NCBI GenBank assembly: GCA_016906335.1 | Contig: JADEYG010000002.1 | Coordinates: 62,001 to 126,000 of the forward strand | Length of the DNA stretch: 64,000 bases | Origin: Novakomyces olei | Taxonomy: Eukaryota | Direction of reading: 5' to 3' | In this document: positions 1 through 64,000 of the stretch, piece by piece | Layout: each line of letters starts with the position of its first letter | Position numbering within the stretch: the stretch's first letter is position 1 | Position numbers and translations under genes: made by a program | Notes under the pieces: generated by a model | What the model was told of the DNA's origin: nothing | The model's input: only the letters and a program-made list of their open reading frames with translations | The model's database searches: none

Positions 1-1659
1 CGCGTCAGTCTCAACTACTGACAGTCGGTCCGGATCGAAGTATCGTAATATCGGCGCTTGCAGGAATGTCGACTTTAGTTCCTGAAACGCTGATTCGGTG
101 GCTTCGGTCCATTTGAAATCCCGATCTTTCTTCAATAACGCGGTCAGAGGCTGACAGATTTTGCTGTAGTTTTGTATAAACCGCCGATAGAAGTTTGCAA
201 AACCTAGGAATGCTAACAAGTCTCGCTGAGTCTTCGGGGTCGGCCAGCTCCGTACTGCCTCCACCTTCCCGGGGTCCATTTTAACGCCCTCAGTGCTTAT
301 TACGAAACCCAGGAACTGCGTCTGAGTAACATTAAACTCGCACTTTTCCAATTTCACATATAGGCTTGCTTCTCTGAGCCTCTCCAACACGTCTCGTACG
401 TGCTTCACATGATCTTCCTCGTTCTCTGAGTATATCAAAATGTCATCCAAGTATACCACTGCATACTGGTCTAGGCATGGCCTTAAAACGTCATTCACCA
501 GCGCTTGAAACGACGCCGGAGCGTTCGTTAAGCCAAACGGCATCACTTGATACTCAAAGTGACCGTATCTTGTGCGGAAGGCCGTCTTCCATTCGTCACC
601 CCTTTTAATACGCACTAGATTATAAGCTCCTCTCAAGTCTAGTTTCGTAAAAACGCGCGAAGTACGAACTCGGTCCAACAACTCCGAGATTAGCGGAAGA
701 GCGTACCGATTCTTTATTGTAACCGCATTGAGTCCTCGGTAGTCTACGCATAATCGTAACGATCCGTCCTTTTTCTTTACGAATAATATCGGCGCTCCAG
801 CCGGACTAGACGAATGCCGAATAAAACCTTTCTCCAGGCTTTCTGCCAAATACTCGCGTAGTGCCTTAAGTTCCGGTTCCGACAACGCATATATTGGCCC
901 GTGGGGAGGATGTGCTCCGTCACTTAGGGGTATAGCGTGGTCCCACGCCTTGTGGTCCGGGAGGCGACTCGCACTCTTCTTATCAAATAACTCTCGGAAG
1001 TCCTCATAACTTTCCGGTACTTTCTGTAATTCTTCGGCAACCGGCGCCTCTTGCTGCTCGGTTCCATACACACAAAGAGACCCACTCTGGCCATCTTTGA
1101 ACAATCTCTTAAACACTGCCGCTGACACCAATCCTACCTCTGGCATTGGGCCGCTCAAACATAGTCTTCTGCAGAACTTCGACGTAAACTCAATCCGTGA
1201 GCTCGTCCAATCAATATCCGGGTTGTGTAGATCTAGCCACGGCCGGCCTAGAACTATCGGATAATTTCCAATCTTCATCAAGTTAAACTGTATCTCTTCG
1301 CTATGGCCTGGAACTTCGGTGGTGTGCATCCGAATTGGTTCCGTGTGTCTCACAATAGCTCCGGAAGACGCTTCGCTTCCATCAAATACAGTAACAGTTT
1401 CCGGTGTATCCTTACGAGTGGTAGGGATATGTAATTTCCGGATAAAATCCAAATCAGCAAAATTTGAAGTCGCGCCGGAGTCAATCATTGCAGTAACTTT
1501 GCGCTGACCTCCGGGTGCTTCAATCAATACGGGAATAGTCAAGTGAGGAGAATATAACGGTGACGGTGACAAGTAAAACGATAATCTATGGTGTACGATA
1601 CTACGCCCTTCTGGCAGACTCAGGCAGGGCTTCAGTATTTTTCCTGAGCCTCGTCGTTT
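1..1659 (-). CDS. pol: Pol of element D (protease and RT, partial), -1 frame relative to gag
   Basis: Manual translation gives protease VTAMIDSGATSNF (~1460-1497) and RT AVVYLDDILIYS (~430-460) in the same frame. The ORF runs off the window, so it is absent from the ORF track. Confidence 0.9.
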
Positions 1660-2588
1660 TCCTCGTAATACTCTTCCGTCTCCGCAATTGCGGCATGCTG
1701 TCCCAAGGCGCGGTTTGATGTTGGGCATTCCGCGGCTCGGTGACCCGGCTTGTCGCATCGGAAACAGCGGAAAGTGCGGCGAATATCATTTGGCTTGGAC
1801 TTTCCGGGGCCTTTAACTCTGGCATTTCGTCGGACTTCAGACTGTGCACTGACTGAGTCGACTTCCATAGGCATTGTTTCCGGTACAATTCTTCCCTGTC
1901 GATTTGTCTCGTGTGCTTCGTATCGCCGGACTGTTCTCGGCAGCACAACATCTAATCGACGATCATACAGTCGGTTGTCGATCGTAACCGCTGCTTTCAT
2001 AAACTCCGTAAGTGATTTCGGTTTCGGTACTTTCGCTAGTTCGTCCAAAATCTGCGGCTTCAGTCCCGCTTCGAACAAAAACATAAGCGCCGCATCGTTA
2101 AAATCCAGGAACGACGCGAGCTGTTGGAACCTCGCTACGTAACTAGATACCGAACCAATTTGCTTTAGCTTCTTTAACTCTCTCTTTGAGTTCTCATATG
2201 TATCGAAATCCCCAAACGTACGCGAGATCTCTGTCACGAATCCTTCGTAATCACTCAACATCTCCGGTTCCGGAGTCACCCTCATCTGTGACTCGAACCA
2301 ACTAAAAGCCGGACCGCGTAGCAGGGATGCTGCAAATCGTACACGGTCTCGGTCTGTTCCGAAGTCCCTACTGTTGGCTTCCAAGTACATTTTCACATGG
2401 GCTAGGAACTGCCGAAGTTCCGGTCGGGCTCCATGGAATTTGTCCGGTTTCTCAATCGGCGAAGGTCTTGCCTTCCCGGCACTAAACTGCATAGCTCGCA
2501 GCTCTTCGTTCTGACGACGTATTGTCTCAATCTCACCTTGCAGTTGCACCAAGGCATCAAAGTAATTAATGTCTTGTCCAGACTCCAT
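1632..2588 (-). CDS. gag: Gag of element D (capsid plus CCHC zinc knuckle)
   Basis: 318-aa ORF with PDKFHG, FAASLLRGPAFSWF, LKQIGSVSSYVARF and the knuckle CFRCDKPGHRAAEC. Confidence 0.93.
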   Translation of the reverse strand: MESGQDINYFDALVQLQGEIETIRRQNEELRAMQFSAGKARPSPIEKPDKFHGARPELRQFLAHVKMYLEANSRDFGTDRDRVRFAASLLRGPAFSWFESQMRVTPEPEMLSDYEGFVTEISRTFGDFDTYENSKRELKKLKQIGSVSSYVARFQQLASFLDFNDAALMFLFEAGLKPQILDELAKVPKPKSLTEFMKAAVTIDNRLYDRRLDVVLPRTVRRYEAHETNRQGRIVPETMPMEVDSVSAQSEVRRNARVKGPGKSKPNDIRRTFRCFRCDKPGHRAAECPTSNRALGQHAAIAETEEYYEENDEAQEKY

Positions 2589-2831
2589 CTTCCTTCACTG
2601 AAGTCTTCCTTCACAAAATTGAATAAAATTAAATTAAATCTCACACAAAATCTCAACTAAAATCAGTAAAATTATTCAACTCGCAACTGCTAAAATAAAC
2701 TTCAAACAACTTCAGATCAAAATTTTCAACACAAAACACATTTTTTTTTTTTTTTTTTTTTTTTTAATAAAACTTTTCTTCCTCTTCTCCCACCTAAAGC
2801 AGGTACAGGCAAGTTCGCCGACGGGTTAAAG

Positions 2832-3211
2832 TGTAAAGAACGCCCAGGACACTGTAGGCACTCTAGGCCGAAGAGGGATTACAAGTAACACAAACACAAA
2901 TATGAAGGAAGAAAATATATTAAGTTAACCCGTGAAGAGCGGAAGCTCTTCACGCTAGCCTATATACTTTGTTTACTTCGCAGTCACTACTGCTAAGTAA
3001 ACGTTCTACCCTAATTGCGTGTAACCCCGAACCCTACCGGACTACCGGAGTTACCGCTTACGCCGAAGTTCCGATACGGAACTTCGTAACTAAAACTAAT
3101 CTAAACAACTATAAACTACCGAAGTCCGTAATCGGGACTTCGGTCCGAACAAACTACGAACCATCTATAAGAAAGCCGGAGGCCCGAGCCTCCGAACAGC
3201 CGATCATCACA
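2832..3211 (-). repeat. 5' LTR of element D (~380 bp)
   Basis: Bounded by TGTAAAG and CATCACA, TATA-like at 2961-2966. The right end abuts B-family pol sequence. The partner LTR is outside the window. Confidence 0.8.
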
Positions 3212-3327
3212 CAATACCAGAAAGAGACAAATACAATGGGAAAAGCAAGATAAACCATACAACTCAATATCACAAAAGGGTGCATCCGTTGTAAGTTCAA
3301 TCACAATTGATCCAAAGAAAAGGATTG
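3212..3327 (+). pseudogene. 116-bp pol fragment of element B between the D and A insertions
   Basis: Near-identical to A 5502-5617 and continues at 8955 after the GATTG duplication. Confidence 0.9.
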
Positions 3328-3621
3328 TGTTAGGAGTGTAGATAATAAATAATTAAACATTGAATTACTTAAAGGGTCCTAAACGTGTACGGATTAAATC
3401 TGGAACCTCGGCATTTGATTAATAATTAATCACGCCATAGCGGAAGCTGACTCATGATTAGTCAAGGCTGACTCATAATTAATCACGCCATTTCGGGCTT
3501 TCGGACAATGGATTATTAATCCATTACAGGAGTCTATAATAAGGACACGGTTTCCCATAGTTTAGAACATAGTTTTTTCTATCTTTTAATTTATTTGTTA
3601 CAACAGTGAGTTACCCTCACA
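3328..3621 (+). repeat. 5' LTR of element A
   Basis: TGTTAGG...CCTCACA, direct repeat of 8661-8954. Confidence 0.97.
3448..3475 (+). promoter_or_regulatory. Cluster of AP-1/YAP-type bZIP sites in LTR A
   Basis: TGACTCA 3448-3454, TTAGTCA 3458-3464 and TGACTCA 3469-3475, upstream of the TATA-like motif at 3535. Confidence 0.55.
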
Positions 3622-4318
3622 CATTTTTTCACTGCTAACTAGGACAGTGACTCCCCCGTCTGGACAACGCCGACGGATTTACCCTCACGTTTTCTCTGAG
3701 CCTTTTGCAAATCTTTTGCGTCAGGCGAAAACTGATCCTCCTAAGGATAAGGTGTTGACTGGATATTGCCGTCAATACCCGGAGTCCAAGGAGCGAAAAC
3801 AAAACTCTGAGTCTGGACCTGCCGACCAGAGTGTTCGACCCTCTTCCAGCTTGACTCTTCAGCTGTCGAAGAGAAGAGAAAGAAACGCTCGCCGTTCAGA
3901 GGCCTTCAAGGAGCGTAAGAGAATTGAAACGGTTTCTAAACCATTTGCAACACCTCGTCCGAAACCACTTCCAACCCCGATTCCGGCCCCGCTTCCGAAA
4001 CCAGTTCCAGCACCAGTTCCAGCACCAGTTCCAAGATTACCGCTTACGGAGGAAGAAATATTTCGAAAAGAAGCTCATTGGACAAGCAAGGTTGCGGCTC
4101 AAATCAAATACGAGGACACCTACAATAATCTTGTGGCCAAAAGAATACAGGAACTGAGCAGGAAAAAAAAAACTAAGTATTTGCTTGACAACATCGTTGA
4201 GGACGAATACAGAATCCGTCTTTTTAAAGGAGAGGATCCAGACAAAGTTGAAAAGGACTACTACGAACATTTGGAACAAGGACGACAAAAGCCATCCTAT
4301 CTTAATACGCTTTTTTAA
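3605..4318 (+). CDS. Accessory ORF0 of element A, 223 aa, unknown function; join(3605,3648..4318)
   Basis: Open frame with no internal Met, homologous to 15319..16029 in C. Basic motif KRRERNARRSEAFKERKR, Pro-rich linker, conserved C-terminal domain. Confidence 0.85.
   Translation, partial: SELPSHIFSLLTRTVTPPSGQRRRIYPHVFSEPFANLLRQAKTDPPKDKVLTGYCRQYPESKERKQNSESGPADQSVRPSSSLTLQLSKRRERNARRSEAFKERKRIETVSKPFATPRPKPLPTPIPAPLPKPVPAPVPAPVPRLPLTEEEIFRKEAHWTSKVAAQIKYEDTYNNLVAKRIQELSRKKKTKYLLDNIVEDEYRIRLFKGEDPDKVEKDYYEHLEQGRQKPSYLNTLF
3606..3647 (+). other. Predicted 42-nt spliceosomal intron spanning the LTR end and PBS region of A
   Basis: Donor GTGAGT 3606-3611, branch GCTAAC 3634-3639, acceptor CAG 3645-3647. 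Removal gives CAAC-A|TG-ACT-CCC, in frame with ORF0. Confidence 0.8.
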
Positions 4319-4389
4319 ACTAGCTCATTAATTTAACTCAAATTTATTAATCTACTTTATTCATAAAATTAATTTAATTTTAATTAATT

Positions 4390-7300
4390 ATGGATTTTAA
4401 GATTAAATTACCTGAGCCTACGAAATTGAATGGTCGCCCAATGACCCATAGAGAGTTCCAGTCATGGAGACACTCTATGGTAAAATGGCTCGCCTATGTC
4501 AAGACAGGCGAACATCCTATTGCTATTTCAGATGTCGACTTGATTAGCATGTTTCTCGAATCAAATGCTTCGATCTATGCTGAGGAGCTCCGTGACAATA
4601 CTTCTCTCACAGCAAATCAAATGCTTGATCACCTTGAGAGAAGCATTGTTCCGAACGATTATCTACCTCGTGCATACAGCAAGTTTGTCACCTTCACTCA
4701 GGGCACAAGAAGCATTAGCCAATATGCAACGCAGCTTAAGCTCAAATCAATGGAACTTGAGATAGTCAACGAGGCAATCTTGATTCAACAATTCATACAT
4801 GGATTAAATGAAAGAACCAAACCTCAAATAATGGGATCATTGAGAAGTGCATTTGGAACTCAATCCGGTGATAGTTCGAACATGGTCAAATGGAATTGGC
4901 AAAACGTTGTTGATGTGGCTACAGGTTATGACTTTGCGACAGCAAGACCCTTTGTTGGAAATATGAGTACGAAAGCAGCCAGTCAGAGAACAGAGGCACG
5001 AGCTGATGTTCCTGAAAAGAGTGAACCAGAGAAACCTATTCTCCGAACAAGATGTACTTTTTGTCGCAGAACTGGGCACACCTACGAGCAATGTTTCAAA
5101 AGAAAGAATCAGTCAAGTGTGAGTGCTCTTCAAACAAGCACAGAAATAGATAGCGAAGAAATAAAACTTGAGTATCACTGTTCCGCTGTCCAAAATACCG
5201 GTCAACAATTTCTTGTAGTCCTACCAATTGATATAAACGGTAAAGAAATAAAATGTCAAATACTTATTGACACCGGGAGTGACCTTGACGTTATTGATTC
5301 GAACTTCTGCAATGTTCACCGACCAAAATACTATGAAAGTGACCATAAAATTGAAATGGCATTTCAAGGATCAAGAACTATTAGCCGACACATGGCAAGA
5401 ATACGATTTAAGGGATATGAGTTGAATTGCGCAGTGGCAAGACTGAGAACCTCTGACCTTCTCATCGGAATGGGAACACTAAGCAAACTTGGAGCAATTG
5501 TCAATACCAGAAAGAGACAAATACAATGGAAAAAACAAGATAAACCATACGATTCAATATCACAAAAGGGGGCAGCCGTTGTAAGTTCAATCACAATTGA
5601 TCCAAAGAAAAGGATTGATGTTCAGTCAGTTCGAGAACAAGACACAATTGACTCAAATAAGGTACTGGAAGTGCTACAAGACAAGTTCAAGCAAACTTTG
5701 GTAGCAAGTCCACCAAGCAAATTGCCTATAATGAGACCAGTGGTTGCAACATACGAGCCGATCGACCCACACAAGAAGTACAATATCAAAAAGTGGTATC
5801 CAAGCAAGAAGCTAATGATGCCCTTAAAACTGAAAATTGATGAACTTCTACACGCCAAAATGATATCAATTTCTACAGAAGAGCCAAGTGCCATATTATT
5901 TCCTATTCCTAAAGACAAGGACATGGTCAACAAGCTCACAGATCCAAAAGAAATCAAGAATTATCTGCGATTTGTCAATGACGCTAGACCTCGGAATGCG
6001 AACATGAAACGCTTTTACATTCAGGTTCCTCGCATTGACATTGTAGTTCAAGATATTGCCAGAGCAAAATACAGAACTAAGATTGACTTGAAGGACGCTT
6101 TCTTTCAATCTAGAATACAGCCTGGGCAAGAACATTATACGGCATTTTGGACGCCATTTGGAATATACCAATGGAATGTGATGCCACAAGGAGATCGAAA
6201 CTCTACTGCTATACAACAGCAGCTTATGGAGGAATTATTCAGACCCTACATTGGCATTTGGATGACAGTATATGTTGACGACATCATCATATACGATGAC
6301 GATGTCCAGGAACACTTGGATCACCTAGTGATTGTCTTTGGAATAATGTCTAAATGGGAACTATACGCTAGTCCAGCCAAGACCTTTCCATTCTGCAAAA
6401 GCTTTGTGGTACTAGGCAGACAGATCAGTGATGAAGGAATCAAAATGACTGAAAAATCAAGAAACTCCATACTACGACTAGAAACTCCAAAGAACATGAA
6501 ACAAATACAGAGACTGGTGGGCATGCTAAACTGGATTTCAACGTTCATACCCAATTTATCGTCACACATCTCAACATTCACTGAAATGAAGGAGTTTTCC
6601 TGGGATGAAACTAAGCAGAAAGGATTTGACAAAATAAAGTCTGCAGTTCAGCAAGACATAATACTCAAGCCATTTAACCCAGAGCCTCTGAACAATGGAA
6701 CAGAGAAATTATTCATGGGAATAGATGCCTCTCTGGTGGGCACTGGAGGTTGGCTAGGTCAAGGAAAAGAATGGCAAACATGCAGAATAATTGGGTTTAC
6801 CTCTAAGAAACTTGGAATAGCAGAATCCCACTATCCAGTTCACGAACTTGAATATCTAGCATGCATCAGAGCATTGGAGCATTTCGAAATATATGCTAGA
6901 GGATATCAGGTAAATTGTTTGACAGACAATAAAGCATTAAGTCGTCTTTTTTACTCGAAGAACGTTATGCTGTCGCGACGTCATCTACGATGGATGGATT
7001 TTTTGAATGAATTTGACATCAATATTATACACGTGCCAGGAACACTTAACGTCTTAGCAGACTTATTGTCACGCTCTCATTCACACTCAAAGGTCGCTGG
7101 AATCTCTATTGAACAAACCCCAAATACAGATATAGATGTAGAGATACACAATCTCTATCTAAAGGATACATATTGGGCAGAAATACTTGCAATATTGAAA
7201 AGCAACGAAGAAAATCCAGATACCGAAAAACTTAAATCAAGATATTGTCTCAAAGATAATCTCATTCACCTCAAATTTGATGACCGAATCTGTATTCCTT

Positions 7301-8685
7301 CAGGCTTCACAAACAAGATAATACAAGAACTTCACGACACATATCAAGGTGGACATGGAGGCATAAATAAGACAATAGCCGGTGTTGCGCGGACTTATTA
7401 TTGGCCAGCAATGGCAAAAGAAATTAAGGACTATGTGAAGTCGTGCGAGACGTGTGCTAAGAGCAAAATTACACCTCACAAGCCCATTGGTTTACTATTA
7501 GAGCTGAACATACCAAAGGCTCGATGGGAAACCATTGGAATGGATTTCATTACTGGGCTTCCTTTATCTGGAAAGGAAAAATACGATGCAATAATTTGTA
7601 TTGTTGACCGACTCACCAAACGCGCGCATTTTTGGCCAACACACACAACTATAACCGCTGAAGGCACAGCAGCTCTATTCTTGGATCGATATTTCTGCTT
7701 ACATGGTCTACCAAAAATAATTATTAGTGACCGAGATGTCAGGTTTATGTCAGAGTTTTGGACACAACTCACAAAGGTTCTTGAAGTCAAACTCAAACCA
7801 TCATCAAGCTATCACCCACAAACAAATGGGCAAACGGAAAGAACAAACAGGGTTCTCGAAGATTACCTACGCCTATTTACATATGCCAATCGTAACAACT
7901 TCACATGGCACAAATTGCTTTCGTTTGCAGAATTCTTTTATTCCTCAAGCAAACACTCTGCTATCACGATGACTCCATTTGAAGCTGACCTAGGATACAA
8001 TCCAAGAAGCTTAAGTGATCTTGCAATGTCTATTCCACAAAGTCAAGACAATTCATCATTCCTTGAAACTCTAGCAGCCAATCAAATACTCTGTCAAGAT
8101 GCCATAAGAGCCGCACATGACTTATCAAAGATTTATGCAGACAAAAACAGACTCAACATTGAATATGAAGTCAACGACTATGTATACCTGAGTACTGCAA
8201 ACATTCGAGAAATACCTGAACTATTTCAACATGACTTGACCAGAAAACTTCAATCCAAATACATTGGACCATACAAAATTGTTAAAAAGGTCAGTCCAGT
8301 GGCATATGAACTGGAACTACCCACAAATCTAAAATATCATTCAGTTGTTCATATCTCACAACTCAAAAAGCACAATGCAATGACTGAACAGAACGAACGT
8401 GAACAACCAAAACCAAAAGCTTTGCGACGCTATAAAGATAATACAGAACTTTATGCTATACAAAGCATAGTTGACCACGCTTGGTTCAGAGCTGACAAAA
8501 AGTCTACAACACCTAAAAAAGGCTACACCTTACTTTATCGAATTCGCTGGGAAGGATACAATCCTGACGAAGACACATGGGAGCCAAAACAACACCTACT
8601 ACATTCCAGACAACTCCTTGACAACTACAATTCGACACATCTCGAATTAGTGGGGGAGGATGTTAGGAGTGTAGATAATAAATAA
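4390..8685 (+). CDS. gag-pol: Single-ORF Gag-Pol of element A (Gag-CCHC-PR-RT-RNase H-IN-chromodomain)
   Basis: 1431 aa: CTFCRRTGHTYEQC, LIDTGS, YVDD, IDAS/ELE/TDN RNase H, HHCC plus GMDF/ISDRD/QTER integrase, YIGPY, chromodomain YRIRWEGYNPDEDTWEP. The stop lies inside the 3' LTR. Confidence 0.97.
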   Translation: MDFKIKLPEPTKLNGRPMTHREFQSWRHSMVKWLAYVKTGEHPIAISDVDLISMFLESNASIYAEELRDNTSLTANQMLDHLERSIVPNDYLPRAYSKFVTFTQGTRSISQYATQLKLKSMELEIVNEAILIQQFIHGLNERTKPQIMGSLRSAFGTQSGDSSNMVKWNWQNVVDVATGYDFATARPFVGNMSTKAASQRTEARADVPEKSEPEKPILRTRCTFCRRTGHTYEQCFKRKNQSSVSALQTSTEIDSEEIKLEYHCSAVQNTGQQFLVVLPIDINGKEIKCQILIDTGSDLDVIDSNFCNVHRPKYYESDHKIEMAFQGSRTISRHMARIRFKGYELNCAVARLRTSDLLIGMGTLSKLGAIVNTRKRQIQWKKQDKPYDSISQKGAAVVSSITIDPKKRIDVQSVREQDTIDSNKVLEVLQDKFKQTLVASPPSKLPIMRPVVATYEPIDPHKKYNIKKWYPSKKLMMPLKLKIDELLHAKMISISTEEPSAILFPIPKDKDMVNKLTDPKEIKNYLRFVNDARPRNANMKRFYIQVPRIDIVVQDIARAKYRTKIDLKDAFFQSRIQPGQEHYTAFWTPFGIYQWNVMPQGDRNSTAIQQQLMEELFRPYIGIWMTVYVDDIIIYDDDVQEHLDHLVIVFGIMSKWELYASPAKTFPFCKSFVVLGRQISDEGIKMTEKSRNSILRLETPKNMKQIQRLVGMLNWISTFIPNLSSHISTFTEMKEFSWDETKQKGFDKIKSAVQQDIILKPFNPEPLNNGTEKLFMGIDASLVGTGGWLGQGKEWQTCRIIGFTSKKLGIAESHYPVHELEYLACIRALEHFEIYARGYQVNCLTDNKALSRLFYSKNVMLSRRHLRWMDFLNEFDINIIHVPGTLNVLADLLSRSHSHSKVAGISIEQTPNTDIDVEIHNLYLKDTYWAEILAILKSNEENPDTEKLKSRYCLKDNLIHLKFDDRICIPSGFTNKIIQELHDTYQGGHGGINKTIAGVARTYYWPAMAKEIKDYVKSCETCAKSKITPHKPIGLLLELNIPKARWETIGMDFITGLPLSGKEKYDAIICIVDRLTKRAHFWPTHTTITAEGTAALFLDRYFCLHGLPKIIISDRDVRFMSEFWTQLTKVLEVKLKPSSSYHPQTNGQTERTNRVLEDYLRLFTYANRNNFTWHKLLSFAEFFYSSSKHSAITMTPFEADLGYNPRSLSDLAMSIPQSQDNSSFLETLAANQILCQDAIRAAHDLSKIYADKNRLNIEYEVNDYVYLSTANIREIPELFQHDLTRKLQSKYIGPYKIVKKVSPVAYELELPTNLKYHSVVHISQLKKHNAMTEQNEREQPKPKALRRYKDNTELYAIQSIVDHAWFRADKKSTTPKKGYTLLYRIRWEGYNPDEDTWEPKQHLLHSRQLLDNYNSTHLELVGEDVRSVDNK

Positions 8686-8954
8686 TTAAACATTGAATTA
8701 CTTAAAGGGTCCTAAACGTGTACGGATTAAATCTGGAACCTCGGCATTTGATTAATAATTAATCACGCCATAGCGGAAGCTGACTCATGATTAGTCAAGG
8801 CTGACTCATAATTAATCACGCCATTTCGGGCTTTCGGACAATGGATTATTAATCCATTACAGGAGTCTATAAAAAGGACACGGTTTCCCATAGTTTAGAA
8901 CATAGTTTTTTCTATCTTTTAATTTATTTGTTACAACAGTGAGTTACCCTCACA
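8661..8954 (+). repeat. 3' LTR of element A
   Basis: Direct repeat of 3328-3621, preceded by the PPT and followed by TSD GATTG. Confidence 0.97.
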
Positions 8955-8980
8955 GATTGATGTTCAGTCAGTAGCAAACT

Positions 8981-11815
8981 TTGGTTACAAATCCACCAAG
9001 CAAATCGCCTATAATGAGACCAGTGATTGCAACATACGAGCCAATCGACCCACACAAGAAGTACAATATCAAAAAGTGGTATCCAAGCAAGAAGCTAATG
9101 ATGCCCTTAAAGCTGAAAATTGATGGACTTCTACACGCCAAAATGATATCAATTTCTACAGAAGAGCCAAGTGCCATATTATTTCCTATTCCTAAAGATA
9201 AGGACATGGTCAACAAGCTCACAGATCCAAAAGAGATCAAGAATTACCTGCGATTTGTCAATGACGCTAGACCTCGGAATGCGAACATGAAACGCTTTTA
9301 CATTCAGGTTCCTCGCATTGACGTTGTAGTTCAAGATATTGCCAGGGCAAAATACAGAACTAAGATTGACTTGAAGGAAGCTTTCTTCCAATCTAGAATA
9401 CAGCCTGGGCAAGAACATTATACGGCATTTTGGACGCCATTTGAAATATACCAATGGAATGTGATGCCACAAGGAGATCGAAACTCTACTGCTATACAAC
9501 AGCAGCTGATGGAGGAACTATTCAGACCTTACATTGGCATTTGGATGACAGTATATGTTGACGACATCATCATATACGATGACGATGTCCAAGAAAACTT
9601 GGATCACCTAGTGATTGTCTTTGGAATAATGTCTAAATGGGAACTATACGCTAGGCCAGCCAAAACCTTTCCATTCTGCAAAAGCTTTGTGGTACTAGGC
9701 AGACAGATCAGTGATGAAGGAATCAAAATGACTGAAAAATCAAGAAACTCCATACTACGACTAGAAACTCCAAAGAACATGAAACAAATACAGAGACTGG
9801 TGGGCATGCTAAACTGGATTTCAACGTTCATACCCAATTTATCGTCACACATCTCAACATTCACTGAAATGAAGGAGTTTTCCTGGGATGAAACTAAGCA
9901 GAAAGGATTTGACAAAATAAAGTCTGCAGTTCAGCAAGACATAATACTCAAGCCATTTAACCCAGAGCCTCTGAACAATGGAACAGAGAAATTATTCATG
10001 GGAATAGATGCCTCTCTGGTGGGCACTGGAGGTTGGCTAGGTCAAGGAAAAGAATGGCAAACATGCAGAATAATTGGGTTTACCTCTAAGAAACTTGGAA
10101 TAGCAGAATCCCACTATCCAGTTCACGAACTTGAATATCTAGCATGCATCAGAGCATTGGAGCATTTCGAAATATATGCTAGAGGATATCAGGTAAATTG
10201 TTTGACAGACAATAAAGCATTAAGTCGTCTTTTTTACTCGAAGAACGTTATGCTGTCGCGACGTCATCTACGATGGATGGATTTTTTGAATGAATTTGAC
10301 ATCAATATTATACACGTGCCAGGAACACTTAACGTCTTAGCAGACTTATTGTCACGCTCTCATTCACACTCAAAGGTCGCTGGAATCTCTATTGAACAAA
10401 CCCCAAATACAGATATAGATGTAGAGATACACAATCTCTATCTAAAGGATACATATTGGGCAGAAATACTTGCAATATTGAAAAGCAACGAAGAAAATCC
10501 AGATACCGAAAAACTTAAATCAAGATATTGTCTCAAAGATAATCTCATTCACCTCAAATTTGATGACCGAATCTGTATTCCTTCAGGCTTCACAAACAAG
10601 ATAATACAAGAACTTCACGACACATATCAAGGTGGACATGGAGGCATAAATAAGACAATAGCCGGTGTTGCGCGGACTTATTATTGGCCAGCAATGGCAA
10701 AAGAAATTAAGGACTATGTAAAGTCGTGCGAGACGTGCGCTAAGAGCAAAATTACACCTCACAAGCCCATTGGTTTACTATTAGAGCTGAACATACCAAA
10801 GGCTCGATGGGAAACCATTGGAATGGATTTTATTACGGGGCTTCCGTTATCTGGAAAGGAAAAATACGATGCAATAATTTGTATTGTTGACCGACTCACT
10901 AAACGCGCGCATTTTTGGCCAACACACACAACTATAACCGCTGAAGGCACAGCAGCTCTATTCTTGGATCGATATTTCTGCTTACATGGCCTACCAAAAA
11001 TAATTATTAGTGACCGAGATGTCAGGTTTATGTCAGAATTTTGGACACACCTCACAAAGGTTCTTGAAGTCAAACTTAAACCATCATCAAGCTATCACCC
11101 ACAAACAAATGGGCAAACGGAAAGAACAAACAGGGTTCTCGAAGATTACCTACGCCTATTTACATATGCCAATCGTAACAACTTCACATGGCACAAACTG
11201 CTTTCATTTGCAGAATTCTTTTATTCCTCAAGCAAACACTCTGCTATCACGATGACTCCATTTGAAGCTGACCTAGGATACAATCCAAGAAGCTTAAGTG
11301 ATCTTGCAATGTCTATTCCACAAAGTCAAGACAATTCATCATTCCTTGAAACTCTAGCAGCCAATCAAATACTCTGTCAAGATGCCATTCGAGCTGCACA
11401 TGACTTATCAAAAATTTATGCAGACAAAAACCGACTCAACATTGAATATGAAGTCAACGACTATGTATACCTGAGTACTGCAAACATTCGAGAAATACCT
11501 GAACTATTTCAACATAACTTGACAAGAAAACTTCAATCTAAATACATTGGACCATACAAAATTGTTAAAAAGGTCAGTCCAGTGGCATATGAACTGGAAC
11601 TACCCACAAATTTAAAATATCATTCAGTTGTTCATATCTCACAACTTAAAAAGCACAGTGCAATGACTGAACAGAACGAACGTGAACAACCAAAACCAAA
11701 AGCTTTGCGACGCTATAAAGATAATACAGAACTTTATGCTATACAAAGCATAGTTGATCACGCTTGGTTCAGAGCTGACGAAAAGTCTACAACACCTAAA
11801 AAAGGCTACGCCTAA
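8981..11815 (+). pseudogene. Disrupted pol of element B (RT-RNase H-IN)
   Basis: 944-codon frame homologous to A, with a ~60-bp deletion near 8972, a TTA>TAA stop within the chromodomain, and the 5' part cut off by insertions. Confidence 0.9.
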
Positions 11816-11943
11816 CTTTACTGAGTTCGCTGGGGAGGATACACTCCTGAAGAAGACACATGGGAGCCAAAACAACACCTACTACATTCCAGACAACTCC
11901 TCGACAACTACAATTCGACACATCTCGAATTAGTGGGGGAGGA

Positions 11944-12226
11944 TGTTAGGAGTGTAGATAATAAAAATAATTAAACATTACTTAAAGGGTCCTAAAACAA
12001 TCTAAAAACCTCGGCATTTGATTAATAATTAAGTACGCCATAGCGGAAGCTGACTCATGATTAGTCATGGCTGACTCATAATCAATCATGCCATTTCGGG
12101 CCTTCGGACAATGGATTATTAATCCGTTACAGGAGTCTATAAAAGGACACAGTTTCCCATAGTTTAGATACATACTTTTTCTATCTTTTTTTTATTTATT
12201 GGTTACAACAGTGAGTTATCCTCACA
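11944..12226 (+). repeat. 3' LTR of element B
   Basis: Diverged copy of LTR A with indels. Retains both TGACTCA sites, TATAAAAG and AACAGTGAGT. Confidence 0.92.
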
Positions 12227-12378
12227 CTCTCCCACTCGGGAGGAGGATGTTTCGACTTCTGTGACTGGCACTCTGGAAGACACGGAGATAATACAAACTG
12301 CTTCCACTCGGGAGGAGGAAAATACCAGCACAAATAGTCTGGACGATGACATAATGAGTACTAATAAAACGGAAAAAA

Positions 12379-14200
12379 ATGAAAAGCATGGACGCAAAGA
12401 GCAATTTAAACTCAGTAGATGTGACCGAGCTTTACGACCCAATGGAGGTCGGAGACGAGTCACTGAAAAGAAAAAGAGTGGGAGCCGAAGAATATATAGA
12501 CCCAGAGACGATTGTACTAAATGAGCTACCTCTAATTCGCCGGTCTGACAGACTTAAAGAGAAGGATCTAAAGAGGACACGTATACAACAACATAACATC
12601 TCTGGCCCATATCTGGCAAAAGACGTAATAATACCTGTAAGTGTAAAGCAGGCAATACATTCAAGACATGGCCAGGAATACAAAAGGGCTATGGAAGCGG
12701 AACTAGAGTCATTATTCGAAAAAAATGTAATTAAATCTCTAGATACAAATGAAGTTCCTAATAAAGTTGTGTCTACGAAATGGGTGTTCGCCGTGAATTC
12801 AAATCACTTAGGTGAAGTTACGAGGTTTAAAGCCCGGCTCGTTGCTCGTGGGAATGAGCAGACACAGATGATCTGGATACTTACGCTTCTACGCTTGGAT
12901 TTAAAGAGCTGCGCATGCTGTATGCACATGCTGCCATAAGAAAGGCTAAAATCCTAACACTCGACATTAAAACAGCATTTTTAAATGCGCCGATTGATGA
13001 GGAGCTATATATCAAAATAGCTCACGAAGGGGGTAATCCAGAGATATACAAAGTGCAAAAAGCACTCTACGGTTTTCGACAATCGCCACGACTCTGGTAC
13101 AACATGTACAAAGATTTTTTGGAGGACGAACTTGGCTTTTCCCGTACAGGCAAGGAGAAAATATCTTTATCAGATCTACGGGGATGTTTCTATGTGTCGT
13201 CGCTATTTATGTAGATGACACAATGGTCATCTGTGAAAATGAGAGCATGAGCCTAGCTGTGATTGAAAAAACCCAGCTCAAATTTGAGACTGATGAGGCC
13301 GAACCTATTACTAAATTCCTGGTGATTGAGACTACACAGTCGCCCACGCTGGACACTGTTTCAGTGTGCGCAAAGGAATATATTCGAAAACTATTGGTTA
13401 GATTCGAAACCGGAGAATACTATTCACAGAAGAGACCATCCAGTAAAGTGCCTTTGCTAGCAGAAGAAGGTAGCCCTGGTGCACGTTTACTAGAAGGTCA
13501 AGAAGTAAAAAGATATCAAAGCCTAGTAGGATCCTTGAGATACGTCACCACTGTTGCAAGACCCGACATTGCAAATGCAGTAAGGCGAGTATCATATGGA
13601 TTGCAAGGACCTACAGTTCACAACATGAGAATGGCAGAAAAAATATTAGGATATCTAAAGTCTACTATGAGTTTTTGTCTAACCTATCATCCTAGAAAGG
13701 ATATAGACAAACAGCTTTCGGTCTACACTGATGCAAGCTTTGCTAGCTCAGAAGACAATGGAAAGTCTTGCATGGGAATTGCTATTCTCATGGCTGAAGC
13801 TCCAGTGTATTGGGAAAGCAAGACAATCAGGGATTACAAAGGTAGGTCAATGGATACAGAGCTAGTGGCGCTATACGAGGGTCTAAATCAGGCCAGGCAC
13901 CTACACTTTATACTCCATCAATTGGAGCATAATCAACTCCAAGAAATACAAGTATTTGAAGATAACACAGGTGTTATTGAAACCCTACGACGAAACAAGC
14001 CATACGGAGGCCACCCTGCTCTCCAAAATAAGGCAGAGGCATTAAAGGCATGTGTGCAAAACCGTGAAGCAAATATATGCTATATTTGCACGGACGAACA
14101 GTTGGCAGATGGATTTACAAAGGTACTTTCAGTTAATAAAATGCAGGAATTTGTGTCACGACTAGGGATGAATTCAAATACAGGGACAGCGAACGCATGA
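12379..14200 (+). pseudogene. Frameshifted Copia RT-RNase H
   Basis: Motifs split over three frames: KWVF..RFKARLVARG; DIKTAFLNA and KALYGFRQSPRLWY; YVDD, YTDAS, FEDN, QLADGFTK. Confidence 0.92.
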
Positions 14201-14301
14201 GGAGGAGCGTTGGGTTAAAACATGCGTACACTAACTAACCCTAACTAACCCTATATCTAGTAGACAATTGTGTTATATATTTATGTATTTAGATATATAG
14301 A

Positions 14302-14690
14302 TGTTACGGGTCGGCCCGCAACTAGGTGACTCACGGCTTGAGTCCAGCCGCGACGACGAGTAATCCCCTTGGGCGGCAGATAGCACGCTGCCTTTCGATA
14401 GGGGTTCCGGTGAGTGAAGACTAAGGGAACTACAGCTAGAAACTAAGCCTATTCTCCTAAGACACCTGGAGACTTCAAGTTGTAGCTTATGATATTGCGT
14501 AGTGTAAAAAGTCTTCCTCGAAGCCTTTTATACACTACGACTCCCATGGAACTAAGTAATAGCACAAGGTGGTGCTGTATAGCACTACCTAGTGCTATGG
14601 CTATGAAATACTATATAAAACAATATAGTCCTCACCCTTAAGTAATGCAGCATTCGCTGTCTTACTTAAGGCCATGTCACACTCGTGACA
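14302..14690. mobile_element. Solo LTR (389 bp) inserted in the Copia-1 3' LTR
   Basis: TGTTACG...CGTGACA ends, TSD ATAGA at 14297-14301 and 14691-14695. Confidence 0.85.
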
Positions 14691-14939
14691 ATAGATATGT
14701 CAGATAGTTCTAGTCAATGTGTTCTTGCAGTAACTAGAAGATTAAGATTAATTCTACCACACATCCGCTGTAAAAGTTTTATTTGTATTTATTATATTCT
14801 TAAGCCAGTCATATTTATTTGTAATGTGGACTCCGGCTCCGGAGTCCAGTATAAATGTAGAGTTATTCGAGGCTTTATCCTTTATTTTTCTCGTGTTCAT
14901 TGCCATAAATGCAATCTTTGGTTTATTCTTATTGCCTGG

Positions 14940-15299
14940 TGTTAGGCCATAGTGTAGATAGTAAAAATAAAATTAAAAATGACATAATTAAATTAAATTA
15001 ATTCACTCCAAATAGGGAATTTAACCGATTTGGAGGAATATTTAATTACTAATCATTAAATCAAGCCACTGATCGGGTATCTGTATCTTATCAATGATAA
15101 GGTGATTACTAATTGATCGGTTACTTCTGATCCTATCTGATTACTAATTGATAGGAAAGTCTTGATCCTATCTCTTGGCAAATTACGAAGATAAGAGCTG
15201 AGCCTTGAAGTCTATAAAAGGACAAGGTTTTCCATAGTTTAAGGGTAGATTTAATTAATCTAAAAGTTATAACAGTGAGTAATTTCCACAGTTATAACA
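14940..15299 (+). repeat. 5' LTR of element C
   Basis: TGTTAGG...GTTATAACA, TATAAAAG at 15213, direct repeat of 20370-20729. Confidence 0.97.
15046..15147 (+). promoter_or_regulatory. Three YAP/Pap1-type response elements in LTR C
   Basis: TTACTAA at 15046-15052, 15106-15112 and 15141-15147, upstream of the TATA box. Confidence 0.5.
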
Positions 15300-16029
15300 A
15301 CTTTTTTCACTGCTAACATTGTCAGTGAATCCGTCAGGAGACAGCCGACGGCCTCGCATTGTCTACTCTGAGACATTTGCAAATCTCTTGAAGCAGGCAA
15401 AAACCGATCCAAAGGTTGTTGTCTCGGCTGGCTCTATCCGCCGAAGCAATACACCTAAGGATAAGGATAAAACCTCTGTGTCTGGACTTACCGACCAGAG
15501 TGCCCACTCAGAGAAAAATACCTCGATTCATCAATTGAATAAGAGGAAAGAAAGAAACGCTCGCCGATCGCAGGCATTCAAAGAGCGTAAACTCAACGAT
15601 CGAATTTCCAAGGGGCCTGAATCAATTGCTGCTATTGCGGCAAAGGTGCTCAGAAAACCTCCTCCACCAGCGCCGAGACTTGGTCCTTACCCAGCTCTTA
15701 CAGCTCCTTCAGTTTCGCCGGCCACTATTTCTACTACAACTCCTCGTTTACCTCTATCAGCGGAAGAAGTTTTTCGAAAACAAGCGCACTGGACAAGCAA
15801 AGCGGCGGCCAATCTACGTTACGAGGAAACATACAACAAATTGGTGGCCAATCGCATTCAAGAGCTACACAATAGGAAGAAAACAAAATATCTTCTGGAC
15901 AACATCGTTGAGGACAGATTCAAAATTCGTCTCTACAGAGGAGAAGATCCAAACAAAGTTGAGAAGGATTATTACGATCACTTGAAAAGTGGACAGCAAT
16001 CACCAGCGTTTTTTAATACTTTGTATTAG
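15274..16029 (+). CDS. Accessory ORF0 of element C, 234 aa; join(15274,15326..16029)
   Basis: No internal Met. Homologous to ORF0 of A (FANLL.QAKTDP, RNARRS.AFKERK, AHWTSK, KKTKYLLDNIVED, GEDP.KVEKDYY). Confidence 0.85.
15275..15325 (+). other. Predicted 51-nt spliceosomal intron spanning the LTR end and PBS region of C
   Basis: Donor GTGAGT 15275-15280, branch GCTAAC 15312-15317, acceptor CAG 15323-15325. Removal gives TAAC-A|TG-AAT-CCG, in frame with ORF0. Confidence 0.8.
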
Positions 16030-16095
16030 TCTTTTATATTTAATATATTTAATTCTTTATCAATTTAATTTAAATTGATTAAAATATATTCTAAA

Positions 16096-19000
16096 ATGGA
16101 CTTCAAAATCAAGCTGCCTGAACCAGCAAAGCTGAATGGTCATTCAATGACCCATAGGGAGTTCCAATCATGGAGAGGCTCTATGGTTAAATGGCTGACA
16201 TATGCCAAAGCAGGAGGCAGTGTCACCGGGATTTCAGATATAGACTTAATTAGCATGTTCCTCGAATCGAACGCTACAATCTATGCTGAAGAACTCAGGG
16301 ACAATGCTAGTGTAACGACAGATCAGATGCTTGATCATCTGGAGCGAAGCATTGTACCCAACGACTATTTACCACGCGCTTACAGCAAGTTTGTTACCTT
16401 CGCTCAAGGAACAAAAAGCATTAGCCAATATGCCACGCAACTTAAATTGAAATCAATGGAACTAGAAATAGTTAACGAAGCCATCTTGATTCAACAATTC
16501 ATCCATGGGCTAAATGAGAGAACAAAGCCTCAAATAATGGGATCTTTGAGAAGTGCATTTGGAAACCAGTCGGGAAACAACACAGGAATGACGAAATGGA
16601 AATGGCAAAGTGTGGTTGATGTGGCAACAGGCTACGATTTTACTGCAACAAGACCATACGTAGGAAACATGAATCCTAAACAAGGCAACCAACAAACTGA
16701 AACAAAGGCAACTACTTCTGAGAAGAAAGAACCAGAGAAGCCAGCCCTCAGAACAAGATGTACCTTTTGTCGCCGCACTGGGCACACGTACGAGCAATGC
16801 TTTAAACGAAAGAATCAATCAACCATCAGTGCTCTTAAAGAAGATTCTGGAATAGTTAGCGAAGAAATCAAACTTGATTACAATTGTTCTGCTGTCCAAA
16901 ACACAAACCAACAATTTCTAGTTAATTTACCTGTGGAAATAAATGATAAAAAAATCAAATGTCAGGTCCTGATTGATACTGGAAGTGATATTGACGTTAT
17001 TGACTCAAACTTTTGCAATGTTCACCGACCAACATACAAAGAAAGTGACCACAAAATTCAAATGGCCTTTCAAGGATCGAAAACTGTGAGCAGATATATG
17101 GCCAAAGTCATGTTCAAGGGGAGCGAGTTAAATTGCGCCGTTGCAAGACTTAGAACTTCTGATCTATTGATTGGCATGGGAACACTAAGTAAGCTTGGGG
17201 CAATTGTGAACACTCGCAAACGACATATACAATGGCAGGACGATGCAAATGAAAGAAGGTTTGTCAAGCCAGAAGTACTTCCTGTAGTCAGCTCAATAAC
17301 AATTGATTACAACAAGAGAATTGAAGTCCAACAAGTTACAAATGAGGACTTGGTTGACCCAGAAAAAGTACTGCAGATACTTCAAGACAAGTTTGATCAA
17401 ACTTTGATCAAGGATCCTCCAAGCAAGTTGCCTATAATGAGACCTGTGGTTGCTACATATGAGCCAATTGATCCAGAAAAAAGGTATAACATAAAAAAGT
17501 GGTACCCAAGCAAAAAGCTTATGTTGCCTCTGAAAGTAAAGATTGATGAGCTTTTAGAGGCAAAGATGATCTCAATCTCTAGCGAAGAACCTAGTGCAAT
17601 ATTGTTTCCAATTCCCAAAGACAAAGAAATGGTTAACAAGCTAACAGATCCTAAAGAAATAATTAAATATTTGAGATTTGTTAATGATGCTCGACCTCGC
17701 AATGCAAACATGAAGCGTTTCTACATTCAAGTACCACGTATTGACATAGTTGTACAAGACATTGCCCGAGCAAAATACAGAACTAAGATTGATTTGAAGG
17801 ACGCTTTCTTTCAATCAAGAATACAACCCGGACAGGAACACTACACGGCATTCTGGACACCATTTGGGATATATCAGTGGAACGTCATGCCTCAAGGAGA
17901 TCGTAATTCCACTGCTATACAGCAACAACTTATGGAGGAGCTCTTCAGACCTTACATTGGAATATGGATGACAGTCTATGTCGATGACATAATAATATAT
18001 GACGATGATGTCCAAGCACATCTGGACTATCTGGTGCTAGTTTTTTGTATTATGTCAAAGTGGGAACTATACGCGAGTCCAACCAAAACATTTCCGTTTT
18101 GCAAGAACTTTGTTGTGCTGGGGAGACAAATTAGTGATGAAGGAATCAAAATGACTGATAAATCAAAAAACTCCATACTGCGACTGGAACCACCAAAGAA
18201 TATTAAGCAAGTACAAAGATTGGTTGGAATGCTGAATTGGGTTTCAACGTTCATACCAAACTTATCCTCACACATTTCAACATTCACTGAGATGAAGGAG
18301 TTTTCTTGGGACGAAACAAAACAAAAAGGCTTTGATAAAATCAAGAAAGCAGTTCAGCACGACATAGTACTTTCACCATTTGACCCTGAGCCCCTGAATA
18401 ATGGTACAGAAAAACTATTCATGGGAATAGATGCTTCACTAGTTGGTACAGGTGGATGGCTAGGACAAGGACAAGACTGGAGAAAATGCAGAGTAATAGG
18501 CTTCACGTCGAAAAAATTAGGGATAGCTGAATCACACTATCCTGTACATGAACTTGAATATCTTGCATGCATACGAGCTCTTGATCATTTTGAAATATAT
18601 GCTCGAGGTTACCAAGTCAATTGTTTAACAGACAACAAAGCTCTGAGTCGCCTCCTTTACTCCAAAAATGTTATGCTTTCACGAAGACACCTTAGATGGA
18701 TGGATTTTTTGAATGAGTTCGATATTAATATTATTCATGTTCCTGGAACTGAAAATATCTTGGCTGATCTACTTTCAAGAACACACGGAAAAACAGCTGA
18801 TGTAGGTGCAATTTCCGTACAAATCTCGCCCCAGAATAATTTAAAATTTGAGCTGGCCTACGAAAAGGACAAACATTGGTCCAAAATACTCACTATTTTG
18901 AAAAATCCAAACAATTTTGCAGACAACGAAAGCGTAAAAATCAAATCGCGCTACTACATCCAAGACGGTATAATACATCTCAAATACGATGATAGAATCT

Positions 19001-20382
19001 GCCTACCAACAGATTTCACAAACATCATAATAAGAGAATCACATGACACCTACCAAGGAGGGCATGGAGGCATAAAGAAAACAATAGCAGGCGTAGGCCG
19101 CAAATACTACTGGCCAGGTATGGCAAAAGAAATAAATGAATATGTCAGATCATGTGAAACGTGTGCTAAAAGCAAAATTATACCTCAAAAGCCAATTGGA
19201 CTATTGCAAGAACTCGATATACCGAGTAATCGTTGGCAAACAATAGGCATGGACTTCATCACTGGACTACCAGCTTCGGGGACTCAAAAGTTTGATGCTA
19301 TAATTTGCATAGTTGATCGTCTAACCAAAAGAGCTCATTTCTGGCCCACGCACACAACTGTAACAGCACAAGGAACTGCACAGCTATTTTTGGAAAGATA
19401 CTTCTGTCTACACGGCTTACCAACTGCAATAATAAGTGACAGAGATGTAAGATTTATGTCTGAATTTTGGCAGACACTTACAAAAATTCTTCAAATCAAA
19501 CTGAAGCCATCATCAAGCTATCACCCACAGTCCAACGGTCAAACCGAACGTACAAATCGTGTATTGGAAGACTATCTTCGTCTTTTCATTTATGCCAATA
19601 AAAACAACTTCAGCTGGCACACATTATTATCGTTTGCCGAATTCTTTTACTCTTCAAGCCAACACTCCGCCATATCAATGACACCCTTTGAGGCGGATCT
19701 TGGCTACATCCCACGCAGTCTTACTGACTTATCAATGCCCGAAACACCGAACAAAGATACTTCCTCTTTTATAAACACTCTGGAGGCCAACAAAATTCTT
19801 TGTCAAGATGCTATCAGAACAGCACATGATTTATCAAAAATCTATGCGGATGAAAAGCGACTAAATGTTGAATATAATGTTAATGACCTGGCTTATTTAA
19901 GCACAGCCAACATACGAGAAATACCGGAGCTATTCCACGATGTTCTCACACGAAAATTACAATCAAAATACATTGGTCCATTCAAAATTATTCAAAAAAT
20001 CAGTCCTGTTTCATATGAATTGGAACTACCAACATCCATAAAATATCATCCCGTTGTTCACATTTCTCAATTAAAGAAACATCATCCAATGAACAGTCAC
20101 AACACCAGAGAACAACCTAAGCCTAAAGCTCTGCGACGCTACAAAGACAACACAGAATTATATGTAATTAAACAAATCGTTGATCATGGATGGTTCAAAG
20201 GATCTAAAAAATCCAATACACCGAAACAGGGGTATAAGCTTTTATACCGAATCCGCTGGGAAGGCTATGGACCTGAAGACGATACATGGGAACCTAAATC
20301 TCACTTGGCTAACTCAACCAACCTGCTGAACAACTACAATTCGACACATCTCGAATCAGTGGGGGAGGATGTTAGGCCATAG
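16096..20382 (+). CDS. gag-pol: Single-ORF Gag-Pol of element C with chromodomain
   Basis: First ATG at 16096 (MDFKIKLPEP, as in A). CCHC, LIDTGS, YVDD, RNase H, integrase, YIGPF and YRIRWEGYGPEDDTWEP. Confidence 0.97.
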   Translation: MDFKIKLPEPAKLNGHSMTHREFQSWRGSMVKWLTYAKAGGSVTGISDIDLISMFLESNATIYAEELRDNASVTTDQMLDHLERSIVPNDYLPRAYSKFVTFAQGTKSISQYATQLKLKSMELEIVNEAILIQQFIHGLNERTKPQIMGSLRSAFGNQSGNNTGMTKWKWQSVVDVATGYDFTATRPYVGNMNPKQGNQQTETKATTSEKKEPEKPALRTRCTFCRRTGHTYEQCFKRKNQSTISALKEDSGIVSEEIKLDYNCSAVQNTNQQFLVNLPVEINDKKIKCQVLIDTGSDIDVIDSNFCNVHRPTYKESDHKIQMAFQGSKTVSRYMAKVMFKGSELNCAVARLRTSDLLIGMGTLSKLGAIVNTRKRHIQWQDDANERRFVKPEVLPVVSSITIDYNKRIEVQQVTNEDLVDPEKVLQILQDKFDQTLIKDPPSKLPIMRPVVATYEPIDPEKRYNIKKWYPSKKLMLPLKVKIDELLEAKMISISSEEPSAILFPIPKDKEMVNKLTDPKEIIKYLRFVNDARPRNANMKRFYIQVPRIDIVVQDIARAKYRTKIDLKDAFFQSRIQPGQEHYTAFWTPFGIYQWNVMPQGDRNSTAIQQQLMEELFRPYIGIWMTVYVDDIIIYDDDVQAHLDYLVLVFCIMSKWELYASPTKTFPFCKNFVVLGRQISDEGIKMTDKSKNSILRLEPPKNIKQVQRLVGMLNWVSTFIPNLSSHISTFTEMKEFSWDETKQKGFDKIKKAVQHDIVLSPFDPEPLNNGTEKLFMGIDASLVGTGGWLGQGQDWRKCRVIGFTSKKLGIAESHYPVHELEYLACIRALDHFEIYARGYQVNCLTDNKALSRLLYSKNVMLSRRHLRWMDFLNEFDINIIHVPGTENILADLLSRTHGKTADVGAISVQISPQNNLKFELAYEKDKHWSKILTILKNPNNFADNESVKIKSRYYIQDGIIHLKYDDRICLPTDFTNIIIRESHDTYQGGHGGIKKTIAGVGRKYYWPGMAKEINEYVRSCETCAKSKIIPQKPIGLLQELDIPSNRWQTIGMDFITGLPASGTQKFDAIICIVDRLTKRAHFWPTHTTVTAQGTAQLFLERYFCLHGLPTAIISDRDVRFMSEFWQTLTKILQIKLKPSSSYHPQSNGQTERTNRVLEDYLRLFIYANKNNFSWHTLLSFAEFFYSSSQHSAISMTPFEADLGYIPRSLTDLSMPETPNKDTSSFINTLEANKILCQDAIRTAHDLSKIYADEKRLNVEYNVNDLAYLSTANIREIPELFHDVLTRKLQSKYIGPFKIIQKISPVSYELELPTSIKYHPVVHISQLKKHHPMNSHNTREQPKPKALRRYKDNTELYVIKQIVDHGWFKGSKKSNTPKQGYKLLYRIRWEGYGPEDDTWEPKSHLANSTNLLNNYNSTHLESVGEDVRP

Positions 20383-20729
20383 TGTAGATAGTAAAAATAA
20401 AATTAAAAATGACATAATTAAATTAAATTAATTCACTCCAAATAGGGAATTTAACCGATTTGGAGGAATATTTAATTACTAATCATTAAATCAAGCCACT
20501 GATCGGGTATCTGTATCTTATCAATGATAAGGTGATTACTAATTGATCGGTTACTTCTGATCCTATCTGATTACTAATTGATAGGAAAGTCTTGATCCTA
20601 TCTCTTGGCAAATTACGAAGATAAGAGCTGAGCCTTGAAGTCTATAAAAGGACAAGGTTTTCCATAGTTTAAGGGTAGATTTAATTAATCTAAAAGTTAT
20701 AACAGTGAGTAATTTCCACAGTTATAACA
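20370..20729 (+). repeat. 3' LTR of element C
   Basis: Direct repeat of 14940-15299, followed by TSD CCTGG. Confidence 0.97.
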
Positions 20730-20789
20730 CCTGGCTTTCCATTCAGGAACCAGCAGTTTCTTTTGATATGCCCGACTTTGTTACAATGG

Positions 20790-21420
20790 TGTAAGACGGT
20801 CCTTACAGCTACAACCGCTGGGGGCCGGCCGTGTATAGTTTAAACTGAAGTAAAGGAATAAGAGATATCAAAGAAACCGAAAGCGATTACTGTAAAGCTT
20901 ACCGAGAGTAATATAATATATTACTCCCACTTTGAGATAATCAACCCGTGAAGGGCGAGAGGCCTTCACGGGCAACTATAAACTAAACTACGTTGTGGAG
21001 GAGCGGATGCTCCTTCGCATTCTAAACTACTCTTCCCAAGCTAACTTGTGCGACCTTCGCACAAATTAGAGAGGGAAGCTCTCAACCTAAACTAATCTAT
21101 GAAATAACTATGAATGTTCTCGCGCTAGCGGAGTGCGAAGGGTCGCACTCGCTAGCGTGCGAGAATTAGAACGGGAAGCGAGGTTCGTACACATTGTGCA
21201 TGGAGCCCCTCGCTCCCGTGGGCCAAGCTGGCTTAGTGCGCGTACCTACATGCGCACTAAGTCAGATTCTACGTCCCAAGACCATCGCGTTACGCGCCGA
21301 CTGGTCTTGGGCCGCGTTGGCGAAGCTTGCGACACGCGGACAACCCAAATCCGACTAAAGGCGTCGCCCCTTGCTTCCCAACGCGGCTGTCAGGAACTCC
21401 CCAAGGCGAGGATCATGACA
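20790..21420 (-). mobile_element. Solo LTR (631 bp) inserted in the Copia-2 zinc knuckle
   Basis: TGTAAGA...CATGACA, TSD AATGG at 20785-20789 and 21421-21425. Strand inferred from the promoter motif shared with LTR D. Confidence 0.9.
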
Positions 21421-21978
21421 AATGGTAACATTTTGGAGGGGACTTTGTTCTGCTGTCTTTGGCATAATGAGCAATTTTGATGAGGTATTCTCCATTTTCT
21501 TTATTCTCGCTCAAGTCGTTAACTCTGTCAATTATTTTTGTTCTTATGTCTTGAAGTGTCACACCAGTAATGCCAAGAAGAGCTTTAATTCCTTGAAATT
21601 CTTGAGGGAGCCCATTCACATAATTAAGCATTTTGTCTTCGTTGTCCATCTCAGCTCCAGACGCTGTCGCCTCCGTTTCCAATTCGTCCACCCTGTTGAG
21701 ATATTGGTAAATATCTTTGAACTGATCTAGCCTAAGCTGATCAAGTTGCTTTATTGTTTCTCTAAGGTGGCGTTTGGTGCTCCTGCCATAAAGTTGCTCG
21801 AGAAGTATCAGTACTTCAGTACCATTTTCATGGTTTCTGAAGCTGAACACCATCTCGGGAGACACACACGACGCAATCATAGACAGCAGCTGAGTTTCTT
21901 TTCTTTTGTATTCATTTTGCGCTTTCAGTCCAGTGTTTTCTTTTGCTGCAATGATGCTCTGATCATCCAGCTCCTTAG
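21421..21978 (-). pseudogene. Central gag segment of Copia-2
   Basis: LLEQLYGRS...IYQYLNRVDEL...YVNGLPQEFQGI, typical of Copia gag; interrupted at both ends by solo LTRs. Confidence 0.88.
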
Positions 21979-22607
21979 TGTCATGATCCTCGCCTTGGCG
22001 AGTCCCCGACAGCCGCGTTGGGAAGCGAGAGGCGACGCCTGTAGTCGGACTTGGGTTGTCCGCGTGTCGCAAGCTTCGCCAACGCGGCCCAAGACCAGTC
22101 GGCGCGTAACGCGATGGTTTTGGGACGTAGAAGTTGTCTTAGTGCGCATGTAGGTACGCGCACTAAGCCAGCTTGGCCCACGGGAGAGAGGGGCTCCATG
22201 CACAATGTGCACGGACTTCGCTTCCCGTTCTCATTCTCGCACGCTAGCGAGTGCGACCCTTTGCACTCCGCTAGCGCGAGAACAATCCATAGTTATTTCC
22301 ATAGACTAGTTTAGGTTGAGAGCTTCCCGCTCTAACTTGTGTGACCTTCGCATAAGTTAGCTTGGGAAGAGTAGTTTAGAGTGCGGAGCATCCGCTCCTC
22401 CGTAGCTTAGTTTAGTTTATAGTTGCCCGTGAAGGCCTCTCGCCCTTCACGGGTTGATTATCTCAAAGTGGGAGTAATATATTATATTACTCCCGGTAAG
22501 CCTTACAATAATCGCTTTCTGTTCCTATTGTTTCGTAATTCCATTTGCTTCTGTTAAACTATACACGGCCGGCCTCCAGCGGTTGTAGTTGTAAGAACCG
22601 TCTTACA
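21979..22607 (+). mobile_element. Solo LTR (629 bp), same family as 20790-21420, opposite orientation
   Basis: TGTCATG...TCTTACA, TSD CTTAG at 21974-21978 and 22608-22612, reverse-complement similarity to 20790-21420. Confidence 0.9.
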
Positions 22608-22776
22608 CTTAGCTCTTCTGTGTATATCCAAAAGGCTCTTCCATGTCCTGAAGTTATAGGGTGTCAGGACAGGAATCTTTAGCATTCCGCTCTCTAGTGC
22701 GTTTGAGGCCATTGCTTTAAATGCTCTTTACTTCACTTTTGTTTCTTCGTTTCTTCTGATTAACGCTCAACTATCC

Positions 22777-22788
22777 GGGCTCATAACC
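22777..22788 (-). promoter_or_regulatory. Copia-2 primer-binding site, half-tRNAiMet type
   Basis: Minus strand reads CAACA|GGTTATGAGCCC directly after the LTR, resembling the GGTTATGGGCCC PBS of Drosophila copia/Ty5-type elements. Confidence 0.8.
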
Positions 22789-22921
22789 TGTTGAAAATAT
22801 TTTGTGTCTCAAAGAATTTTATTAACGCTATTTCTCTTATATATTGGTTCCATGTTTATAGGAAAACCCACAACTAATCTAAACTAATAAGAAGCATAGA
22901 TACTTCGATTTACCTTTAACA
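22789..22921 (-). repeat. 5' LTR of Copia-2 (~133 bp)
   Basis: TGTT...AACA ends, adjacent to the PBS. The partner LTR is not in the window, so the outer end is unconfirmed. Confidence 0.7.
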
Positions 22922-23461
22922 ATTTATTATTTATTATTTATTATTTATCTGACTGCTCTTATTTTCGTTTCTTTGTTTAATTTTTAATGTTGTTAGTCGG
23001 AAATACTTTTCCATGTTCTATAATTATAGGGATTGATAACAGGAAGCTTAATCAGCATTTAGTTATCAAGAGAGTTCATTATTTCAAACTTTGATTCTTT
23101 CCCTGAAGGCTCCAGGCTCATATAACCTATTAGATCTTTTGAACAGAGACACAATAAAGTGGATTAGTTACCCCAAGGTTGTAAGATTCTATGTACTTGT
23201 ATTTATATAAAATAAATAGATAGTTAAACCACTAAATAAAGAAATAGTTTAACATAAATGGGATCTTCGATTAATATTATAAGTTGTTTCGACATATAGC
23301 TATTTGTTAATAGACAATAGAAGAAGATTGAAGGCAAATACAAAAGCCTAGTTTAAACCGAAAATAAAGTAATATCCTACTAGTAACAAAACTATTTGGT
23401 CGAACAACGATATATGATATATGAAACGTCAACTTAAGCTTGCGTAACAATCCACGTCAGC

Positions 23462-24291
23462 ATGGATCATATCGCCCTGACGGAGCCCTGGAGCCGCGAC
23501 GATGAACGGGACGATTTATTTGCTCGTGCTATTCTCGGCACTTCTGCTGTAACTCAGAGGTTGAGCGGCCCTGTACAGCACACGAAATCGCCTACGGTGA
23601 CTGGAACTTCAGTCCTTGGTATAAGATTCAAAGACGGAGTCATGTTAGCGGCAGACAACTTGGGTAAGCCATTAATCGGAATTGAAATAAATGCTAATCA
23701 CTTCAAGCTTCGTATGGCAGCATGGCACGATTTCGCAATATAGAGCGTCTACAAGAAGTTGGGGACAATGCGGTCATTGCGGTTGGGGGGGATATAGCTG
23801 ATTTCCAGCACTTGCAGCATATAATAACTAAGCTTGTCATCCGCGAAAGTAATCAAAGTGACGGAACTCCATTGACAGCTCCGCAAGTAGCGACTTACTT
23901 GGGCAATCTCCTTTACCAGCGTAGATCTAATATTGATCCTCTCTGGAATACTGTAATAATCGCGGGCGCAGAGCATTTGTCGTACGCAGACCTGTACGGG
24001 ACCACGTACGAAAGTGAGTGTATTTCCACGGGACTTGGTTCGTATCTTGCAATTCCGCTTTTGCGCAAGGCCGCTGAACTGGGCCGCTGGCGTGAGCTTA
24101 CACGTGAACAAGCTCGCGAGACTATTAACGATGCTATGCGTGTGTTATACTACAGGGACGCTCGCAGTACAAACAAGTTTTCGGTGGCTACTATAACTGC
24201 CTCGGGAACGGAGATCGAGAAAGATCAGTCGGTTACTACAGAATGGAAGTTTGCGGAAGGGTTACGCGGGTACGGAGCGCAGGTTGTATAG
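23462..24291 (+). CDS. PRE4: 20S proteasome subunit beta-7
   Basis: [43 protein letters not shown]. Intron 23664-23707 (GTAAGC..GCTAAT..AAG). Confidence 0.95.
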
Positions 24292-24547
24292 CCAAACCGT
24301 ATAGTCTTTGGTAATTAATTTATCGTCATCATGAAAGAATGGCAAAACATAATTACTCAGGCTGCACATGTTTCTAGAATTAGCCCTAACCAGACTTTGA
24401 GTAAGGAAATAAAATCGTGACTCGAGACAGTCAAATGGTGTCCACATACAAGGAGTGACTACTATTGCAGAGTATGATACGCGTATTTACAAAAGTTTAC
24501 GCTCTAAAATGCCCACTACTATATTTACCGTGTGTTTAAATACATAA

Positions 24548-25606
24548 TCATTTGACTGATTCCCGTCTCAGTGCCAAGACAAGCGTGCCAGCTTCATCGA
24601 TATACCCCTTTGAAGTACCTAAAAGCACCTCTGACTCTTGCAATGGTACAGTATAGTAAAATCCCTGATCCTTTGCCCTGGAAAATACCAGCCGAGGTGC
24701 GTTGCTCTCATTTGTATGCAATACTATTTCACAATCAGCCAGTTGCTGGCTCAGTTCCCCGTCTCGACAGACTAGTACGATTTCATCAAAAGTCCGTTTC
24801 ACACCGAAATCGATCCTTTCTGGGCCATTGTTTCCAGATTTACCCCCCTCCTCCGGTAACTCTTCAATTTGTACAGGCTGGGGGGAAACTATCTTATTTC
24901 CACGCCGTCGTACCCGAATATTATCCGGTGTTCCTTTTTGTCGTAATTTTGGTATAGAAAAAGCACGCGACAGCCGAATGTACCATCCGATACATACGCG
25001 CTCGATACTCTGCAGGCAGGCTTCAATTAGAGCTGGCTGCATCTCCGCCACGTCTTCAGCTGGTCCCTCAGTGGCTGCTTCATACAGGCTCGTATGCACA
25101 CAGCAATCGTATACTATACATGGTTTGCCGGCTGCCATTATTAGCCAAAAAGACTTGATAAAGAGATTGATTGTTGTAAAAACTTGATAAAGAATTATTT
25201 TGAAGCCCACCATTATCACTGTCTGTTCGCGGCTGCGATACAATTACGGGAATATGTGTGCTGCCCGGCTCGGGTAGCAATCCAGAGCTATGATGCACAA
25301 CGTTTATAAGCACTTTTGTTCCCGGGCGAAAAGCAGGTGGAGCTTGCGTTTCGTCAATTGACGAAATAACTGTTTTCACGACAAACCCGGCAATGGGAGC
25401 CTCGTCGATTTCGTCGGGTGCAGGAGCTGAAGACGACTGTGATTCGTCCAATCCTCGCAAGATAATGTCATCCGCGCCGCGCGCACTTTGTGATTCACCA
25501 TCTGCCTGACAGATTAATTAATCATTTCTGCTTTTTTTCTTACCGGCTCCAAGTTCAAATCCAGTTTCGCCTTCCATCCTTCGTCCTCCCGCAGTTCCAT
25601 CTTCAT
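24548..25606 (-). CDS. PIH1: PIH1/Nop17 R2TP complex subunit (spliced; start inferred)
   Basis: GFVVKT, KVLINV, IPVIVSQPRTD, GKPCIVYDCCV and IPKLRQKG motifs across two frames. Confidence 0.75.
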
Positions 25607-25815
25607 CTCATTGCACGCACAGATAATTATCTTTGCTTAATATATGAGCAAAATTTGTTATGAGAAGGCGCGTATTTATTGCAATTCTTATCTGCAAAAG
25701 GATCTCGAATAAATTAATAAAATATAAATATATAAAAATTATAAAAATTATAAAAATTAGTTATAAAATCTATAAAATTTGTCAATATTAGCCACCGCGA
25801 ATCCAGCTGCGAGCA

Positions 25816-26395
25816 TGCAATCTGTATGGTAAGACGCTTCACCGCCGCCTTTAAGCAATAGCATATGAACGCTAGCAATATGAACAGAGCTGCCTGATCA
25901 AATTTTGGCTAATGTTTAGACCGCTCCGGCACAGAGCCAGATAAGACGTGCCGTCGATACAACGGCTCGCGGTACGGCATTTCTTTAAAGCAATAGACTA
26001 ATCGAGATACAGCGGCCGATGTATTTGTTGGAATATATTTCAAAACAATCGATACGAATCGTCCGCTCGTAAATCGGTTTTACCGTGGTTCAAGTTCTCG
26101 TATAATCTACAATGGAACTGCGTTTGATGGTGAACGTTTCGCCGAATTTGTAAACAAATTGCCCTCGACTCGCCATACCGTTCAGTGTTACGACTGCCAT
26201 CCCTTGAAAGCCAGCGAAGATTCTGGAGCCGCTTTTGACACGACGAATAGCTGTCTTGCTATAACTGTTACGGGAAAAGTTGCCTACGGAGATGAGCGGC
26301 CAAGAGTGTTTCATGATTCTTTTATACTTGCACCCGATGCAGCCCAGCAAGGCACGTATTTCGTCGCCAGTGAGTGCTTTCGGCAGATTGGCTGA
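25816..26395 (+). CDS. NXT1: NTF2-related export protein (5' exons uncertain)
   Basis: FVGIYFKTID...FY...IIYNG, LPSTRHTVQCYDCHP, VTGKVAYG, FHDSFIL, YFVASECFR. Confidence 0.8.
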
Positions 26396-26918
26396 TTGCT
26401 AAAGTACGAATGCAGTTCGTGACGGATCGATTTCTATTACATTTTATATCATGATAAAAGCTTTGATTTGTAAATGCATATCGTTGGAAAATGCAGGTGT
26501 TTTAAATCCTCAAGTTACTATAAATGGCCCGTACAATTTGCACGCAACCACCGTTATCGCTTCGTTTTATTCTAAACATTTTGCTAGCATCGTTATATCA
26601 CAATTAATACTACTGGCTTGGGTTATTGATCTGTTAAATTAGACGCGTACCGTGTTAGAAATGCATCTAATCCACACCCGTCTAGCCTATTGTAGAGCGC
26701 ATTTACGCGCGCCTAATCCGTTAGCAAACTCTGCCGATTCCGTGGATGCTATTCGTCAAGTTTCTATAGTCGCCAAGTTTCAACAATCGATACATCTGAG
26801 ATCTCGGCTATATATAAACTTCGCGTTGACTTTGCAATCAGTCGAATAGACTGCCTTTGTCTGCGGTATCTTGTATGATTCCGCAAGCTTACTCCCAACA
26901 AATTTCGGCAGTTTTGAG

Positions 26919-27172
26919 CTACAGAGGTCGCTGCAGACTGTTTTGCTCCTCGAGATTCAGGCCGCTGTAGCGCGAATAGTTTCGCCACATTTGGCTCACA
27001 ATTTCCATATCCATGTTGCGATCGTTAATCGTCTGTGTGTCAGAAACGCTCTACAAAACTTGCATACCTTTAGAGATCGGTTAACTTCCACGATCGCTTC
27101 ATTTAGCTTTTCGACATTGACAATGACGCGTTGCATTAACGCGTTCTGCTGCTCTTCATGCGGATTGTACAT
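26919..27172 (-). CDS. DAD4: DASH/Dam1 kinetochore subunit Dad4
   Basis: Manual translation [56 protein letters not shown] with a 35-nt intron at 27033-27067. Confidence 0.88.
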
Positions 27173-27649
27173 GTTGTGGTGTGGACGAATAGCGCGTTAG
27201 AAATAGGATATATACGGTGAAGTGTCATATACTATGCTGAGCTACATTAAAGTATAATTAATGCTATAATAATAATACAGCCAAAGGCGGAGTCGGCAGA
27301 GTCGATACTGAACCTTGTACCGCGGACTCAGTCTGTAGCGGGCTATTTGTCAATTTAATTCGAATTTACGGTTTAACTTACAAATTCAATTTACCGTTGG
27401 CGCCTTAACAATTTTCACCGTTCATTTTACAGTCTAATGAAGCTGCGAGTTTGTAAATAGCTATACCAATGCTCTCTGTACAAATTGTATGTATTATTTG
27501 CACAGTATGTAAGTATTTATTTGTACAAATTGTGGTAATTTTTGTATGTGATGTGCATAGCGCACCAAGACACAAGTACTTAAAGTCGTAATGCGTTAAT
27601 TATGAAACGTTCTGCACAATTCTTGGGCCACGTACGTACGCACTCAACG

Positions 27650-29005
27650 ATGGGGATTTTAGAGGTACAAAGTTCTTTTGAAGTCTGCTAAGCACTGTAG
27701 GAAATCGCGGTACGCGCAGACGTGCAAGGGCTCCCCTGGCTCCGAGTAGTAGTCACGTTTATAGTTGCGCAATACGCCTTGGAGCAATGGCTCGCTTGGC
27801 GGCAGTACCAAACGTACTTTGCTCCCAGGCCACCTGCGGCACTGGCGGCAGTTATCGATCAGGAGACGTTTGATAAGAGCCAAAAGTACTCGCGTGCAAA
27901 AGCCCAGTTTGCTGCTGTCTCGCAGACATATGGTCTATTGCAGAATCTGGTCGTGCTCCACTATGCCGTACTGCCCCGACTGTGGGCATTAGCGGGAAGG
28001 CTGTCCTCCCAATTGCACTTTTTGCCGTCCCGCTGGCATGGTGAGACACTTCAGGCTTGTGCTTTTACACTGCTTTTCACTTTAGCCTCCACCCTGCTTA
28101 ACCTACCCTTCAGCTATTATCGCTCTTTTGTGCTGGAAGAGCGGTTTGGCTTCAACAAGCAGACACATTTTATTTTTGCCAAGGATATGATTCTTACATT
28201 GCTCTTGGGAATGGCTATCGGTCTGCCTGTGCTTGCTGCTTTCCTGAAGATTATTGGCTACTTTGGCGACGTGTTTTTCTATTATTTATGGCTGTTTTTC
28301 GTCGCGTTCCAGGTTATCATGATCGCTATATATCCCACGCTTATTCAGCCGCTTTTCAACAAGCTGACTCCGCTACCGGACGGTGAGCTACGGCACGCGG
28401 TGGAGGCATTAGCACGCGCACAATCGTTCCCACTCAAGCATCTGTACGTGATTGATGGGTCAAAGCGAAGCGGCCATTCTAATGCATACTTTTACGGTTT
28501 ACCATGGAGCAAGCAGATTGTGCTGTTTGATACGCTGATTGAGCAGTCAACAACGGAGCAAGTAGTGGCTGTGCTCGCTCACGAGCTTGGTCACTGGGCG
28601 CTTTCGCACACGACAAAGATGCTTTTCATCGGACTTACACAAATGTTTATCGTGTTTGCTCTTTTCTCTGCCTTTATTCATAACCATTCGTTTTTTGCCA
28701 GCTTTGGGTTTGTCCATGAAAGACCGATTTTGATTGGGTTTTTGCTGTACTCTGACGTCCTTTCGCCCATTGACAGTTTGCTCACTTTCTTGATTAACGG
28801 GCTTACACGCAAACACGAATACGAGGCCGATGCGTACGCAAAACGGCTCAACTACACTGAAAGCCTGGCTGAGGCGCTTATTAAACTGCAAAAGGAGAAT
28901 CTTAGTGCAATGGACGCTGATCCTCTTTACAGCGCTTACCATCACTCGCATCCTATCCTTGCCCACCGTCTCCAGGCACTAGGCTACCAAGCAAAAGAGG
29001 AATAG
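27650..29005 (+). CDS. STE24: CAAX prenyl protease 1 (M48 zinc metalloprotease)
   Basis: IDGSKRSGHSNAYFYG, AHELGHW, EYEAD, HHSHP. Short first exon and intron 27665-27700. Confidence 0.96.
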
Positions 29006-29550
29006 CCTTGAACCGAAAATACAGGAAGTATACAGACAAAGACACGATTTGGGGATGCATAAATTATTACGGCATCATGCTTGCCTGTGACTGAAAAACA
29101 AAAATGGACTCTAAAAGTCTAGGCCAAGTCTAGGCCGTCTATAGGGGCCACAATATGAATGCACAATGAAGAAACTTTATAGATTACTCCCTTGCCGTCG
29201 TAGAGAGCATACTGGATTGTATTGACATTAGCGTCTGGCGCTTTCCCGTCCTGCGCTGACCATACTGCCGCCGGCGAGCAAGCTTACACTACTCGCAATA
29301 GAAAACAAGTCGTACTCTTAGTGTGATTTAATTGCCCGTTGTATGACTTGTACGCATCCCACATTTACACTTCCGGTGCTGCGATAAGGCAGCTCTGTAC
29401 GCAACGAGTAAGTAACGCGTTCTGCCAAATCGTAAACGCAGATAATTCGTGCTCGCCAGCTGTCATCTGGACTAGCGCTATACGGCAATTACGACTCTAT
29501 CCATTCACACCATTATCTACAGGGAATAGGGAAAGGCTCAGCCGTGGGAA

Positions 29551-30786
29551 ATGACCCGCTTTTCGCGTCTCGTACGCTTTATTGCCCGTGAAGATGGCCG
29601 TGTTCGATTGGGCGATGCAGTTTTGCGGCCAGGCAGCACTGATGCCCGAGACGCCACTCATGCATATGAGATTTCTGGAGACATTTTCGGTGAGCATTCG
29701 GTGAGCAATCGCCTGTGGTCTATTGAGCGGCTATTGCCGCCGCTCGATTTTTCGCAAGCCGGAACTGTCCGCTGTCTAGGTCTTAACTATGCACAGCACG
29801 CAGCAGAGGTATTAATAATTGATTGAGCCTTTTAATTGAGCCTTAATTATTTGTCCAATTCTTTTTTATTCCCTATCTAAGTACAGTCAAAAATGCCGAT
29901 TCCCAAAACACCGGTGCTTTTTTACAAACCCGTTACAGCTTTGAGCGGACCTACTGACGAGATTGTCGTCCCCAGACACTTGCAAGAACCTAATGAAAAC
30001 GACTACGAGTGTGAGCTCGTCGTTGTGATCGGAAAGCCGGCTCGCAATGTATCCGCAAAGGATGCGCTCCGATACGTTCTCGGCTACTGCGTCGGAAATG
30101 GTATTGTTTGTTTATATTACTCTTCTCTCGGTCCGCAATAAATTTGAAGCTCTGGCCATGACTTGACTGTGTTTTGGACGAGTTACTGTGTCCAGGCTTC
30201 TCTCCTTGACTTTGCAAGGCTCAATAAATTTTGTGCTAACAGCTTCCAGACGTGAGCAACCGTAATTGGCAAATCAAACAGGGAGGTGGTCAATGGAGCC
30301 ACGGGAAGAGCGCTGATGGCTGGTACGAATTGATTTTTATTCAGTTTATTTAACTGTTTTACTTTTATTGACTTATCTAACACGTACAGGGCACCGATAG
30401 GCCCTGCTATCGTATCGGCGGATATTGTGACAAAACCGAATGCCTTGAAGATGTCGACAATCATCAACGGCCAAGTAATGCAAGACTCAACAACGGCGGA
30501 TCAAGTATTCAAAGTAGCAGAGACGATCGAGTTTTTGTCGAGAGGAGTAACGCTGCTCCCCGGGTCGCTGATAATGACAGGAACCCCTCAAGGTGAGAAG
30601 ACGCCAAATCCATAATAGGCCAATTAAATAACAAAACACGCCATTGCTAATACTTTTGCAGGTGTCGGTATGGGCCGCTCGCCGCCACGCTGGCTCCAAG
30701 ACGGAGACGTAGTCACGTGCCAAATCGAGCAGCTGGGCTCTATAAAGAACAAAGTTGTATTTGAAGGAGATCGAGCAAAATTGTAG
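29551..30786 (+). CDS. Fumarylacetoacetate hydrolase family protein (multi-exon)
   Basis: CLGLNYAQHAAE, PVLFYKP, DYECELVVVIGK, GYCVGND, TLLPGSLIMTGTP, WLQDGDVV. Confidence 0.9.
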
Positions 30787-30922
30787 TAATAGATGCAGCT
30801 TTAGTCTGCTGTAATCGAGCAAGGAAGCATTGAAGGCCTTTTAAGTATTTCATCGTGCAAAGCTCGAGTCTGTTTAGTCTGCCTTCACTCTATTGCGCAA
30901 TGTAGCAGCATAATATGTACAA

Positions 30923-31208
30923 TTAATCCGTCTCCTTTACATGGATATCCTTTATACTGTCGGAAGAATACGCCTGCAGCCGCCGCTGTCCCGTGCGCAA
31001 AAGGTACTCGATAGTAGTAAAATCCTTGCGGGGCACGTCTCGACCCTTTTCAAACTCGCGCCTGCTAGTTAGACAAAAGTATTCAAGCCAACGCTTACCG
31101 AATAAACATCAGCCAGTGAGAACGGAACTTGAGAGGCTTGTGGAAAGCGGCACGACAGCAGGCGCGGTACAAGTGTAAGCAGTCCCGCTGCAATCCAGAG
31201 AGCGTCAT
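30923..31208 (-). CDS. SDH6: Succinate dehydrogenase assembly factor 1 (LYR-motif protein)
   Basis: Manual translation MTLSGLQRDCLHLYRACCRAAFHKP...RREFEKGRDVPRKDFTTIEYLLRTGQRRLQAYSSDSIKDI with one short GTAAGC..CTAAC..CAG intron. Confidence 0.85.
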
Positions 31209-31885
31209 TGCGAGGGCTCTCAAACTTTATTGTCGTCAATGGACTAACGTGAAATAATATTTAGAGAATCAAAAGACCGTAACGCTGACCGTAACCCTAA
31301 TCCTGTTGATATTTTCCAGACTCACAATTTTTAGTATCATTTTCTCCAAGTCGGTTCAATTGAATATATTATGTTTTGAATATCATTTGTCTTTTAGATA
31401 CTGTGGAGAAATTGACTCTGTATACCTTTTGTAAATATTATTTCTTTGAAATAATTCTGTCTTTACGGTACTTATTAAATTCTCTAAATTCCATATTCAG
31501 TCTTTACCGATTTATTATTGAATAATATATATATCCCTGACAGCGCCTCTTCGCCTTGGGAGACCTTTATCACTAGTCGGATTGTTGATATCAACCATTC
31601 GAACTTTAAAATACTTTTAAAAACTCGGCAGATATTATATTTCCTGAAATATATTTCTTTTAAACATTCTGTTGATTATTCTCTAATATATTTCTAGTAA
31701 ACATTATTTTATAATTGTCTTTTATATTTATATAACTATTCTCTTTTAAACAATATTTTCTCAATATTTTCTCAATATTTTCTCCATATTTTCTCAATAT
31801 TTTCTCAATATTTTCTAAATATTCTAGTATATTGCTATTAATACTCTAGTATATTCATAATAATGTATATACAATTTAGCGCAAG

Positions 31886-33721
31886 ATGCTCAGGACCAGC
31901 TTGCGCGCAAGGTCCCTCCCTTACCGCGCTCGCGCAGCTCGTGTGCCCTTGTGCTTCACTCTGCGCCGTCATTTCTGCTATGCGGTAACAACGTTCGGCA
32001 CCGACTTTGAGCGGTGTGCTCACTCTGCCCTTCTGCGCAGTCTCTACGCGTACGCTGAGCGCGGAGAGGCACGAGAGCCTAATTTTGCCGTTGTCCTTGT
32101 CGATGCGCGGTACTTGGCCGCTGCCGCTACCGGCGACGGCGCTCCGCCCGTTGCGCCGGACGAGATTGTGCCGATGATGCGCGAGTGGCTGTTTGGCTGG
32201 CCCGAGATGTCCGTTGTCGGAGCCGTAGTAGACGGCAGCCAGTTCCAGCTGCCGTCAGTGGCAGTAATGCTCGTGACGGAGGACGAGGCCGTTTTTGCCA
32301 CGACGCGGACGGGTCCGAGCGATGCGGAGACGGCAATTGGCCGATGGAATGTGCCCTCCACACGGAGACAGGCAGTCGCAAAACTCGAGCGGCAGACAGA
32401 CGCGTATTTCTTACGGAGAGCAGAGCCGCCCGTCCTCGGCGAGCGGCAGTGGTTCTCCCTCATTACACGTGCCCGCACGTTTGCCATGCCAGAGGGAAGG
32501 GATTATAGTAGTGGAAGTGGCAATGGAGATGGTAGTAGAAGTAGTATAAGTGGAGATAGCAGTAAAAGTAGTAGTAGAAATGGAGGTGAAAGTGGAAATA
32601 GTAATGGAGGTGAAGAGGACGCTGGACTGCGCCGGCTGGTTGCGCAGAGTATGACGTTTGAGGAGCTCAAGGACGCGCAAACGTCAATGGCTCTGAGTAC
32701 GGCTCAGGAGACGTTTGCTCTCGCTGTACGCGATGTCAAGGAGAGCCTTTCGCCGGCCGAGTTGGAGGAGATTGAGGAAGTAATGGCCGGTCACCACCCG
32801 ACCCGTGTGGACCAGCAGCACGCTAAATTCGTGCTTGCCTTTGGCGACAAGGATTTTATAAAGTCAGACTGGCTGGACGAGAGCTTCCCTCGTGCCTACC
32901 GCCTCGGGCTGCCGATCGCCAGGACGCCTTTTATTACGGGCTCACCAGTGACTTTTTTCGCAGACGACCACGTCTACGCCAGTGGCGGGTTCGCCCTCGC
33001 CTTTAGCCGGCTGTTCCCCTTCCAGATTCCGCTCATGGGCCTCCTCGATATCGGCCATTTTGGACTGGCAAAACTGCGGCCAGAGGCAGACACTGCTGCC
33101 TCAGCGGCTACAGTGACCCGTGCCAAGGGCAACATGATCCTGGGACTGGAGGGCGGACGGATGCAGGACTTTATGGACGACGCCAGCCACCTCGCCTCCC
33201 TCTTTCACAAGGACTTGAAGTTTTACGCTCAATTAAACAATGACGCAATGGTGCGGGTACTCGCAGGCGATCCCCGATCGGGCCGGCTCGCTCTGGACGG
33301 GGATGTCCGAGTGGCGGAGGGCGACAAGGTCGATTTCTACTACCAAACTGACCGGTTTCCGACGGGGGATTATATAGCGGACAGCGGTATTGTGCTAAAC
33401 ACGGTTCCGGAAGACAACCAGCCTGGTGAGGAGCTGGTTGCCGGAGACCGGCCGGGGCTTTTTATGGCCTCTTCGTCCCAGGGACTCAGTGTCGCTACAA
33501 AGCGCGGCCAGGCTTGGTTCTGTGACGCTACGGGTACGAGTGTGGCCGTGCCCCTCGCTGGGAATAGCCAGTACCCGATCGACGAGCCCCAGCCGGCTTT
33601 CAGACCGGTCCATCGGCAAATCGCCGAGTGGGTTTCCGACCGAGCCAGGCGGATTCTGCCCCCGCACCCAGAGGGATCCTCTCTACCGGAACCGGACAAG
33701 GATAAAGAGCCGAAAAATTAG
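31886..33721 (+). CDS. Uncharacterised 611-aa protein, probably mitochondrial, possibly FIST-domain related
   Basis: Long GC-rich intronless ORF with an Arg-rich, acid-free N-terminus and VVGAVVD, RTPFITGSPVTFF and VTRAKGNMI segments. Domain call is from memory and tentative. Confidence 0.6.
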   Translation: MLRTSLRARSLPYRARAARVPLCFTLRRHFCYAVTTFGTDFERCAHSALLRSLYAYAERGEAREPNFAVVLVDARYLAAAATGDGAPPVAPDEIVPMMREWLFGWPEMSVVGAVVDGSQFQLPSVAVMLVTEDEAVFATTRTGPSDAETAIGRWNVPSTRRQAVAKLERQTDAYFLRRAEPPVLGERQWFSLITRARTFAMPEGRDYSSGSGNGDGSRSSISGDSSKSSSRNGGESGNSNGGEEDAGLRRLVAQSMTFEELKDAQTSMALSTAQETFALAVRDVKESLSPAELEEIEEVMAGHHPTRVDQQHAKFVLAFGDKDFIKSDWLDESFPRAYRLGLPIARTPFITGSPVTFFADDHVYASGGFALAFSRLFPFQIPLMGLLDIGHFGLAKLRPEADTAASAATVTRAKGNMILGLEGGRMQDFMDDASHLASLFHKDLKFYAQLNNDAMVRVLAGDPRSGRLALDGDVRVAEGDKVDFYYQTDRFPTGDYIADSGIVLNTVPEDNQPGEELVAGDRPGLFMASSSQGLSVATKRGQAWFCDATGTSVAVPLAGNSQYPIDEPQPAFRPVHRQIAEWVSDRARRILPPHPEGSSLPEPDKDKEPKN

Positions 33722-34395
33722 CATTTGTGGTCGGAGAGCAGGGCCAGCCAAAGCCTGCTGCATTGCCGATTGGTGGGGGGGCGGGTGCATGAGTATTGTA
33801 GCATAACAACGACGTGGCAGCAGGTGACTAAAGTTTCAAAAAGAAATGAATTGCACAAACAGTTGGTTTATCAATTAGTTTGGCCAAAAGTATGACTGGC
33901 TCTGACCATAAATGCGGAATTCGCACGTGGATATAGGTCCAAGTTTGGTCATAAAAATTGAACAGGCAATACTACAAGAGCACAGCAGCGCACAGCAGCG
34001 CACAGCAGCGTAGATTCCTAACTGTCTCGTATCATAACCTGAAATTGTCTATACCAGCAAAATCTAATTGTGCAGTTCTCCGTGTTTACGTGCTGTCAGT
34101 GTGAGCAATACATGGAGAGCACAAGTGTATATGAAAGGGATGTATTATATTAAATGATAAACAATATAGTTACAAGCCGAATCCATTTAAATGTTCCTCC
34201 TTTTCCGAATACGAGAATGAGAATGCCAGTATGCGTTAAACACCGTCCGGGAATAAAAGTCCATGTGACCATAATAATTTGGTCATAAATTATACAAGTA
34301 CCCTCCAAAAGAGAAGTACATTTAAAGCAGGTAAATAGACAGAAAAAAAAAAGGAGATTAAAGAAACGAAACAAGGAAAAAAAGATTATCCTCTT

Positions 34396-36240
34396 CTATG
34401 CTGGGTTGAACGACCGGAAAGAAACGAGCAATAGCTGCGAAGCCAATTGAATAGACCAAAAGCCAACCTTTTGCAGCCGTTTACGTCTATTTTGCTGGTC
34501 CTGGACATTAACCACAAATGCATCATAAACTTCCTTCGAGATTTCGTCCATTAGTCCGCTGTCGTACAACGTCCAGCTACCGTCAAAGTCCTCGACAGAT
34601 TTGCGGATGCTGCACGACAGGGGCACATGCGTCTTTCGCGAATTAATATAAGCAACAATGGGCCGAATAAGCGCATTGTTCACATAAGAGATATCGTTTG
34701 TGAATATCGGGACACTGGCCTTGACGTCATTCAACTGAATAGCAATATTTATGGCCATTTCTTCCCCCACTGGATCTGGTTTTGCTTGGTCTAGATCTGG
34801 CAGAGAGGAATCTGATAGAGAGGAATCTGATTTGTCCTTTTCTGCGGCACCGCGTCCCATATTAGTGTCAATATTCTCCATGATACTCGACACGACCGTA
34901 TTCAAATCCACACCGGGCGACCGCTCGGGGAAACTTATATCAAAGACTAAATCCGCAGTCCCCTTATAAATCCATCCAAAAGGACCGTTGGCGCCTCTGT
35001 TTAAATGATCAATACTGACACTATCAACACGCAGCCTGGACTCCCGGCTCTGACGTACGTTTGCGTCATTGTCTCCCTCGGTACCGACAACCATTCCATC
35101 ATAAGTTTGCCGAGGGTGAATTGTGAATAGTGAATTGTCATAAGAGCCCGACATGTGCGAGGCAGAGAGAATGTCGTAAAACAGCCATTGTTTACGTAAT
35201 TGGGGCAACTCACAAGAAAATACGCTAACGTTAAAAGGCCGGAAATTATCCGGCTGGTAGATAGTCACCAGCAAATCCTCCAATCGAACTGCTTCCAGTT
35301 CAAAATCGCCCCATCGATGACGGTACTTGTACGACCGAGGATCAATGCCAGGCAGCCAGTGCACATGGGTACGGTCAACTACGCCACGAACACCTTGAAC
35401 ATCAATATCCTTGACTATCCCACGGCCGTTAAACCATCGGGCTACGGAAAACGTAACATCCACCGACGCAATCGTCAAATCAAACTGTGTATAATTGCCG
35501 TCATCGTCTTGCTGCTCTTCCATTTCTTCTTTAACATCGCCTCCTTCCTCCTCAACTTGCCTTTGTGCTTCAGAAAGTGAGCCCTTGCGAAAGCTGGTTT
35601 TATTACGGGGTCTTGAAGATTGCGGTCTTCGCGATACATAAACGTTCTTAAACGAAATTCTGCCGTCTTTCCACTTGGGAACTATAGCCGACTCAAACAA
35701 AACGGTCAGCCCCGTTTCCTTCGTAACATACGAGCCCAAAGCTTCCGCCAGCTGCTCCTGTGCAAACACAGTATTTGCCCCGACAATAGCGATACTGAAA
35801 AACGTAGTTGTTCCCACCAGGATCCATACGATATGGCCCAGCAGTAGCCAGGAAGAAAATGCACTGATTTCGTCCCAATTAAACGGTCGGTAGGATTTTA
35901 TCAGGAAATATTTCATGCGGATACGAAGACGGGCAAAGGGGCCATTTGCTCGTGATAGCAATTCTTCTTTTGTTATTGGACCGTGTGCCTCGCTAGCGTG
36001 CCGTACTGTATGCCGTAAAAATTGCTTTAGCTTTAACTTGACCGGGTTTCGAACCCAAGACACCTGCGGAATCGTGCCGGTGGAGAAGCTGCGAGCTTCA
36101 TTTGCGAAAAGCACTCGGCTCAGACAAGGCCCGCATTGTCTATTGCCCGAACGCACGGAAAAGACGAAGCGGCGGGCCGTTGAGGCTCGAGCGGCATATG
36201 GCACGCCCAGAAAATTCCGAATAAACATAGATATTATCAA
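34396..36240 (-). CDS. MDM31: Mitochondrial distribution and morphology protein 31
   Basis: RPFNWDEISAFSSW, VFESAIVPKWKDG-like segment, DDGNYTQFDLTI, RLQKVGFWSIQL. Confidence 0.93.
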   Translation of the reverse strand: MIISMFIRNFLGVPYAARASTARRFVFSVRSGNRQCGPCLSRVLFANEARSFSTGTIPQVSWVRNPVKLKLKQFLRHTVRHASEAHGPITKEELLSRANGPFARLRIRMKYFLIKSYRPFNWDEISAFSSWLLLGHIVWILVGTTTFFSIAIVGANTVFAQEQLAEALGSYVTKETGLTVLFESAIVPKWKDGRISFKNVYVSRRPQSSRPRNKTSFRKGSLSEAQRQVEEEGGDVKEEMEEQQDDDGNYTQFDLTIASVDVTFSVARWFNGRGIVKDIDVQGVRGVVDRTHVHWLPGIDPRSYKYRHRWGDFELEAVRLEDLLVTIYQPDNFRPFNVSVFSCELPQLRKQWLFYDILSASHMSGSYDNSLFTIHPRQTYDGMVVGTEGDNDANVRQSRESRLRVDSVSIDHLNRGANGPFGWIYKGTADLVFDISFPERSPGVDLNTVVSSIMENIDTNMGRGAAEKDKSDSSLSDSSLPDLDQAKPDPVGEEMAINIAIQLNDVKASVPIFTNDISYVNNALIRPIVAYINSRKTHVPLSCSIRKSVEDFDGSWTLYDSGLMDEISKEVYDAFVVNVQDQQNRRKRLQKVGFWSIQLASQLLLVSFRSFNPA

Positions 36241-36380
36241 ACTCGATTCGGGCCTGCCGCCATGTTCTTACTGCTATAACGGCAGCACTTGGCGACAAAT
36301 GCCTCGAGAATTTTTTGTGTCTAGATGGATTATATCATTTGTGCGTGAGTGCGCCTATTATGTATGTGTGCGTATTTTTC

Positions 36381-36507
<127 letters not shown>

Positions 36508-36831
36508 GTATCTTGTATATTTTTGATTTTTGCCATTAATTGAAACATTGCGAATTTCTGAATTCTTGTAATCCAAGAACTTGAGCAGAAAGCGTTAAAT
36601 TCATGAAACTTTAATGATTTATTTCAAACTAATTTATATTCAAGCTCTATTTCGCGCCTATACAGCTGCATTAATCTTATATTTTTAACCCGATTGAGAC
36701 GACATGATTAATTAGATGCTAAAGTACGAAATGCAAAGAGTGTCAGTGACGAAAACATTTTCCAACTTGGCGCCGGAGAATATTCTACTTAAAATCAGTG
36801 AAAAGATCGTGGGTTCTTCAAATGATCATGC

Positions 36832-37215
36832 TTAGACGCGCTCTAGGAACAGCGAAGTTCCCACATTGACGTTGACATCGCCATTATTGACGCAGCGGCT
36901 GTGGTCAACCTTGTCCGAATACAAAGAGCATTTCCATACAAGCGATCCGTCAGCCTTGCTGATTTCCTGGTAAAAGTTGACAGCTTTGCAGTTGTTCGGG
37001 TCATTGACGCAGCGACGGAAGCAAGAGCAAGAGTCCATTACGCCCTTTTGTTCAAAAGTCAAATAGGCCTTGTCGATAACAGCACAGCCGCGATCGCTCC
37101 ATACGTCCTTGAAGACGGGGCAGATAGAGACACCGTCGCAATCAGGTGCAGGCAAGGCCATAGTCAAAGAAGCCAAAACGGCAGGAATAATAGCGAGTCC
37201 GGCAAAGATCTTCAT
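36832..37215 (-). CDS. Small secreted cysteine-rich protein (127 aa), PAN/apple-like
   Basis: Signal-peptide-like MKIFAGLAIIPAVLASLTMA, 9 Cys, CFRRC..CKAVNF..CSLY pattern, minus-strand TATAAA near 37310. Confidence 0.7.
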   Translation of the reverse strand: MKIFAGLAIIPAVLASLTMALPAPDCDGVSICPVFKDVWSDRGCAVIDKAYLTFEQKGVMDSCSCFRRCVNDPNNCKAVNFYQEISKADGSLVWKCSLYSDKVDHSRCVNNGDVNVNVGTSLFLERV

Positions 37216-38207
37216 CGTTGTTAAAGGTAAAGTTAACCTGTTTTTGGTTTCTGTTAGTAATTGAGCTTGAAGTAAGAATGGTGACATTTGCCAGGGCCAT
37301 TCGCGCTTATTTATAGACGAAATCCAGATTCCGGGGAAAAGTCGGCTGTTATTCGCGGCCTGGGAAAGCAGCGTATTCTTTAATTTAGATAGCCTAAAAT
37401 AAAAAGTAAAAAGCCAATTTTACACTTCTCCACACTCGCCATTGCCGGAACCTCAATGTTCGCTGAACCGTGCCACTATTTTCGTACACACCGGCTGATA
37501 AAAATCTGTGAATTTTTCGATACCTCCGTGTCCACGCTTGATCTATTTCTGTCAAGAGCGCAGACTGGCCCACGCTTCCAGTTTTAGAAGCTCAATTTAT
37601 CCAAGCTCAATTTACCCGACTCTTTAAACAGGTAAAATACAAACAGTGGCATGCGTTTAGAAATAGCTCTAGACTCTGCTCTGGTGAAGCTGTTTTGCTG
37701 CAAGATATTCAAGTGCCTTTCCTAAAAGAAACAAATTCCCAGATCATTCAGGCTGGCTTCCCATAATCTGGACCTGTCGCTATCACCCGAGGACTTGCTT
37801 GAGTTATTTGCCAGCCTGCCGCATGTCTGCGTGAGCAATTTGCGTTCATTTTTATTCGTTAATTTAATGCTCTGACGTTCCAACTTTCTCTCGCTTCCTC
37901 AAGCTGGTCTTAATAATGCACATAGTATTGGACTCTGAAGTGAATATAATAATTATTTTGATATTACTGCTCTTTTGTATTCTTTGCCTTTATATCACAA
38001 CCCTATGTGAACGGGAAATAAAAGAGAAACAGACTAGAATAAAACTATAAATTATAATCAATAGAATTAAAATTAAAATTAAAATTAAAAACTAAGATAA
38101 AAATAAAAATAAAAATAAAAATAAAATAAAAAATTTGAAGACTGTCGACAGTACAAGAATATCAACATAAATCAAGTGCATTCAAAGTGTAAAGGCCTAC
38201 TGCAGCA

Positions 38208-39102
38208 ATGCCGGCGCCTACTGCACGGAAAGTTCCCGACACGCTTACTCCAGAACGGAATACTGTAAATGATACTTTAATCACAGAGGAAGGTACGTTT
38301 TGCGTTTGTTCTTTTGGCCGAGTCTTCTCGACAAAATTTAACTTTTCTGTTTCCCTCATTACTCTCGTTTCAATGTACCAGGACTAAGACTAAAGTGATC
38401 ATCGATCCCTCGGCGGCAAATGAGCCCAGAGAAACAGAATCAAGTGCGACGGACAGTATGACTGTTGATACAGAAGGACGACCACAGTTTGGAAAAGCGA
38501 AATTAGATCCCAAAGAAAAAGCAGACTCGGGAAAACGAAAACGGTCGGCTGGAGCTACTCCACAAATCCAAAAAGTCCCCATTCCACCACACCGCATGTC
38601 TCCGCTCAAATCGGCGTGGCCTAAAATCTATCCTCCACTAGTGGAATTCTTAAAGCTGCAAGTGCGTATGAATGTACGAAGCCGAGCAGTAGAATTAAGA
38701 GCGGGAAAGGAGACAGACGATGCTGGAGCAGTTCAGAAAGGCGTTGATTTTATTCGTGCTTTTGCTTTAGGGTTTGATGTGGATGATGCAGTGGCGTTAT
38801 TGCGCCTGGAAGATCTTTACATTGACAGTTTTGAGATCAAGGATGTTAAAGTTTTAGCAGGCGACCATTTGTCACGGGCTATCGGCCGTATTGCTGGTAA
38901 AGATGGGAAAACAAAGTTTGCTATTGAGAATACTACAAAGACGCGTATTGTCCTGGCCGATTCCAAGATCCATATTCTTGGTGGGTTTACAAATATTAGA
39001 ATTGCACGCGATGCTATCGTGCATCTCATTATGGGATCTCCGCCGGGCAAAGTGTACGCAAACCTGCGCACCGCTGCAAACAGGGCCAAGGAGCGCATGT
39101 AA
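38208..39102 (+). CDS. PNO1: Pre-rRNA processing KH-domain protein Pno1/Dim2
   Basis: KVPIPPHRMSPLKSAWPKIYPPLV and HLSRAIGRIAGKDGKTKFAIEN. Predicted intron 38293-38395. Confidence 0.95.
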
Positions 39103-39711
39103 CCTAAGAATAAAGTATATATAGAGGAAAAGGATGGAACTATAAGAAAAAGGGAAGCGTAAAGAGAAAGGGAATAGTGAAGGGAAAGGAATAGTAAGGG
39201 AAAAGGGACCGGTCATAGCAGTTTACTGGAGACTTGAATTTACTAAAAGAATCCGGGTCATCTTATTGAATTTTATTTTATGGGAAAGGCATTTGTTTTG
39301 AAGTTGTAATATAATAATTGAATCTGGTAATGTAATCGAGATTGCATCAGAGGACGGCTGCGTAGCGTAGAAGCAAATGCCATGAGAGTAATACGAAAAA
39401 AAAAAAAACCACAAATACAATGTCAATAAACAGCCAAGAATACACGAGCGCTATACACAGAATCAGAGTACTTATTCGCTGCTCTCCTATTCGTCTGTTC
39501 ATTTATCCGTCTACGTCGTGGCAAGTACAAAAGTTTCATTAATTCATAGAAATCATCATATTATTACAATGACAAATCTCAGGTACCAAGATCATCATAC
39601 TATTACATGGGCGCACTTTTTAAAAGCAAGATAAAAAAATAGCTCCCTTTCATATTCCTTTTCTGCGGACCAAAAGGATGTCACTCTCTCTCTTTTGATT
39701 TTCTCGTACTC

Positions 39712-40908
39712 CTACCGACGAGATATGAGCTCTGCATGTAAATTTGAGACGCGATCAGCCAACTCTTTGTTCTCCTTTCTTAGGAGGGCAATTGTATGAT
39801 TTGCCTCTGCAAGTTCTGCTACATGTGACTCCAGCTCTTTAATGTACCGCTCCCTCCGTAACCTGAAAGCCCTTTGCGCGTTCCGGTTTTGCTCTAATCG
39901 TCGAGCTGACTGCATAGGACTGCCCGATGAGATCATTGCTCTATTATTATCAGAGCCAGGCGGGCCTGAGGAGGAGGAAGACGAGGAAGAAGAATTTACA
40001 GCAACTGAACTCGAATTACCACTGACCGAAGTCTTCCTCGCAGCGGCCGCCGCTGCTGCTGCTGCTGCTGCTGACAAGGGCGAAGACGACGACGAAGGCG
40101 CTTGTGCCGGGTTTGTCTCCAAAAACACTCCAGATTTTATTCCTTTATTTTCACTAAAGCTGCCTCCAGCATTGCCGCCGGTAAGACGAGAGCTATCATC
40201 AACGCCTTTCCCTGACGGCCCTGAGGTAGGAAACGACATTGTATGGTGCCCTGGTTGTTTGTTTGCGAAATGCTGTACTTGAACCGCTGAAGCTGGTTGA
40301 CCTGAAGGGCTAGCCAGATGAGGGGAAGCATGAGAATGTGTAGGCGACAGCCGCTCATGCCTTTGCTGATACTGCAAAGACATTAGAGGGAACATATGAT
40401 TTGGTCCTTGAAAGCCTCCGCTGTAGGACAGCGGAGGCAGTTGCTGGGTGTGAGGATAAGCGTGCATTTCCTGCTGCGGCTGTTGAGCTCGAGCGCTCGA
40501 ACCTTCCACGCCGGCGTTTGCCAGGATACTCGAAGTTAAGGGCGAATTAGCTAAAGTGCCGCCCGGCTGGTGAGGCTGCGAATGAAGCAGTATATGTGGC
40601 ACTCCCAGTGAAGGCGTGTTCGGCTGTGGTGATACGTGCGGGTGCGAAGAAGCAGAGGAATTAGCGCTGTTAACATTGGACGACGGTGATCCGACTTGAG
40701 AAGGCAGCTGCCCAGTTTCCGGGACACGGTAAGCCAGAGCGTCTCTTTCATGAGCGGCATTTGGCTGTAGAATATCGGGGAGTGTCATCTTATTCGAAGG
40801 AACAGAAGACGTTGTCGCAGAGGAACTCGTCTCGAACTCTGAGCCTGTGCCATCGGGCGCTCGACGTTTTGTATAAGCCGGCGAAGCGCTTTGATCTTCG
40901 TGCTTCAT
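39712..40908 (-). CDS. bZIP transcription factor with YAP-like basic region
   Basis: Low-complexity N-terminus, then RRLEQNRNAQRAFRLRRERYIKELE and a leucine heptad repeat. First ATG at 40908. Confidence 0.88.
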   Translation of the reverse strand: MKHEDQSASPAYTKRRAPDGTGSEFETSSSATTSSVPSNKMTLPDILQPNAAHERDALAYRVPETGQLPSQVGSPSSNVNSANSSASSHPHVSPQPNTPSLGVPHILLHSQPHQPGGTLANSPLTSSILANAGVEGSSARAQQPQQEMHAYPHTQQLPPLSYSGGFQGPNHMFPLMSLQYQQRHERLSPTHSHASPHLASPSGQPASAVQVQHFANKQPGHHTMSFPTSGPSGKGVDDSSRLTGGNAGGSFSENKGIKSGVFLETNPAQAPSSSSSPLSAAAAAAAAAAARKTSVSGNSSSVAVNSSSSSSSSSGPPGSDNNRAMISSGSPMQSARRLEQNRNAQRAFRLRRERYIKELESHVAELAEANHTIALLRKENKELADRVSNLHAELISRR

Positions 40909-41137
40909 CAGGTTTTTGAGAATTAACAAGGTGAAGGAAAGGATACGGGCCAACAAGGAGGGAACGCGGGGGGCAGAGGAGGATGGTGATTTTGTATTTT
41001 TTATTTCCGTTCCCTCTCTTTTCCTCTTGCCACTTTTTCTTCTATAATTTCTTCAGCACTGTTTATCTGTAGTATATACGTGATTGTAGATTGCTCCAGT
41101 TTGGACCAAACGCGTGGCAATTACGAGTCAGACGAGC

Positions 41138-41177
41138 AACAATGCGTAACAATGCGTAACAATGCGTAACAATGCGT
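41138..41177. repeat. (AACAATGCGT)x4 tandem repeat upstream of the bZIP gene
   Basis: Four direct 10-bp copies. Confidence 0.9.
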
Positions 41178-43476
41178 CTCCTGTAAAGAGGTAGAAAGGA
41201 ACCGCAGCGCTCTGACGACCCGATCTTTTAATGGAGCAATCAAGGTCACGTGAGTTCAAGCAAAAAAAGGCGTGCCGAGCTCAATACATAAGAGCCGAGG
41301 GGACACGTAAGCAGACTGCACCACGACGACTAACCCTGTCTGAGCATATATAACTCAAAAGCTGACGAACTGCAATGTATCGTGGAATTTTAGGCTAAAG
41401 ATCTGATAAAGAAGTGGTGCTTTGTAGCGCAAACCCGGTCAGCTCCAAGACGTAATGCACCTGCCACTAATCACGAGAAAAGAGACTACTATTGGCAAAA
41501 GAAACGAGGTGATCGTATTTGCCAACGGATCTTTGTCTCGTCGCTCACTAGTCGCCGACCAGTCACGCTTCCACCACTGACAACCGACCTTTTGTTGCCT
41601 GCTTGTGTACCTGGCGAGTAGGTCCACGAGCTGGCCACTGCTACTCTTTGAAAATCCGTCGACTGATGTAATTGCGGGCTGACAATCCAAAATTTAATAT
41701 ATTTTGATTGATCTCCGCTGTCTCGCGAATTATCACTGTTTCTTTTTCCGTCTATCAGTTAGAGTAATGTATAAATAAAGAAATAATCACGAGTCGTCCA
41801 CGGCCCTTTGCCCTCGCTCACGTACGAAACCCGCGGTTTTCCCTGACTTTTTTCTCTCCTTTCTAGATTCTTTTGGGGTTTTCATTCATATTTCCTTGGT
41901 GGGCAGCGAAATGTGAAGCACCGGTAGATCAAGTAATCATGATCGACAGTCCGAAAACGTGCCGCGCATAATGTCAAATTTTGGAATTTATACTTGTATA
42001 TATTCCTATACACGCCTACATAACTTTTGTCCTATTGGCAATCTATACGCTCAGTGTACGCGCACTTGTTTAGGCTTTGATTAGTCAGCGCTTATACACA
42101 AGCAAATGTATCCCATATACCGAAAGCCATTCTCTGTCAGTCCTCCAGCATACATCTTCATTCCCGTTTTTGATTCCGACAGAATCCTAGTCGTTCCGAG
42201 CCCTGTAGAGTGCGTAATGCAGCCTGTCAGTTTTAGCGGGGTTAGTCGCGCATAATTCGAATCGGCGTTACATCCGTGACGTAACCAGAATGTTCCATGT
42301 CAAATGCACTACGATGCAGCTAGCAATTTCGTATGGCTCCGTATACGGCAGCCAATGCACGGCCTATGGAATCCACCATTTCCAAAAGGGGAAAAGAGGT
42401 GGGAGCAAGTGCGACTAGTAAATTACACAGCATGTACAGTGGTACACATAATTTACACTGCAAACAGTCTGTCCGCCACGTACTCTGTACCAGCTTACGG
42501 AAAACATTCCCTGTCGAGTAATAGCGATCATCCTGCGTGTGAGGGTTTCAAATGCCGCACGCATTCGAAATGAGTTTGGCGTTAATACCGAATTAATTGC
42601 AGAGAAATATGTGTCATTTTCGAGTCAATATTTACTAGTACGTAATCAATTTATTAGTATTAAAAATTTAATTTCAGTTGTCCGTGCGCCAAAGGCAAAT
42701 TATATATACTCAGCATACTCATCCAATCTAGACTGGATAGTATACGAAACCTGAAATGGAGATCGAGGCACGGCGCCGTATGTGTATAAGAATAGCAGAT
42801 GAATGAGATTACATAATAGATTGAACAATTCATCTGCTGACAAATAAATACAAATTGCCGGTCCTTTGCTGCTGCTCCACTACAGTCACAGTAAGGGTTT
42901 TCACGGACCTGAGGATTTAGCTCGCTTAGTGTTCGCGTGCTATTTCCCGTTTCGCTTGCACGTGCCCTTGTCCGGTCCGAGAATCGTGCAAGGCGCCGTG
43001 TCCCTTGGCAGTCTTGAACTAGAACACCAAATCAAGCAAGGGCCATTGGGACAATGTGATCTACTGCGAGCTCGAATTATGGGACAAATTAGGATCGGTA
43101 TGATTTAGTGATAAGCATACTTTTGGTTGTATGAGACAAATGGCTGTTTACAAGTATAAACACTGAGATTTGGAGGAACCCACGAGAATATGCATGCAGC
43201 AAGGGAATATGATATAGAGGATAATTAAAATAAAATTAAATCAATTTAGGTGCTGAAATTCTTTTATTTCTACACAGGTACAATTTAAATACAATTCCAA
43301 GTTCCATAAAAGGTCTTAATGTACGATTCCGAGCCTATTAGGTAGTTTCAACAAATAAACAAGCAATGGTATTAATAAATTAATTAATTAATTAATATTT
43401 ATTTATTTATTTATTTATTAACTAATCGATTATTTATTTCCAATTTCATAAAAATCTAATCCTCCTCATTTTCAGC

Positions 43477-45808
43477 TCAGTAACGCCGATTGCTCCAAGC
43501 ATGTTCCTTCAAATACTCTGGTCCTCCTTCTGACCATTCTGCTCGCGTCATCATTACTTGTGCACTTTCAGCAGGACTCATTTTACTAATCCATTCGTTT
43601 GCACCTCGCCAGGCATCCAGCCCCGGATCACGAGCTCTAAAAACACGCACAGGTACGTCGACGGGGGTAATTGCTCTCAATTCCGTTGCAATACGCGTAT
43701 CGAGCCCGGGCCATAGAGTATTACGGCCGGCCAGGTGTACATTACCACACAGGGCAGTATAGGCATTGGGAATAGCACCGCTCTGTAAAATGTACCGCGC
43801 AATTTCCACGACTGATGCCTGATCCAATCCTCCCAAGCTGGGCTGTAGCAACCCTGCTTCTGGAACTCTGATCCGCTCGACGTTTAAGTGCAACTGATGC
43901 GTTTGAGCTGCATCTCCTTCATCAAAAGCATCGACCCCATAACGAAAAGCATAGAGCAAAGACTTTTTCGGATCGTTCTGGCCAGCAAGTGTCATTGAAT
44001 CATCAAAGGCCGAATCGTTTTCCAGTAATTGCTCTTCAATCTCTTCTATCTGGCTCGTTAGTTTGGCCTCTTCATCGCCCTCGTCTTCGTTATTGATCTC
44101 TCTATAAACTCCCCAGTCAGCGTCATCGGCCCCAAAGGTATCCTCCTCGCCCCTTTTGCGTTTAGACCTAACATTGCCTGCTGATGAAGGCAAATCACCG
44201 GGATTGTTTCCCGCCAGAGAAGCTAGTGATCTCATCCTTTGCTGGCTCGAGGCAGATTTACGATCGCCTATTTCAAGTTTGGCTCTTTGTCTTTCTTTAA
44301 GCTGTGCATACAACTTATTGCGCTCTTCATGGCGAGTTGCGAGCCATCTTTCACGTTCATTCAAACGCATATGCTCGTCTGCTGCACGTTCTGCTTCCTG
44401 TCGAGCCCGCTCTGCTTCCTTTTCCGCCTTTATTTTCTGCCGGGAGTCATAACTGGCCTTCAACAGTTTCTGCTGTCGTTTCTGCTTTAAGCCTTCAGCG
44501 TCTAATTCCTCGTCTGGAACATCAACAAGAGGGAAGGAAGGCGGGGTTGGATCATCTTCTTCCCGTTTGGATCGCTTAACATTCGCATCTAGCCGTTTCA
44601 TTTCCGCTGCCATTTCTGCCTCTGTCCCAAACCCTTCAAAAGAAATTTGTCCCAGATACTCGTCCGGCTCCATTGTGTCCTTGCCTTCTAGTATCTGCTT
44701 GTACCTCTGTATCAGGTCCAGACGCTGCTGCAGCCTCTCCGCCCTTAATTCCGCTTGATGAGCCTGTAATTTGAGACCAGCCGCTCGACGTTTTTCCGCC
44801 TGCGCTCGTAGCTGCTCCTCTGACTTTGCTGGAGCAGCTGCAGCTTCAACATAGGGGAACTGGATTATTCTGTCTTTTTCTTGCAAGCAAGAAGGAGAGA
44901 GGTAGTCCGCCAGTTCATCCGCGTAATTCTGAGAAACGTAGCAATGCTCATGTGCAATTAACTCGGCTTGCGTTGGAGTCACTTTGGTCGGAAAAGCCGG
45001 GTACTTGAGCTGCAAAAGCCGTAGCAAGTACTCTGTGTGGTTCCATCCGCCCCATAGCAGCCTTTTAGTCTGTGACAAAAGGCCCTGTGCATCAAAAACA
45101 GGAATCACGTGAGTAGAATGATGGCCAGAAGATATTACGAGCCCAGAATTTGAAGCTTCTGGGCCTGCACCAGCAGCCGCAGCAGCGTGCCTGTTGGAAT
45201 AAAACGAATAAAGAGCATCAATTCCATAAGCGACACTGGGAGCTCCGTACAGCTCAAACAGCAGCTCAGACATTTGGTTCCGGGCATGATAGGGATTACA
45301 AACAGGCTCGGTCATTACGATAGGATGATCTACATTTTGATGCTTTATTCCCATTTTGATCCATGTGTAATCCAAGATTCCCTCCATAACCTCCCAATTA
45401 GCAATAATGTTGCCTTCAAAGGGCGATCGACCCGCGCTATGAGCTCCAGGCTCGATCCACGTATCGTTTCCAACCAGAGTTAGAGTTCGAGTTGCTTTAC
45501 GCGGCCGGTAACGCGAATGAATACTATCGAAAACGAGACCAGGATCAGTCGTATCGCCCGCGTAACCGGCTCGAACCTGGCTCGATCCTAGACAGTCAGC
45601 CTGCTGTATCTTTGCATTCATTTCATTGTAATTGTAAATTAATTCTCATTGTAATTGTCTTTTGCCATCTGTTAATCCTGTTTGTAGCATCGCAGCACCG
45701 TGATCTCATACCATTGTCGATGACAATTGGCACATTGTCACCGGGTTCCGTGAGTTTTCGCGTTACTCCGGGGAAGGTTTGTTCCGGAACATTGTATACG
45801 TGCGCCAT
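43477..45808 (-). CDS. ARP5: Actin-related protein 5 (INO80 complex)
   Basis: PIVIDNG|SSQVRAG, ELLFELYGAPSVAYGID, charged insertion with DTFGADDADWGVYR, LNVERIRVPE. One 5' intron. Confidence 0.93.
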
Positions 45809-46340
45809 CAGGGCTTTGCTTGGGATTTATGCGGTCCAAATCATGCTCTGGATAGAGTTGGCACTGCAATAAGCGTCGCTGCTATAATCGCAGGTATAGG
45901 TGTATATATTTATTGTATATATTATTGTATATATTATTGTAATATCAGCATTTACAAAAATAATTAAATAATGGATATTTGATTATACCCAAACTTTACA
46001 CACGTCACGATTCGAGCGCGTGGTAATAGATTTTTTACGCTATGTTTACCTATAGAACTTGAACCCGACTCGGTCGTTGGGTCTTATGGCCATGTGCCCC
46101 GACTGGAAAGAATGGACAGGAAAATAGCTTTACGTATTATACATTGCGTATACTAGCTACATTCGAATGCGTACTCTGTTCAAGTCTGGCCGAGTGCATC
46201 GGTAAATTTACAATGTCAACAAAAACATAGACAACCATTGCAAAACGTTAAAAATATGGACGTAGCCGGCATAAATCAAAATCATAAATCAAAATCATAA
46301 ATCAAAATTTATTGTTGTACATTGCATCTAAACACCCGTT

Positions 46341-47723
46341 TTAGCGGGCTGCTTCCAAATCTGATATTAAACCGTCGTCGCTAGCGCCCTCAACAGCATC
46401 CAAGATACCGGGATATTCGTCACTATCGGCGGAAGAACGAGGCCGCGCTGAACTAGTACTGTCGCGATATTCGTGACTATGCCTCAAACGCAAACTCGCC
46501 TCCTCTTCCAATCGGCGAGACATGCGCTCTGCCCGCTTGTAAATGAGGAAACTAGTAGCAGCACCTAGCAAGAGGCCGACTGCTATTGAAGACCAGTTGA
46601 GCAGTTTCATTTTGAATCCCATCTCCGGGTTCTGACTCAGGGACTTTAGTCTTGATCCCACAAAGGTGTGAAGGAAAAGCTAAAAGTTAGGAGGGCTCTA
46701 TTACAAATTGCTTTCATTCACATTATTTAATCCTAGATTCGTCGTATTTTTTTGTGTCCCAAAACAAATTGGAAAGTGTATTCTCCAAAGCTTACCTTTG
46801 GTGTAGACAAGGCTGTTGCTAGAACAAAGTTAAACGGTGTAACCGTCGGAATTGCTGCCAGCGCTCCATTTGATAAACTAAAAGGAAACGGACATAATCG
46901 AATAAGCACAAGTAGCCCAAGTCCATCAGACTTCACTGTAAGAGCCACTGCAGCAAAATTCTTGTTCGTGTGTGTGAGTTGTTTGGCATAATCGCTAAAC
47001 AAATGCCGGCAAAGCATGAATGCCCCAAAAGCGCCGAGAACCTGACGCGATCAATAACGGCTTTTTATGCAACTTAAATATATGAGTTTTTCCCCTTTTG
47101 TATTCCCTTTATTTGCATCTTTGTGTTTCTTTTTCCAAGAGGAGAGCTTACAGTCGTTAACGATGACATGAACCAGCCGTCAGGCAGCCCATAAACAAAC
47201 CCTGTAAACTGTTATGATTAGAATGCGTGTCCAGATTAGTCTGCTTACCGTCATAACGGAAGAATACCCCACCATTGGGGGAAAGCAAGAAATTAGGGAT
47301 ATCACGGCAATCAATAACCATCCTGCTGGCATCGCCCTGGATGTATTAGTCCGATAAGAGATACAGGGAAAGAAAATGGTGGACGGAGCAATAGCATAGA
47401 TTAATGTGGAACAAAGAATGGGCTGAAATCAAATTGCATAGCATTTGATAATAGGTGACGTGAAAAACGAGAGATACGCACCGAATACGCACGGATAGCG
47501 GATCCAAAAAGCCGAAGATGGTACTGTAACTTGTTAGTCTGTATGTTTTCAGGAATTCGTACTTGTGAAAAATAACAAATAGTAGCGTCGTCGTGAATCC
47601 AAAAGACGCAAATACAACAGCTACGATTCGAGCCTTGAGTGGTAATAGCTGCCAAGAATCGTAAGCGGATTGAGCCCGTTCCCGGGCTTTGGCCAGCGAC
47701 ATTCCACGCCAAAACAGAGCCAT
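46341..47723 (-). CDS. TVP38: Golgi membrane protein Tvp38 (DedA/SNARE-associated family), multi-exon
   Basis: FPPMVGYS, FAAVALTVKSDGLGLLVLIRLCPFPFSLSNG and LATALSTPK in successive exons. Confidence 0.8.
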
Positions 47724-48073
47724 TGATTTTGTTTAGGGAATTACTGGATAAAAAACAGCTTTTCACGATTTTTGGACTGTTTCTACTCCAAAACTGATCT
47801 TATATTTGATCAGCTCCTCGTCTTGTTCATACTTTTGCGGTTCGAGTGTTGGTATAAAATGATAATGTAATTGTTTGAATTTAATACAGGGCGCCACTTC
47901 AAAGCCGATAATGACACTGTACTCTCTACATTTACACACATTTAAACGGTGGGAAATTCGCAGCAATATCGGGGCTATGTGCACTACTAAACGCCGACTT
48001 GTTAGTCAAGCATAGATGCCCGATACCCATGTGACAGCCGTTAAATAACGTTCGAGAGCTAATATAAAGGCTA

Positions 48074-48108
<35 letters not shown>

Positions 48109-48461
48109 TTATATTATTTCGAATCCTGTACAATTATACCGTATCAAACGTGGTACAGATTGCTTGCTGCTGATGAAATACGTAGTAACGAGGCCTTAGC
48201 AGCAAAGCATTCTAATGGATTTAATGTGGCGACTGTATGGTACTCAATAAAAGGCAAATATAATTTTGGTTTTATATAAACCATCTTTACCCGCTCCTTT
48301 ACCCGCCCCGCCCACTTAACAACTCGTTTCGTCGTTATTGGTAATAATGATTTCGTCATTCGGAGAATAGATACACCATTGCGTAAAAAAGACGTCGCGC
48401 CTCTTCCCGCGCTCCCCAATCAAATCTCACAAACATCTAAACGCCTTGACCTGCTTTTACA

Positions 48462-49612
48462 ATGGCACCTACTTTCGATCCAAAGAACATGATTTTTCGT
48501 AACTTGGGACCCACAGGTCTTAAAGTCTCGGCGCTGTCTCTTGGCGGATGGTAAATTGCCCTTGATTGATCACAAGCAGCACTAACCCACATTCAGGCTT
48601 ACGTATGGTAACGGCCAATCTGGAGTAGACCTGACAAAGAAATGTCTTGAAACTGCTTGGAATCATGGCATCAACTATTTTGATACTGCGTATGTACAAG
48701 TTCACTGAGGCAAGGCCTTTTTTGTATTTTTTTCCCGCCTTTTTTTCAGTTTTAGCTAATCCTAAAAGCGAATCTTATGCTAAGGGCGAGTCGGAAAAAG
48801 TTATGGGCGAAGCCATCAAACAATTGGGCTGGAAACGCGAAGACTACGTTTTGTCCACAAAGCTTTTTTTTGGCACAGGCGGATCTCCCCCGAATGCGAC
48901 TGGTTTGTCTCGTAAGCATCTGGTAGAAGGCCTACGAGCTTCCTTGAAGCGATTGCAACAAGACTATGTGGACATTGTCTTTTGTCATCGTCCCGATGGC
49001 TCTACCCCAATGGAGGAGATTGTTCGTACTTTTACCCAGTTCATAGCGGAGGGGCGTGTCCTATACTGGGGCACTTCTGAATGGTCTGCCTTCGATATCG
49101 AGCATGCTCATCATATAGCCGATCGCTATAGCTTGGTGGCCCCTGTAGTGGAACAGCCGCAGTACAACTTGTTTCATCGTGAACGTTTTGAGGCAGAATA
49201 TGAGCCGCTGTATCAGTTGTACCGTTACGGAACGACAATCTGGTCGCCCTTGGCTGGTGGATTACTTACGGGAAAGTACAATGACGGAATTCCGGCTGGT
49301 TCAAGGTTTGAGTCGGCGTGGAAACGTGGAGCCGATTTCTTGGAGACAGAGGAAGGGCGTGCTCGTATCGAAAAGGTACGGAAACTTACCAAAGTAGCAG
49401 ACCGTTTGAAAACGTCAACTGCAGTTCTTTCGCTGGCTTGGGCTCTCGCCAACGAGCGCGTAAGTACTATCATTCTGGGCGCCTCAAAGCCGGAGCAAGT
49501 AACGGAAAATGTTAAAGCTCTCGAGATACTGCCTCTCCTGACGCCGGAAGTGCTGGCTGAGATTGATGAGATTGCGGGCAACAAACCCGATATTCCCACT
49601 TATCGATACTAG
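48462..49612 (+). CDS. Aldo-keto reductase, Kv-beta-like subfamily (two 5' introns)
   Basis: [79 protein letters not shown]. Confidence 0.93.
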
Positions 49613-50393
49613 AAAAGTCTTTTGTCCATAGTGTACAAATGGAATATTGTCCCTCTTATGTTAAAGGCCAGTTGTCTCTTGGTATAGTGTATTTAATGGC
49701 AAGAGATTTTACTCAATAGCCAAAATTTAAGGAAGAATTTCGTGTTTTATGGAAAACAGGTAAAAACACCAAAAAATAAGCAGATAGAATAAAAGATTGA
49801 ATGAATTAAAAAAACGGAGAGCCGCAAAAAATATTAAGGGATCTAGAAAATTATCAATAATTAGGGCTATCAATATGGAGCAGACGATTGGATAATTGTT
49901 TTTTCACTACCAGAATAAGATGAGAAAATGATTGGCTCGCAAGAGGCCTGAGCTTTCTTTGCTTAAACTTTGCAAATTTCATTAATACAATACAGAACGC
50001 ATTGCTTTTAGTTTAAATTTGCTCTTTAAGAGAAAAAATGCCGCAAACTACAATTACGATATGTTTCTTATATTTAACTTTTGTATGATAGAACTTAAGC
50101 GCAATAGATGATGTGCTTATTTTATACAAGTTTCGGTCTTCTAAATTAGTCATTTGCGACTGTCAACTTATCATATATTTAGTTGCCGAAAGCTAATTTC
50201 TGATCGGCTCTCTGCTGTCAACAAACGCAACGCTCATTGATTGCGGGCACTGCTTGAATATAAACCCTAACCCTATTTAATTGTTTATTATCAATTTGAA
50301 ATCACTCGGCTGTTGTGAAAGTATATTAATTAATTACAAGTCTTTTAAATTATTAGATCATGCTTATAACGAACTACAAACCGTCTCCACAAA

Positions 50394-51414
<1,021 letters not shown>

Positions 51415-51718
51415 TAATGAAACTTTGTGCGCTGGCGAAGTATATATCATACCGCGTCGAAATAGATTGTGAGACTTAAACACAAGACGCCAAATTGGCT
51501 AGCGAAACTCGGCGGGATCATACAAATAGAGTTAGTAGGCAAAGCGTGTTTGTGGGCGCTTTGATCCGCAACATGATGGGTAAAGAGTTTATTGGCAAAA
51601 TTCAGAGCTAGAATGCCATTTGCACTCGAGTGCCACTATCACTTTAATTCTTACTCTAAATCGAATTTTTAATTGCAAATTATCGGGAAACAGTTCCATT
51701 CGCAAACTATGGCAGTCT

Positions 51719-52972
51719 CTACGAAGTTTTGTGCAAAAGAGTAGCGGACGCCTGATGATTTGGGAAAATAAGCGTCTAAATAGTTGTTAGCGTAGGTTAC
51801 ATAACAAATTAGTCATACGTCAGCAATAACAACATTTTCACGTCGTGAAACGGCGAAAACGATGAACTCGGCAATGTCCTTGCCTACAAGAGGCTCTGCG
51901 CCCTTATAAACAGCATCCGCTTTCTCCTTGGATCCGAGACGTACTGCCATTTGTTAGTTTAAATATCAATCTAAAATATTTTGGTTCTTCAATTTGCAAT
52001 GACTATTTTTAATTTCTTTTTTTCAATTTTTCGTTTTTTGATTTATAATTCTTCCTCTTGTATCAATCTTTTCCCATCATACCAATCGAAAACTCCGTCT
52101 CAACTTGACCAGGGTCGACTTCAATTACACGAATACGTGTGGAAATAAGTTCTTTGCGCAGCGATTCAGAAAACGACTATTTCATTAGACGGTACGGGGA
52201 TTTCAACGTACGCGAACAGCCGCCTTAGTAGCGCAATAAATAGAGCCGCCGATGTAAGGTTCGCGGCCAGCAATCGACCCAATATTAACAATATCGCCTC
52301 GTCCGCGAGCTTTCATTCCAGAAAGAACCAATTGCGTGAGCTGCAATTTAGTACTAATAGCGCTAATAACGGATGGATTACGTTGATCAATCCCAAAACA
52401 TTGGTCTGTTATTATTAGTAAGGTAAAATAAACGGTACATTTACCTGAAACATGGAAGCAGCGTTCTGAATATCGATCTCTCCAACTTTATCCACACCGA
52501 CAACGTAGCCACTGCCAGGTTTGTAAGCAAAAACTGAGACTCTTTCAAAAGTATAATCAGTGCAGATTTGTTTCCGATGGCAATTCAACAACGATGCCAA
52601 ACCAAAAGAAAAAGAAAAAAACCATCAAGTCTTGTGTAATGACGTACGCATTGTTTACCAGAATATCGATCTCGGCAAATTCCGCAGGCAAGCTTTTAAA
52701 AGTGGTGGCAACTTCGTCAAGGCGCGAGACGTCAAGCTTAACTGGGAGCGCTTTCACGCCATATTTCGCCTTCAATTCCTCGGCCAGCTTTTGTACCTGT
52801 TCAAAGCGACGCGCGGCTAACAACAGCTTAACTGAACCATCGAATTCCGCTAATTCGATGGCTGTATCTTTGCCAATGCCGCTGAAAAAGTTAGATTGAT
52901 CAGAAGTCGAGTGCGATATTCGAACCTGGAAGCGCCTGTTACAAGGATCGTTTTATTGGCTAGACGGGTCAT
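51719..52972 (-). CDS. Short-chain dehydrogenase (YdfG/YMR226C-like), multi-exon
   Basis: [50 protein letters not shown]. Confidence 0.9.
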
Positions 52973-53129
52973 TGTCGGCAGGTGTTTAGTACGGATGGAG
53001 TACGTGATTATTATAAATTTATATTGTGGAGCAGGCAATCTCTGTGGGATAATGGATAATAGGGTGCGAGTAAATTCAAAGTAAATTTGAGTAAAAATAG
53101 AAATTAAAAAACGCACGTAAAATCTCGAG

Positions 53130-53398
<269 letters not shown>

Positions 53399-53468
53399 GC
53401 AGCGTGCCTACCCTCCATCTTTCTACCGGCGGCGGGCACCTCTGGTGCACCGTACCGAGTCCTTTACG

Positions 53469-56400
53469 ATGACGAGCCAAAGCGATATGAAAGGCTTACA
53501 GCTTTTCATCACGGATTTGCGCAATTCAAAATCCCGAGACGCGGAGGAGCGGCGCATCAATACGGAACTCGCGAAAATGCGAGCAAAATTCAAAGACGCA
53601 AAACTAGACGCGTACCAGAGACGAAAATACATTTGCAAGGTAGCCCTGTCTTCATTTAACTAATTATGCTGACGTCGTAGCTGCTGTATATCTATATACT
53701 GGGATGGCCAATTACATTCGGACATTTGGAAGCTGTAAATATGCTCAATAGCAATACTTATAGTGAAAAACAGATCGGCTATCTCGCAGTTACGCTGCTG
53801 TTAAATGAGCGCAGCGATCTGACGAATTTAGTGGTCAATTCTATTCAAAAGGATTTGAACAGTAACAACGATGTTTTTAATTGTTTAGCCTTGCACGCCA
53901 TCGCCAACATCGGCAGCCGGGAGATGGCGGAAACTCTGGCACCTACAGTTCAATCGCTGCTAATATCTCCGTATGCATTAAAAAGAAAAAATTTGTGGCA
54001 AAAGTTTGGCAGAGATTTTGGAAGAGGCTGTCATATTGTTTATTTTAAATTTTTGATTTCATTTAATACATTCTTATTATATACATTTTGTTTGATCAGT
54101 TTTCGCTAACACAACAGAACTTCCGAGACGTTCGTAATGAAAAAGGCAGCCTTAACACTTTTACGGCTGCACCGCAAGTTTTCTGACGTGGTGCAAGTAC
54201 AATGGGCCGAGCGTATAATTCCCTTGATGGACCATCCGGACCTTGGAGTAACGCTCTCTGTAACCACTTTAGTGTTGGCTCTGGTACATGAAAATCGAGC
54301 AGCTTATGCTGCGAGCTATTCTCGTGCCTTGAATCGTTTGAATCGTATTGTTGTGGGCAAAGTGTACGATTCAGATTCTCTTTATTATAAAATTCCATCG
54401 CCCTGGCTACAAGTCAAATTGCTCCGAATATTACAATGCTATCCTGCCCCGACTGATCCGTCACTGCGAAACACATTAACTAAAGTCTTGGAGACCCTGT
54501 TTGGCATGTACCGTACCAACGTGCATAATGTACAGCAAAACAATGCATTAAATGCTATTTTTATTGAGGCCATTAACGTGGCTATGCTGTTATCAGAGGA
54601 TGATATTGTAAGGAAAGCAGGATCGCTTTTGGGACATTTCATTTCGTCCAAGGAAACAAACATTCGATACCTTGGCTTGGAAGGAATGGTGCGACTTGCT
54701 TCCGTTCCTCAATTGGATAAAGTATTTAGAGTACATGAACAATTGATTCTCGCTTCTCTACGAGATCGAGATGTGAGTATAAGAAGGAAAGCTTTGGACG
54801 TTGCTTTTAGTATTTGTAATGCTTCAAATGCCAAATTAATTGTTCACGAATTGGTGACATTGCTTTCCGTCACTGAAAAGTCGGCACGCGATGACATTGC
54901 TGTCAAAGTGGCTATACTGACAGAGTCGTTTGCCACCGATCCAAAATGGTAAAAACAATTATGTTCAAAATTATTTAAATGACGTTATTTTTAACAATTT
55001 AGGTACATTGACATTATGCTTTCCTTAATAATTGTGGCTGGCGATCATATCCCGGAGGAAATGTGGCAGCGTGTTGTCCAAATTGTTATGAGTAACGAAG
55101 AGCTTGAGCCTTATACGGCGACTTCCATTATGCGGCTGCTTCGTCGGGATATTGCACATGAGTATATAATAAAAATTGGGGGTTATGTGCTCGGTGAGTT
55201 TGGCCATTTAGTAGCAGGCGAGCCAGGGTGCTCACCGGAAGAGCAGTTTGATACATTGAACTCAAAATTTGGGATCTGTAGCAATGCTACCCGCGCCCTT
55301 CTGCTTTCCACATACCTGAAGTTTTATAATTTGTTCCCAGAGATTCGGTCTAGGGTTAGGGCCGTACTCGTTGAGCATACGAGGTCAATCGAACCAGAGC
55401 TGCAGCAACGAGCTTGCGAATACTTGGCCCTGTTAAAGCTAGGTGATGATGATCTTTTACGGGCAGTCTGTGAGGAAATGCCAGCTTACCCGAAAAAGCA
55501 GTCAGCTTTAATTTTGCGATTACAGGGCAGTACTGCTGGCAATGGAACTAGCAACGAAAATGGAGCTTTCAGCGGCAGTAGTACGTCCACTGAAGAATTC
55601 ATGAAACGTTCCAGTCTTGGTGCTACTTCTTTTGACAGGAAAAAGAGTCTGTCCCAGAAAAGAGCGTCCAAACTTTTCCTTGAAAACCTTGAACGGGCAT
55701 CACCTAAAAAGGCGGAAAGCAATGGAGGGTTGTCTGACCTGGGCTTCGGGTTAAGTCCGGGGCTTAAAGCGAACGGAGAATTTACAATTTCGTCCCCCTC
55801 AAAATTACCGTTAAATCCGAGCAATCAATCTGAAAACAACAATGCCTATAATAAAAACAAAGGCAATAATGCTATTGTCGGTGCATCGAGTCCGAGTATC
55901 CTAAACGATCTCGTCGGACTTGACCTGACTTCTCCGTCAAGCACCCAGAGCCCCATTCCAGCAACAGTGTCCCAGCAGCTCTCGAGCAAATGGGAAATCG
56001 GGTTCAAAAGGCTCCTGACTCGATCAGATGGGATTCTTTTCCAGGACGATCAGATTCGGATCGGTATCAGATCAAACTACAATGGCTGCAACGGCGAAAT
56101 GGAAATTTTCCTGAAAAATATGACGGGATCACGCTATACTTCCCTGGCAATTGAGACACTTTCTGGCAATAATAATAACAAATCTAATTACGGAGCAGAC
56201 GCCGTAGTGATTGCACAAAATATACCCTCAACAATTTTAGAGCCAAATGGATCTCAAGCCCAATCGTTTTCCATAACGGCAAAGACGGCAATTGCGGAAT
56301 CGCCACTCGTTAGAGTCTCTTATATAGCAGGCTCCTTTCAAGCCGTATTGCTCCGTCTCCCAATAACCCTGCACAAATTCCTGCAACCCGTAATGTCGCG

Positions 56401-56854
56401 AGACATAACGGCCGCGTCATTTTTCGAGCGATGGAAACATATTGGCGAAGCTGCAGATTCGGGCTCGCTCGAATGCCAAAAGATTTTTGGTGTCGAAATT
56501 CGGGGCAACCGGATTGATCCGTCCCGGTCACGTGACGTTTTACGTTTATTGAACTGGGGAATTCTTGATGATATTGACCCTAACCCTATAAACATCGTAG
56601 GCGCGGCGATTGTGAATACTCAAGAGAGCAAAATTGGGACAATGCTGCGGCTTGAGCCTAATTTGGATAAAATGGTGCGACTTTATTTCATACATTTATT
56701 TTTAATTTACATTTCTCTACAGATGCTTGCTTGAGTGCACATTGATACTAACTTGCAGATGTACCGTATAACCGTCCGGTCAACGGCTCCCGGAGTCAGC
56801 GAGATTTTGGTAAAAGATCTGGTCTTTCTTTTAGCCGACGGATACCCAGTGTAA
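53469..56854 (+). CDS. APL3: AP-2 adaptor complex alpha subunit, multi-exon
   Basis: MKGLQLFITDLRN, YSEKQIGYLA, PSPWLQVKLLRILQ, ETNIRYLGL, ELQQRACEY, appendage IDPNPINIVGA and LRLEPN. Confidence 0.95.
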
Positions 56855-57278
56855 ATTTTATGACTTGCTACCTTTTGTACAAATATTGAGCCAAAGATGT
56901 ATATTACCGTTGGTGCCATCAACATTGATCATTTAACGGTGATGCTCGAGGCACTTTGGAGTATATTGATTCATGTCATTCAAACTCGAATCATTGTGAC
57001 TATATTGATTCAGGGGATTGTTTTTTTCCCCATTTTCGGGCCGTACAGCTATCCATTAATCAGGGCCATCGCTACTACTCTATTCATTAGACTTGACGAG
57101 TTACGCATCAAATTTATGAAAACTCATAAAATATCATTCAACTGTTCGACTATATAATGTATCTAGCGACGAATAAACCATCATTCAATTTTCATTCTGT
57201 GACTGTATAACCATGCGGCCCTCAATGTATTACGAGTGTATCCCTTTTTGTCATTATTGTAGTTCTATTAAACATACA

Positions 57279-58959
57279 TTAATGATGACACCAAGGCCGG
57301 CAGCCATTCGGGTCGAGAACGGACGAACCAGTACACAGCAACTTTGCAATTGACGCGTTGCCTAAAAGGGATTTACACATGGGCCGATGCGGAACATCGA
57401 CATTATCAACAATTTCACGCTCAGCACCGGAAGCTCGCAAAGACTGGCTTTGACCAGTTGCGCGATTAAACGCGGCAGTTGTCTCTTCGTCGATCACATA
57501 CAGCTTCCAATCGAACCAGTAAAGACCATCGTGCTGATCCTTTAGATACTCGACGGCGTATCGGCACTGCACTCCGAGTTCTTGTCTGACTTTTTGGTAA
57601 ACTTGGCCCTTCCTTGAATCGGCTGGTTCATTACAAAGAGCCCGAAGGATTTCGGTACAGCCATCGACAAGATGATGGATCCATCCAGAGTTATCGATCC
57701 ATAGTCTGTCTCGCTCATTGTTTACCGTTTTATCATACAAATTTTCATTGTGATTAATCGCTGCTTCTGCCATATCCATTGCTTGGTTGATGTACGACTC
57801 GTCATGCGTTAATTTGTACAATAGGCAGAGGCCGTGCAGAGTTGCCCCAGTATTGTATGACAGCTGAACCGGGTCAACCACGAATTTGTGCTGGCTCTCG
57901 TCCCAATGGTAGTTGTCTGCAATAAGGCCGTTTGGCTGCTTGAGAACCCGAATGACCCAATCAATACATCTACGTCCAAATTCTTGCATTCCTTCTCTGT
58001 CTTGAATTTGGTGACAGGCTAAACGCAGCGCAGCGACACCGGCCGGTGCAGTTGAACATGCATTCATTCCTTCTGTTCTGTTTAGATGCCAATAGATTCC
58101 GCCTTCTTTTTTGTTCCATCCACCAAAGATGAAGCTTCGCATAACCGTTGCGCCTCTCTGCAAGAACTCTCGGTCCTGGGTCGCCTCGTACGCTGTTATC
58201 AGGGCGTTTATTATATGCTCGTTGTCGTCATAGTATAGATCGTCGTCCTGGAATTAGACGCGAATAACAAAACCCAAAAAAATGCAACGATAAAGAGACC
58301 ATTAAGCATAGCAAAAGCAAACAACAATATACTATAATTGACAAATAAAAAGCAAATAAATAGACAATAAATAGACAGAGCACGGAGCTAGAGAAATAGG
58401 GTATTAACGATATTGTCAAGGCATGTTGAAAACAAATTGCTTTACGGTCTCTGTTTATATTTTATTTATTTTAGTCTAGTTCCTGGCTTACCGCAGTAAT
58501 CCAAGCAGAGTATGCGCATCGATTCCAATTGTAATGCTTATTGATAGCCTCGTAAGCCATTTGCAGCTCTTTCCCCGTAGTGGGATTAGGATTATGCAGC
58601 ATTGCCTCGGCCAAGGCCGCCAGCATAATGCCTACTCTACCACATTAATCCATGTACTGCAGCACTAGAACTTACCCCCACACAAGGTACCCGTGCTCAT
58701 CGCCAATAGTCCCGTTGCAGGGCACTTTGGCACAAAACCGTCCGAGATCAGTGTTCCAAAAGTACACAAATGTGCGACTTGAGAGCTGGCAGCCTTCATC
58801 AAGCATCCAATTCTCCGTTATAGGGATCTTATTTTCGTCTAAATTAGGAGCCGAAAAGTGTTTTTGCACATGGCGAAACTCGTTCTGAGCTGTTCGATTG
58901 AACTTTTCGCGTAATTGGTCTTTGATTTGGCCTTTGAACTGATTCAACAATGCATCCAT
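57279..58959 (-). CDS. Glycoside hydrolase family 76-like protein, multi-exon
   Basis: LYYDDNEHIINAL, GGIYWH, NACSTAPAGVAALRL, SYNTGA. Confidence 0.75.
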
Positions 58960-59600
58960 TATCGATGACGTACGAAGGAGGATTATTTGGCACCGGAGTC
59001 GATTACGCACCGAGTTTGTGCAGCAATAGAGTTTGCACAGCAATAGAGTTTGACGCTAGACTGTAATTATTGCCTGATAAGGCTACGATACTCCAATTGT
59101 TGGGCTAAAATATAAAAGGGAGTTAACCCTGATTAAATTTAAGTGTATATTACTTGTCATTGTTAGTTTAGATAATATAAAGTTTAGATAAAATAAAGTT
59201 TAGATAAAATAAAGTTTAGATAAAAGGGTTTGATAACAACGGCAACAACCGCAATAACTGTGATCGCCATAATAACCCTAATTATATATTGCGTTGAGTA
59301 TAACAATTGTTACAGCTTTTGGCAGACTAAAATAAGGGTTTATGAATCGATGAATGTATGGCAATAATGTCTGCCGAGTTGAGGAAGGGAAACGTGACTC
59401 TTGATTTAGACTAAATAACCCAATAAAATTACACGGCCAATATCTTTATCTTTATTCAATGAGATTTTGTGTGGAGCATATTGCAGCCAGTCATCATTTT
59501 AAATTTATAAAACGCGTTACCGACAGGTCGACTTCTCAAAAACTAAATTACAATATATATATATCATTCTCTATGCTTATTTATAATCCCACGATGCATA

Positions 59601-62600
59601 CTATTGTGTACCAAACTGAACGGATGGCGGGCGCGCTTCAAAAACCAACCGCGCGCCGTTCATAAAGCTGTTTGTGGGGGTTATTAGAAACCCTACTAAA
59701 GTGACCACATAGGCCATGCACAATATAGACCCCTTGAAATAATTGCTCTTGCCCTCGCCGTACACATAAGAAAGCAAAAACACACAGAGCACAATGCACA
59801 CGAGATCCCACCTTGGGAAAATTAGGTCGAACGTGTTAGCCGCCAGTTCTTTTATACCCCAATTTTTGTACGCACTATAAGCCACGAGAGCGGGTACCTG
59901 TAAAAGGCAGACTTGAAGCGCGTAAGCCGAGCCAATTTCAAGACTAGAGTTAGCAGCTGTTTAGAGGAAATAAGGAGAGAAAGAGAGAATAAGGAGAGAA
60001 AGAGAGAATAAGGAGAGAAAGAGAGAATAAGGAGAGAAAGAGAGAATAAGGAGAGAAAGAGAGAATAAGGAGAGAAAGAGAGAATAAGGAGAGAAAGAGA
60101 GAATAAGGAGAGAAAGAGAGAACAAGGAGAGAAAGAGAGAACAAGGAGAGAAAGAGAGAACAAGGAGAGAAAGAGAGAATAAGGAGAGAAAGAGAGAATA
60201 AGGAGAGAAAGAGAAGCAAAAATAAACAATATAAAACAGATTTGAATTGATAATAATAATTATAAAATAAATCGTACCTCAAGGCCACGTTTCCATTCAA
60301 GGCAAATGAAATAGCGTTCATAAACTCTGTAGTATTGGGTACTAGAGCAAACAGTGTAAACCCTAAAAACTTCATATCCACGTCGACCCGGCTCAGAACC
60401 GAATCGACAGTATCCACCAGAATCTCGGCGATAACAGCGTAGAGCAAAGTTGCAGATAGTAGAATAACATAACTCTTCGTCCGGCTCCAGTTCGGGGCAT
60501 CGTGGCCGTCATGGTGGACCTCCATTTCCTCTTCTTCCGCCAGCATAGGGCCGTAGCTTGAAACTGCTCTCTGTGAGGCAGCTGGCCCAAGATTTCGTCG
60601 GCGCAGCGACCGTCGGGAGGATTGTTCATGGTACTCTTGAACGGCTTGAGCGGCAATTGCCCGGATATACCGAGCCGTCTCGAACTTGCCCGGGGACGAC
60701 AGGTCATTTTCGTCCCGGACACTTCCCGACCGGGCGGCAAAACTAGCCGGCCAATTGTCGTGCATGTCCTCACGGCTCGGCTTTAGCGATACGTTTTTGC
60801 GACCTGTAGATTCGGCGTTTAGCTGGAGAGGTGTATAATTGCCAGCTGTGACTGCCGCGTTCGACCTTGAAGGCGACCGCACCGTGTTGGCCCGGGAATT
60901 GTTACGCGATAACACGGGCCGTGGGAGGGTGGACGTGTTGCTGTTCATTGTGTGAAGCGGATTTGCATTAGAATTGACACTCAAATTAGGGTTAGGGTTT
61001 ATAAAGGTGCTCGAATTAGGGTTAGGGTTTGCGTGATTACCCATGTTTACCACGGCCGGCTGCTGCCAAATCATGGCGGCATGAGTCCTGAGTGTGAACC
61101 ATAGTCCAATTATATAGCACAGTAATAAGCAGGCGGAGCAGAGGTAAGTAAACGGCTTTACTCGCGACTGGTAAAAAGGATCATCGACGGCAGTAGCCTG
61201 ATCAAATTCACACCGAGCACAGTAATCGAGGCCGACGGCGGAAGAATTGCAGTCAGAGCACCTCAGCTCGTACGTCCCGTAAACCTGGTAAAAAAGAGTG
61301 GGAGCAAAACAACCGAGGACAGCAAAAAGCAGCATTGTGGAGGTTACTCCCGCGCTTTTGGCGTTAAACCTCTGAGTTTTTTTCTTCAAGGCCCCGGCAC
61401 ACATACTAAGGCCCGGCATGAGTAGGACTCCTGCTAAAATGCTGCCGATAACACTGCCCTCTACGAGACGGCCCTTGCCTCTGTTAAGAGCGACAGCGTA
61501 GAGGAAAACTTCCACGACTGAGCCAAAAAAAGCATTCACCGCAGCTCCCATCCCCATGGAGCTTTGAGCGGAAATACTGGCGACTGCCTGGCCGATAAAG
61601 TAGGCCAGTGGCACAATTGACGCGAGGGCCAGTACGAAAACTGTGGCTGGCCTGGTAGCGAAATGATCATGGCCCCACCAGGCGCCGAGGACGTAGTCTG
61701 CCAGAATGGTGTACACGACAAGAGCGAGCAAATTAATAAAAATAATATTGGTTCCATCAATCGTGTATTTAAAGTACTTTACCCCACCGGCCCGGTAGGT
61801 ACAGAGCAGCACATTTTGTGGGGCTTCGGATCTCGAGCTCTGGAACTCGAGCTGTAGCGGATGGTGCTGCAGGTACCGGTAAAGCATATGGCAAACTTTA
61901 GCCATAGGAACAAAGTACACACTGAACCAGCAGAGCAAGGAAACCGCCAATAAAATGGGCCCAACAAAAGTGTAAAAAAGAAGGAAAAACGCTACACGGG
62001 CAAACGTCCATTTGCCTCTGCCAAACAGCCGCAGTTTACTCTGCGAAAAAGGCGATTGCTGTAGCAATGGATCGCATTCTTGGCTGCTTAAAACACTCGC
62101 CTCCATATCTCGCCATTCCTCAATAGCACGACCCCTTCCTTCGTCCTCATGCGCATACTCCTCCGAGTACCGCAGCTCCAAGTACCGCCCAAAAGGGTAG
62201 AACGCGTAACGCGCTAGTCCGGCAAAGACGCGTCTGTAGCGGGCGCCTGTACGCGTCCAAACTACGCACATTACCAGTGTGGGCAGAGTAAACAGCAGCG
62301 CCATCCACCAGCCAAACAGCAGTACCCAAAGAGCATTATTGTAGCTGTTGTGGCCACGAGTCCGGCCCGGTGCGGAGTGGATCTCGCCTTCAGCGCTGCG
62401 CTGAACTGACCTGGATTTCTTATAGACCGCCGGCTTCCATATTCTTATACCAAAGGGGTGCGACTTGTTTATCCGCTCCTGCCGCTCCTTCAAGTCGAGG
62501 CTCGTTACGCTCTGTACACTGTCCGCATCGCTCTCAGGGCTGTTTTGTGACGTATCTGCGCCCGTTTCAGCATCGTTTCTACGCCCATTGTCTCTCGACA

Positions 62601-62745
62601 ATGAACCTTGCTCCGATCCGGCTACCGAGCCTCGGTCCGAGTTCGCTTCCAGCTGCGGCTGTGGCGGGTCCTGCTCAATTGCGTCACCCACATCTGCCGG
62701 CGCTGGCCGTTCGCTAAAGTAATCAGTCTCGCCAGAGCCCGACAT
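59601..62745 (-). CDS. VNX1: CaCA-family cation/H+ exchanger, Vnx1-like
   Basis: INKSHPFGIRIWKPAVYKK, GQAVASISAQSSMGMGA, VPNTTEFMNAISFA, intron 59944-60277, then SLEIGSAYALQVCLLQVP and EGKSNYFKG. Confidence 0.9.
59968..60213. repeat. 19-bp minisatellite (AATAAGGAGAGAAAGAGAG), ~13 copies, intronic
   Basis: Tandem units, three adjacent ones with an AAC variant, inside intron 59944-60277. Confidence 0.97.
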
Positions 62746-62811
62746 TGTGCGCGTCCTGCGCAGTGCGCAATGTATTTTTGTGAATTTATTATCAGAATTA
62801 TTTATTTATTA

Positions 62812-62963
62812 TAAATAAATAATAAATAATAAATAATAAATAATAAATAATAAATAATAAATAATAAATAATAAATAATAAATAATAAATAATAAATAAT
62901 AAATAATAAATAATAAATAATAAATAATAAATAATAAATAATAAATAATAAATAAATAATAAA
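62812..62963. repeat. (AATAAAT)n heptamer repeat, ~21 units
   Basis: Tandem run between the divergent VNX1-like and myosin genes. Confidence 0.97.
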
Positions 62964-63258
62964 TTGTGCTTCATCAATACTGCATGCAGTATTGCTTGCA
63001 ATGATAACCAGCTCTCGGAATGACATCTATTATTGGGATTAGCGTAAGCAGAAATACGTAGTAGCAATTGTACACTCGGCTCCGTTGCCGGACGTATGCG
63101 GGGCGGCAATTCACAGCGATACGGGAGCGATTAAGGCTGAAATCGAACGCGGCAGATTTCGATTACGGCCATACAATCGTCGAGCCAAAAATCGGGAAAA
63201 AAAAACGGTTATAAAGACACAAGTATCGAAGCTGTGGGTCAACTTTGCCAAGTGTTAA

Positions 63259-64000
63259 ATGGTACATTCGCCTTCCTTTTATCGCATTGCGCCAATAGAT
63301 CTGAGCTAATGTCAAGGCGATTACAAAACGCGCGGGCCGTACAAAAGGCCTTCATCATGGCGGAATCGATGCAGCGGCAAAAGGCGGCAAGCAGCAGCCG
63401 GCAGCGGTTAAAAAAGCCGCTTACGAAGCGACAAAGCGGAAAGCCGTCGGTGTCGATGATCTTACGCTCCTGTCGACGATCAGCAACGAGTCAATCAATG
63501 AAAATTTGAAGAAACGGTTCCAGAATGGAGAAATTTATACTTATATCGGCCACGTGCTTATTAGTGTGAACCCGTTCCGTGATTTGGGTATATACACGCA
63601 CGACATTGTCGAGTCTTACAAGGGCAAAAACCGTTTGGAAATGGCGCCGCACGTGTTTGCTATCGCCGAGAGCTCTTACTACCAGCTGAAAGCGTACAAT
63701 GAGAATCAGTGTATCATTATTTCCGGAGAGTCTGGCGCAGGAAAAACAGAGGCAGCCAAACGGATAATGGAGTATATCGCCAGCGCCTCTGAGGGCGGAG
63801 AGGACTCGGCTATCCAGCGAGTGAAGGAGACGATTCTCGCCACCAATCCGCTGCTCGAGTCTTTTGGCTGCGCAAAGACGTTGCGCAACAACAACTCTTC
63901 CAGACACGGAAAGTACCTCGAGATTGAGTTTAGTCGTGCCGGAGCGCCTATGGGCGCTCACGTTATCAACTACCTGCTGGAAAAGGGTAGGATCGTTTCG
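63259..64000 (+). CDS. MYO1: Class I myosin heavy chain, 5' part (truncated by window)
   Basis: ATG-only first exon, intron 63262-63316, then [51 protein letters not shown]. Confidence 0.95.

Follow-up and report, generated by a model that had tools for sequence, protein, structure and literature searches.

Two intact LTR retrotransposons

The window, that is, the whole stretch of 64,000 nucleotides analysed here, comes from the genome of Novakomyces olei and carries two LTR retrotransposons, elements A and B, whose features as described below lie on the forward strand. Element A has a 294-bp 5' LTR with TG...CA ends (3328-3621), identical at 293 of 294 positions to the 3' LTR (8661-8954), which is directly preceded by a PPT (8650-8660); the TSD GATTG is found at 3323-3327, with its matching 3' copy at 8955-8959. 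A single open reading frame of 1431 aa (4390-8685) encodes Gag, PR, RT, RNaseH, IN and a chromodomain, with Pfam matches to Retrotrans_gag (residues 51-141), gag-asp_proteas (280-365, weak), RVT_1 (553-677), RT_RNaseH (772-875), Integrase_H2C2 (969-1027), SH3_Tf2-1 (1263-1328) and Chromo (1355-1414), as well as rve at residues 1051-1143 with a score under the Pfam cut-off; Gag carries a CCHC knuckle. Element B is bounded by LTRs of 360 bp (5' copy 14940-15299, 100% identical to 20370-20729) and by the TSD CCTGG (14935-14939 and 20730-20734), and its Gag-Pol (16096-20382) shares 80% amino acid identity with that of A.

By their LTRs and TSDs, and by a domain order with a C-terminal chromodomain, both elements are Ty3/Gypsy (Metaviridae) chromoviruses. 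Both are young and intact, with TSDs present and LTR identities of 293/294 and 360/360, and together they are a recently active chromodomain Ty3/Gypsy lineage, otherwise not known, in an early-diverging ascomycete host. Residues 1-480, covering Gag-PR, gave no match at E ≤ 1e-5, no relatives of Gag were found in metagenome contigs or viral contigs, and an exact look-up of both Gag-Pol proteins and two host proteins in a protein collection returned none of the four. A fission yeast was considered as host and rejected, since the best matches of MDM31, scattered over Pezizomycotina, Lipomycetaceae and Saitoella, reach no more than about 52% identity.

ORF0 and its AUG-free leader

Upstream of gag, element A contains a further open frame, ORF0 (3648-4318, stop codon 4316-4318), which comprises 223 codons when either a splice-made AUG or the GUG at 3647 is counted as the start, and which is separated from gag by an AT-rich spacer lacking ATG (4319-4389). 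The program-made list of open reading frames begins ORF0 at GTG 3647. The corresponding ORF0 of element B (15326-16029) aligns with 57% amino acid identity, and neither frame contains a single Met codon. The preliminary description had considered an AUG assembled by splicing to be the only one possible for ORF0, a claim that proves stronger than it was made, as every frame is free of ATG between 3509 and 4389. Within 3560-4389 of element A, 12.9 ± 3.4 ATG would be expected and none of 2000 shuffles was free of them; the leader of element B (~830 nt) likewise has no ATG against 13.8 expected, again with no ATG-free sequence in 2000 shuffles. The antisense triplet CAT occurs nine times in the leader of A, and CAT counts are normal.

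Comparison of A with B covers two related lineages with common ancestry, between which synonymous substitution approaches saturation (dS 1.4-2.8). Across ORF0, dN/dS is 0.24 overall and 0.14 in the last 100 codons, indels between A and B preserve the frame, and frame 0 runs for 222 or 233 codons without a stop, compared with 3-15 stops in the other frames. Judged by this pattern of substitution, ORF0 is a coding region under purifying selection. In the predicted protein, a basic stretch rich in Arg and Lys and a linker rich in Pro are accompanied by a C-terminal part that is conserved and helical. No relatives of it were found in a homologous-protein search, viral contigs, metagenome contigs or a protein atlas, nor was a Pfam family matched; a profile built from both ORF0 sequences gave no match among 1.84 billion representatives, and the one match among PDB sequences (E 0.47) is not meaningful. 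The AF2 model has a mean pLDDT of 55.4 and a pTM of 0.23, a quality insufficient for searching by fold.

A candidate mini-intron across the LTR end

A candidate intron of 42 nt (3606-3647) lies immediately before ORF0 in element A, with GTGAGT at 3606-3611, T6 at 3624-3629, CTAAC at 3635-3639 (branch A at 3638) and CAG at 3645-3647. Re-reading of the sequence returned the signals where the preliminary description had placed them, including GCTAAC at 3634-3639, and agreed that cutting out these 42 nt brings A3605 next to T3648-G3649, which creates an AUG that is in frame with ORF0 and has A at -3; the putative end of the 5' exon (3597-3605) contributes the first letter of this AUG as well as the A at -3. 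Since the LTR end at 3621 is set by the 3' LTR (8661-8954) and the GATTG duplication, GTGAGT does start 16 nt inside the LTR, as had been described. Element B has a candidate intron of 51 nt at the equivalent place (15275-15325; GTGAGT from 15275, T6 at 15302-15307, CTAAC at 15313-15317, CAG at 15323-15325), the removal of which brings A15274 next to T15326-G15327, again joining A to TG. Intron length thus differs between the elements (42 vs 51 nt), while the A/TG junction, the A at -3 and the distance of 9 nt from branch A to 3' splice site are constant. With removal of the intron, U5 would be shortened by its final 16 nt in A and 25 nt in B, and the PBS position would be lost as well. In A, a TAG at 3640-3642 lies 4 nt past the branch A and ahead of the CAG, and its use as acceptor would prevent the AUG from forming; B has no AG between branch point and CAG.

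The motifs are invariant islands in sequence that is otherwise 20-35% identical between A and B, the stretches from one motif to the next showing 20-31% identity. The 5' splice site is identical at 15 of 17 positions, T6-CACTG-CTAAC at 16 of 16 and CAG/TGA at six of six, as against 97/286 in U3, 10/32 in R/U5, 4/19 at the LTR end and 1/5 in the spacer between branch point and 3' splice site. A TATA box with its downstream block (3530-3564), the putative promoter and start region, is identical to element B at 31 of 35 positions, and it is from this block that the transcription start of A is provisionally placed. The strict pattern GTGAGT-N15-45-CTAAC-N3-12-YAG has two matches in the 64 kb, both strands counted, against 0.15 expected, and these are the two retrotransposon sites and no others.

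The candidate introns fit the host type in their sequence features, namely consensus donor, branch point, YAG acceptor, spacing and length. Host introns were checked by the continuity of Pfam profile coordinates across the junction, candidates for this check being picked by a motif-filtered screen, which favours consensus signals and served for that purpose only; a first ab-initio screen was too noisy and was set aside. The size range of 35-55 nt proposed beforehand is confirmed in part, by introns of 37 and 54 nt for which the Pfam coordinates are consecutive, as they are for one of 147 nt. These three verified introns have CTAAC or TTAAC branch points 7-10 nt from the 3' splice site, and a further one of 41 nt is suggested by frame continuity alone. 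In the LYR/SDH6-like intron, a proximal TAG and a later CAG are both in frame, so that the reading frame agrees equally with use of the TAG and with the skipping of it that had been described. A GTGAGT intron candidate is also present at 26370-26415.

Hairpins and the primer-binding region

GUGAGU, CUAAC and U6 are elements read by the spliceosome. The donor can be folded into a hairpin in both elements with differing partners, GUGAG/CUCAC in A and, in B, GUUAUAAC arms together with GUG/CAC, the whole of GUGAGU being invariant in both; the invariant CUAAC forms part of a hairpin loop, and U6 stays unpaired. Pairing leaves unexplained why U6 and the CUAAC of the loop are invariant, and why the entire GUGAGU is so although its partners have changed. 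Conserved pairings do, however, involve GTGAG, TCACTG, TAAC and CAGTGA, no compensatory changes bearing on the splice signals are seen between A and B, and the invariant 16-mer T6-CACTG-CTAAC starts 2 nt past the LTR end in both elements. With motifs in conserved pairings and the 16-mer at the PBS position, replication constraints could thus explain much of the conservation.

The PBS itself is placed by position only, just past the 5' LTR, where in A a 2-nt spacer and the 16-mer make up the putative site (3622-3639). No TGG of the tRNA type occurs in the 38 nt that follow the LTR of A, B has none either, and the 64-kb window contains no tRNA genes. Each LTR was also searched against the stretch that follows it, 39 nt in A and 41 nt in B, and self-priming of the Tf1 type, with about 11 nt, was rejected, the longest exact LTR complement being 6 nt (A) or 7 nt (B). 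Only one LTR/leader complement is common to A and B, the 6-nt TCACTG/CAGTGA, and an imperfect pairing of 4+7 bp is present. The T6 beside CACTG may point to an unconventional primer.

A two-RNA model and its alternatives

The preliminary description proposed that splicing across the LTR end and PBS switches element A between ORF0 and Gag-Pol. Retention of the signals and the A/TG junction in B, selection on ORF0 and likeness to the verified host introns speak in part for this proposal, in which the PBS is placed by position and the transcription start, provisionally, by the TATA block. In the model, transcription would most likely begin soon after the conserved TATA block, and the unspliced RNA would be both genome and Gag-Pol message, the latter because ribosomes can scan the AUG-free leader of ~830 nt to the gag AUG; leaders free of AUG in A and B are what would be expected if scanning ribosomes on unspliced RNA reach gag. 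From a fraction of the RNA, the host spliceosome would remove the mini-intron of 42 nt (A) or 51 nt (B), with its donor inside U5 and its acceptor just beyond the PBS position, and the exon junction would assemble an AUG with A at -3, opening ORF0. Without the end of U5 and the region of the PBS, the spliced RNA would be a dead-end mRNA for ORF0 only. Splicing is probably held at a partial level by the small conserved hairpins in which donor and acceptor lie. On the sequence evidence, a real splice-made AUG for ORF0 is somewhat better than an even prospect, and the explanation by two RNAs as a whole is favoured by a similarly modest degree. That the elements run a retrovirus-like two-RNA programme in miniature, with a regulated intron of 42-51 nt whose splicing both kills the template and builds the start of an orphan Arg-rich ORF0, is a more tentative proposition and less likely than not. 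In it, the intron would overlap both the end of U5 and the primer-binding stretch, one sequence being at once replication signal and splice signal, and the ORF0 protein might, like Rev or CERV, target the RNA of its own element.

The strongest competing explanation, a real rival though a less likely one, dispenses with splicing and has ORF0 translated by minor near-cognate initiation on the unspliced RNA, either at GUG 3647/15325 or at CUG 3632/15310, so that the motifs would be a U5 hairpin, the PBS and a PBS-proximal hairpin for reverse transcription and their splice likeness a coincidence. Both codons are in frame and conserved in A and B, the AUG-free leader is equally compatible with such initiation, and the conserved hairpin CCGUC...GACGG (3657-3675 in A), 7-10 nt 3' of the ORF0 start site, can favour weak start codons; the conserved pairings and the constant position of the 16-mer, 2 nt past the LTR end, fit as well, and upstream initiation has a precedent in the glyco-Gag of MLV. 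On the other hand, the GUG of B has U at -3, which is a poor context for a non-AUG start, and in A and B alike the CUG is flanked by U at -3 and by C at +4; an AUG made by splicing would have A at -3 in either element. Near-cognate initiation also leaves the invariance of unpaired U6 and loop CUAAC, and that of the whole GUGAGU despite its changed partners, unexplained by pairing, and would have the consensus pattern, with host-like spacing and an in-frame A/TG junction, occur by chance at these two sites only, when 0.15 are expected per 64 kb.

An improbable variant accepts the mini-intron as real but sees in it a restraint on transposition, through self-restraint or host control, with the AUG of ORF0 secondary or with A using the proximal TAG. 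Loss of the U5 end and PBS position on splicing, and the TAG at 3640-3642 ahead of the CAG in A, accord with this, but purifying selection acts on ORF0, which lacks any alternative AUG, B offers no AG before its CAG, and A and B have both retained the A/TG junction and the A at -3. Very improbable is an untranslated ORF0, its open frame a by-product of a structured AUG-free leader for packaging or dimerisation, for although no homologue or Pfam family was found in the collections searched and the AF2 model is of low confidence, dN/dS is low against near-saturated dS, only frame 0 is free of stops and indels preserve the frame.

Significance and comparison with known systems

If the splice-opened reading of ORF0 is true, these elements would be the first fungal case found of an LTR retrotransposon choosing between genome/Gag-Pol RNA and accessory mRNA by host splicing, with a start codon built at the exon junction and an intron lying across the end of U5 and the PBS; no such case was met with in the limited collection of literature searched. 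The logic of the complex retroviruses would then reach a simple element lacking env, and A and B would offer a compact system, in two natural variants, for the setting of partial splicing by local RNA structure. ORF0, which has no ATG and turned up in none of the protein collections searched, also illustrates that such genes are invisible to standard annotation.

Among retroviruses, the deltaretroviruses HTLV-1 and BLV and the foamy viruses have their major splice donor in R, upstream of the PBS. As in these viruses, a single LTR promoter is proposed here to give an unspliced RNA that is genome and Gag-Pol mRNA, and spliced RNAs that lack U5 and PBS and encode accessory proteins. The differences are that the candidate intron measures just 42-51 nt, that the accessory gene precedes gag, that splicing would itself put the start codon together, and that the element, a Ty3/Gypsy chromovirus without env, has a fungal host. 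In MLV, glyco-Gag is initiated at an upstream CUG on unspliced RNA; as in the near-cognate model, an extra protein is begun 5' of the gag start within a leader devoid of AUG, but whereas glyco-Gag is an in-frame N-terminal extension of Gag, ORF0 is separate and ends 71 nt before gag.

The chromodomain Ty3/Gypsy elements Tf1, Tj1 and Tosmo of fission yeasts resemble A and B in a 5-bp TSD and a structured U5/PBS leader, and the Tf1/sushi group also in the absence of a tRNA-type TGG PBS; ORF0 is present in A and B and absent from those elements, A and B lack the 11-nt self-primer, and Tj1 differs from element A in its LTR of 244 bp, its gag stop codon and its lack of CCHC (10.1101/2022.12.06.519325, PMC4600332). 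LTR retrotransposons of plants are comparable in carrying extra conserved ORFs beside gag-pol, the aORFs, some of them upstream of gag, and the review describing them urges a search for spliced transcripts; in the available part of that review, no 5' aORF was found that lacks an AUG and is opened by an intron reaching from U5 into the leader (PMC7264820). In Cer1 of C. elegans, the accessory protein CERV is made from a spliced mRNA and is needed for export of the unspliced genomic RNA (PMC10309623). CERV is a product of five exons that has gag exons and a 3' ORF in common with other parts of the element, and Cer1 has a tRNA-Pro PBS (PMC10309623), whereas in A and B ORF0 is a single 5' ORF. What Cer1 shares with A and B, in which splicing is predicted, is the presence of conventional host splice signals in the genomic RNA along with a lineage-specific orphan protein made from the spliced form.

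A transposon nest with two complete chromoviruses

Element A, a complete Ty3/Gypsy chromovirus, has two LTRs (3328-3621 and 8661-8954) that are identical at 293 of 294 positions and flanked by a 5-bp target duplication, GATTG (3323-3327 and 8955-8959), with a polypurine tract at 8650-8660 and an ORF of 1431 codons (4390-8685) for Gag with a CCHC knuckle, PR, RT, RNase H, IN, a Tf2-type SH3 domain and a chromodomain. Element B is likewise complete, with LTRs at 14940-15299 and 20370-20729 (360/360 identical), the target duplication CCTGG and a Gag-Pol 80% identical to that of A. Both have, between the 5' LTR and gag, an open frame termed ORF0, which is 223 codons long in A and ~234 in B. Element A is inserted in an older copy from its own family, truncated at the 5' end (3212-3327 and 8955-12226), the 5' piece of which (3212-3327) matches 5502-5617 and the 3' piece (8975-11965) Gag-Pol residues 435-1431, while its LTR (11944-12226) is 87% identical to that of A. 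A separate Ty3/Gypsy element on the minus strand (1-3211) is without an ORF0-like layout; its Gag (Ty3_capsid, CCHC; 1635-2588) overlaps PR-RT (4-1758) in another frame, and its leader carries an A-run of ~25 nt near 2740-2765 (a T-run on the plus strand). Fragments of Ty1/copia elements (RVT_2; copia-type Gag) lie on both sides of B, at 12379-14200 (plus) and 21416-22138 (minus), so that retrotransposons are nested over the initial ~23 kb of the window, resembling centromeric or subtelomeric clusters.

ORF0 as a coding region without AUG

Judged by its pattern of substitution, ORF0 is a real coding region. Between A and B its dN/dS is 0.24 overall and 0.14 in the last 100 codons; Gag gives 0.08 and Gag-Pol 0.05. 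Frame 0 is open throughout (222 and 233 codons), whereas 3-15 stops interrupt the other frames, and the frame is preserved across A-B indels. The predicted protein combines a basic stretch rich in Arg/Lys with a proline-rich linker and, C-terminally, a conserved helical part. It matched no Pfam family, and no relatives were found in searches of proteins, viral contigs, metagenome contigs, a protein atlas and PDB sequences (0 among 1.84 billion representatives). Neither ORF0 contains a Met codon. The preliminary description had proposed that removal of an intron creates the only possible AUG for this frame, which proved an understatement, the whole leader being free of ATG in any frame in A (3509-4389) and also in B (15095-16095). 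About 13 would be expected per leader, and zero was reached in 0 of 2000 shuffles; the antisense triplet CAT occurs 9 times in A and 8 times in B.

Conserved candidate splice signals in A and B

The signals described for A were all recovered, with GTGAGT at 3606, 16 nt before the LTR end (3621), GCTAAC at 3634 and CAG at 3645-3647, and excision of 3606-3647 does bring A3605 next to T3648-G3649, giving an AUG in the ORF0 frame with A at -3. The synonymous sites of A and B have diverged nearly to saturation (pS 0.63-0.73, dS 1.4-2.8), and unconstrained sequence is thus expected to be scrambled, as seen in U3 (97/286 identical), R/U5 (10/32), the LTR end (4/19) and the interval from branch point to acceptor (1/5). 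Four islands are conserved: the TATA block (31/35), the donor block (GTTAYAACAGTGAGT, 15/17), a 16-mer T6-CACTG-CTAAC (16/16) and CAG|TGA (6/6). Element B therefore carries the same candidate intron at 15275-15325, 51 nt long as against 42 nt in A, its donor lying in a longer U5, 25 nt from the LTR end; the distance from branch A to acceptor is 9 nt in both, and excision once more places A before TG, in frame and with A at -3. The pattern GTGAGT-N15-45-CTAAC-N3-12-YAG has two matches in the 64-kb window, both strands counted, against 0.15 expected, both being the candidate introns, and its GTAAGT version has none.

Introns of the host

The host, an ascomycete, has no closely related sequenced species and seems to represent an unannotated, early-diverging lineage. 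The best database matches of its MDM31 ORF region (34399-36228, minus strand) are only ~52% identical, and exact look-up of two host proteins in a 15-billion-protein collection returned no entry. Three introns were confirmed by consecutive Pfam profile coordinates in the flanking exons: 53971-54117 (147 nt; Adaptin_N 30-123, then 127-372) and 54949-55002 (54 nt; 127-372, then 376-523) in the alpha-adaptin gene, and 31062-31098 (37 nt, minus strand; Complex1_LYR 1-29, then 33-58) in an LYR/SDH6-like gene. The size range given for host introns in the preliminary description, 35-55 nt, holds for the 37- and 54-nt introns and, by frame continuity as sole basis, for one of 41 nt (53640-53680), but not for that of 147 nt. 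Host donors are GTATGC, GTAAAA, GTAAGC and GTAGCC, and branch points CTAAC, TTAAC or CTGAC lie 7-10 nt before the acceptor; the candidate introns agree with these, their donor being stronger than in the host examples. The LYR intron has the order CTAAC-TAG-CAG, as in element A, but both AGs are in frame there and either could be the acceptor. A perfect (AAT)n microsatellite of ~270 nt (53128-53398) lies immediately upstream of the alpha-adaptin gene.

Leader structure and the primer-binding site

Both leaders fold better than shuffles (z -3.3 and -3.9), forming a U5 hairpin that encloses the donor, a UCACUG...CAGUGA hairpin with CUAAC in the loop and the acceptor (and GUG) in the stem, and a CCGUC...GACGG hairpin 7-10 nt further on; an RNAalifold alternative pairs the donor block with UUCACUG.UAAC. 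No covarying pairs were found between A and B. The donor's pairing partners differ (GUGAG/CUCAC in A; GUUAUAAC arms plus GUG/CAC in B) while GUGAGU is invariant, and U6 and CUAAC, likewise invariant, are unpaired, which favours splice signals over mere structure. Both AACAGTGAGT and the CUCAC partner are also retained in the older copy's LTR.

The 16-mer starts 2 nt past the LTR end in both elements, where the PBS must start, so that reverse transcription must account for part of the conservation; should the intron be real, its signals would overlap the PBS. The presumed PBS (3624-3634; 15302-15312) begins with T6 and then CACTG; an RNA complementary to it would end in CAGUGA plus an A-run, and CAGUGA also occurs at the donor in R/U5. 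None of the known primer types fits: no TGG site follows the LTR, the window contains no tRNA gene, and a search for a Tf1-type self-primer gave exact complements of at most 6 nt in A and 7 nt in B, with a single one, of 6 nt, common to both.

A proposed model of two RNAs from one promoter

We regard it as somewhat probable that partial splicing of the candidate intron opens ORF0. Transcription would start immediately past the TATA block, and the unspliced RNA would serve as genome and, by scanning through the AUG-free leader, as Gag-Pol message; hairpins would restrict splicing to a fraction of the RNA, and the spliced RNA would lose the U5 end and PBS, gain the AUG and so open ORF0. The main alternative, which we consider unlikely, is that ORF0 starts on unspliced RNA at GUG (3647/15325) or CUG (3632/15310), the conserved motifs serving replication only. 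The position of the 16-mer just past the LTR end accords with it, but the codon context is poor (U at -3 in B), and a complete consensus intron with the right spacing and frame is improbable by chance. A purely regulatory splice and an untranslated leader are minor alternatives.

Comparison with known systems

The A/B family belongs to the Ty3/Gypsy chromoviruses and differs from the Tf1/sushi self-priming group, whose defining self-primer was not recovered in A or B. Searches of one literature collection turned up no fungal LTR retrotransposon in which a U5-to-leader intron opens an AUG-less 5' ORF. In retroviruses, splice donors upstream of the PBS are known, and accessory proteins are made from spliced RNA. 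Among retrotransposons, an accessory protein from spliced RNA has been described for Cer1 of C. elegans (PMC10309623), and extra ORFs upstream of gag for plant elements (PMC7264820).

Follow-up and report, generated by a model that had tools for sequence, protein, structure and literature searches.

Descriptions of fungal LTR retrotransposons usually mention gag-pol only, and the way in which one RNA is shared among translation, packaging and accessory functions is an open question for retroelements. In rice tungro bacilliform virus (RTBV) and the badnaviruses, which are Caulimoviridae, no internal AUGs remain in the accessory ORFs located before the polyprotein ORF, such that ribosomes can reach the polyprotein AUG by scanning about 900 nt. 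ORF I of RTBV starts at a non-AUG codon (AUU), and a splice fuses a leader sORF, which has its own AUG, to the distal ORF IV (cited sections of PMC5902531). In Cer1, a Ty3/gypsy element of C. elegans, the protein CERV is made from a spliced mRNA and the unspliced RNA is used for gag-pol and packaging (cited sections of PMC10309623). For the Tf1/Tf2/Tj1 group, the parts of the literature cited here describe short leaders without an extra ORF and self-priming, for which the mRNA 5' end is complementary to the primer-binding site over 11 nt (PMC4600332, PMC10085805). LTR retrotransposons of plants may harbor conserved extra ORFs besides gag-pol (referred to as aORFs), some of which are expressed from spliced RNA, according to the sections cited (PMC7264820).

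The stretch of DNA analysed here, 64,000 nt in length and referred to as the window, contains two diverged, intact Ty3/gypsy chromoviruses (Metaviridae) of one family, A and C (Table 1). In both, a pair of LTRs ending in TG...CA is flanked by a 5-bp target-site duplication, a purine run (GGGGGAGGA) stands immediately 5' of the 3' LTR, and the domains follow the order that defines chromoviruses, i.e., gag, PR, RT, RNase H, IN and a C-terminal chromodomain. The presence of LTRs and integrase rules out membership of the Caulimoviridae. Pfam matches on gag-pol are Retrotrans_gag (51-141), RVT_1 (553-677), RT_RNaseH (772-875), Integrase_H2C2 (969-1027), SH3_Tf2-1 (1263-1328) and Chromo (1355-1414), while gag-asp_proteas (280-365) and rve (1051-1143) were found below their own cut-offs. 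At E <= 1e-20, gag-pol has 32 relatives among proteins, the best being 33% identical and none close enough for a comparison of the leaders. A gag profile gave 520 pattern matches in metagenome contigs, 0 of which were confirmed, and no third copy or relative was found in searches of proteins, metagenome contigs and viral contigs. The base of the comparison is two leaders only, which are homologous to each other. A and C are similar from the TATA box onward. The LTR ATGs are located before the TATA boxes, such that the first ATG on the predicted unspliced transcript is that of gag-pol (in A, this codon is preceded by A at -3 and followed by G at +4).

Table 1. Features of the two elements, in positions of the window; the introns are predictions.
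Feature	Position	Strand	Description
Element A	3328-8954	+	intact Ty3/gypsy chromovirus
5' LTR of A	3328..3621	+	294 nt, TG...CA ends
3' LTR of A	8661..8954	+	polypurine tract just before
Target-site duplication of A	3323-3327 and 8955-8959		GATTG, 5 bp
TATA box of A	3535..3542	+	LTR ATGs 3454 and 3508 upstream
ATG-free stretch of A	3511-4389	+	879 nt; spans end of U3, R, U5, post-LTR region, ORF0, spacer; bordered by ATGs at 3508 and 4390
Candidate intron of A	3606..3647	+	42 nt: GTGAGT, U-run, CTAAC, CAG; prediction
ORF0 of A	3647..4318	+	223 codons, no Met; GTG codon to TAA stop at 4316-4318
Conserved hairpin (CCGUC...GACGG)	3656..3676	+	in A; stem also in C
Spacer ORF0/gag-pol of A	4319..4389	+	13% G+C, no ATG
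gag-pol of A	4390..8685	+	1431 aa: gag, CCHC, PR, RT, RNase H, IN, chromodomain
Element C	14940-20729	+	intact Ty3/gypsy chromovirus
5' LTR of C	14940..15299	+	360 nt; target-site duplication CCTGG; last LTR ATG 15094
3' LTR of C	20370..20729	+	at least first 300 nt 100% identical to 5' LTR of C
TATA box of C	15213-15219	+	last LTR ATG (15094) upstream
ATG-free stretch of C	15097-16095	+	999 nt; bordered by ATGs at 15094 and 16096
Candidate intron of C	15275..15325	+	51 nt, signals as in A; prediction
ORF0 of C	15325..16029	+	234 codons, no Met; GTG codon to TAG stop
Spacer ORF0/gag-pol of C	16030..16095	+	8% G+C, no ATG
gag-pol of C	16096..20382	+	1428 aa

A first-pass annotation of this DNA had claimed that the region ahead of gag-pol is devoid of ATG in both elements, that the next ATG is the gag-pol start and that the two leaders are substantially diverged. 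A recount gives 0 ATGs in any plus frame of either stretch, the coordinates of the following ATGs agree, and the ORF0 segments of A and C are identical at 426/657 nucleotides (65%) and 126/219 amino acids (58%). The 14-16 ATGs that had been expected per stretch lie above the 7-12 given by composition-matched shuffles, and about 20-23 would be expected if the density in gag-pol applied (98 ATGs in 4293 nt and 103 in 4284 nt for the two elements). The plus strand of the window contains 929 ATGs, i.e., 1 per 68.9 nt, and its longest ATG gaps are those of C (1002 nt) and A (882 nt), followed by one of 512 nt; for the reverse complement, CAT, the longest gap in the window is 549 nt. The count against shuffled sequence that the annotation had proposed as a check, done here with preserved dinucleotides, gave a mean of 6.89 ATGs for the A stretch, with zero in 1/5000, and a mean of 11.62 for the C stretch, with zero in 0/5000. 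Because CAT occurs 11 (A) and 9 (C) times within the same stretches, the lack of ATG is not a strand-symmetric effect of composition. Simulated random substitution of 10% of the sites created on average 3.8-4.1 new ATGs and left the stretches ATG-free in only 1.4-1.9% of 3000 runs. Since the leaders are diverged, with synonymous sites near saturation (pS 0.63), the absences in A and C are largely independent. In both of these diverged copies, the absence of ATG is well beyond chance.

The alignment of the two copies indicates that ORF0 is a real coding frame under purifying selection. Its dN/dS is 0.24 (0.12 over the C-terminal 93 aligned codons), compared with 1.26-1.29 in the other two frames of the same alignment, the three codon positions are 71%, 74% and 50% identical, and every indel comprises whole codons such that the frame is open throughout. 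Judging from codon usage, ATG is avoided through codon choice as well as through protein composition. NAY codons located before a codon that starts with G end in T in 0/9 cases in ORF0 as compared to 100/149 in gag-pol (Fisher p = 8e-5), and to 32/59 elsewhere within ORF0 (p = 0.0025). At the gag-pol density, 5.5-5.6 in-frame ATGs would be expected in ORF0, and 0 are seen in both copies. Permutation of synonymous codons in ORF0 yielded a mean of 2.0-2.7 out-of-frame ATGs, with zero in only 90-334 of 5000; for a single element this test is modest (p about 0.02-0.07), because the ORF0 protein predicts only about 2-3 out-of-frame ATGs.

A start codon for ORF0 may be provided by splicing. At homologous sites, A and C each carry a candidate mini-intron that covers the last 16 nt (A) or 25 nt (C) of U5 together with 26 nt 3' of the LTR, and in which the distance from the branch A to CAG is 9 nt in both elements, even though the intervening bases differ. 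The predicted splice would join A3605 to T3648 and G3649 in A, and A15274 to T15326 and G15327 in C, and in both cases the resulting ATG would be in frame with ORF0 and have A at -3 (context AAC AUG A); the unspliced GTG of C has U at -3. Only 3 stretches of up to about 100 nt fit GTRAGT..CTRAY..YAG on both strands of the 64-kb window, and two of these are the candidate introns. Copy B retains the candidate donor in its 3' LTR as well. The use of short introns in this genome is shown by a host intron of 54 nt (54949-55002), which is the only well-supported one among the six candidate host introns listed in the window (39-116 nt). The candidate intron of A, at 42 nt, is shorter than this host intron, an observation that speaks against splicing. 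As for the splice switch suggested in the earlier annotation, what the sequence provides is textbook signals at homologous sites of the two elements and an in-frame ATG that would appear upon their removal.

The reading that we favor, and consider reasonably probable, is that gag-pol is translated by scanning of the unspliced RNA, while ORF0 is translated from a spliced RNA. The A/C family, in a fungus-like, intron-poor genome, has ORF0 as an additional protein gene that separates the LTR from gag-pol. The full-length unspliced RNA would be both the genome and the gag-pol mRNA, and ribosomes would cover some 0.85 kb between the cap and the gag-pol AUG; we propose that, because they must reach this AUG, selection has rid R, U5, ORF0 and the spacer of AUGs in every frame. 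The start codon of ORF0 would exist only in the second, spliced RNA, where removal of the intron, from the GTGAGT donor in U5 to the CAG acceptor 26 nt past the LTR, would join A|UG. We infer that transcription starts 3' of the TATA box, that scanning and splicing take place and that the primer-binding site lies inside the intron, where it would be expected, i.e., within the 26 nt after the LTR. With the primer-binding site in this position, the spliced RNA would presumably be a dead end for reverse transcription, and the intron would thereby be protected from loss in progeny copies. The reading may be extended to a two-RNA, retrovirus-like program, in which a mini-intron lies over the end of U5 and the primer-binding site, its removal builds the only AUG of ORF0, the basic helical ORF0 protein has a Rev- or CERV-like action on the genomic RNA that still contains the intron (in export, translation or packaging) and the spliced RNA is never copied back. 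As a whole, this program is unlikely.

Both leaders fold more stably than their shuffles (20 each; z -1.96 and -5.44), and the idea of an unstructured leader was therefore rejected. Stable leader folding would hinder linear scanning. The interpretation given in the first-pass annotation, i.e., that ribosomes scan across a Met-free ORF0 and that a splice switch is used, is supported in part by the coding frame, the codon-level avoidance of ATG, the position of the gag-pol ATG as the first one and the splice signals, but stable folding is ill-suited to easy scanning. A conserved hairpin begins 7-10 nt after the ORF0 start codon (10 nt after the first base in A). In addition, CAGTGAG in the donor region pairs with TTCACTG just 5' of the branch motif in both elements, which recalls the self-priming duplexes of the Tf1 type, and the splice-like conserved blocks could instead serve priming of reverse transcription. 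A search 3' of the 5' LTR found neither a tRNA-type (TGG...) primer-binding site nor a self-primer complement of at least 8 nt common to A and C. The two elements do not match the self-priming Tf1/sushi group, in that only the 7-nt CAGTGAG/TTCACTG pairing is common to them.

A possible but somewhat doubtful alternative is that ORF0 is translated without splicing, from the near-cognate GTG (3647, 15325) or CTG (3632, 15310) of the unspliced RNA. A few ribosomes would start at these codons, as at the AUU of RTBV ORF I, the rest would scan to the gag-pol AUG, and the intron-like motifs would be primer-binding or structural signals. Such leaky scanning accounts equally well for the ATG-free design, with no splice needed. 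Both codons are conserved and in frame upstream of or at the ORF0 start, the GTG sits exactly where protein conservation begins, and the conserved hairpin follows it at a distance of 7-10 nt. Hairpins placed in this way can enhance weak starts. The conserved CAGTGAG/TTCACTG pairing is likewise in line with this alternative, as is the precedent of the non-AUG ORF I of RTBV (cited sections of PMC5902531). However, the context is poor in C, where U is found at -3 of the GTG, and U is found at -3 of the CTG in both elements. The alternative also leaves unexplained why, in A and in C alike, a perfect donor, U-run, CTAAC and CAG are present at fixed spacing and coincide with an A|TG junction, given that the 128 kb of the two strands contain just one further pattern of the GTRAGT..CTRAY..YAG type.

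Two other explanations concern the lack of ATG itself. It is very unlikely that gag-pol is expressed without scanning of the leader, through a transcript of its own with a start in the spacer (8-13% G+C) or by internal ribosome entry there, such that the lack of ATG would be a side effect of ORF0 composition. The extreme A+T-richness of the spacers, with their TATA-like runs, and the structured leaders are compatible with such a mechanism, but it offers no reason for the avoidance at synonymous sites (0/9 vs 100/149) and does not explain why R/U5 and the spacer, which are non-coding, are free of ATG, nor why a protein of 223-234 codons is Met-free in both copies. That ORF0 is decaying or non-coding and that its ATG-free state reflects chance or inheritance from a recent common ancestor is extremely improbable, even with just two homologous copies to hand: synonymous divergence is near saturation, the coding signature is clear and the frame is kept open across whole-codon indels, and neither the shuffles nor the substitution simulation readily yield stretches free of ATG.

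The ORF0 protein contains a basic helix, KRRERNARRSEAFKERKR. A search of 5.8 billion proteins revealed no relative among 439 candidates of near lengths and 1968 of longer lengths. An ORF0 profile gave 0 matches among 1.84 billion representatives, while its 514 pattern matches in metagenome contigs and 78 in viral contigs included 0 that were confirmed. Pfam, searched with E as high as 10, gave just two rows at chance level, the best E among PDB sequences was 0.47, which does not indicate a relative, the ESM Atlas gave no usable match, and comparison of ORF0 with gag showed no similarity. AlphaFold2 models from two-sequence alignments are all-helical and of low confidence, with pLDDT 55.4 for the whole of ORF0 and 60.1 for the C-terminal 95 aa. 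A resemblance between this basic helix and the basic region of a bZIP gene that lies in the window was rejected (BLASTP E = 0.35, no Pfam bZIP match). ORF0 is a new orphan retroelement protein and, because it has no ATG, is invisible to gene callers, which suggests that similar ATG-less genes may be systematically missed in annotations. The A/C family also offers a simple, testable model for the distance over which ribosomes scan in a fungus, and for the protection of retroelement introns from loss by reverse transcription.

Among described elements, A and C resemble Tf1, Tf2 and Tj1, i.e., the Tf1/sushi chromoviruses, in their gag-PR-RT-RH-IN-chromodomain order, 5-bp target duplications and Pfam SH3_Tf2-1 match, and Tf1/Tf2 also in the single gag-pol ORF. 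They differ in that only a 7-nt complement is conserved, compared with the 11 nt in that group, and in LTR ends other than the TGTCA...TGACA given for it in the sections cited (PMC4600332, PMC10085805); the nearest proteins found are at most 33% identical. The plant aORFs described in the cited sections follow pol and precede the 3' LTR, in either sense or antisense orientation, whereas ORF0 lies upstream of gag-pol, and these sections report no AUG-free upstream ORF (PMC7264820). Among the open-access papers covered, no case was found of an LTR retrotransposon with an AUG-free upstream ORF or a splice-built start codon.

By analogy with CERV of Cer1 and retroviral Rev/Rex, ORF0 would be an accessory protein made from a predicted spliced RNA, and its basic helix is what might be expected of a nuclear or RNA-binding factor. 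No similarity of ORF0 to members of the Rev/Rex/CERV type was found in Pfam, PDB, the ESM Atlas and the sequence databases, and its structure models are of low confidence. CERV, as described in the cited sections, comprises 517 aa from 5 exons and uses gag's own AUG and N-terminus (PMC10309623), whereas ORF0, of about 223-234 aa, lies wholly upstream of gag.

By analogy, the closest counterpart is that of the AUG-cleared ORFs I and II of RTBV and the badnaviruses. Like these viruses, A and C are reverse-transcribing and carry a long upstream region without internal AUG in any frame (879 and 999 nt). Nothing in the database searches, in which ORF0 had no match, points to a sequence relationship with P1/P2. 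As far as the cited source describes them, RTBV and the badnaviruses are episomal plant pararetroviruses without LTRs or integrase, where ORF I is reached by shunting, whereas A and C have LTRs and integrase. In RTBV, splicing makes use of an existing sORF AUG and a distal ORF, according to the same source, while in A and C splicing would create the predicted AUG itself at the junction, and it is the upstream ORF that would be spliced. If this is true, the AUG-clearing strategy of badnaviruses has also evolved in an LTR retrotransposon, where the accessory start is given differently, by an AUG that exists only after splicing, and the two-RNA program would be built in a way not described before.

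Two stretches leading to gag-pol in the intact Ty3/gypsy elements A and C, 3511-4389 and 15097-16095, were described in the first-pass annotation as free of ATG on the plus strand, and a direct count gave zero in both; as also stated there, the next ATG after each is that of gag-pol (flanking ATGs at 3508 and 4390 in A, 15094 and 16096 in C). The plus strand of the window holds 929 ATGs, i.e., one per 68.9 nt, and the resulting gaps of 882 and 1002 nt are its two longest, followed by one of 512 nt; for CAT, no gap exceeds 549 nt. Within the ATG-free stretches this reverse complement occurs 11 (A) and 9 (C) times. Composition-matched shuffles yielded zero ATG in 1 of 5000 (A) and 0 of 5000 (C) cases, the mean with dinucleotides preserved being 6.89 and 11.62, respectively, while the ATG density of gag-pol (98 in 4293 nt; 103 in 4284 nt) predicts about 20-23 per stretch. 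The earlier estimate of 14-16 lies between these two controls, above the one and below the other.

Self-comparison of the window, together with LTR ends, delimited three copies (A, B and C; see the table). Between the TATA box and the end of pol, A and C share 73% identity; a single long gag-pol ORF in each (1431 and 1428 aa) comprises gag, CCHC knuckle, protease, RT, RNase H, integrase and, at the C-terminus, a chromodomain, the domain set which defines them as Ty3/gypsy chromoviruses; the closest gag-pol proteins in a large protein database are at most 33% identical. Insertion of A split copy B, which has no sequence 5' of the position corresponding to 5502 in A and is short of about 70 nt (corresponding to 5623-5689) at the junction; its 3' LTR (11944-12227) is merely 87% identical to that of A. 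Between B and C lies what is probably a degraded copia-type fragment, and the remainder of the window holds mostly intron-free fungal-type genes (MDM31/32, CAAX protease, bZIP, adaptin).

Positions of the elements and leader features in the window
Feature	Positions	Strand	Remarks
Element A	3328-8954		LTRs 294 nt; target duplication GATTG
Element C	14940-20729		LTRs 360 nt; target duplication CCTGG
Copy B	3212-3327 and 8973-12227		Older, 5'-truncated, 97% identical to A
Element D	1-3213	minus	Different Ty3/gypsy element; gag (2594-1632) and pol (1785-1) in separate frames that overlap
Two open frames between B and C	12358-14200		Second: weak Ty1/copia RT match (RVT_2, just under cut-off)
TATA box	A 3535-3542; C 15213-15219	+	
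Candidate intron	A 3606-3647; C 15275-15325	+	42 nt (A), 51 nt (C); predicted from splice signals
ORF0, stop to stop	A 3590-4318; C 15298-16029	+	Fills most of leader
Conserved hairpin CCGUC...GACGG	A 3656-3676; C 15331-15351		Inside ORF0, just past its start
Spacer, ORF0 to gag-pol	A 4319-4389; C 16030-16095		71 nt, 13% G+C (A); 66 nt, 8% G+C (C)
Regions in bZIP comparison	ORF0 3860-3915 (residues ~72-90); basic region of host bZIP gene (whole gene 39715-41052)	minus (host gene)	

Similarity among A, B and C starts at the TATA box. Because the last ATGs ahead of the gaps (3454 and 3508 in A, 15094 in C) lie upstream of this box, where they open frames of only 3-6 codons, the gag-pol ATG would be the first in a transcript starting downstream of it, after about 825-850 nt. 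The spacers of A and C are similar in length and composition and dissimilar in sequence. Folding of the leaders is more stable than that of shuffles (z -1.96 and -5.44, 20 shuffles each), which lends no support to a scanning track free of structure.

Judged by its pattern of substitution, ORF0, the ATG-less frame between the 5' LTR and gag-pol, is a gene. When the alignment is begun at the conserved GTG codon, the products of A and C have 126 of 219 aligned residues in common (58%), with gaps of whole codons throughout; nucleotide identity is 71% at first, 74% at second and 50% at third codon positions. By the Nei-Gojobori method, dN/dS is 0.24 for the whole alignment and 0.12 over the C-terminal 93 aligned codons, as compared to 1.26-1.29 for the same alignment in the other two frames and 0.047 for gag-pol. 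Low-confidence AlphaFold2 models (pLDDT 55 and 60) delimit three parts, i.e., a basic helix (KRRERNARRSEAFKERKR), a linker that is variable and rich in proline, and a C-terminal domain of ~95 aa, which is helical and conserved. Resemblance of the basic helix to a host bZIP protein was not significant (9 of 26 identical, E = 0.35), and no leucine zipper follows. Relatives of ORF0 were found in none of the libraries searched (protein databases, Pfam, PDB, ESM Atlas, metagenome and viral contigs), plausibly in part because gene calling passes over any ORF that has no ATG. A run of 10 A at 4163-4172 in ORF0 of A (coding RKKKTK), replaced by AGGAAGAAAACAAAA in C, is a possible slippage-prone site.

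The proposal that ORF0 is Met-free holds for both proteins, where 5.5-5.6 in-frame ATGs are expected at gag-pol density. Codon choice in ORF0 avoids out-of-frame ATGs as well: all 9 Asn/Asp/His/Tyr codons that precede a codon beginning with G have a final C (5 in A, 4 in C), whereas 32 of the 59 others end in T (Fisher p = 0.0025 vs 0/9), as do 100 of the 149 Asn/Asp/His/Tyr codons preceding G in gag-pol (p = 8e-5 vs ORF0). With synonymous codons permuted or drawn from gag-pol usage, a mean of 2.0-2.7 out-of-frame ATGs arose, and 90-334 of 5000 trials per element had none. With pS at 0.63, synonymous sites approach saturation, so that A and C are close to independent witnesses; this value and the amino-acid identity bear out the claimed divergence of the leaders. 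When 10% of the leader sites were substituted at random, 3.8-4.1 ATGs arose on average, and only 1.4-1.9% of 3000 simulations had none. The ATG-free state is almost certainly kept up by selection. It is not general to leaders in the window, since that of D (~350 nt) contains one ATG (2741), right behind a run of 25 A, opening a 9-codon uORF ahead of the gag ATG at 2588.

A perfect donor, GTGAGT, is found in U5 of both elements (3606 in A, 15275 in C) and is retained in the 3' LTR of B. Downstream of it come a run of U, a CTAAC branch motif and, exactly 9 nt past the branch A, a CAG; the bases from the branch A to the CAG differ between the two elements. The pattern GTRAGT..CTRAY..YAG has three matches on both strands of the window, i.e., these two and one antisense within pol of A. 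Removal of the candidate intron joins A to TG, giving in both elements an ATG in the ORF0 frame, in an identical context (AAC ATG A) and at the codon where protein conservation begins. Both candidate introns end 26 nt beyond the LTR and thus contain the last 16 (A) or 25 (C) nt of U5 and the expected position of the primer-binding site, a search for which in A and C gave no identification. Spliced RNA would allow translation of ORF0 and could not be reverse-transcribed, which would account for the persistence of an intron of this kind in a retroelement. A host intron of 54 nt (54949-55002), well supported and flanked by two adaptin segments, shows that this genome does process short introns.

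CAGTG is present at donor (ACA/GTGAGT) and acceptor (CAG/TG), with the complement CACTG between them (3604-3649 in A, 15273-15327 in C), so that the middle block is able to pair with either splice site; the arrangement looks like a structural toggle. In A and C alike, the donor region is complementary to a TTCACTG directly ahead of the branch motif, a pairing that could regulate splicing. The hairpin, 7-10 nt behind the GTG/start codon, shows no covariation because its stems are identical in A and C; it may act in packaging, in dimerisation or as an enhancer of the start.

Other readings of the leaders draw on the same features. The GTG that splicing would turn into ATG could itself be a weak start on unspliced RNA, the solution of RTBV ORF I, which would likewise require an ATG-free ORF0; the conserved hairpin behind this codon fits such a start, and the U at -3 in C speaks against it. 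Alternatively, the intron-like blocks could serve priming of reverse transcription, as in the self-priming Tf1/Tj1-type elements (PMC4600332, PMC10085805), consistent with pairing of the donor region to TTCACTG in A and C alike. A separate gag-pol transcript initiated in the A+T-rich spacer is unlikely, and would leave the codon-level avoidance of ATG unexplained.

In Cer1, an LTR retrotransposon of C. elegans, CERV is produced from spliced mRNA and is required for export of unspliced genomic RNA; Cer1 differs in that CERV uses the AUG of gag (PMC10309623). A Rev- or CERV-like action of ORF0 on intron-containing RNA would be the boldest reading, and an improbable one. Additional ORFs of plant elements are placed mostly downstream of pol (PMC7264820). 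Searches of main texts in an open-access literature collection yielded no case among LTR retrotransposons of an upstream gene cleared of AUG, nor of a splice-assembled start codon. The closest working analogue is the tungrovirus/badnavirus strategy, where the accessory ORFs I and II precede the polyprotein ORF and lack internal AUGs, which allows leaky scanning across some 900 nt; AUU is the start of ORF I, and spliced RNA yields RTBV P4 (PMC5902531). We read A and C as fungal chromoviruses in which an upstream accessory gene has been cleared of AUG in badnavirus-like fashion, probably in combination with a splice that makes the AUG of this gene and removes the primer-binding region.

Follow-up and report, generated by a model that had tools for sequence, protein, structure and literature searches.

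The window analysed here, a 64-kb stretch of a fungal genome, holds two complete, young Ty3/gypsy chromoviruses, called A and C in what follows, all of whose features given below lie on the forward strand. Element A is bounded by a 5' LTR of 294 nt (3328..3621) with TG..CA ends and by a 3' LTR (8661..8954) preceded by the polypurine tract GGGGGAGGA, and it is flanked by a 5-bp target duplication, GATTG, at 3323-3327 and 8955-8959. A single gag-pol ORF of 1431 aa (4390..8685) gives the polyprotein order gag with a CCHC knuckle, PR, RT, RNase H, IN and chromodomain, and the Pfam matches in gag-pol were RVT_1, RT_RNaseH, Integrase_H2C2, rve, SH3_Tf2-1, Chromo and Retrotrans_gag. The domain order, the chromodomain, the LTR ends, the 5-bp duplication and the polypurine tract are all those of a Ty3/gypsy chromovirus, and the carrier element is a Tf1-like fungal chromovirus with one gag-pol ORF. 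Element C has a 5' LTR of 360 nt (14940..15299), an intact gag-pol ORF (16096..20382) and the target duplication CCTGG on both sides. Both elements inserted recently; the aligned 5' and 3' LTRs differ at one position in 294 nt in A and at none in 360 nt in C, where the 3' LTR lies at 20370-20729. Between the two gag-pol ORFs dN/dS was 0.047, with synonymous sites saturated (pS 0.73). Searching with pol, we obtained only relatives of 29-40% identity, which came from plants, metagenomes and a chytrid, and the element family itself is therefore absent from the libraries searched. No gag relative was found by word search or by a metagenome scan (521 pattern matches), and within the window neither Rfam families at gathering thresholds nor tRNA genes recognised by ARAGORN were found.

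Upstream of gag, each element carries a further open frame, ORF0. In A it runs from 3590 to 4318 (242 codons from stop to stop, TAA at 4316-4318) and in C from 15298 to 16029 (243 codons), with no Met in either copy; an earlier note on this DNA had given the A copy as 3647-4318, position 3647 being the start of a GTG. For either copy, a frame of this length would stay open by chance with a probability of about 2e-6, and the remaining two frames across ORF0 contain 5 and 11-17 stops. Between the two copies, protein identity is 52-57% and DNA identity 65.6%. The likely product of A is a basic protein of 223-228 aa and about 26 kDa without Met (2.4% of gag-pol vs 0% of ORF0), the pI of ORF0 being about 10 (9.9 for this product). 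The blocks named in the earlier note are all present, namely an N-terminal FANLL..QAKTDP motif (3704..3739; 87% identical, 15 codons tested), a basic block with a predicted helix (3860..3922; 81% identical), a variable proline-rich linker (3923..4030; 32% identical, the copies differing here by an indel of 12 codons) and a C-terminal domain of 95 residues, predicted to be all-helical (4031..4315; 69% identical), whose conservation continues right up to the stop. From there to the gag ATG there are 71 nt in A (4319..4389, 87% A+T) and 66 nt in C. Moreover, the protein lacks a transmembrane segment, as had been noted, the maximum Kyte-Doolittle mean over 19 residues being 0.38 in A and 0.48 in C, with no hydrophobic stretch.

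In these two diverged elements, purifying selection acts on the ORF0 frame at the protein level. Since only two ORF0 sequences exist, all of the selection statistics come from one pairwise comparison (n=2), with synonymous sites near saturation; on this basis, pN/pS was 0.42 overall (bootstrap 0.34-0.52; 0 of 2000 resamples at least 1). By block, it was 0.19 in the FANLL motif (bootstrap 0.00-0.56), 0.17 in the basic block, 0.59 in the proline-rich linker and 0.27 in the C-terminal domain, compared with 0.95 in the spacer between blocks. The Nei-Gojobori dN/dS, which the earlier note had proposed as a check of the A and C copies, was 0.24 overall, away from 1, and 0.11-0.12 in the C-terminal domain, where the +1 and +2 frame controls gave 1.6 and 1.2. 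In this domain the differences are distributed 19/16/47 over the three codon positions, so that the synonymous codon differences already noticed between the copies do dominate. All six alignment gaps between the two copies are in frame. For the first 20 or so codons pN/pS was 0.59 (bootstrap 0.26-1.17); these overlap the cis element described below, and protein-level constraint on them is not clearly indicated. The description of ORF0 as a conserved accessory protein is thereby borne out, with purifying selection in the blocks, two intact recent elements and no described family matched.

The most informative features, which the earlier note did not contain, are the absent start codon and an ATG-free leader. 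No ATG occurs in any frame of ORF0, or of the leader as a whole, until gag itself starts, over 881 nt in A (3509..4389) and 1001 nt in C (15095..16095), whereas 13.8 and 17.0 ATGs, respectively, were expected; none of 3000 shuffled leaders of either element reached zero. The trinucleotide CAT occurs 11 times in the stretch of A and nine times in that of C. Considering both strands of the window, the ATG-free run of C is the longest and that of A the second, the next measuring 511 nt. When codon order was shuffled while keeping the Met-free codon set, 3.75 and 5.65 out-of-frame ATGs were predicted, and zero was obtained in 52/5000 and 6/5000 shuffles. The first 228 gag codons contain 9 in-frame and 13-15 out-of-frame ATGs. 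In both copies, the gag ATG is preceded by A at -3 and followed by G at +4, and the LTR ATGs upstream of the leaders open frames of just 3-5 codons. A putative transcription start is placed solely by the conserved TATA-like box (3535-3542 in A, within a 5' LTR block conserved in C).

Scanning the stretch ahead of the first conserved block for near-cognate codons gave two candidate starts, CTG at 3632-3634 and GTG at 3647-3649, both in frame and conserved in C (CTG at 15310, GTG at 15325), where the frame opens only at 15298. Neither has a consistently good context: position -3 is T for the CTG and, for the GTG, A in element A and T in element C. The CTG is contained in an invariant, PBS-like element of 16 nt (3624..3639), identical in A and C, which begins 3 nt past the LTR end in both (two bases between). 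The best LTR complement of this 16-mer lies at 3597-3610 in A and at 15266-15279 in C, forming an interrupted duplex of 4+6 bp (-9.9 and -10.4 kcal/mol, respectively) with no perfect 11-mer. In Tf1-type self-priming retrotransposons, by comparison, the primer-binding site close behind the 5' LTR is complementary to the 5' end of the RNA of the element. The 16-mer also forms a hairpin with 3645-3650, so that CTG and GTG occupy the two hairpin arms, the 5' arm being common to the possible self-primer pairing. In all, the 5' end of the ORF0 frame overlaps the invariant 16-mer and two conserved hairpins.

Taking these features together, ORF0 is probably a real, lineage-specific accessory gene, expressed from a bicistronic RNA by a non-AUG start with leaky scanning to gag. 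As no ATG exists anywhere in ORF0, a non-AUG start is the probable one. ORF0 is situated in the 5' leader, past the LTR/primer-binding region and ahead of gag, and the full-length genomic RNA would be bicistronic, with ORF0 followed by gag-pol. A minority of the scanning ribosomes would initiate ORF0 at the near-cognate CUG 3632 or GUG 3647, both within the conserved hairpin just past the LTR, while most would continue unhindered for some 750 nt to the gag AUG in its strong context. In yeasts, near-cognate codons generally initiate only weakly. An elaboration of this scheme, to which we give a rather small chance, is an RNA switch in which the ORF0 start, scanning to gag and a (self-)priming fold are mutually exclusive and the ORF0 protein feeds back through the leader. 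Here, the CUG and GUG would lie in the two arms of the primer-binding hairpin, the 5' arm alternatively pairing with U5, and the protein would use the arginine-rich helix to bind the leader of its own RNA. A separate candidate, an ORF0-gag fusion by read-through or splicing, was discarded, as the two frames differ in A and two in-frame stops lie between them in C. In A, the roughly 100 nt leading up to the gag ATG are devoid of GT dinucleotides.

Of the other explanations, production of a functional ORF0 protein from a spliced, subgenomic or read-through transcript, the ATG-free leader serving only gag, is an unlikely one. Accessory proteins of other Ty3/gypsy elements, such as CERV of Cer1, are made from spliced mRNAs (PMC10309623), and the poor context of the candidate start codons points in the same direction. 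Against this, no ATG exists in 3509-4389 or in 15095-16095 and, therefore, an AUG would have to be spliced in from U3 or from sequence beyond the element, while the ATGs found upstream in the LTRs lead only into the frames of 3-5 codons mentioned above. Furthermore, ORF0 avoids out-of-frame ATGs beyond what its Met-free codon set imposes (zero in 52/5000 and 6/5000 shuffles), an avoidance to be expected only of a frame that ribosomes scan across.

It is improbable that the frame is untranslated, its conservation reflecting leader RNA functions (priming, dimerisation, packaging) and the lack of ATG leaving the gag AUG first. Such RNA functions would suit the overlap of the 5' end of the frame with the invariant 16-mer and the two conserved hairpins, and no ORF0 homologue was found in the databases searched. 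Nevertheless, RNA constraint produces neither an excess at third positions (19/16/47) nor a dN/dS of 0.11 compared with 1.2-1.6 in the control frames, and it would not hold 242 codons open in two copies 35% diverged, with six in-frame indels and an overall nucleotide identity of just 65.6%. A similarly slim prospect is that ORF0 is a long regulatory uORF working in cis, the act of translation tuning Gag or working as a switch between translation, priming and packaging. Its place ahead of gag within one RNA would fit, as would the candidate codons placed in hairpin arms, the 5' one common to the possible self-primer pairing. However, amino-acid conservation in three blocks (pN/pS 0.17-0.27 vs 0.95 in the spacer), as well as a C-terminus conserved up to the stop, would be left unexplained.

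The earlier note had compared the basic block with the YAP/Pap1-type basic region and proposed a nuclear regulator binding nucleic acid, or an anti-silencing factor. As a comparison protein, the window itself offers a YAP-type bZIP gene (39715-41052, minus strand; bZIP_1 2e-12 in Pfam). In the register of the earlier note, the ORF0 basic block and this bZIP are identical at 7/20 positions (BLASTP E 2.6). Shuffles of the 20 residues reached 7/20 in 245/20000 cases for C and 293/20000 for A, and whole-protein shuffles with any window allowed did so in 205/3000 and 143/3000, respectively, so that a likeness beyond chance is not clearly indicated. Both copies have N99 with K107, a literal match to N-x7-R/K, which we take to be the signature of the bZIP basic region, although such a match is chance-like in a Lys/Arg-rich helix. 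No bZIP was found at E<=10 either by Pfam hmmscan of ORF0 (for A only CysG_dimeriser, unrelated, E 0.13; for C none) or by PDB profile search (two unrelated chains), and hhalign of ORF0 against the window's bZIP domain gave a probability of 0.41% over 6 columns. The absence of a leucine zipper, which the earlier note had reported, was confirmed in A and C, in both of which the 45 residues past the basic block run into a proline-rich tract, not a heptad repeat, while the host bZIP has a heptad helix there; the tract starts 10-25 residues past the block and the predicted helix ends at residue 115. ORF0 thus resembles the YAP/Pap1 bZIP (PF00170) in its basic helix, in its Asn and Ala-Phe spacing and in the 7/20 identity, and differs from it in having no profile match, no leucine zipper and no statistical support, for which reasons a bZIP assignment was rejected.

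The corresponding explanation, i.e. a zipper-less DNA-binding regulator with a YAP/Pap1-type basic region acting on the LTR or on host promoters, has the literal N-x7-K spacing and the same-register 7/20 (matched by 1.2-1.5% of block shuffles) on its side, but it is the least probable of those considered, given that nothing was found in Pfam or PDB at E<=10, that hhalign gave 0.41% and BLASTP E 2.6, that 5-7% of shuffled proteins equal the match with free window choice, that proline replaces the heptad helix of the host bZIP, and that bZIP basic regions grip DNA only as zipper dimers. The YAP-like motif itself was consequently not upheld, in view of these same figures (no Pfam or PDB match, hhalign 0.41%, BLASTP E 2.6, whole-protein shuffles 5-7%).

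The basic block is better read in another way. Its pattern is KR-x11-KERK(R/L), with K94-R95, 11 residues, and KERKR in A or KERKL in C, and it fits what we take to be the bipartite NLS consensus (two basic residues, a spacer of 10-12, and at least three basic residues in five); an arginine-rich-arm pattern fits it as well. The alternative left by the earlier note, that the motif could be just an NLS or an RNA-binding arm, therefore stands for its NLS part as a pattern match only. A nuclear-localisation signal or RNA-binding arm is the more likely identity of the basic helix, compared with bZIP. AlphaFold2 placed a helix at residues 87-115 with a pLDDT of about 70, within a whole model of low confidence (pLDDT 52.5), and gave a four-helix model, also of low confidence, for the C-terminal domain (pLDDT 60.1, pTM 0.36).

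The fold and family searches suggested by the earlier note led to no known family: Foldseek of the ORF0 models against PDB returned 0 matches at E<=0.001, and there was no credible Pfam or PDB-sequence match. In addition, VIA-align against 48,161 chains reached a best Z of 5.9, a value below what the tool itself gives as noise for models made of helices; the leading matches were helical proteins without any relation, and no fold is assigned. ESM Atlas gave no usable match for the whole ORF0 or its C-terminal domain. A word-indexed protein search found 0 at E<=0.01, a profile search of 1.84 billion representatives 0 at E<=0.001, and six-frame pattern scans, with 514 metagenome, 78 viral and 63 prokaryote-genome contig pattern matches, no ORF0 relative. 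Two internal kinships were also discarded. ORF0 is not a gag paralogue (hhalign against its own gag, probability 0.15%), and a match of 11/27 to the strand region of the chromodomain (BLASTP E 0.25, hhalign 0.66%) was attributed to chance.

Since no homologue was found in the libraries searched, we infer the function of ORF0 from composition and pattern only. Returning to ORF0 as an accessory gene with a non-AUG start, its protein may consist of an N-terminal half that is disordered and carries a single short, conserved motif, a basic helix of about 30 residues which could act as an NLS and/or RNA-binding arm, a proline spacer and a helical domain of about 95 residues which might dock onto a partner. 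Such a protein could be located in the nucleus, on the RNA, cDNA or particle of the element, with roles such as RNA export or import of the pre-integration complex being conceivable examples.

Descriptions of fungal LTR retrotransposons usually give gag-pol and nothing else, and accessory genes like ORF0 may be systematically missed, because gene callers are blind to ATG-less ORFs. In the literature, among the matches listed and as judged from titles and the starts of abstracts, no non-AUG ORF upstream of gag was found for fungal LTR retrotransposons. A figure legend on fungal elements in Novikova et al. (PMC2864245) includes an 'add. ORF' of unknown function, which could affect priority. In other hosts, ORFs upstream of gag are described, in the parts of the sources consulted, for the MDG1 group of Drosophila (sORF1/sORF2; bioRxiv 10.1101/2025.03.14.642691) and for rice Retrosat2, RIRE3 and RIRE8 (ORF0; PMC3485330). 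These share with the fungal ORF0 the sense orientation, the position between 5' LTR and gag, the restriction to a lineage, an evolution faster than that of pol and a low Ka/Ks. They differ in belonging to hosts of different kingdoms and in showing no similarity in the library profile search; in fact, the library searched with ORF0 includes rice retrotransposon proteins, and the separation from known accessory ORFs rests on these library searches. Neither an AUG-less ORF nor an AUG-free leader is mentioned in those portions of their descriptions, and MDG1 sORF2 is presented there as a small membrane fusogen, whereas the fungal ORF0 has no hydrophobic segment.

The likeliest kind of role for ORF0, by analogy, would be that of CERV from the Cer1 element of C. 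elegans. According to the sections of the report consulted, this is a protein of 517 aa with a possible zinc finger, made from a five-exon spliced mRNA whose start is common with gag (PMC10309623). It is an orphan, fast-evolving nuclear protein with a short basic NLS, which acts in the nuclear export of its own genomic RNA (PMC10309623). ORF0, on the other hand, has no detectable similarity to it and no sign of splicing.

As regards the mode of expression, the glyco-Gag of murine leukaemia virus is initiated at a CUG that precedes the gag AUG within the leader. It has in common with the proposal for ORF0 that a near-cognate leader codon yields a second, minor product of the same genomic RNA, but it is an in-frame extension of Gag, while ORF0 is a separate cistron, in a different frame in A. 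To our knowledge, a non-AUG upstream cistron combined with leaky scanning has so far been documented for RTBV and badnaviruses. If the reading of ORF0 is right, this strategy extends beyond plant pararetroviruses to their Ty3/gypsy relatives, and a long AUG-free leader together with a selected open frame would be the search signature for further cases. It would also provide a tractable system, with young, apparently intact elements in a yeast-like host, in which two questions could be tested, namely the use of an orphan nuclear protein to a retrotransposon and the setting of a two-protein ratio through the choice of start codon. RTBV differs from the elements described here in being a plant pararetrovirus with three ORFs and ribosome shunting over a structured leader with short uORFs, and in having no sequence similarity with them, translation being experimental there and inferred here. 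In the portion of the RTBV work consulted, about 10% of ribosomes start ORF I at an AUU and the remainder scan 900 nt without internal AUG (PMC5902531), reaching the AUG of the main polyprotein because these roughly 900 nt are AUG-free in all frames (PMC5902531). As far as that account goes, RTBV and badnaviruses are alike to A and C in being reverse-transcribing elements with an upstream ORF lacking an AUG start and about 900 nt free of AUG, compared with 881 and 1001 nt here. The features expected of an RTBV-type arrangement, i.e. an AUG-free upstream ORF and leader, conserved CTG and GTG codons and a gag ATG in good context, are found in both fungal elements.

The window is fungal nuclear DNA in which host genes (MDM31/MDM32, CAAX protease, GH76, alpha-adaptin, aldo-keto reductase and a bZIP factor) run as long uninterrupted frames, while LTR retrotransposons crowd its first 22 kb. 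The ORF0 under study belongs to element A, a Ty3/gypsy chromovirus bounded by LTRs with TG..CA ends (3328-3621 and 8661-8954; 1 difference in 294 nt), with a GATTG target duplication, the polypurine tract GGGGGAGGA and a single gag-pol ORF of 1431 aa (4390-8685), in which Pfam recognizes Retrotrans_gag, RVT_1, RT_RNaseH, Integrase_H2C2, rve, SH3_Tf2-1 and Chromo. The sole difference between its LTRs (3540 versus 8873, T versus A) falls inside a conserved TATA-like box. A is nested within element B (3212-3327 plus 8955-12228), an older, 5'-truncated copy of the same family without 5' LTR, ORF0 and gag, whose segment 3212-3327 matches pol 5502-5617 at 95% and whose 3' LTR (11931-12228) is 65% identical to the LTR of A in ungapped register. 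Element C (14940-20729; gag-pol 16096-20382) is a diverged relative of A, with LTRs identical over 360 nt and a CCTGG target duplication. Between the gag-pol frames of A and C, 73% of synonymous sites differ, with a dN/dS of 0.047, and the two are best read as old lineages, each of which has moved recently. Further retroelements lie at 1-2588 (minus strand), 12379-14200 (plus strand) and 21413-22138 (minus strand); they comprise a frame-broken copia-like pol, a copia-type gag and another kind of Ty3/gypsy, in which gag and pol occupy separate frames and whose leader is not AUG-free, as an ATG stands 150 nt before gag. A 613-codon open frame (31880-33721, plus strand), with no Pfam match at E<=0.001, lies where the window is richest in GC (58%); it is overlapped by a 1324-nt ATC-free run (31591-32914), only one triplet-free run of the window being longer.

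ORF0, the conserved frame between 5' LTR and gag, spans 242 codons in A, opening at 3590 and ending with the stop at 4316-4318; it contains the stretch 3647-4318 singled out by an earlier note on this DNA, and has its counterpart in C at 15298-16029 (243 codons). The two proteins are 52-57% identical and share the architecture already described in that note: a FANLL..QAKTDP block, then a basic block, a proline-rich linker that varies between A and C and includes a 12-codon indel, and a 95-residue C-terminal domain (69% identity). The lack of a signal peptide or transmembrane stretch, claimed there too, agrees with maximal 19-residue Kyte-Doolittle means of 0.38 and 0.48. The chance probability of so long an open frame is about 2e-6 per copy, and the other two frames hold 5 and 11-17 stops. 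The Nei-Gojobori dN/dS, the check which the note had proposed, is 0.24 for the whole frame, not near 1, with 0.12 in the C-terminal domain and 0.35 in the N-terminal part; shifting the C-terminal domain's nucleotides into the +1 and +2 frames gives values of 1.6 and 1.2. The synonymous codon differences reported for this domain are borne out by 19, 16 and 47 differences at codon positions 1, 2 and 3 of a gap-free alignment, and all 6 of the 6 gaps between A and C over ORF0 are whole codons. The uncorrected pN/pS, counted from a conserved CTG on the one A-C pair and given with bootstrap 95% intervals, is 0.42 (0.34-0.52) for the whole ORF0, being 0.19 (0.00-0.56) in the FANLL block, 0.17 (0.03-0.41) in the basic block, 0.27 (0.18-0.40) in the C-terminal domain, 0.95 (0.65-1.51) in the spacer between the blocks, 0.59 (0.40-0.83) in the proline linker and 0.59 (0.26-1.17) in the first 20 codons, which overlap RNA elements. 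Such a mosaic is the pattern expected of a real protein, and would correspond to three functional modules with drifting linkers between them. Within the limits of a two-sequence comparison, ORF0 is coding, and it very probably encodes a protein under selection.

This frame holds no ATG in either copy, the codon at 3647 being GTG. In fact, all three frames are ATG-free from 3509 up to the gag ATG at 4390 in A (881 nt) and from 15095 up to the gag ATG at 16096 in C (1001 nt); no other ATG-free run on either strand of the window is as long as these two leaders, the next having 511 nt. Composition predicts 13.8 and 17.0 ATG, respectively, and zero was reached in 0 of 3000 shuffles per leader; CAT, the reverse-strand triplet, occurs 11 and 9 times. 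The Met content is 2.4% in gag-pol and 0% in ORF0. Nevertheless, the depletion is more than a mere absence of Met, since codon-order shuffles of ORF0 give on average 3.75 out-of-frame ATG in A and 5.65 in C, and rarely none (52/5000 and 6/5000). Within its first 228 codons, gag has 9 ATG in frame and 13-15 out of frame. In A and C alike, its start ATG carries an A at -3 and a G at +4, and follows a spacer of 66-71 nt with 87-92% A+T.

Leaky scanning has as its signature an AUG-free leader that encloses an ORF under selection. In rice tungro bacilliform virus (RTBV), AUU is the ORF I start for about 10% of ribosomes, the remainder scan a 900-nt stretch kept devoid of internal AUG, and changing AUU to AUG drastically lowers downstream translation (PMC5902531). 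Leaky scanning has been demonstrated in RTBV, whereas for A and C the same strategy is only proposed. Transcription would start downstream of the TATA-like box at 3535-3542, which is conserved between A and C, and the full-length RNA would serve both as genome and as bicistronic mRNA, ORF0 being started at a near-cognate codon, with most ribosomes passing this codon and going on to translate gag-pol. The ORF0 start must fall after the point at which the C frame opens (15298) and before the FANLL block; the near-cognate codons of this stretch that are in frame and conserved in A as well as C are CTG (3632/15310), GTG (3647/15325) and ATT (3677/15358). A conserved hairpin carries the CTG in its 5' arm and the GTG in its 3' arm, and a second conserved hairpin comes next. 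We infer the choice of start codon, the transcription start and the translation of ORF0 from sequence; the full statement, non-AUG initiation with leaky scanning included, is on balance favoured. The same region holds an invariant 16-nt element (A 3624-3639, C 15302-15317), which begins 3 nt past the 5' LTR, with two bases between, and so occupies the position expected of a primer-binding site, with no TGG at its start. Its best complement is LTR-internal (3597-3610 in A, 15266-15279 in C), forming an interrupted 4+6 bp duplex, which hints at self-priming of the Tf1/Tj1 style by an imperfect primer. Alternatively, this 6-mer can pair downstream with the GTG-holding arm.

Regarding the nature of the product, the basic block had been likened to a YAP-type basic region without leucine zipper. 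The comparator here was the window's own YAP-type bZIP gene (39715-41052, minus strand, 446 codons), with its C-terminal bZIP_1 domain (E 2e-12). BLASTP did pair the basic regions in the proposed register, with 7/20 identical at E 2.6, and shuffled 20-mers match the host factor as well in only 1.2-1.5% of trials; with whole-protein shuffles and a free window, however, this rises to 5-7%. Moreover, hhalign gave a probability of 0.41% over six columns, Pfam reported no bZIP family in ORF0 at E<=10, a PDB profile search at E<=10 returned two unrelated chains only, and directly past the basic block ORF0 has a proline tract where the host factor has its heptad helix. Therefore ORF0 is not a bZIP protein: the missing zipper stands, the YAP likeness is not supported. 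A resemblance of 27 residues of the ORF0 C-terminal domain (4208-4288) to the chromodomain strand region in the integrase of the same element (8536-8613) was judged to be chance (BLASTP 11/27, E 0.25; hhalign probability 0.66%).

Starting from CTG or GTG, the product would have 223-239 aa, about 26 kDa and a pI of 9.9-10.2. AlphaFold2, with two sequences only as input, gave low-confidence models (pLDDT 52.5 for the whole ORF0, 60.1 for the C-terminal domain), with the N-terminal half disordered, the basic block helical over residues 87-115 (pLDDT about 70) and the C-terminal domain containing four helices. The basic block matches the consensus of bipartite nuclear-localisation signals, and its composition resembles that of arginine-rich RNA-binding arms. 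The C-terminal domain has a second cluster, of the form K-K-x-K (consensus as quoted in PMC10309623). Because of these features, a nuclear role is tentatively favoured, at rather less than even confidence, in which the basic helix would bind the element's RNA or cDNA and the C-terminal domain a partner.

No relatives of ORF0 were found in any sequence library searched, a blank due in part to how poorly the libraries cover this fungal lineage, since even the pol relatives of A and C are only 29-40% identical; fold searches with the low-confidence models gave no usable match. Nor did the portions of the literature searched describe an AUG-less upstream cistron inside an AUG-free leader of an LTR retrotransposon. 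The position itself is shared with extra ORFs already known between 5' LTR and gag in other kingdoms, such as sORF1 and sORF2 of the Drosophila MDG1 group (bioRxiv 10.1101/2025.03.14.642691) and ORF0 of rice Retrosat2, RIRE3 and RIRE8 (PMC3485330), those of plants having been generally reviewed (PMC7264820); a figure in a survey of Gypsy elements from fungi labels an 'add. ORF', its function unknown (PMC2864245). In addition, the kind of protein proposed here for ORF0 has a precedent in the nematode Ty3/gypsy element Cer1, whose CERV is an orphan accessory protein of the nucleus needed for genomic RNA export (PMC10309623).

Follow-up and report, generated by a model that had tools for sequence, protein, structure and literature searches.

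A putative intron that holds the primer-binding site may build the start codon of an upstream reading frame in two chromovirus families of Novakomyces olei

Retroviruses, pararetroviruses, and a few LTR retrotransposons express accessory genes by splicing. In the pararetrovirus rice tungro bacilliform virus (RTBV), ORF I begins at a non-AUG codon. The pgRNA of this virus has been described as undergoing splicing that joins a leader start codon to the distal ORF IV, and ribosomes are described as scanning approximately 900 nt of ORFs I and II without an internal AUG to a later ORF (PMC5902531). For the Caenorhabditis elegans element Cer1, CERV is reported to be made only from spliced genomic RNA, and the unspliced RNA acts as Gag-Pol mRNA and genome (PMC10309623). 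Upstream accessory genes have been described in the rice elements Retrosat2, RIRE3, and RIRE8, which carry an extra sense ORF (ORF0) between the 5′ LTR and gag (PMC3485330), and in the Drosophila MDG1 group, in which transcripts of the upstream accessory ORFs sORF1 and sORF2 are described as unspliced (bioRxiv 2025.03.14.642691). Elements of the Tf1/sushi group are described as having a self-primer at the start of the RNA (bioRxiv 2022.12.06.519325). Our full-text literature search, in a collection with few subscription journals, found no LTR retrotransposon start codon made by removing an intron that contains the primer-binding site (PBS).

We analyzed a 64-kb stretch of DNA (hereafter, the window) and identified two families of Ty3/gypsy chromovirus in this ascomycete, represented by elements A and C, that carry an accessory ORF (ORF0) between the 5′ LTR and gag (Table 1). 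Element C is a young and intact Ty3/gypsy chromovirus, as evidenced by identical LTRs, a TSD, and an open gag-pol. The Pfam domains of this gag-pol are arranged in the order gag, protease, RVT_1, RNase H, integrase, SH3_Tf2-1, and Chromo. Because C is young and intact, the absence of an ATG from its ORF0 is not due to decay. The conserved block with the TATA box is probably the promoter/start region of C, with a putative start site. Copy B is an older member of family A that was split by the insertion of A. An earlier note on this DNA had pointed out that LTR B keeps the donor block discussed below; it does, but LTR B closely matches LTR A (84% identity, 252/299 columns) and therefore adds no independent support, such that the independent families number two and not three.

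Table 1. Coordinates of the features of elements A, B, and C in the window (slashes between letters or adjacent positions mark putative splice junctions).
Feature	Element	Position	Strand	Description
Copy B, left part	B	3212-3327	+	same family as A
TSD GATTG	A	3323-3327 and 8955-8959	+	
5′ LTR	A	3328-3621	+	294 bp
ATG-free stretch	A	3509-4389	+	882 nt; includes ORF0
Putative intron	A	3606-3647	+	42 nt; A3605/GTGAGT ... CTAAC 3635-3639 ... CAG/TG
ORF0	A	3648-4318	+	222 codons 3650-4315, no Met
gag-pol	A	4390-8685	+	protein 80% identical to C gag-pol
3′ LTR	A	8661-8954	+	294 bp
Copy B, right part	B	8960-12226	+	3′ LTR 11944-12226, retains donor block
TSD CCTGG	C	left 14935-14939, right 20730-20734	+	
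5′ LTR	C	14940-15299	+	360 bp, TG...CA; sequence equals 3′ LTR
ATG-free stretch	C	15095-16095	+	between ATG 15094 and gag ATG 16096, 1002-nt spacing
TATA box (TATAAAAGG from 15214) and downstream block	C	15208-15243	+	31/37 columns identical to family A
Donor block AGTTATAACA/GTGAGT	C	15266-15281	+	putative 5′ splice site 15274/15275
Putative intron	C	15275-15325	+	51 nt
TTTTTTCACTGCTAAC, pyrimidine run and CTAAC branch motif	C	15302-15317	+	candidate branch A 15316
ORF0	C	15326-16029	+	TG of split start codon 15326-15327; 233 codons 15328-16026; TAG 16027-16029
gag-pol	C	16096-20382	+	single ORF, 1428 aa
Polypurine tract GGGGGAGGA	C	20361-20369	+	adjoins 3′ LTR
3′ LTR	C	20370-20729	+	360 bp

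An intron-like interval spans the junction between the 5′ LTR and the internal region in both families. In C, GTGAGT at 15275-15280 provides a potential donor (A15274/G15275), and CAG at 15323-15325 provides a potential acceptor (CAG/TG at 15325/15326). The interval consists of the 25 terminal nt of the LTR, a 2-nt spacer, a block that contains the T-run, the PBS candidate, and the branch motif, and the CAG. The earlier note had read the donor, TTTTTTCACTGCTAAC, and the acceptor at these positions, and we confirmed that removal of the 51 nt gives AAC-ATG-AAT-CCG-TCA-GGA in frame with ORF0; the resulting frame has 234 codons and stops at TAG 16027-16029. In A, the interval begins 16 nt upstream of the LTR end (25 nt in C), and the join reads AAC-ATG-ACT in frame with ORF0 of A. 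In both families, the AUG of the joined form is in frame and preceded by A at −3. The order GTGAGT, T-run, CTAAC, and CAG is also shared, with the CAG located 9 nt past the branch A. In A, the first AG past the branch motif belongs to a TAG (3640-3642) 4 nt beyond the branch A, and the CAG that forms the ATG is the second; the earlier AG (3641-3642), if used, would yield no AUG.

These signals are retained in sequences that have otherwise diverged. As the earlier note had stated, LTR C (360 bp) differs from LTR A (294 bp) over most of its length; only 146/389 aligned columns (38%) are identical. Synonymous sites differ by 63-73% between the two families. The donor block is identical at 14/16 positions, the T-run/branch block at 16/16, and the acceptor CAGTGA at 6/6, compared with 5/20 for the LTR tail and 1/5 for the filler between branch and acceptor. 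Consistent with the same note, the signals are therefore fixed while the interval length (51 vs. 42 nt) and filler differ, and islands of 88-100% identity are set amid 20-33% identity. Given the divergence at synonymous sites, such islands indicate that the motifs are under selection. The strict pattern GTRAGT...CTAAC...AG is not rare in the window (three observed vs. 2.4 ± 1.5 in 100 shuffles); the informative features are its placement and conservation rather than its frequency.

Both intervals have the sequence properties of a short fungal spliceosomal intron, namely, GT...AG with a consensus 5′ site, a CTRAY branch motif, and a length within the host range. The host set comprises three hand-read introns of the alpha-adaptin gene (41, 147, and 54 nt) that have CTGAC, CTAAC, or TTAAC 8 nt before the AG, and one of these introns is backed by the continuity of the Pfam profile at position 375. 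The 23 candidates from a heuristic finder were mostly ambiguous and were left out of this set. The distance from the TATA box to the downstream donor is 61 nt in C and 71 nt in A. Three of three RNA runs under the same species label have zero reads on 14850-20369, which weighs neither way on splicing.

ORF0 is a coding sequence under purifying selection. Between A and C, the dN/dS is 0.24 over 218 codons (with near-saturated dS), and the proteins share 53% identity; the alternative frames contain 3 and 11-15 stops, whereas the ORF0 frame has none. Located in sense orientation between the 5′ LTR and gag, ORF0 is retained and constrained in both families, as is expected of an accessory upstream ORF. 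In being lineage-specific and faster evolving than gag-pol yet constrained, it resembles the rice ORF0 and the MDG1 sORFs as they have been described. However, none of those upstream ORFs is described in these sources as lacking a genomic ATG, and we found no sequence similarity between them and ORF0 of A and C.

The absence of ATG extends well beyond ORF0. At the Met frequency of gag-pol, the chance that ORF0 would have no Met is approximately 0.004 for each family, and neither has any. On neither strand of the window is any ATG-free run longer than those formed by the leader and ORF0 in C (1002 nt) and A (882 nt); the third longest is 549 nt and the mean gap is 69 nt. ATG is the sole triplet missing from the stretch in C, and just 2.5-4% of synonymous recodings of ORF0 are without an out-of-frame ATG. 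As in leaky scanning of the RTBV type, these AUG-free stretches reach up to the main ORF. All of this bears on whether ORF0 could be dead or a non-coding leader with motifs that arose by chance. The commonness of the intron-like pattern and the lack of ORF0 homologs in protein, Pfam, PDB, and ESM Atlas searches fit that view, but we consider it exceedingly improbable in light of the dN/dS, the frame that both families keep open, the ATG-free runs that exceed all others in the window, the identical LTRs, and the intact gag-pol.

Our preferred reading, which we hold to be probable though far from certain, is that the interval is a real intron that holds the PBS, that its removal creates the start of ORF0, and that the AUG-free unspliced RNA serves Gag-Pol synthesis and replication. 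Assuming that transcription starts upstream of the donor, the full-length transcript would have two fates. The unspliced RNA would present no AUG ahead of that of gag-pol, such that scanning ribosomes would make Gag-Pol, and it would retain the LTR end and the PBS for reverse transcription. In some of the transcripts, the intron (51 nt in C and 42 nt in A) would be excised by the spliceosome of the host. The A/UG junction would then be the only start codon of ORF0, in the context AAC-AUG-A, and the spliced mRNA would yield the ORF0 protein while its own reverse transcription would no longer be primed. Some letters would be dual-coded: the T-run and CTAAC would act as pyrimidine tract and branch point, and the embedded UCACUG could pair with the CAGUGA of the donor or with that of the acceptor. 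The splice reading is considerably strengthened by the lack of ATG in the leader and ORF0, by the coding constraint on ORF0 despite its having no Met, by the favorable context of the joined AUG, and by the resemblance to host introns.

The proposed arrangement can be compared with known systems of retroelement splicing. It is similar to RTBV, as described, in that splicing supplies the start codon and a long AUG-free stretch precedes a later ORF. However, RTBV fuses a whole leader uORF to the distal ORF, whereas in A and C the codon itself would be split (A/UG) by a putative intron of only 42-51 nt that includes the LTR end and PBS, and splicing would serve the AUG-free ORF. The accounts of CERV in Cer1 and of spliced accessory or env mRNAs in retroviruses are similar to the proposal in that the accessory protein comes from the spliced form only; in contrast, CERV lies downstream of pol and involves a large intron, whereas A and C would use a tiny intron at the LTR/PBS junction to build a start codon. 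If true, the start codon would be a product of splicing, and with the PBS and LTR end inside the intron, one cut would separate the messenger for an accessory protein from the RNA that is both genome and Gag-Pol messenger. The promoter-proximal LTR, priming site, splice signals, and start codon would then form very compact overlapping codes, and these elements would offer a clean test system for how retroelements balance splicing with the production of genomes in a short-intron fungus.

The same letters may also be involved in priming. The LTR end and the sole possible PBS both fall within the interval, TTTTTTCACTGCTAAC of C occupies the position required of a PBS, and the donor block of C is also the best complement of the post-LTR block, which makes it a candidate self-primer. 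Because the donor block pairs with the "branch" block as the self-primer of Tf1/sushi elements does with the PBS, selection for priming could conserve the same letters. Were the RNA to begin at the donor block, as is described for the self-primer of Tf1/sushi elements (bioRxiv 2022.12.06.519325), splicing would be left with a first exon of only some 6-9 nt. The earlier note had concluded that the splice signals are under selection. Selection on the motifs is well supported by the conserved islands, but attributing it specifically to splicing is unsafe, and conservation alone is no proof of splicing.

Accordingly, an alternative with no splicing at all deserves weight, although we judge it unlikely. 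Here, the blocks would be a self-priming duplex of the Tf1/sushi type, with GUUAYAACAGUGAG, at or close to the 5′ terminus of the RNA, as self-primer and UUCACUGCUAAC downstream of the LTR as PBS. ORF0 would be translated from unspliced RNA at a non-AUG codon, and most ribosomes would reach gag by leaky scanning through the AUG-free ORF0, as in RTBV. The start would be a weak in-frame CUG (15310 in C and 3632 in A) or GUG (15325 in C and 3647 in A). Like the described members of the Tf1/sushi group (Tf1, Tf2, Tj1, Tosmo, and Tcry1), these elements are Ty3/gypsy chromoviruses with a chromodomain integrase, a block beyond the LTR could pair with one inside it, and the gag-pol of C has a Pfam match to SH3_Tf2-1. 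A single gag-pol ORF is found in A and C as in Tf1 and Tf2, and no tRNA-type PBS (TGG...) follows the LTR of A or C. Of the conserved duplexes between LTR and post-LTR sequence, the best (7+4 bp, approximately −8 to −11 kcal/mol) joins exactly the donor and branch blocks, and the CACTG within the latter block is conserved though unneeded for splicing. In-frame near-cognate CTG and GTG codons are common to both unspliced families. An AUG-free upstream ORF is equally predicted by non-AUG initiation and leaky scanning, as described for RTBV (PMC5902531), and the MDG1-group sORFs are reported to be expressed unspliced (bioRxiv 2025.03.14.642691).

However, the duplex has an internal loop, begins pairing 7 nt past the LTR end, and is shorter than the Tf1 type, in which the PBS would match about the first 11 nt of the element's own mRNA, and the accounts of Tf1/sushi elements drawn on here describe neither an ORF between LTR and gag nor splicing. 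Priming also leaves the T-run unexplained. The distance from the TATA box to the donor block differs (53 nt in C vs. 62 nt in A), which is odd if the block is the exact RNA 5′ end. The near-cognate codons are in poor contexts, weaker than that of the joined AUG, with no −3 purine together with +4 G. Finally, GTGAGT, the host-spaced CTAAC, and an in-frame AUG in good context would all become coincidence.

Another possibility is that the two mechanisms compete through a structural switch, in which UCACUG pairs with either the donor or the acceptor CAGUGA and so decides between replication and ORF0 expression. Pairing with the donor would mask the 5′ splice site and set up priming; pairing with the acceptor would form a hairpin with CUAAC in its loop. 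CAGTGA is present at both donor and acceptor with its complement between them, and all three are invariant in A and C. The consensus duplex of donor and PBS has an energy of −7.95 kcal/mol, and the alternative hairpin of PBS and acceptor has energies of −7.8 and −7.6 kcal/mol (z = −2.6 and −2.5). These energies are modest, and the paired columns of the duplex are invariant (11/11) between the only two sequences, hence without covariation. Moreover, the switch elaborates the intron reading rather than standing apart from it, and as an explanation in its own right we regard it as very unlikely. In a broader version, which is speculative and on balance unlikely, a splice switch would lie within the replication origin: one intron would create the start codon and unfit the RNA for reverse transcription, competing PBS pairings would set the ratio, and ORF0 would act back on the unspliced RNA. 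Such a Rev/CERV-like role of ORF0 is a guess by analogy.

An ATG-less ORF with a 1-kb ATG-free leader escapes gene callers, which is a warning for annotation, and ORF0 is in none of the protein collections searched. No ORF0 relative was found among near-length proteins, among 1.84 billion representatives searched with an A+C profile, or in the ESM Atlas, viral contigs, and metagenome contigs. Pfam at E ≤ 10 returned only one meaningless match (0.16), and PDB sequences gave no relative (best E = 0.47). In an exact look-up, 0/6 of the window proteins were present in the protein collection. The gag-pol profile had no match on viral contigs, with patterns from gag only, and the protein, viral-contig, and metagenome searches found no relatives outside the window. 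A host in Schizosaccharomyces was considered but rejected: for MDM31, the top matches were proteins from Pezizomycotina, Saitoella, and Lipomycetes, at about 52% identity. One metagenome DNA-pattern match was a GC-rich contig with the motif within unrelated sequence and was read as chance. A bZIP assignment of ORF0 was rejected; its basic helix matched the basic region of a host bZIP with only E = 2, and there was no Pfam bZIP match. The AlphaFold model of ORF0 has a mean pLDDT of 53.9, too poor for a fold search. The ORF0 protein is rich in arginine.

The window derives from an ascomycete fungus, and a retrotransposon nest (1 to ~22,300) lies beside ordinary host genes, including those for MDM31/32, a CAAX protease, alpha-adaptin, a GH76 enzyme, and a bZIP factor. 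The closest matches of the MDM31 protein are only ~52% identical and come from Pezizomycotina, Saitoella, and Lipomycetes; none of six window proteins looked up in a large protein collection was present. A 611-codon ORF (31880-33721) in a GC-rich patch (GC 0.58 vs. ~0.42 around) has no Pfam match. Within the nest, elements A and C represent two related Ty3/gypsy chromovirus families with gag-pol proteins of 80% identity. In C, gag-pol is a single 1428-aa ORF containing gag, protease, RT, RNase H, integrase, a Tf2-type SH3, and a chromodomain. Element A inserted into the pol of copy B, the reading frame of which is continuous across the insertion, and the left flank (copy B) is 95% identical to the A interior. 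Copy B is truncated on the left near 3212 by another element, and its 5' LTR and ORF0 lie outside the window.

Positions of the elements and putative leader signals, with identity between A and C over aligned columns
Feature	Position	Description
Element C	14940-20729	two identical 360-bp LTRs; 5-bp duplication CCTGG; polypurine tract GGGGGAGGA
Element A	3328-8954	294-bp LTRs; duplication GATTG
Copy B (older member of A's family)	3212-3327 and 8960-12226	split by A (TSD GATTG)
Putative intron, C	15275-15325	51 nt; donor A15274/GTGAGT; CAG ends 15325
Putative intron, A	3606-3647	42 nt
LTR 5' end		19/24 columns identical
TATA and downstream block		31/37 columns identical
Donor block		14/16 columns identical
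LTR tail		5/20 columns identical
T-run/branch block	15302-15317 (C)	TTTTTTCACTGCTAAC in C; 16/16 columns identical
Branch-to-acceptor filler		1/5 columns identical
Acceptor CAGTGA		6/6 columns identical

The earlier note held that the same A/TG intron is kept in these diverged families, and all of the letters that it quoted in element C are in place upon re-reading of the sequence. Joining in C gives AAC-ATG-AAT-CCG-TCA-GGA and opens 234 codons (stop TAG, 16027-16029) of ORF0, the accessory ORF between the 5' LTR and gag; the layout in A matches, with AAC-ATG-ACT as the joined sequence. The LTRs of A and C are indeed diverged (146 of 389 aligned columns identical), with conservation confined to islands. 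LTR B, cited as further support, belongs to the family of A (84% identity to LTR A) and is thus not independent. In A, an additional AG (3641-3642) lies 4 nt past the branch A and precedes the ATG-forming CAG. An AG at this distance is probably too near for use. Three introns of the host alpha-adaptin gene (41, 147, and 54 nt), one of them confirmed by Pfam profile continuity, have CTGAC, CTAAC, or TTAAC with the branch A 8 nt before the AG, and the putative introns of A and C look the same.

By itself, the intron-like pattern is no rarity: the two strands (128 kb) hold three occurrences vs. 2.4 +/- 1.5 in shuffles. The ORF0 proteins of A and C are 53% identical, with a dN/dS of 0.24 and a pS of 0.63 over 218 codons, and there are no stops in the ORF0 frame vs. 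3 and 11-15 in the other two frames. By these measures, ORF0 is a real coding sequence, and we consider chance or decay a very improbable account. No Met occurs in ORF0 of A or C (chance ~0.004 each at the gag-pol Met frequency). In C, all three frames lack ATG between 15095 and the gag ATG (16096), and in A the corresponding gap spans 3509 to 4390. No other ATG-free run in the window, on either strand, is as long as these two (1002 and 882 nt): the next longest measures 549 nt, and the mean gap is 69. In the C stretch, ATG is the sole triplet missing. An out-of-frame ATG is avoided in only 4.1% (C) and 2.5% (A) of synonymous ORF0 recodings. Because leader and ORF0 are ATG-free, unspliced RNA would bring scanning ribosomes directly to the gag AUG (AAAAUGG in C), and ORF0 would require a splice-made start codon or a non-AUG start. 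The latter, with RTBV-like leaky scanning and no splicing, seems rather unlikely to us. In-frame near-cognate codons common to A and C (CTG and GTG) have weaker contexts than the joined AUG, where position -3 is A in both families. The splice-made start codon is the best explanation, and probably the correct one. In the first 30 codons of ORF0 (15328-15417 in C and 3650-3739 in A), pS is 0.35 vs. 0.55-0.76 in the remainder, which suggests an additional RNA-level constraint just past the acceptor, such as packaging, priming structure, or a splicing enhancer.

The donor falls within the LTR, 25 nt from its end in C and 16 nt in A, and the conserved T-run/CTAAC block starts 2 nt past the terminal CA of the LTR, the expected PBS location. 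No tRNA-type TGG... site follows the LTR in A or C. In Tf1/sushi-group chromoviruses, the 5' end of the element's own mRNA pairs with the PBS as primer, as portions of two sources describe (bioRxiv 2022.12.06.519325; PMC4600332). The best conserved LTR/post-LTR pairing joins GUUA..CAGUGAG of the donor block with UUCACUG.UAAC of the "branch" block (11 pairs, all invariant, about -8 to -11 kcal/mol). The conserved islands are therefore real, but the step from conservation alone to selected splice signals is not safe, because selection for priming could keep many of the same letters. Several points count against priming as the sole explanation of the conserved blocks. The duplex is short and interrupted, the paired part begins 7 nt past the LTR end and leaves the T-run without explanation, the TATA-to-block distance is not constant (53 nt in C vs. 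62 nt in A), and the consensus donor, the host-spaced consensus branch site, and an in-frame AUG with a good context would become coincidence. If splicing alone explained the blocks, CACTG would be kept with no splicing role, and the PBS must still fall within the same 26-28 nt. From the evidence against each, we concluded that the putative intron region is likely dual-coded for priming and splicing.

UCACUG has an alternative partner in the acceptor CAGUGA, forming a small hairpin with CUAAC in the loop (-7.8 and -7.6 kcal/mol). Element C carries the palindrome GTTATAAC twice, just before the donor (15267-15274) and at the LTR end (15291-15298), and the two copies fold into an 8-bp stem around the 5' splice site. 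At the corresponding place, element A forms another stem, GTGAG/CTCAC, and either stem would mask the donor. A structural switch elaborating the splice-made start codon is, in our estimate, improbable.

The anatomy, conservation, and constraints are directly established, and we infer the remaining steps. Transcription would begin close to where the conserved TATA-proximal block ends. Unspliced RNA would serve as genome and Gag-Pol messenger, and a spliced fraction would lose the LTR end and PBS and gain the ORF0 AUG. Because the PBS is removed, spliced RNA would yield no new copies. Three RNA runs labelled as the same species gave no reads over element C, which speaks neither for nor against splicing.

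Accessory ORFs upstream of gag are known in rice Retrosat2 (ORF0; part of PMC3485330) and in Drosophila MDG1, where the sORFs are expressed without splicing (part of bioRxiv 2025.03.14.642691). Spliced accessory mRNAs are known for plant env-like ORFs and Cer1 (part of PMC10309623), and AUG-free scanning with splice fusion of a leader start codon for RTBV (part of PMC5902531). A full-text literature search of partial coverage, confined to main texts, returned no case in which the start codon is interrupted by an intron holding the PBS and LTR end of an LTR retrotransposon. No relatives from outside the window were found in the protein, viral-contig, and metagenome collections searched.

ORF0 is an orphan. 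In its structural model, a poor one (pLDDT 53.9), helices dominate: a strongly basic one covers residues 67-94 of the C version, and there is also a proline-rich linker and, at the C-terminus, a conserved helical part. Residues ~67-88 (15526-15591; A 3860-3925) form an invariant basic stretch, KR.ERNARRS.AFKERK, that shares the N-x5-AF-(K/R)-x-R-(K/R) spacing with the basic region of the host bZIP (39712-40908), at a BLAST E of 2, which is not significant. The stretch may resemble the Yap/Pap1 type. No leucine zipper follows the stretch, and Pfam gave no bZIP hit for ORF0. A regulatory or RNA-handling role would be our guess, by analogy with CERV of Cer1 as described in part of PMC10309623.

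A different Ty3/gypsy element occupies 1 to ~3210 on the minus strand. Its pol (1-1785) runs off the window in a frame different from that of gag (1632-2594), which has Ty3-capsid and zinc knuckle. The element lacks ORF0; its leader contains a long A-run, and its gag begins with an ordinary ATG near 2586. The ORF0 design is therefore peculiar to the A/C lineage. Copia-type fragments (RVT_2; copia gag) lie on either side of element C, at 12358-14200 (+) and 21413-22138 (-).
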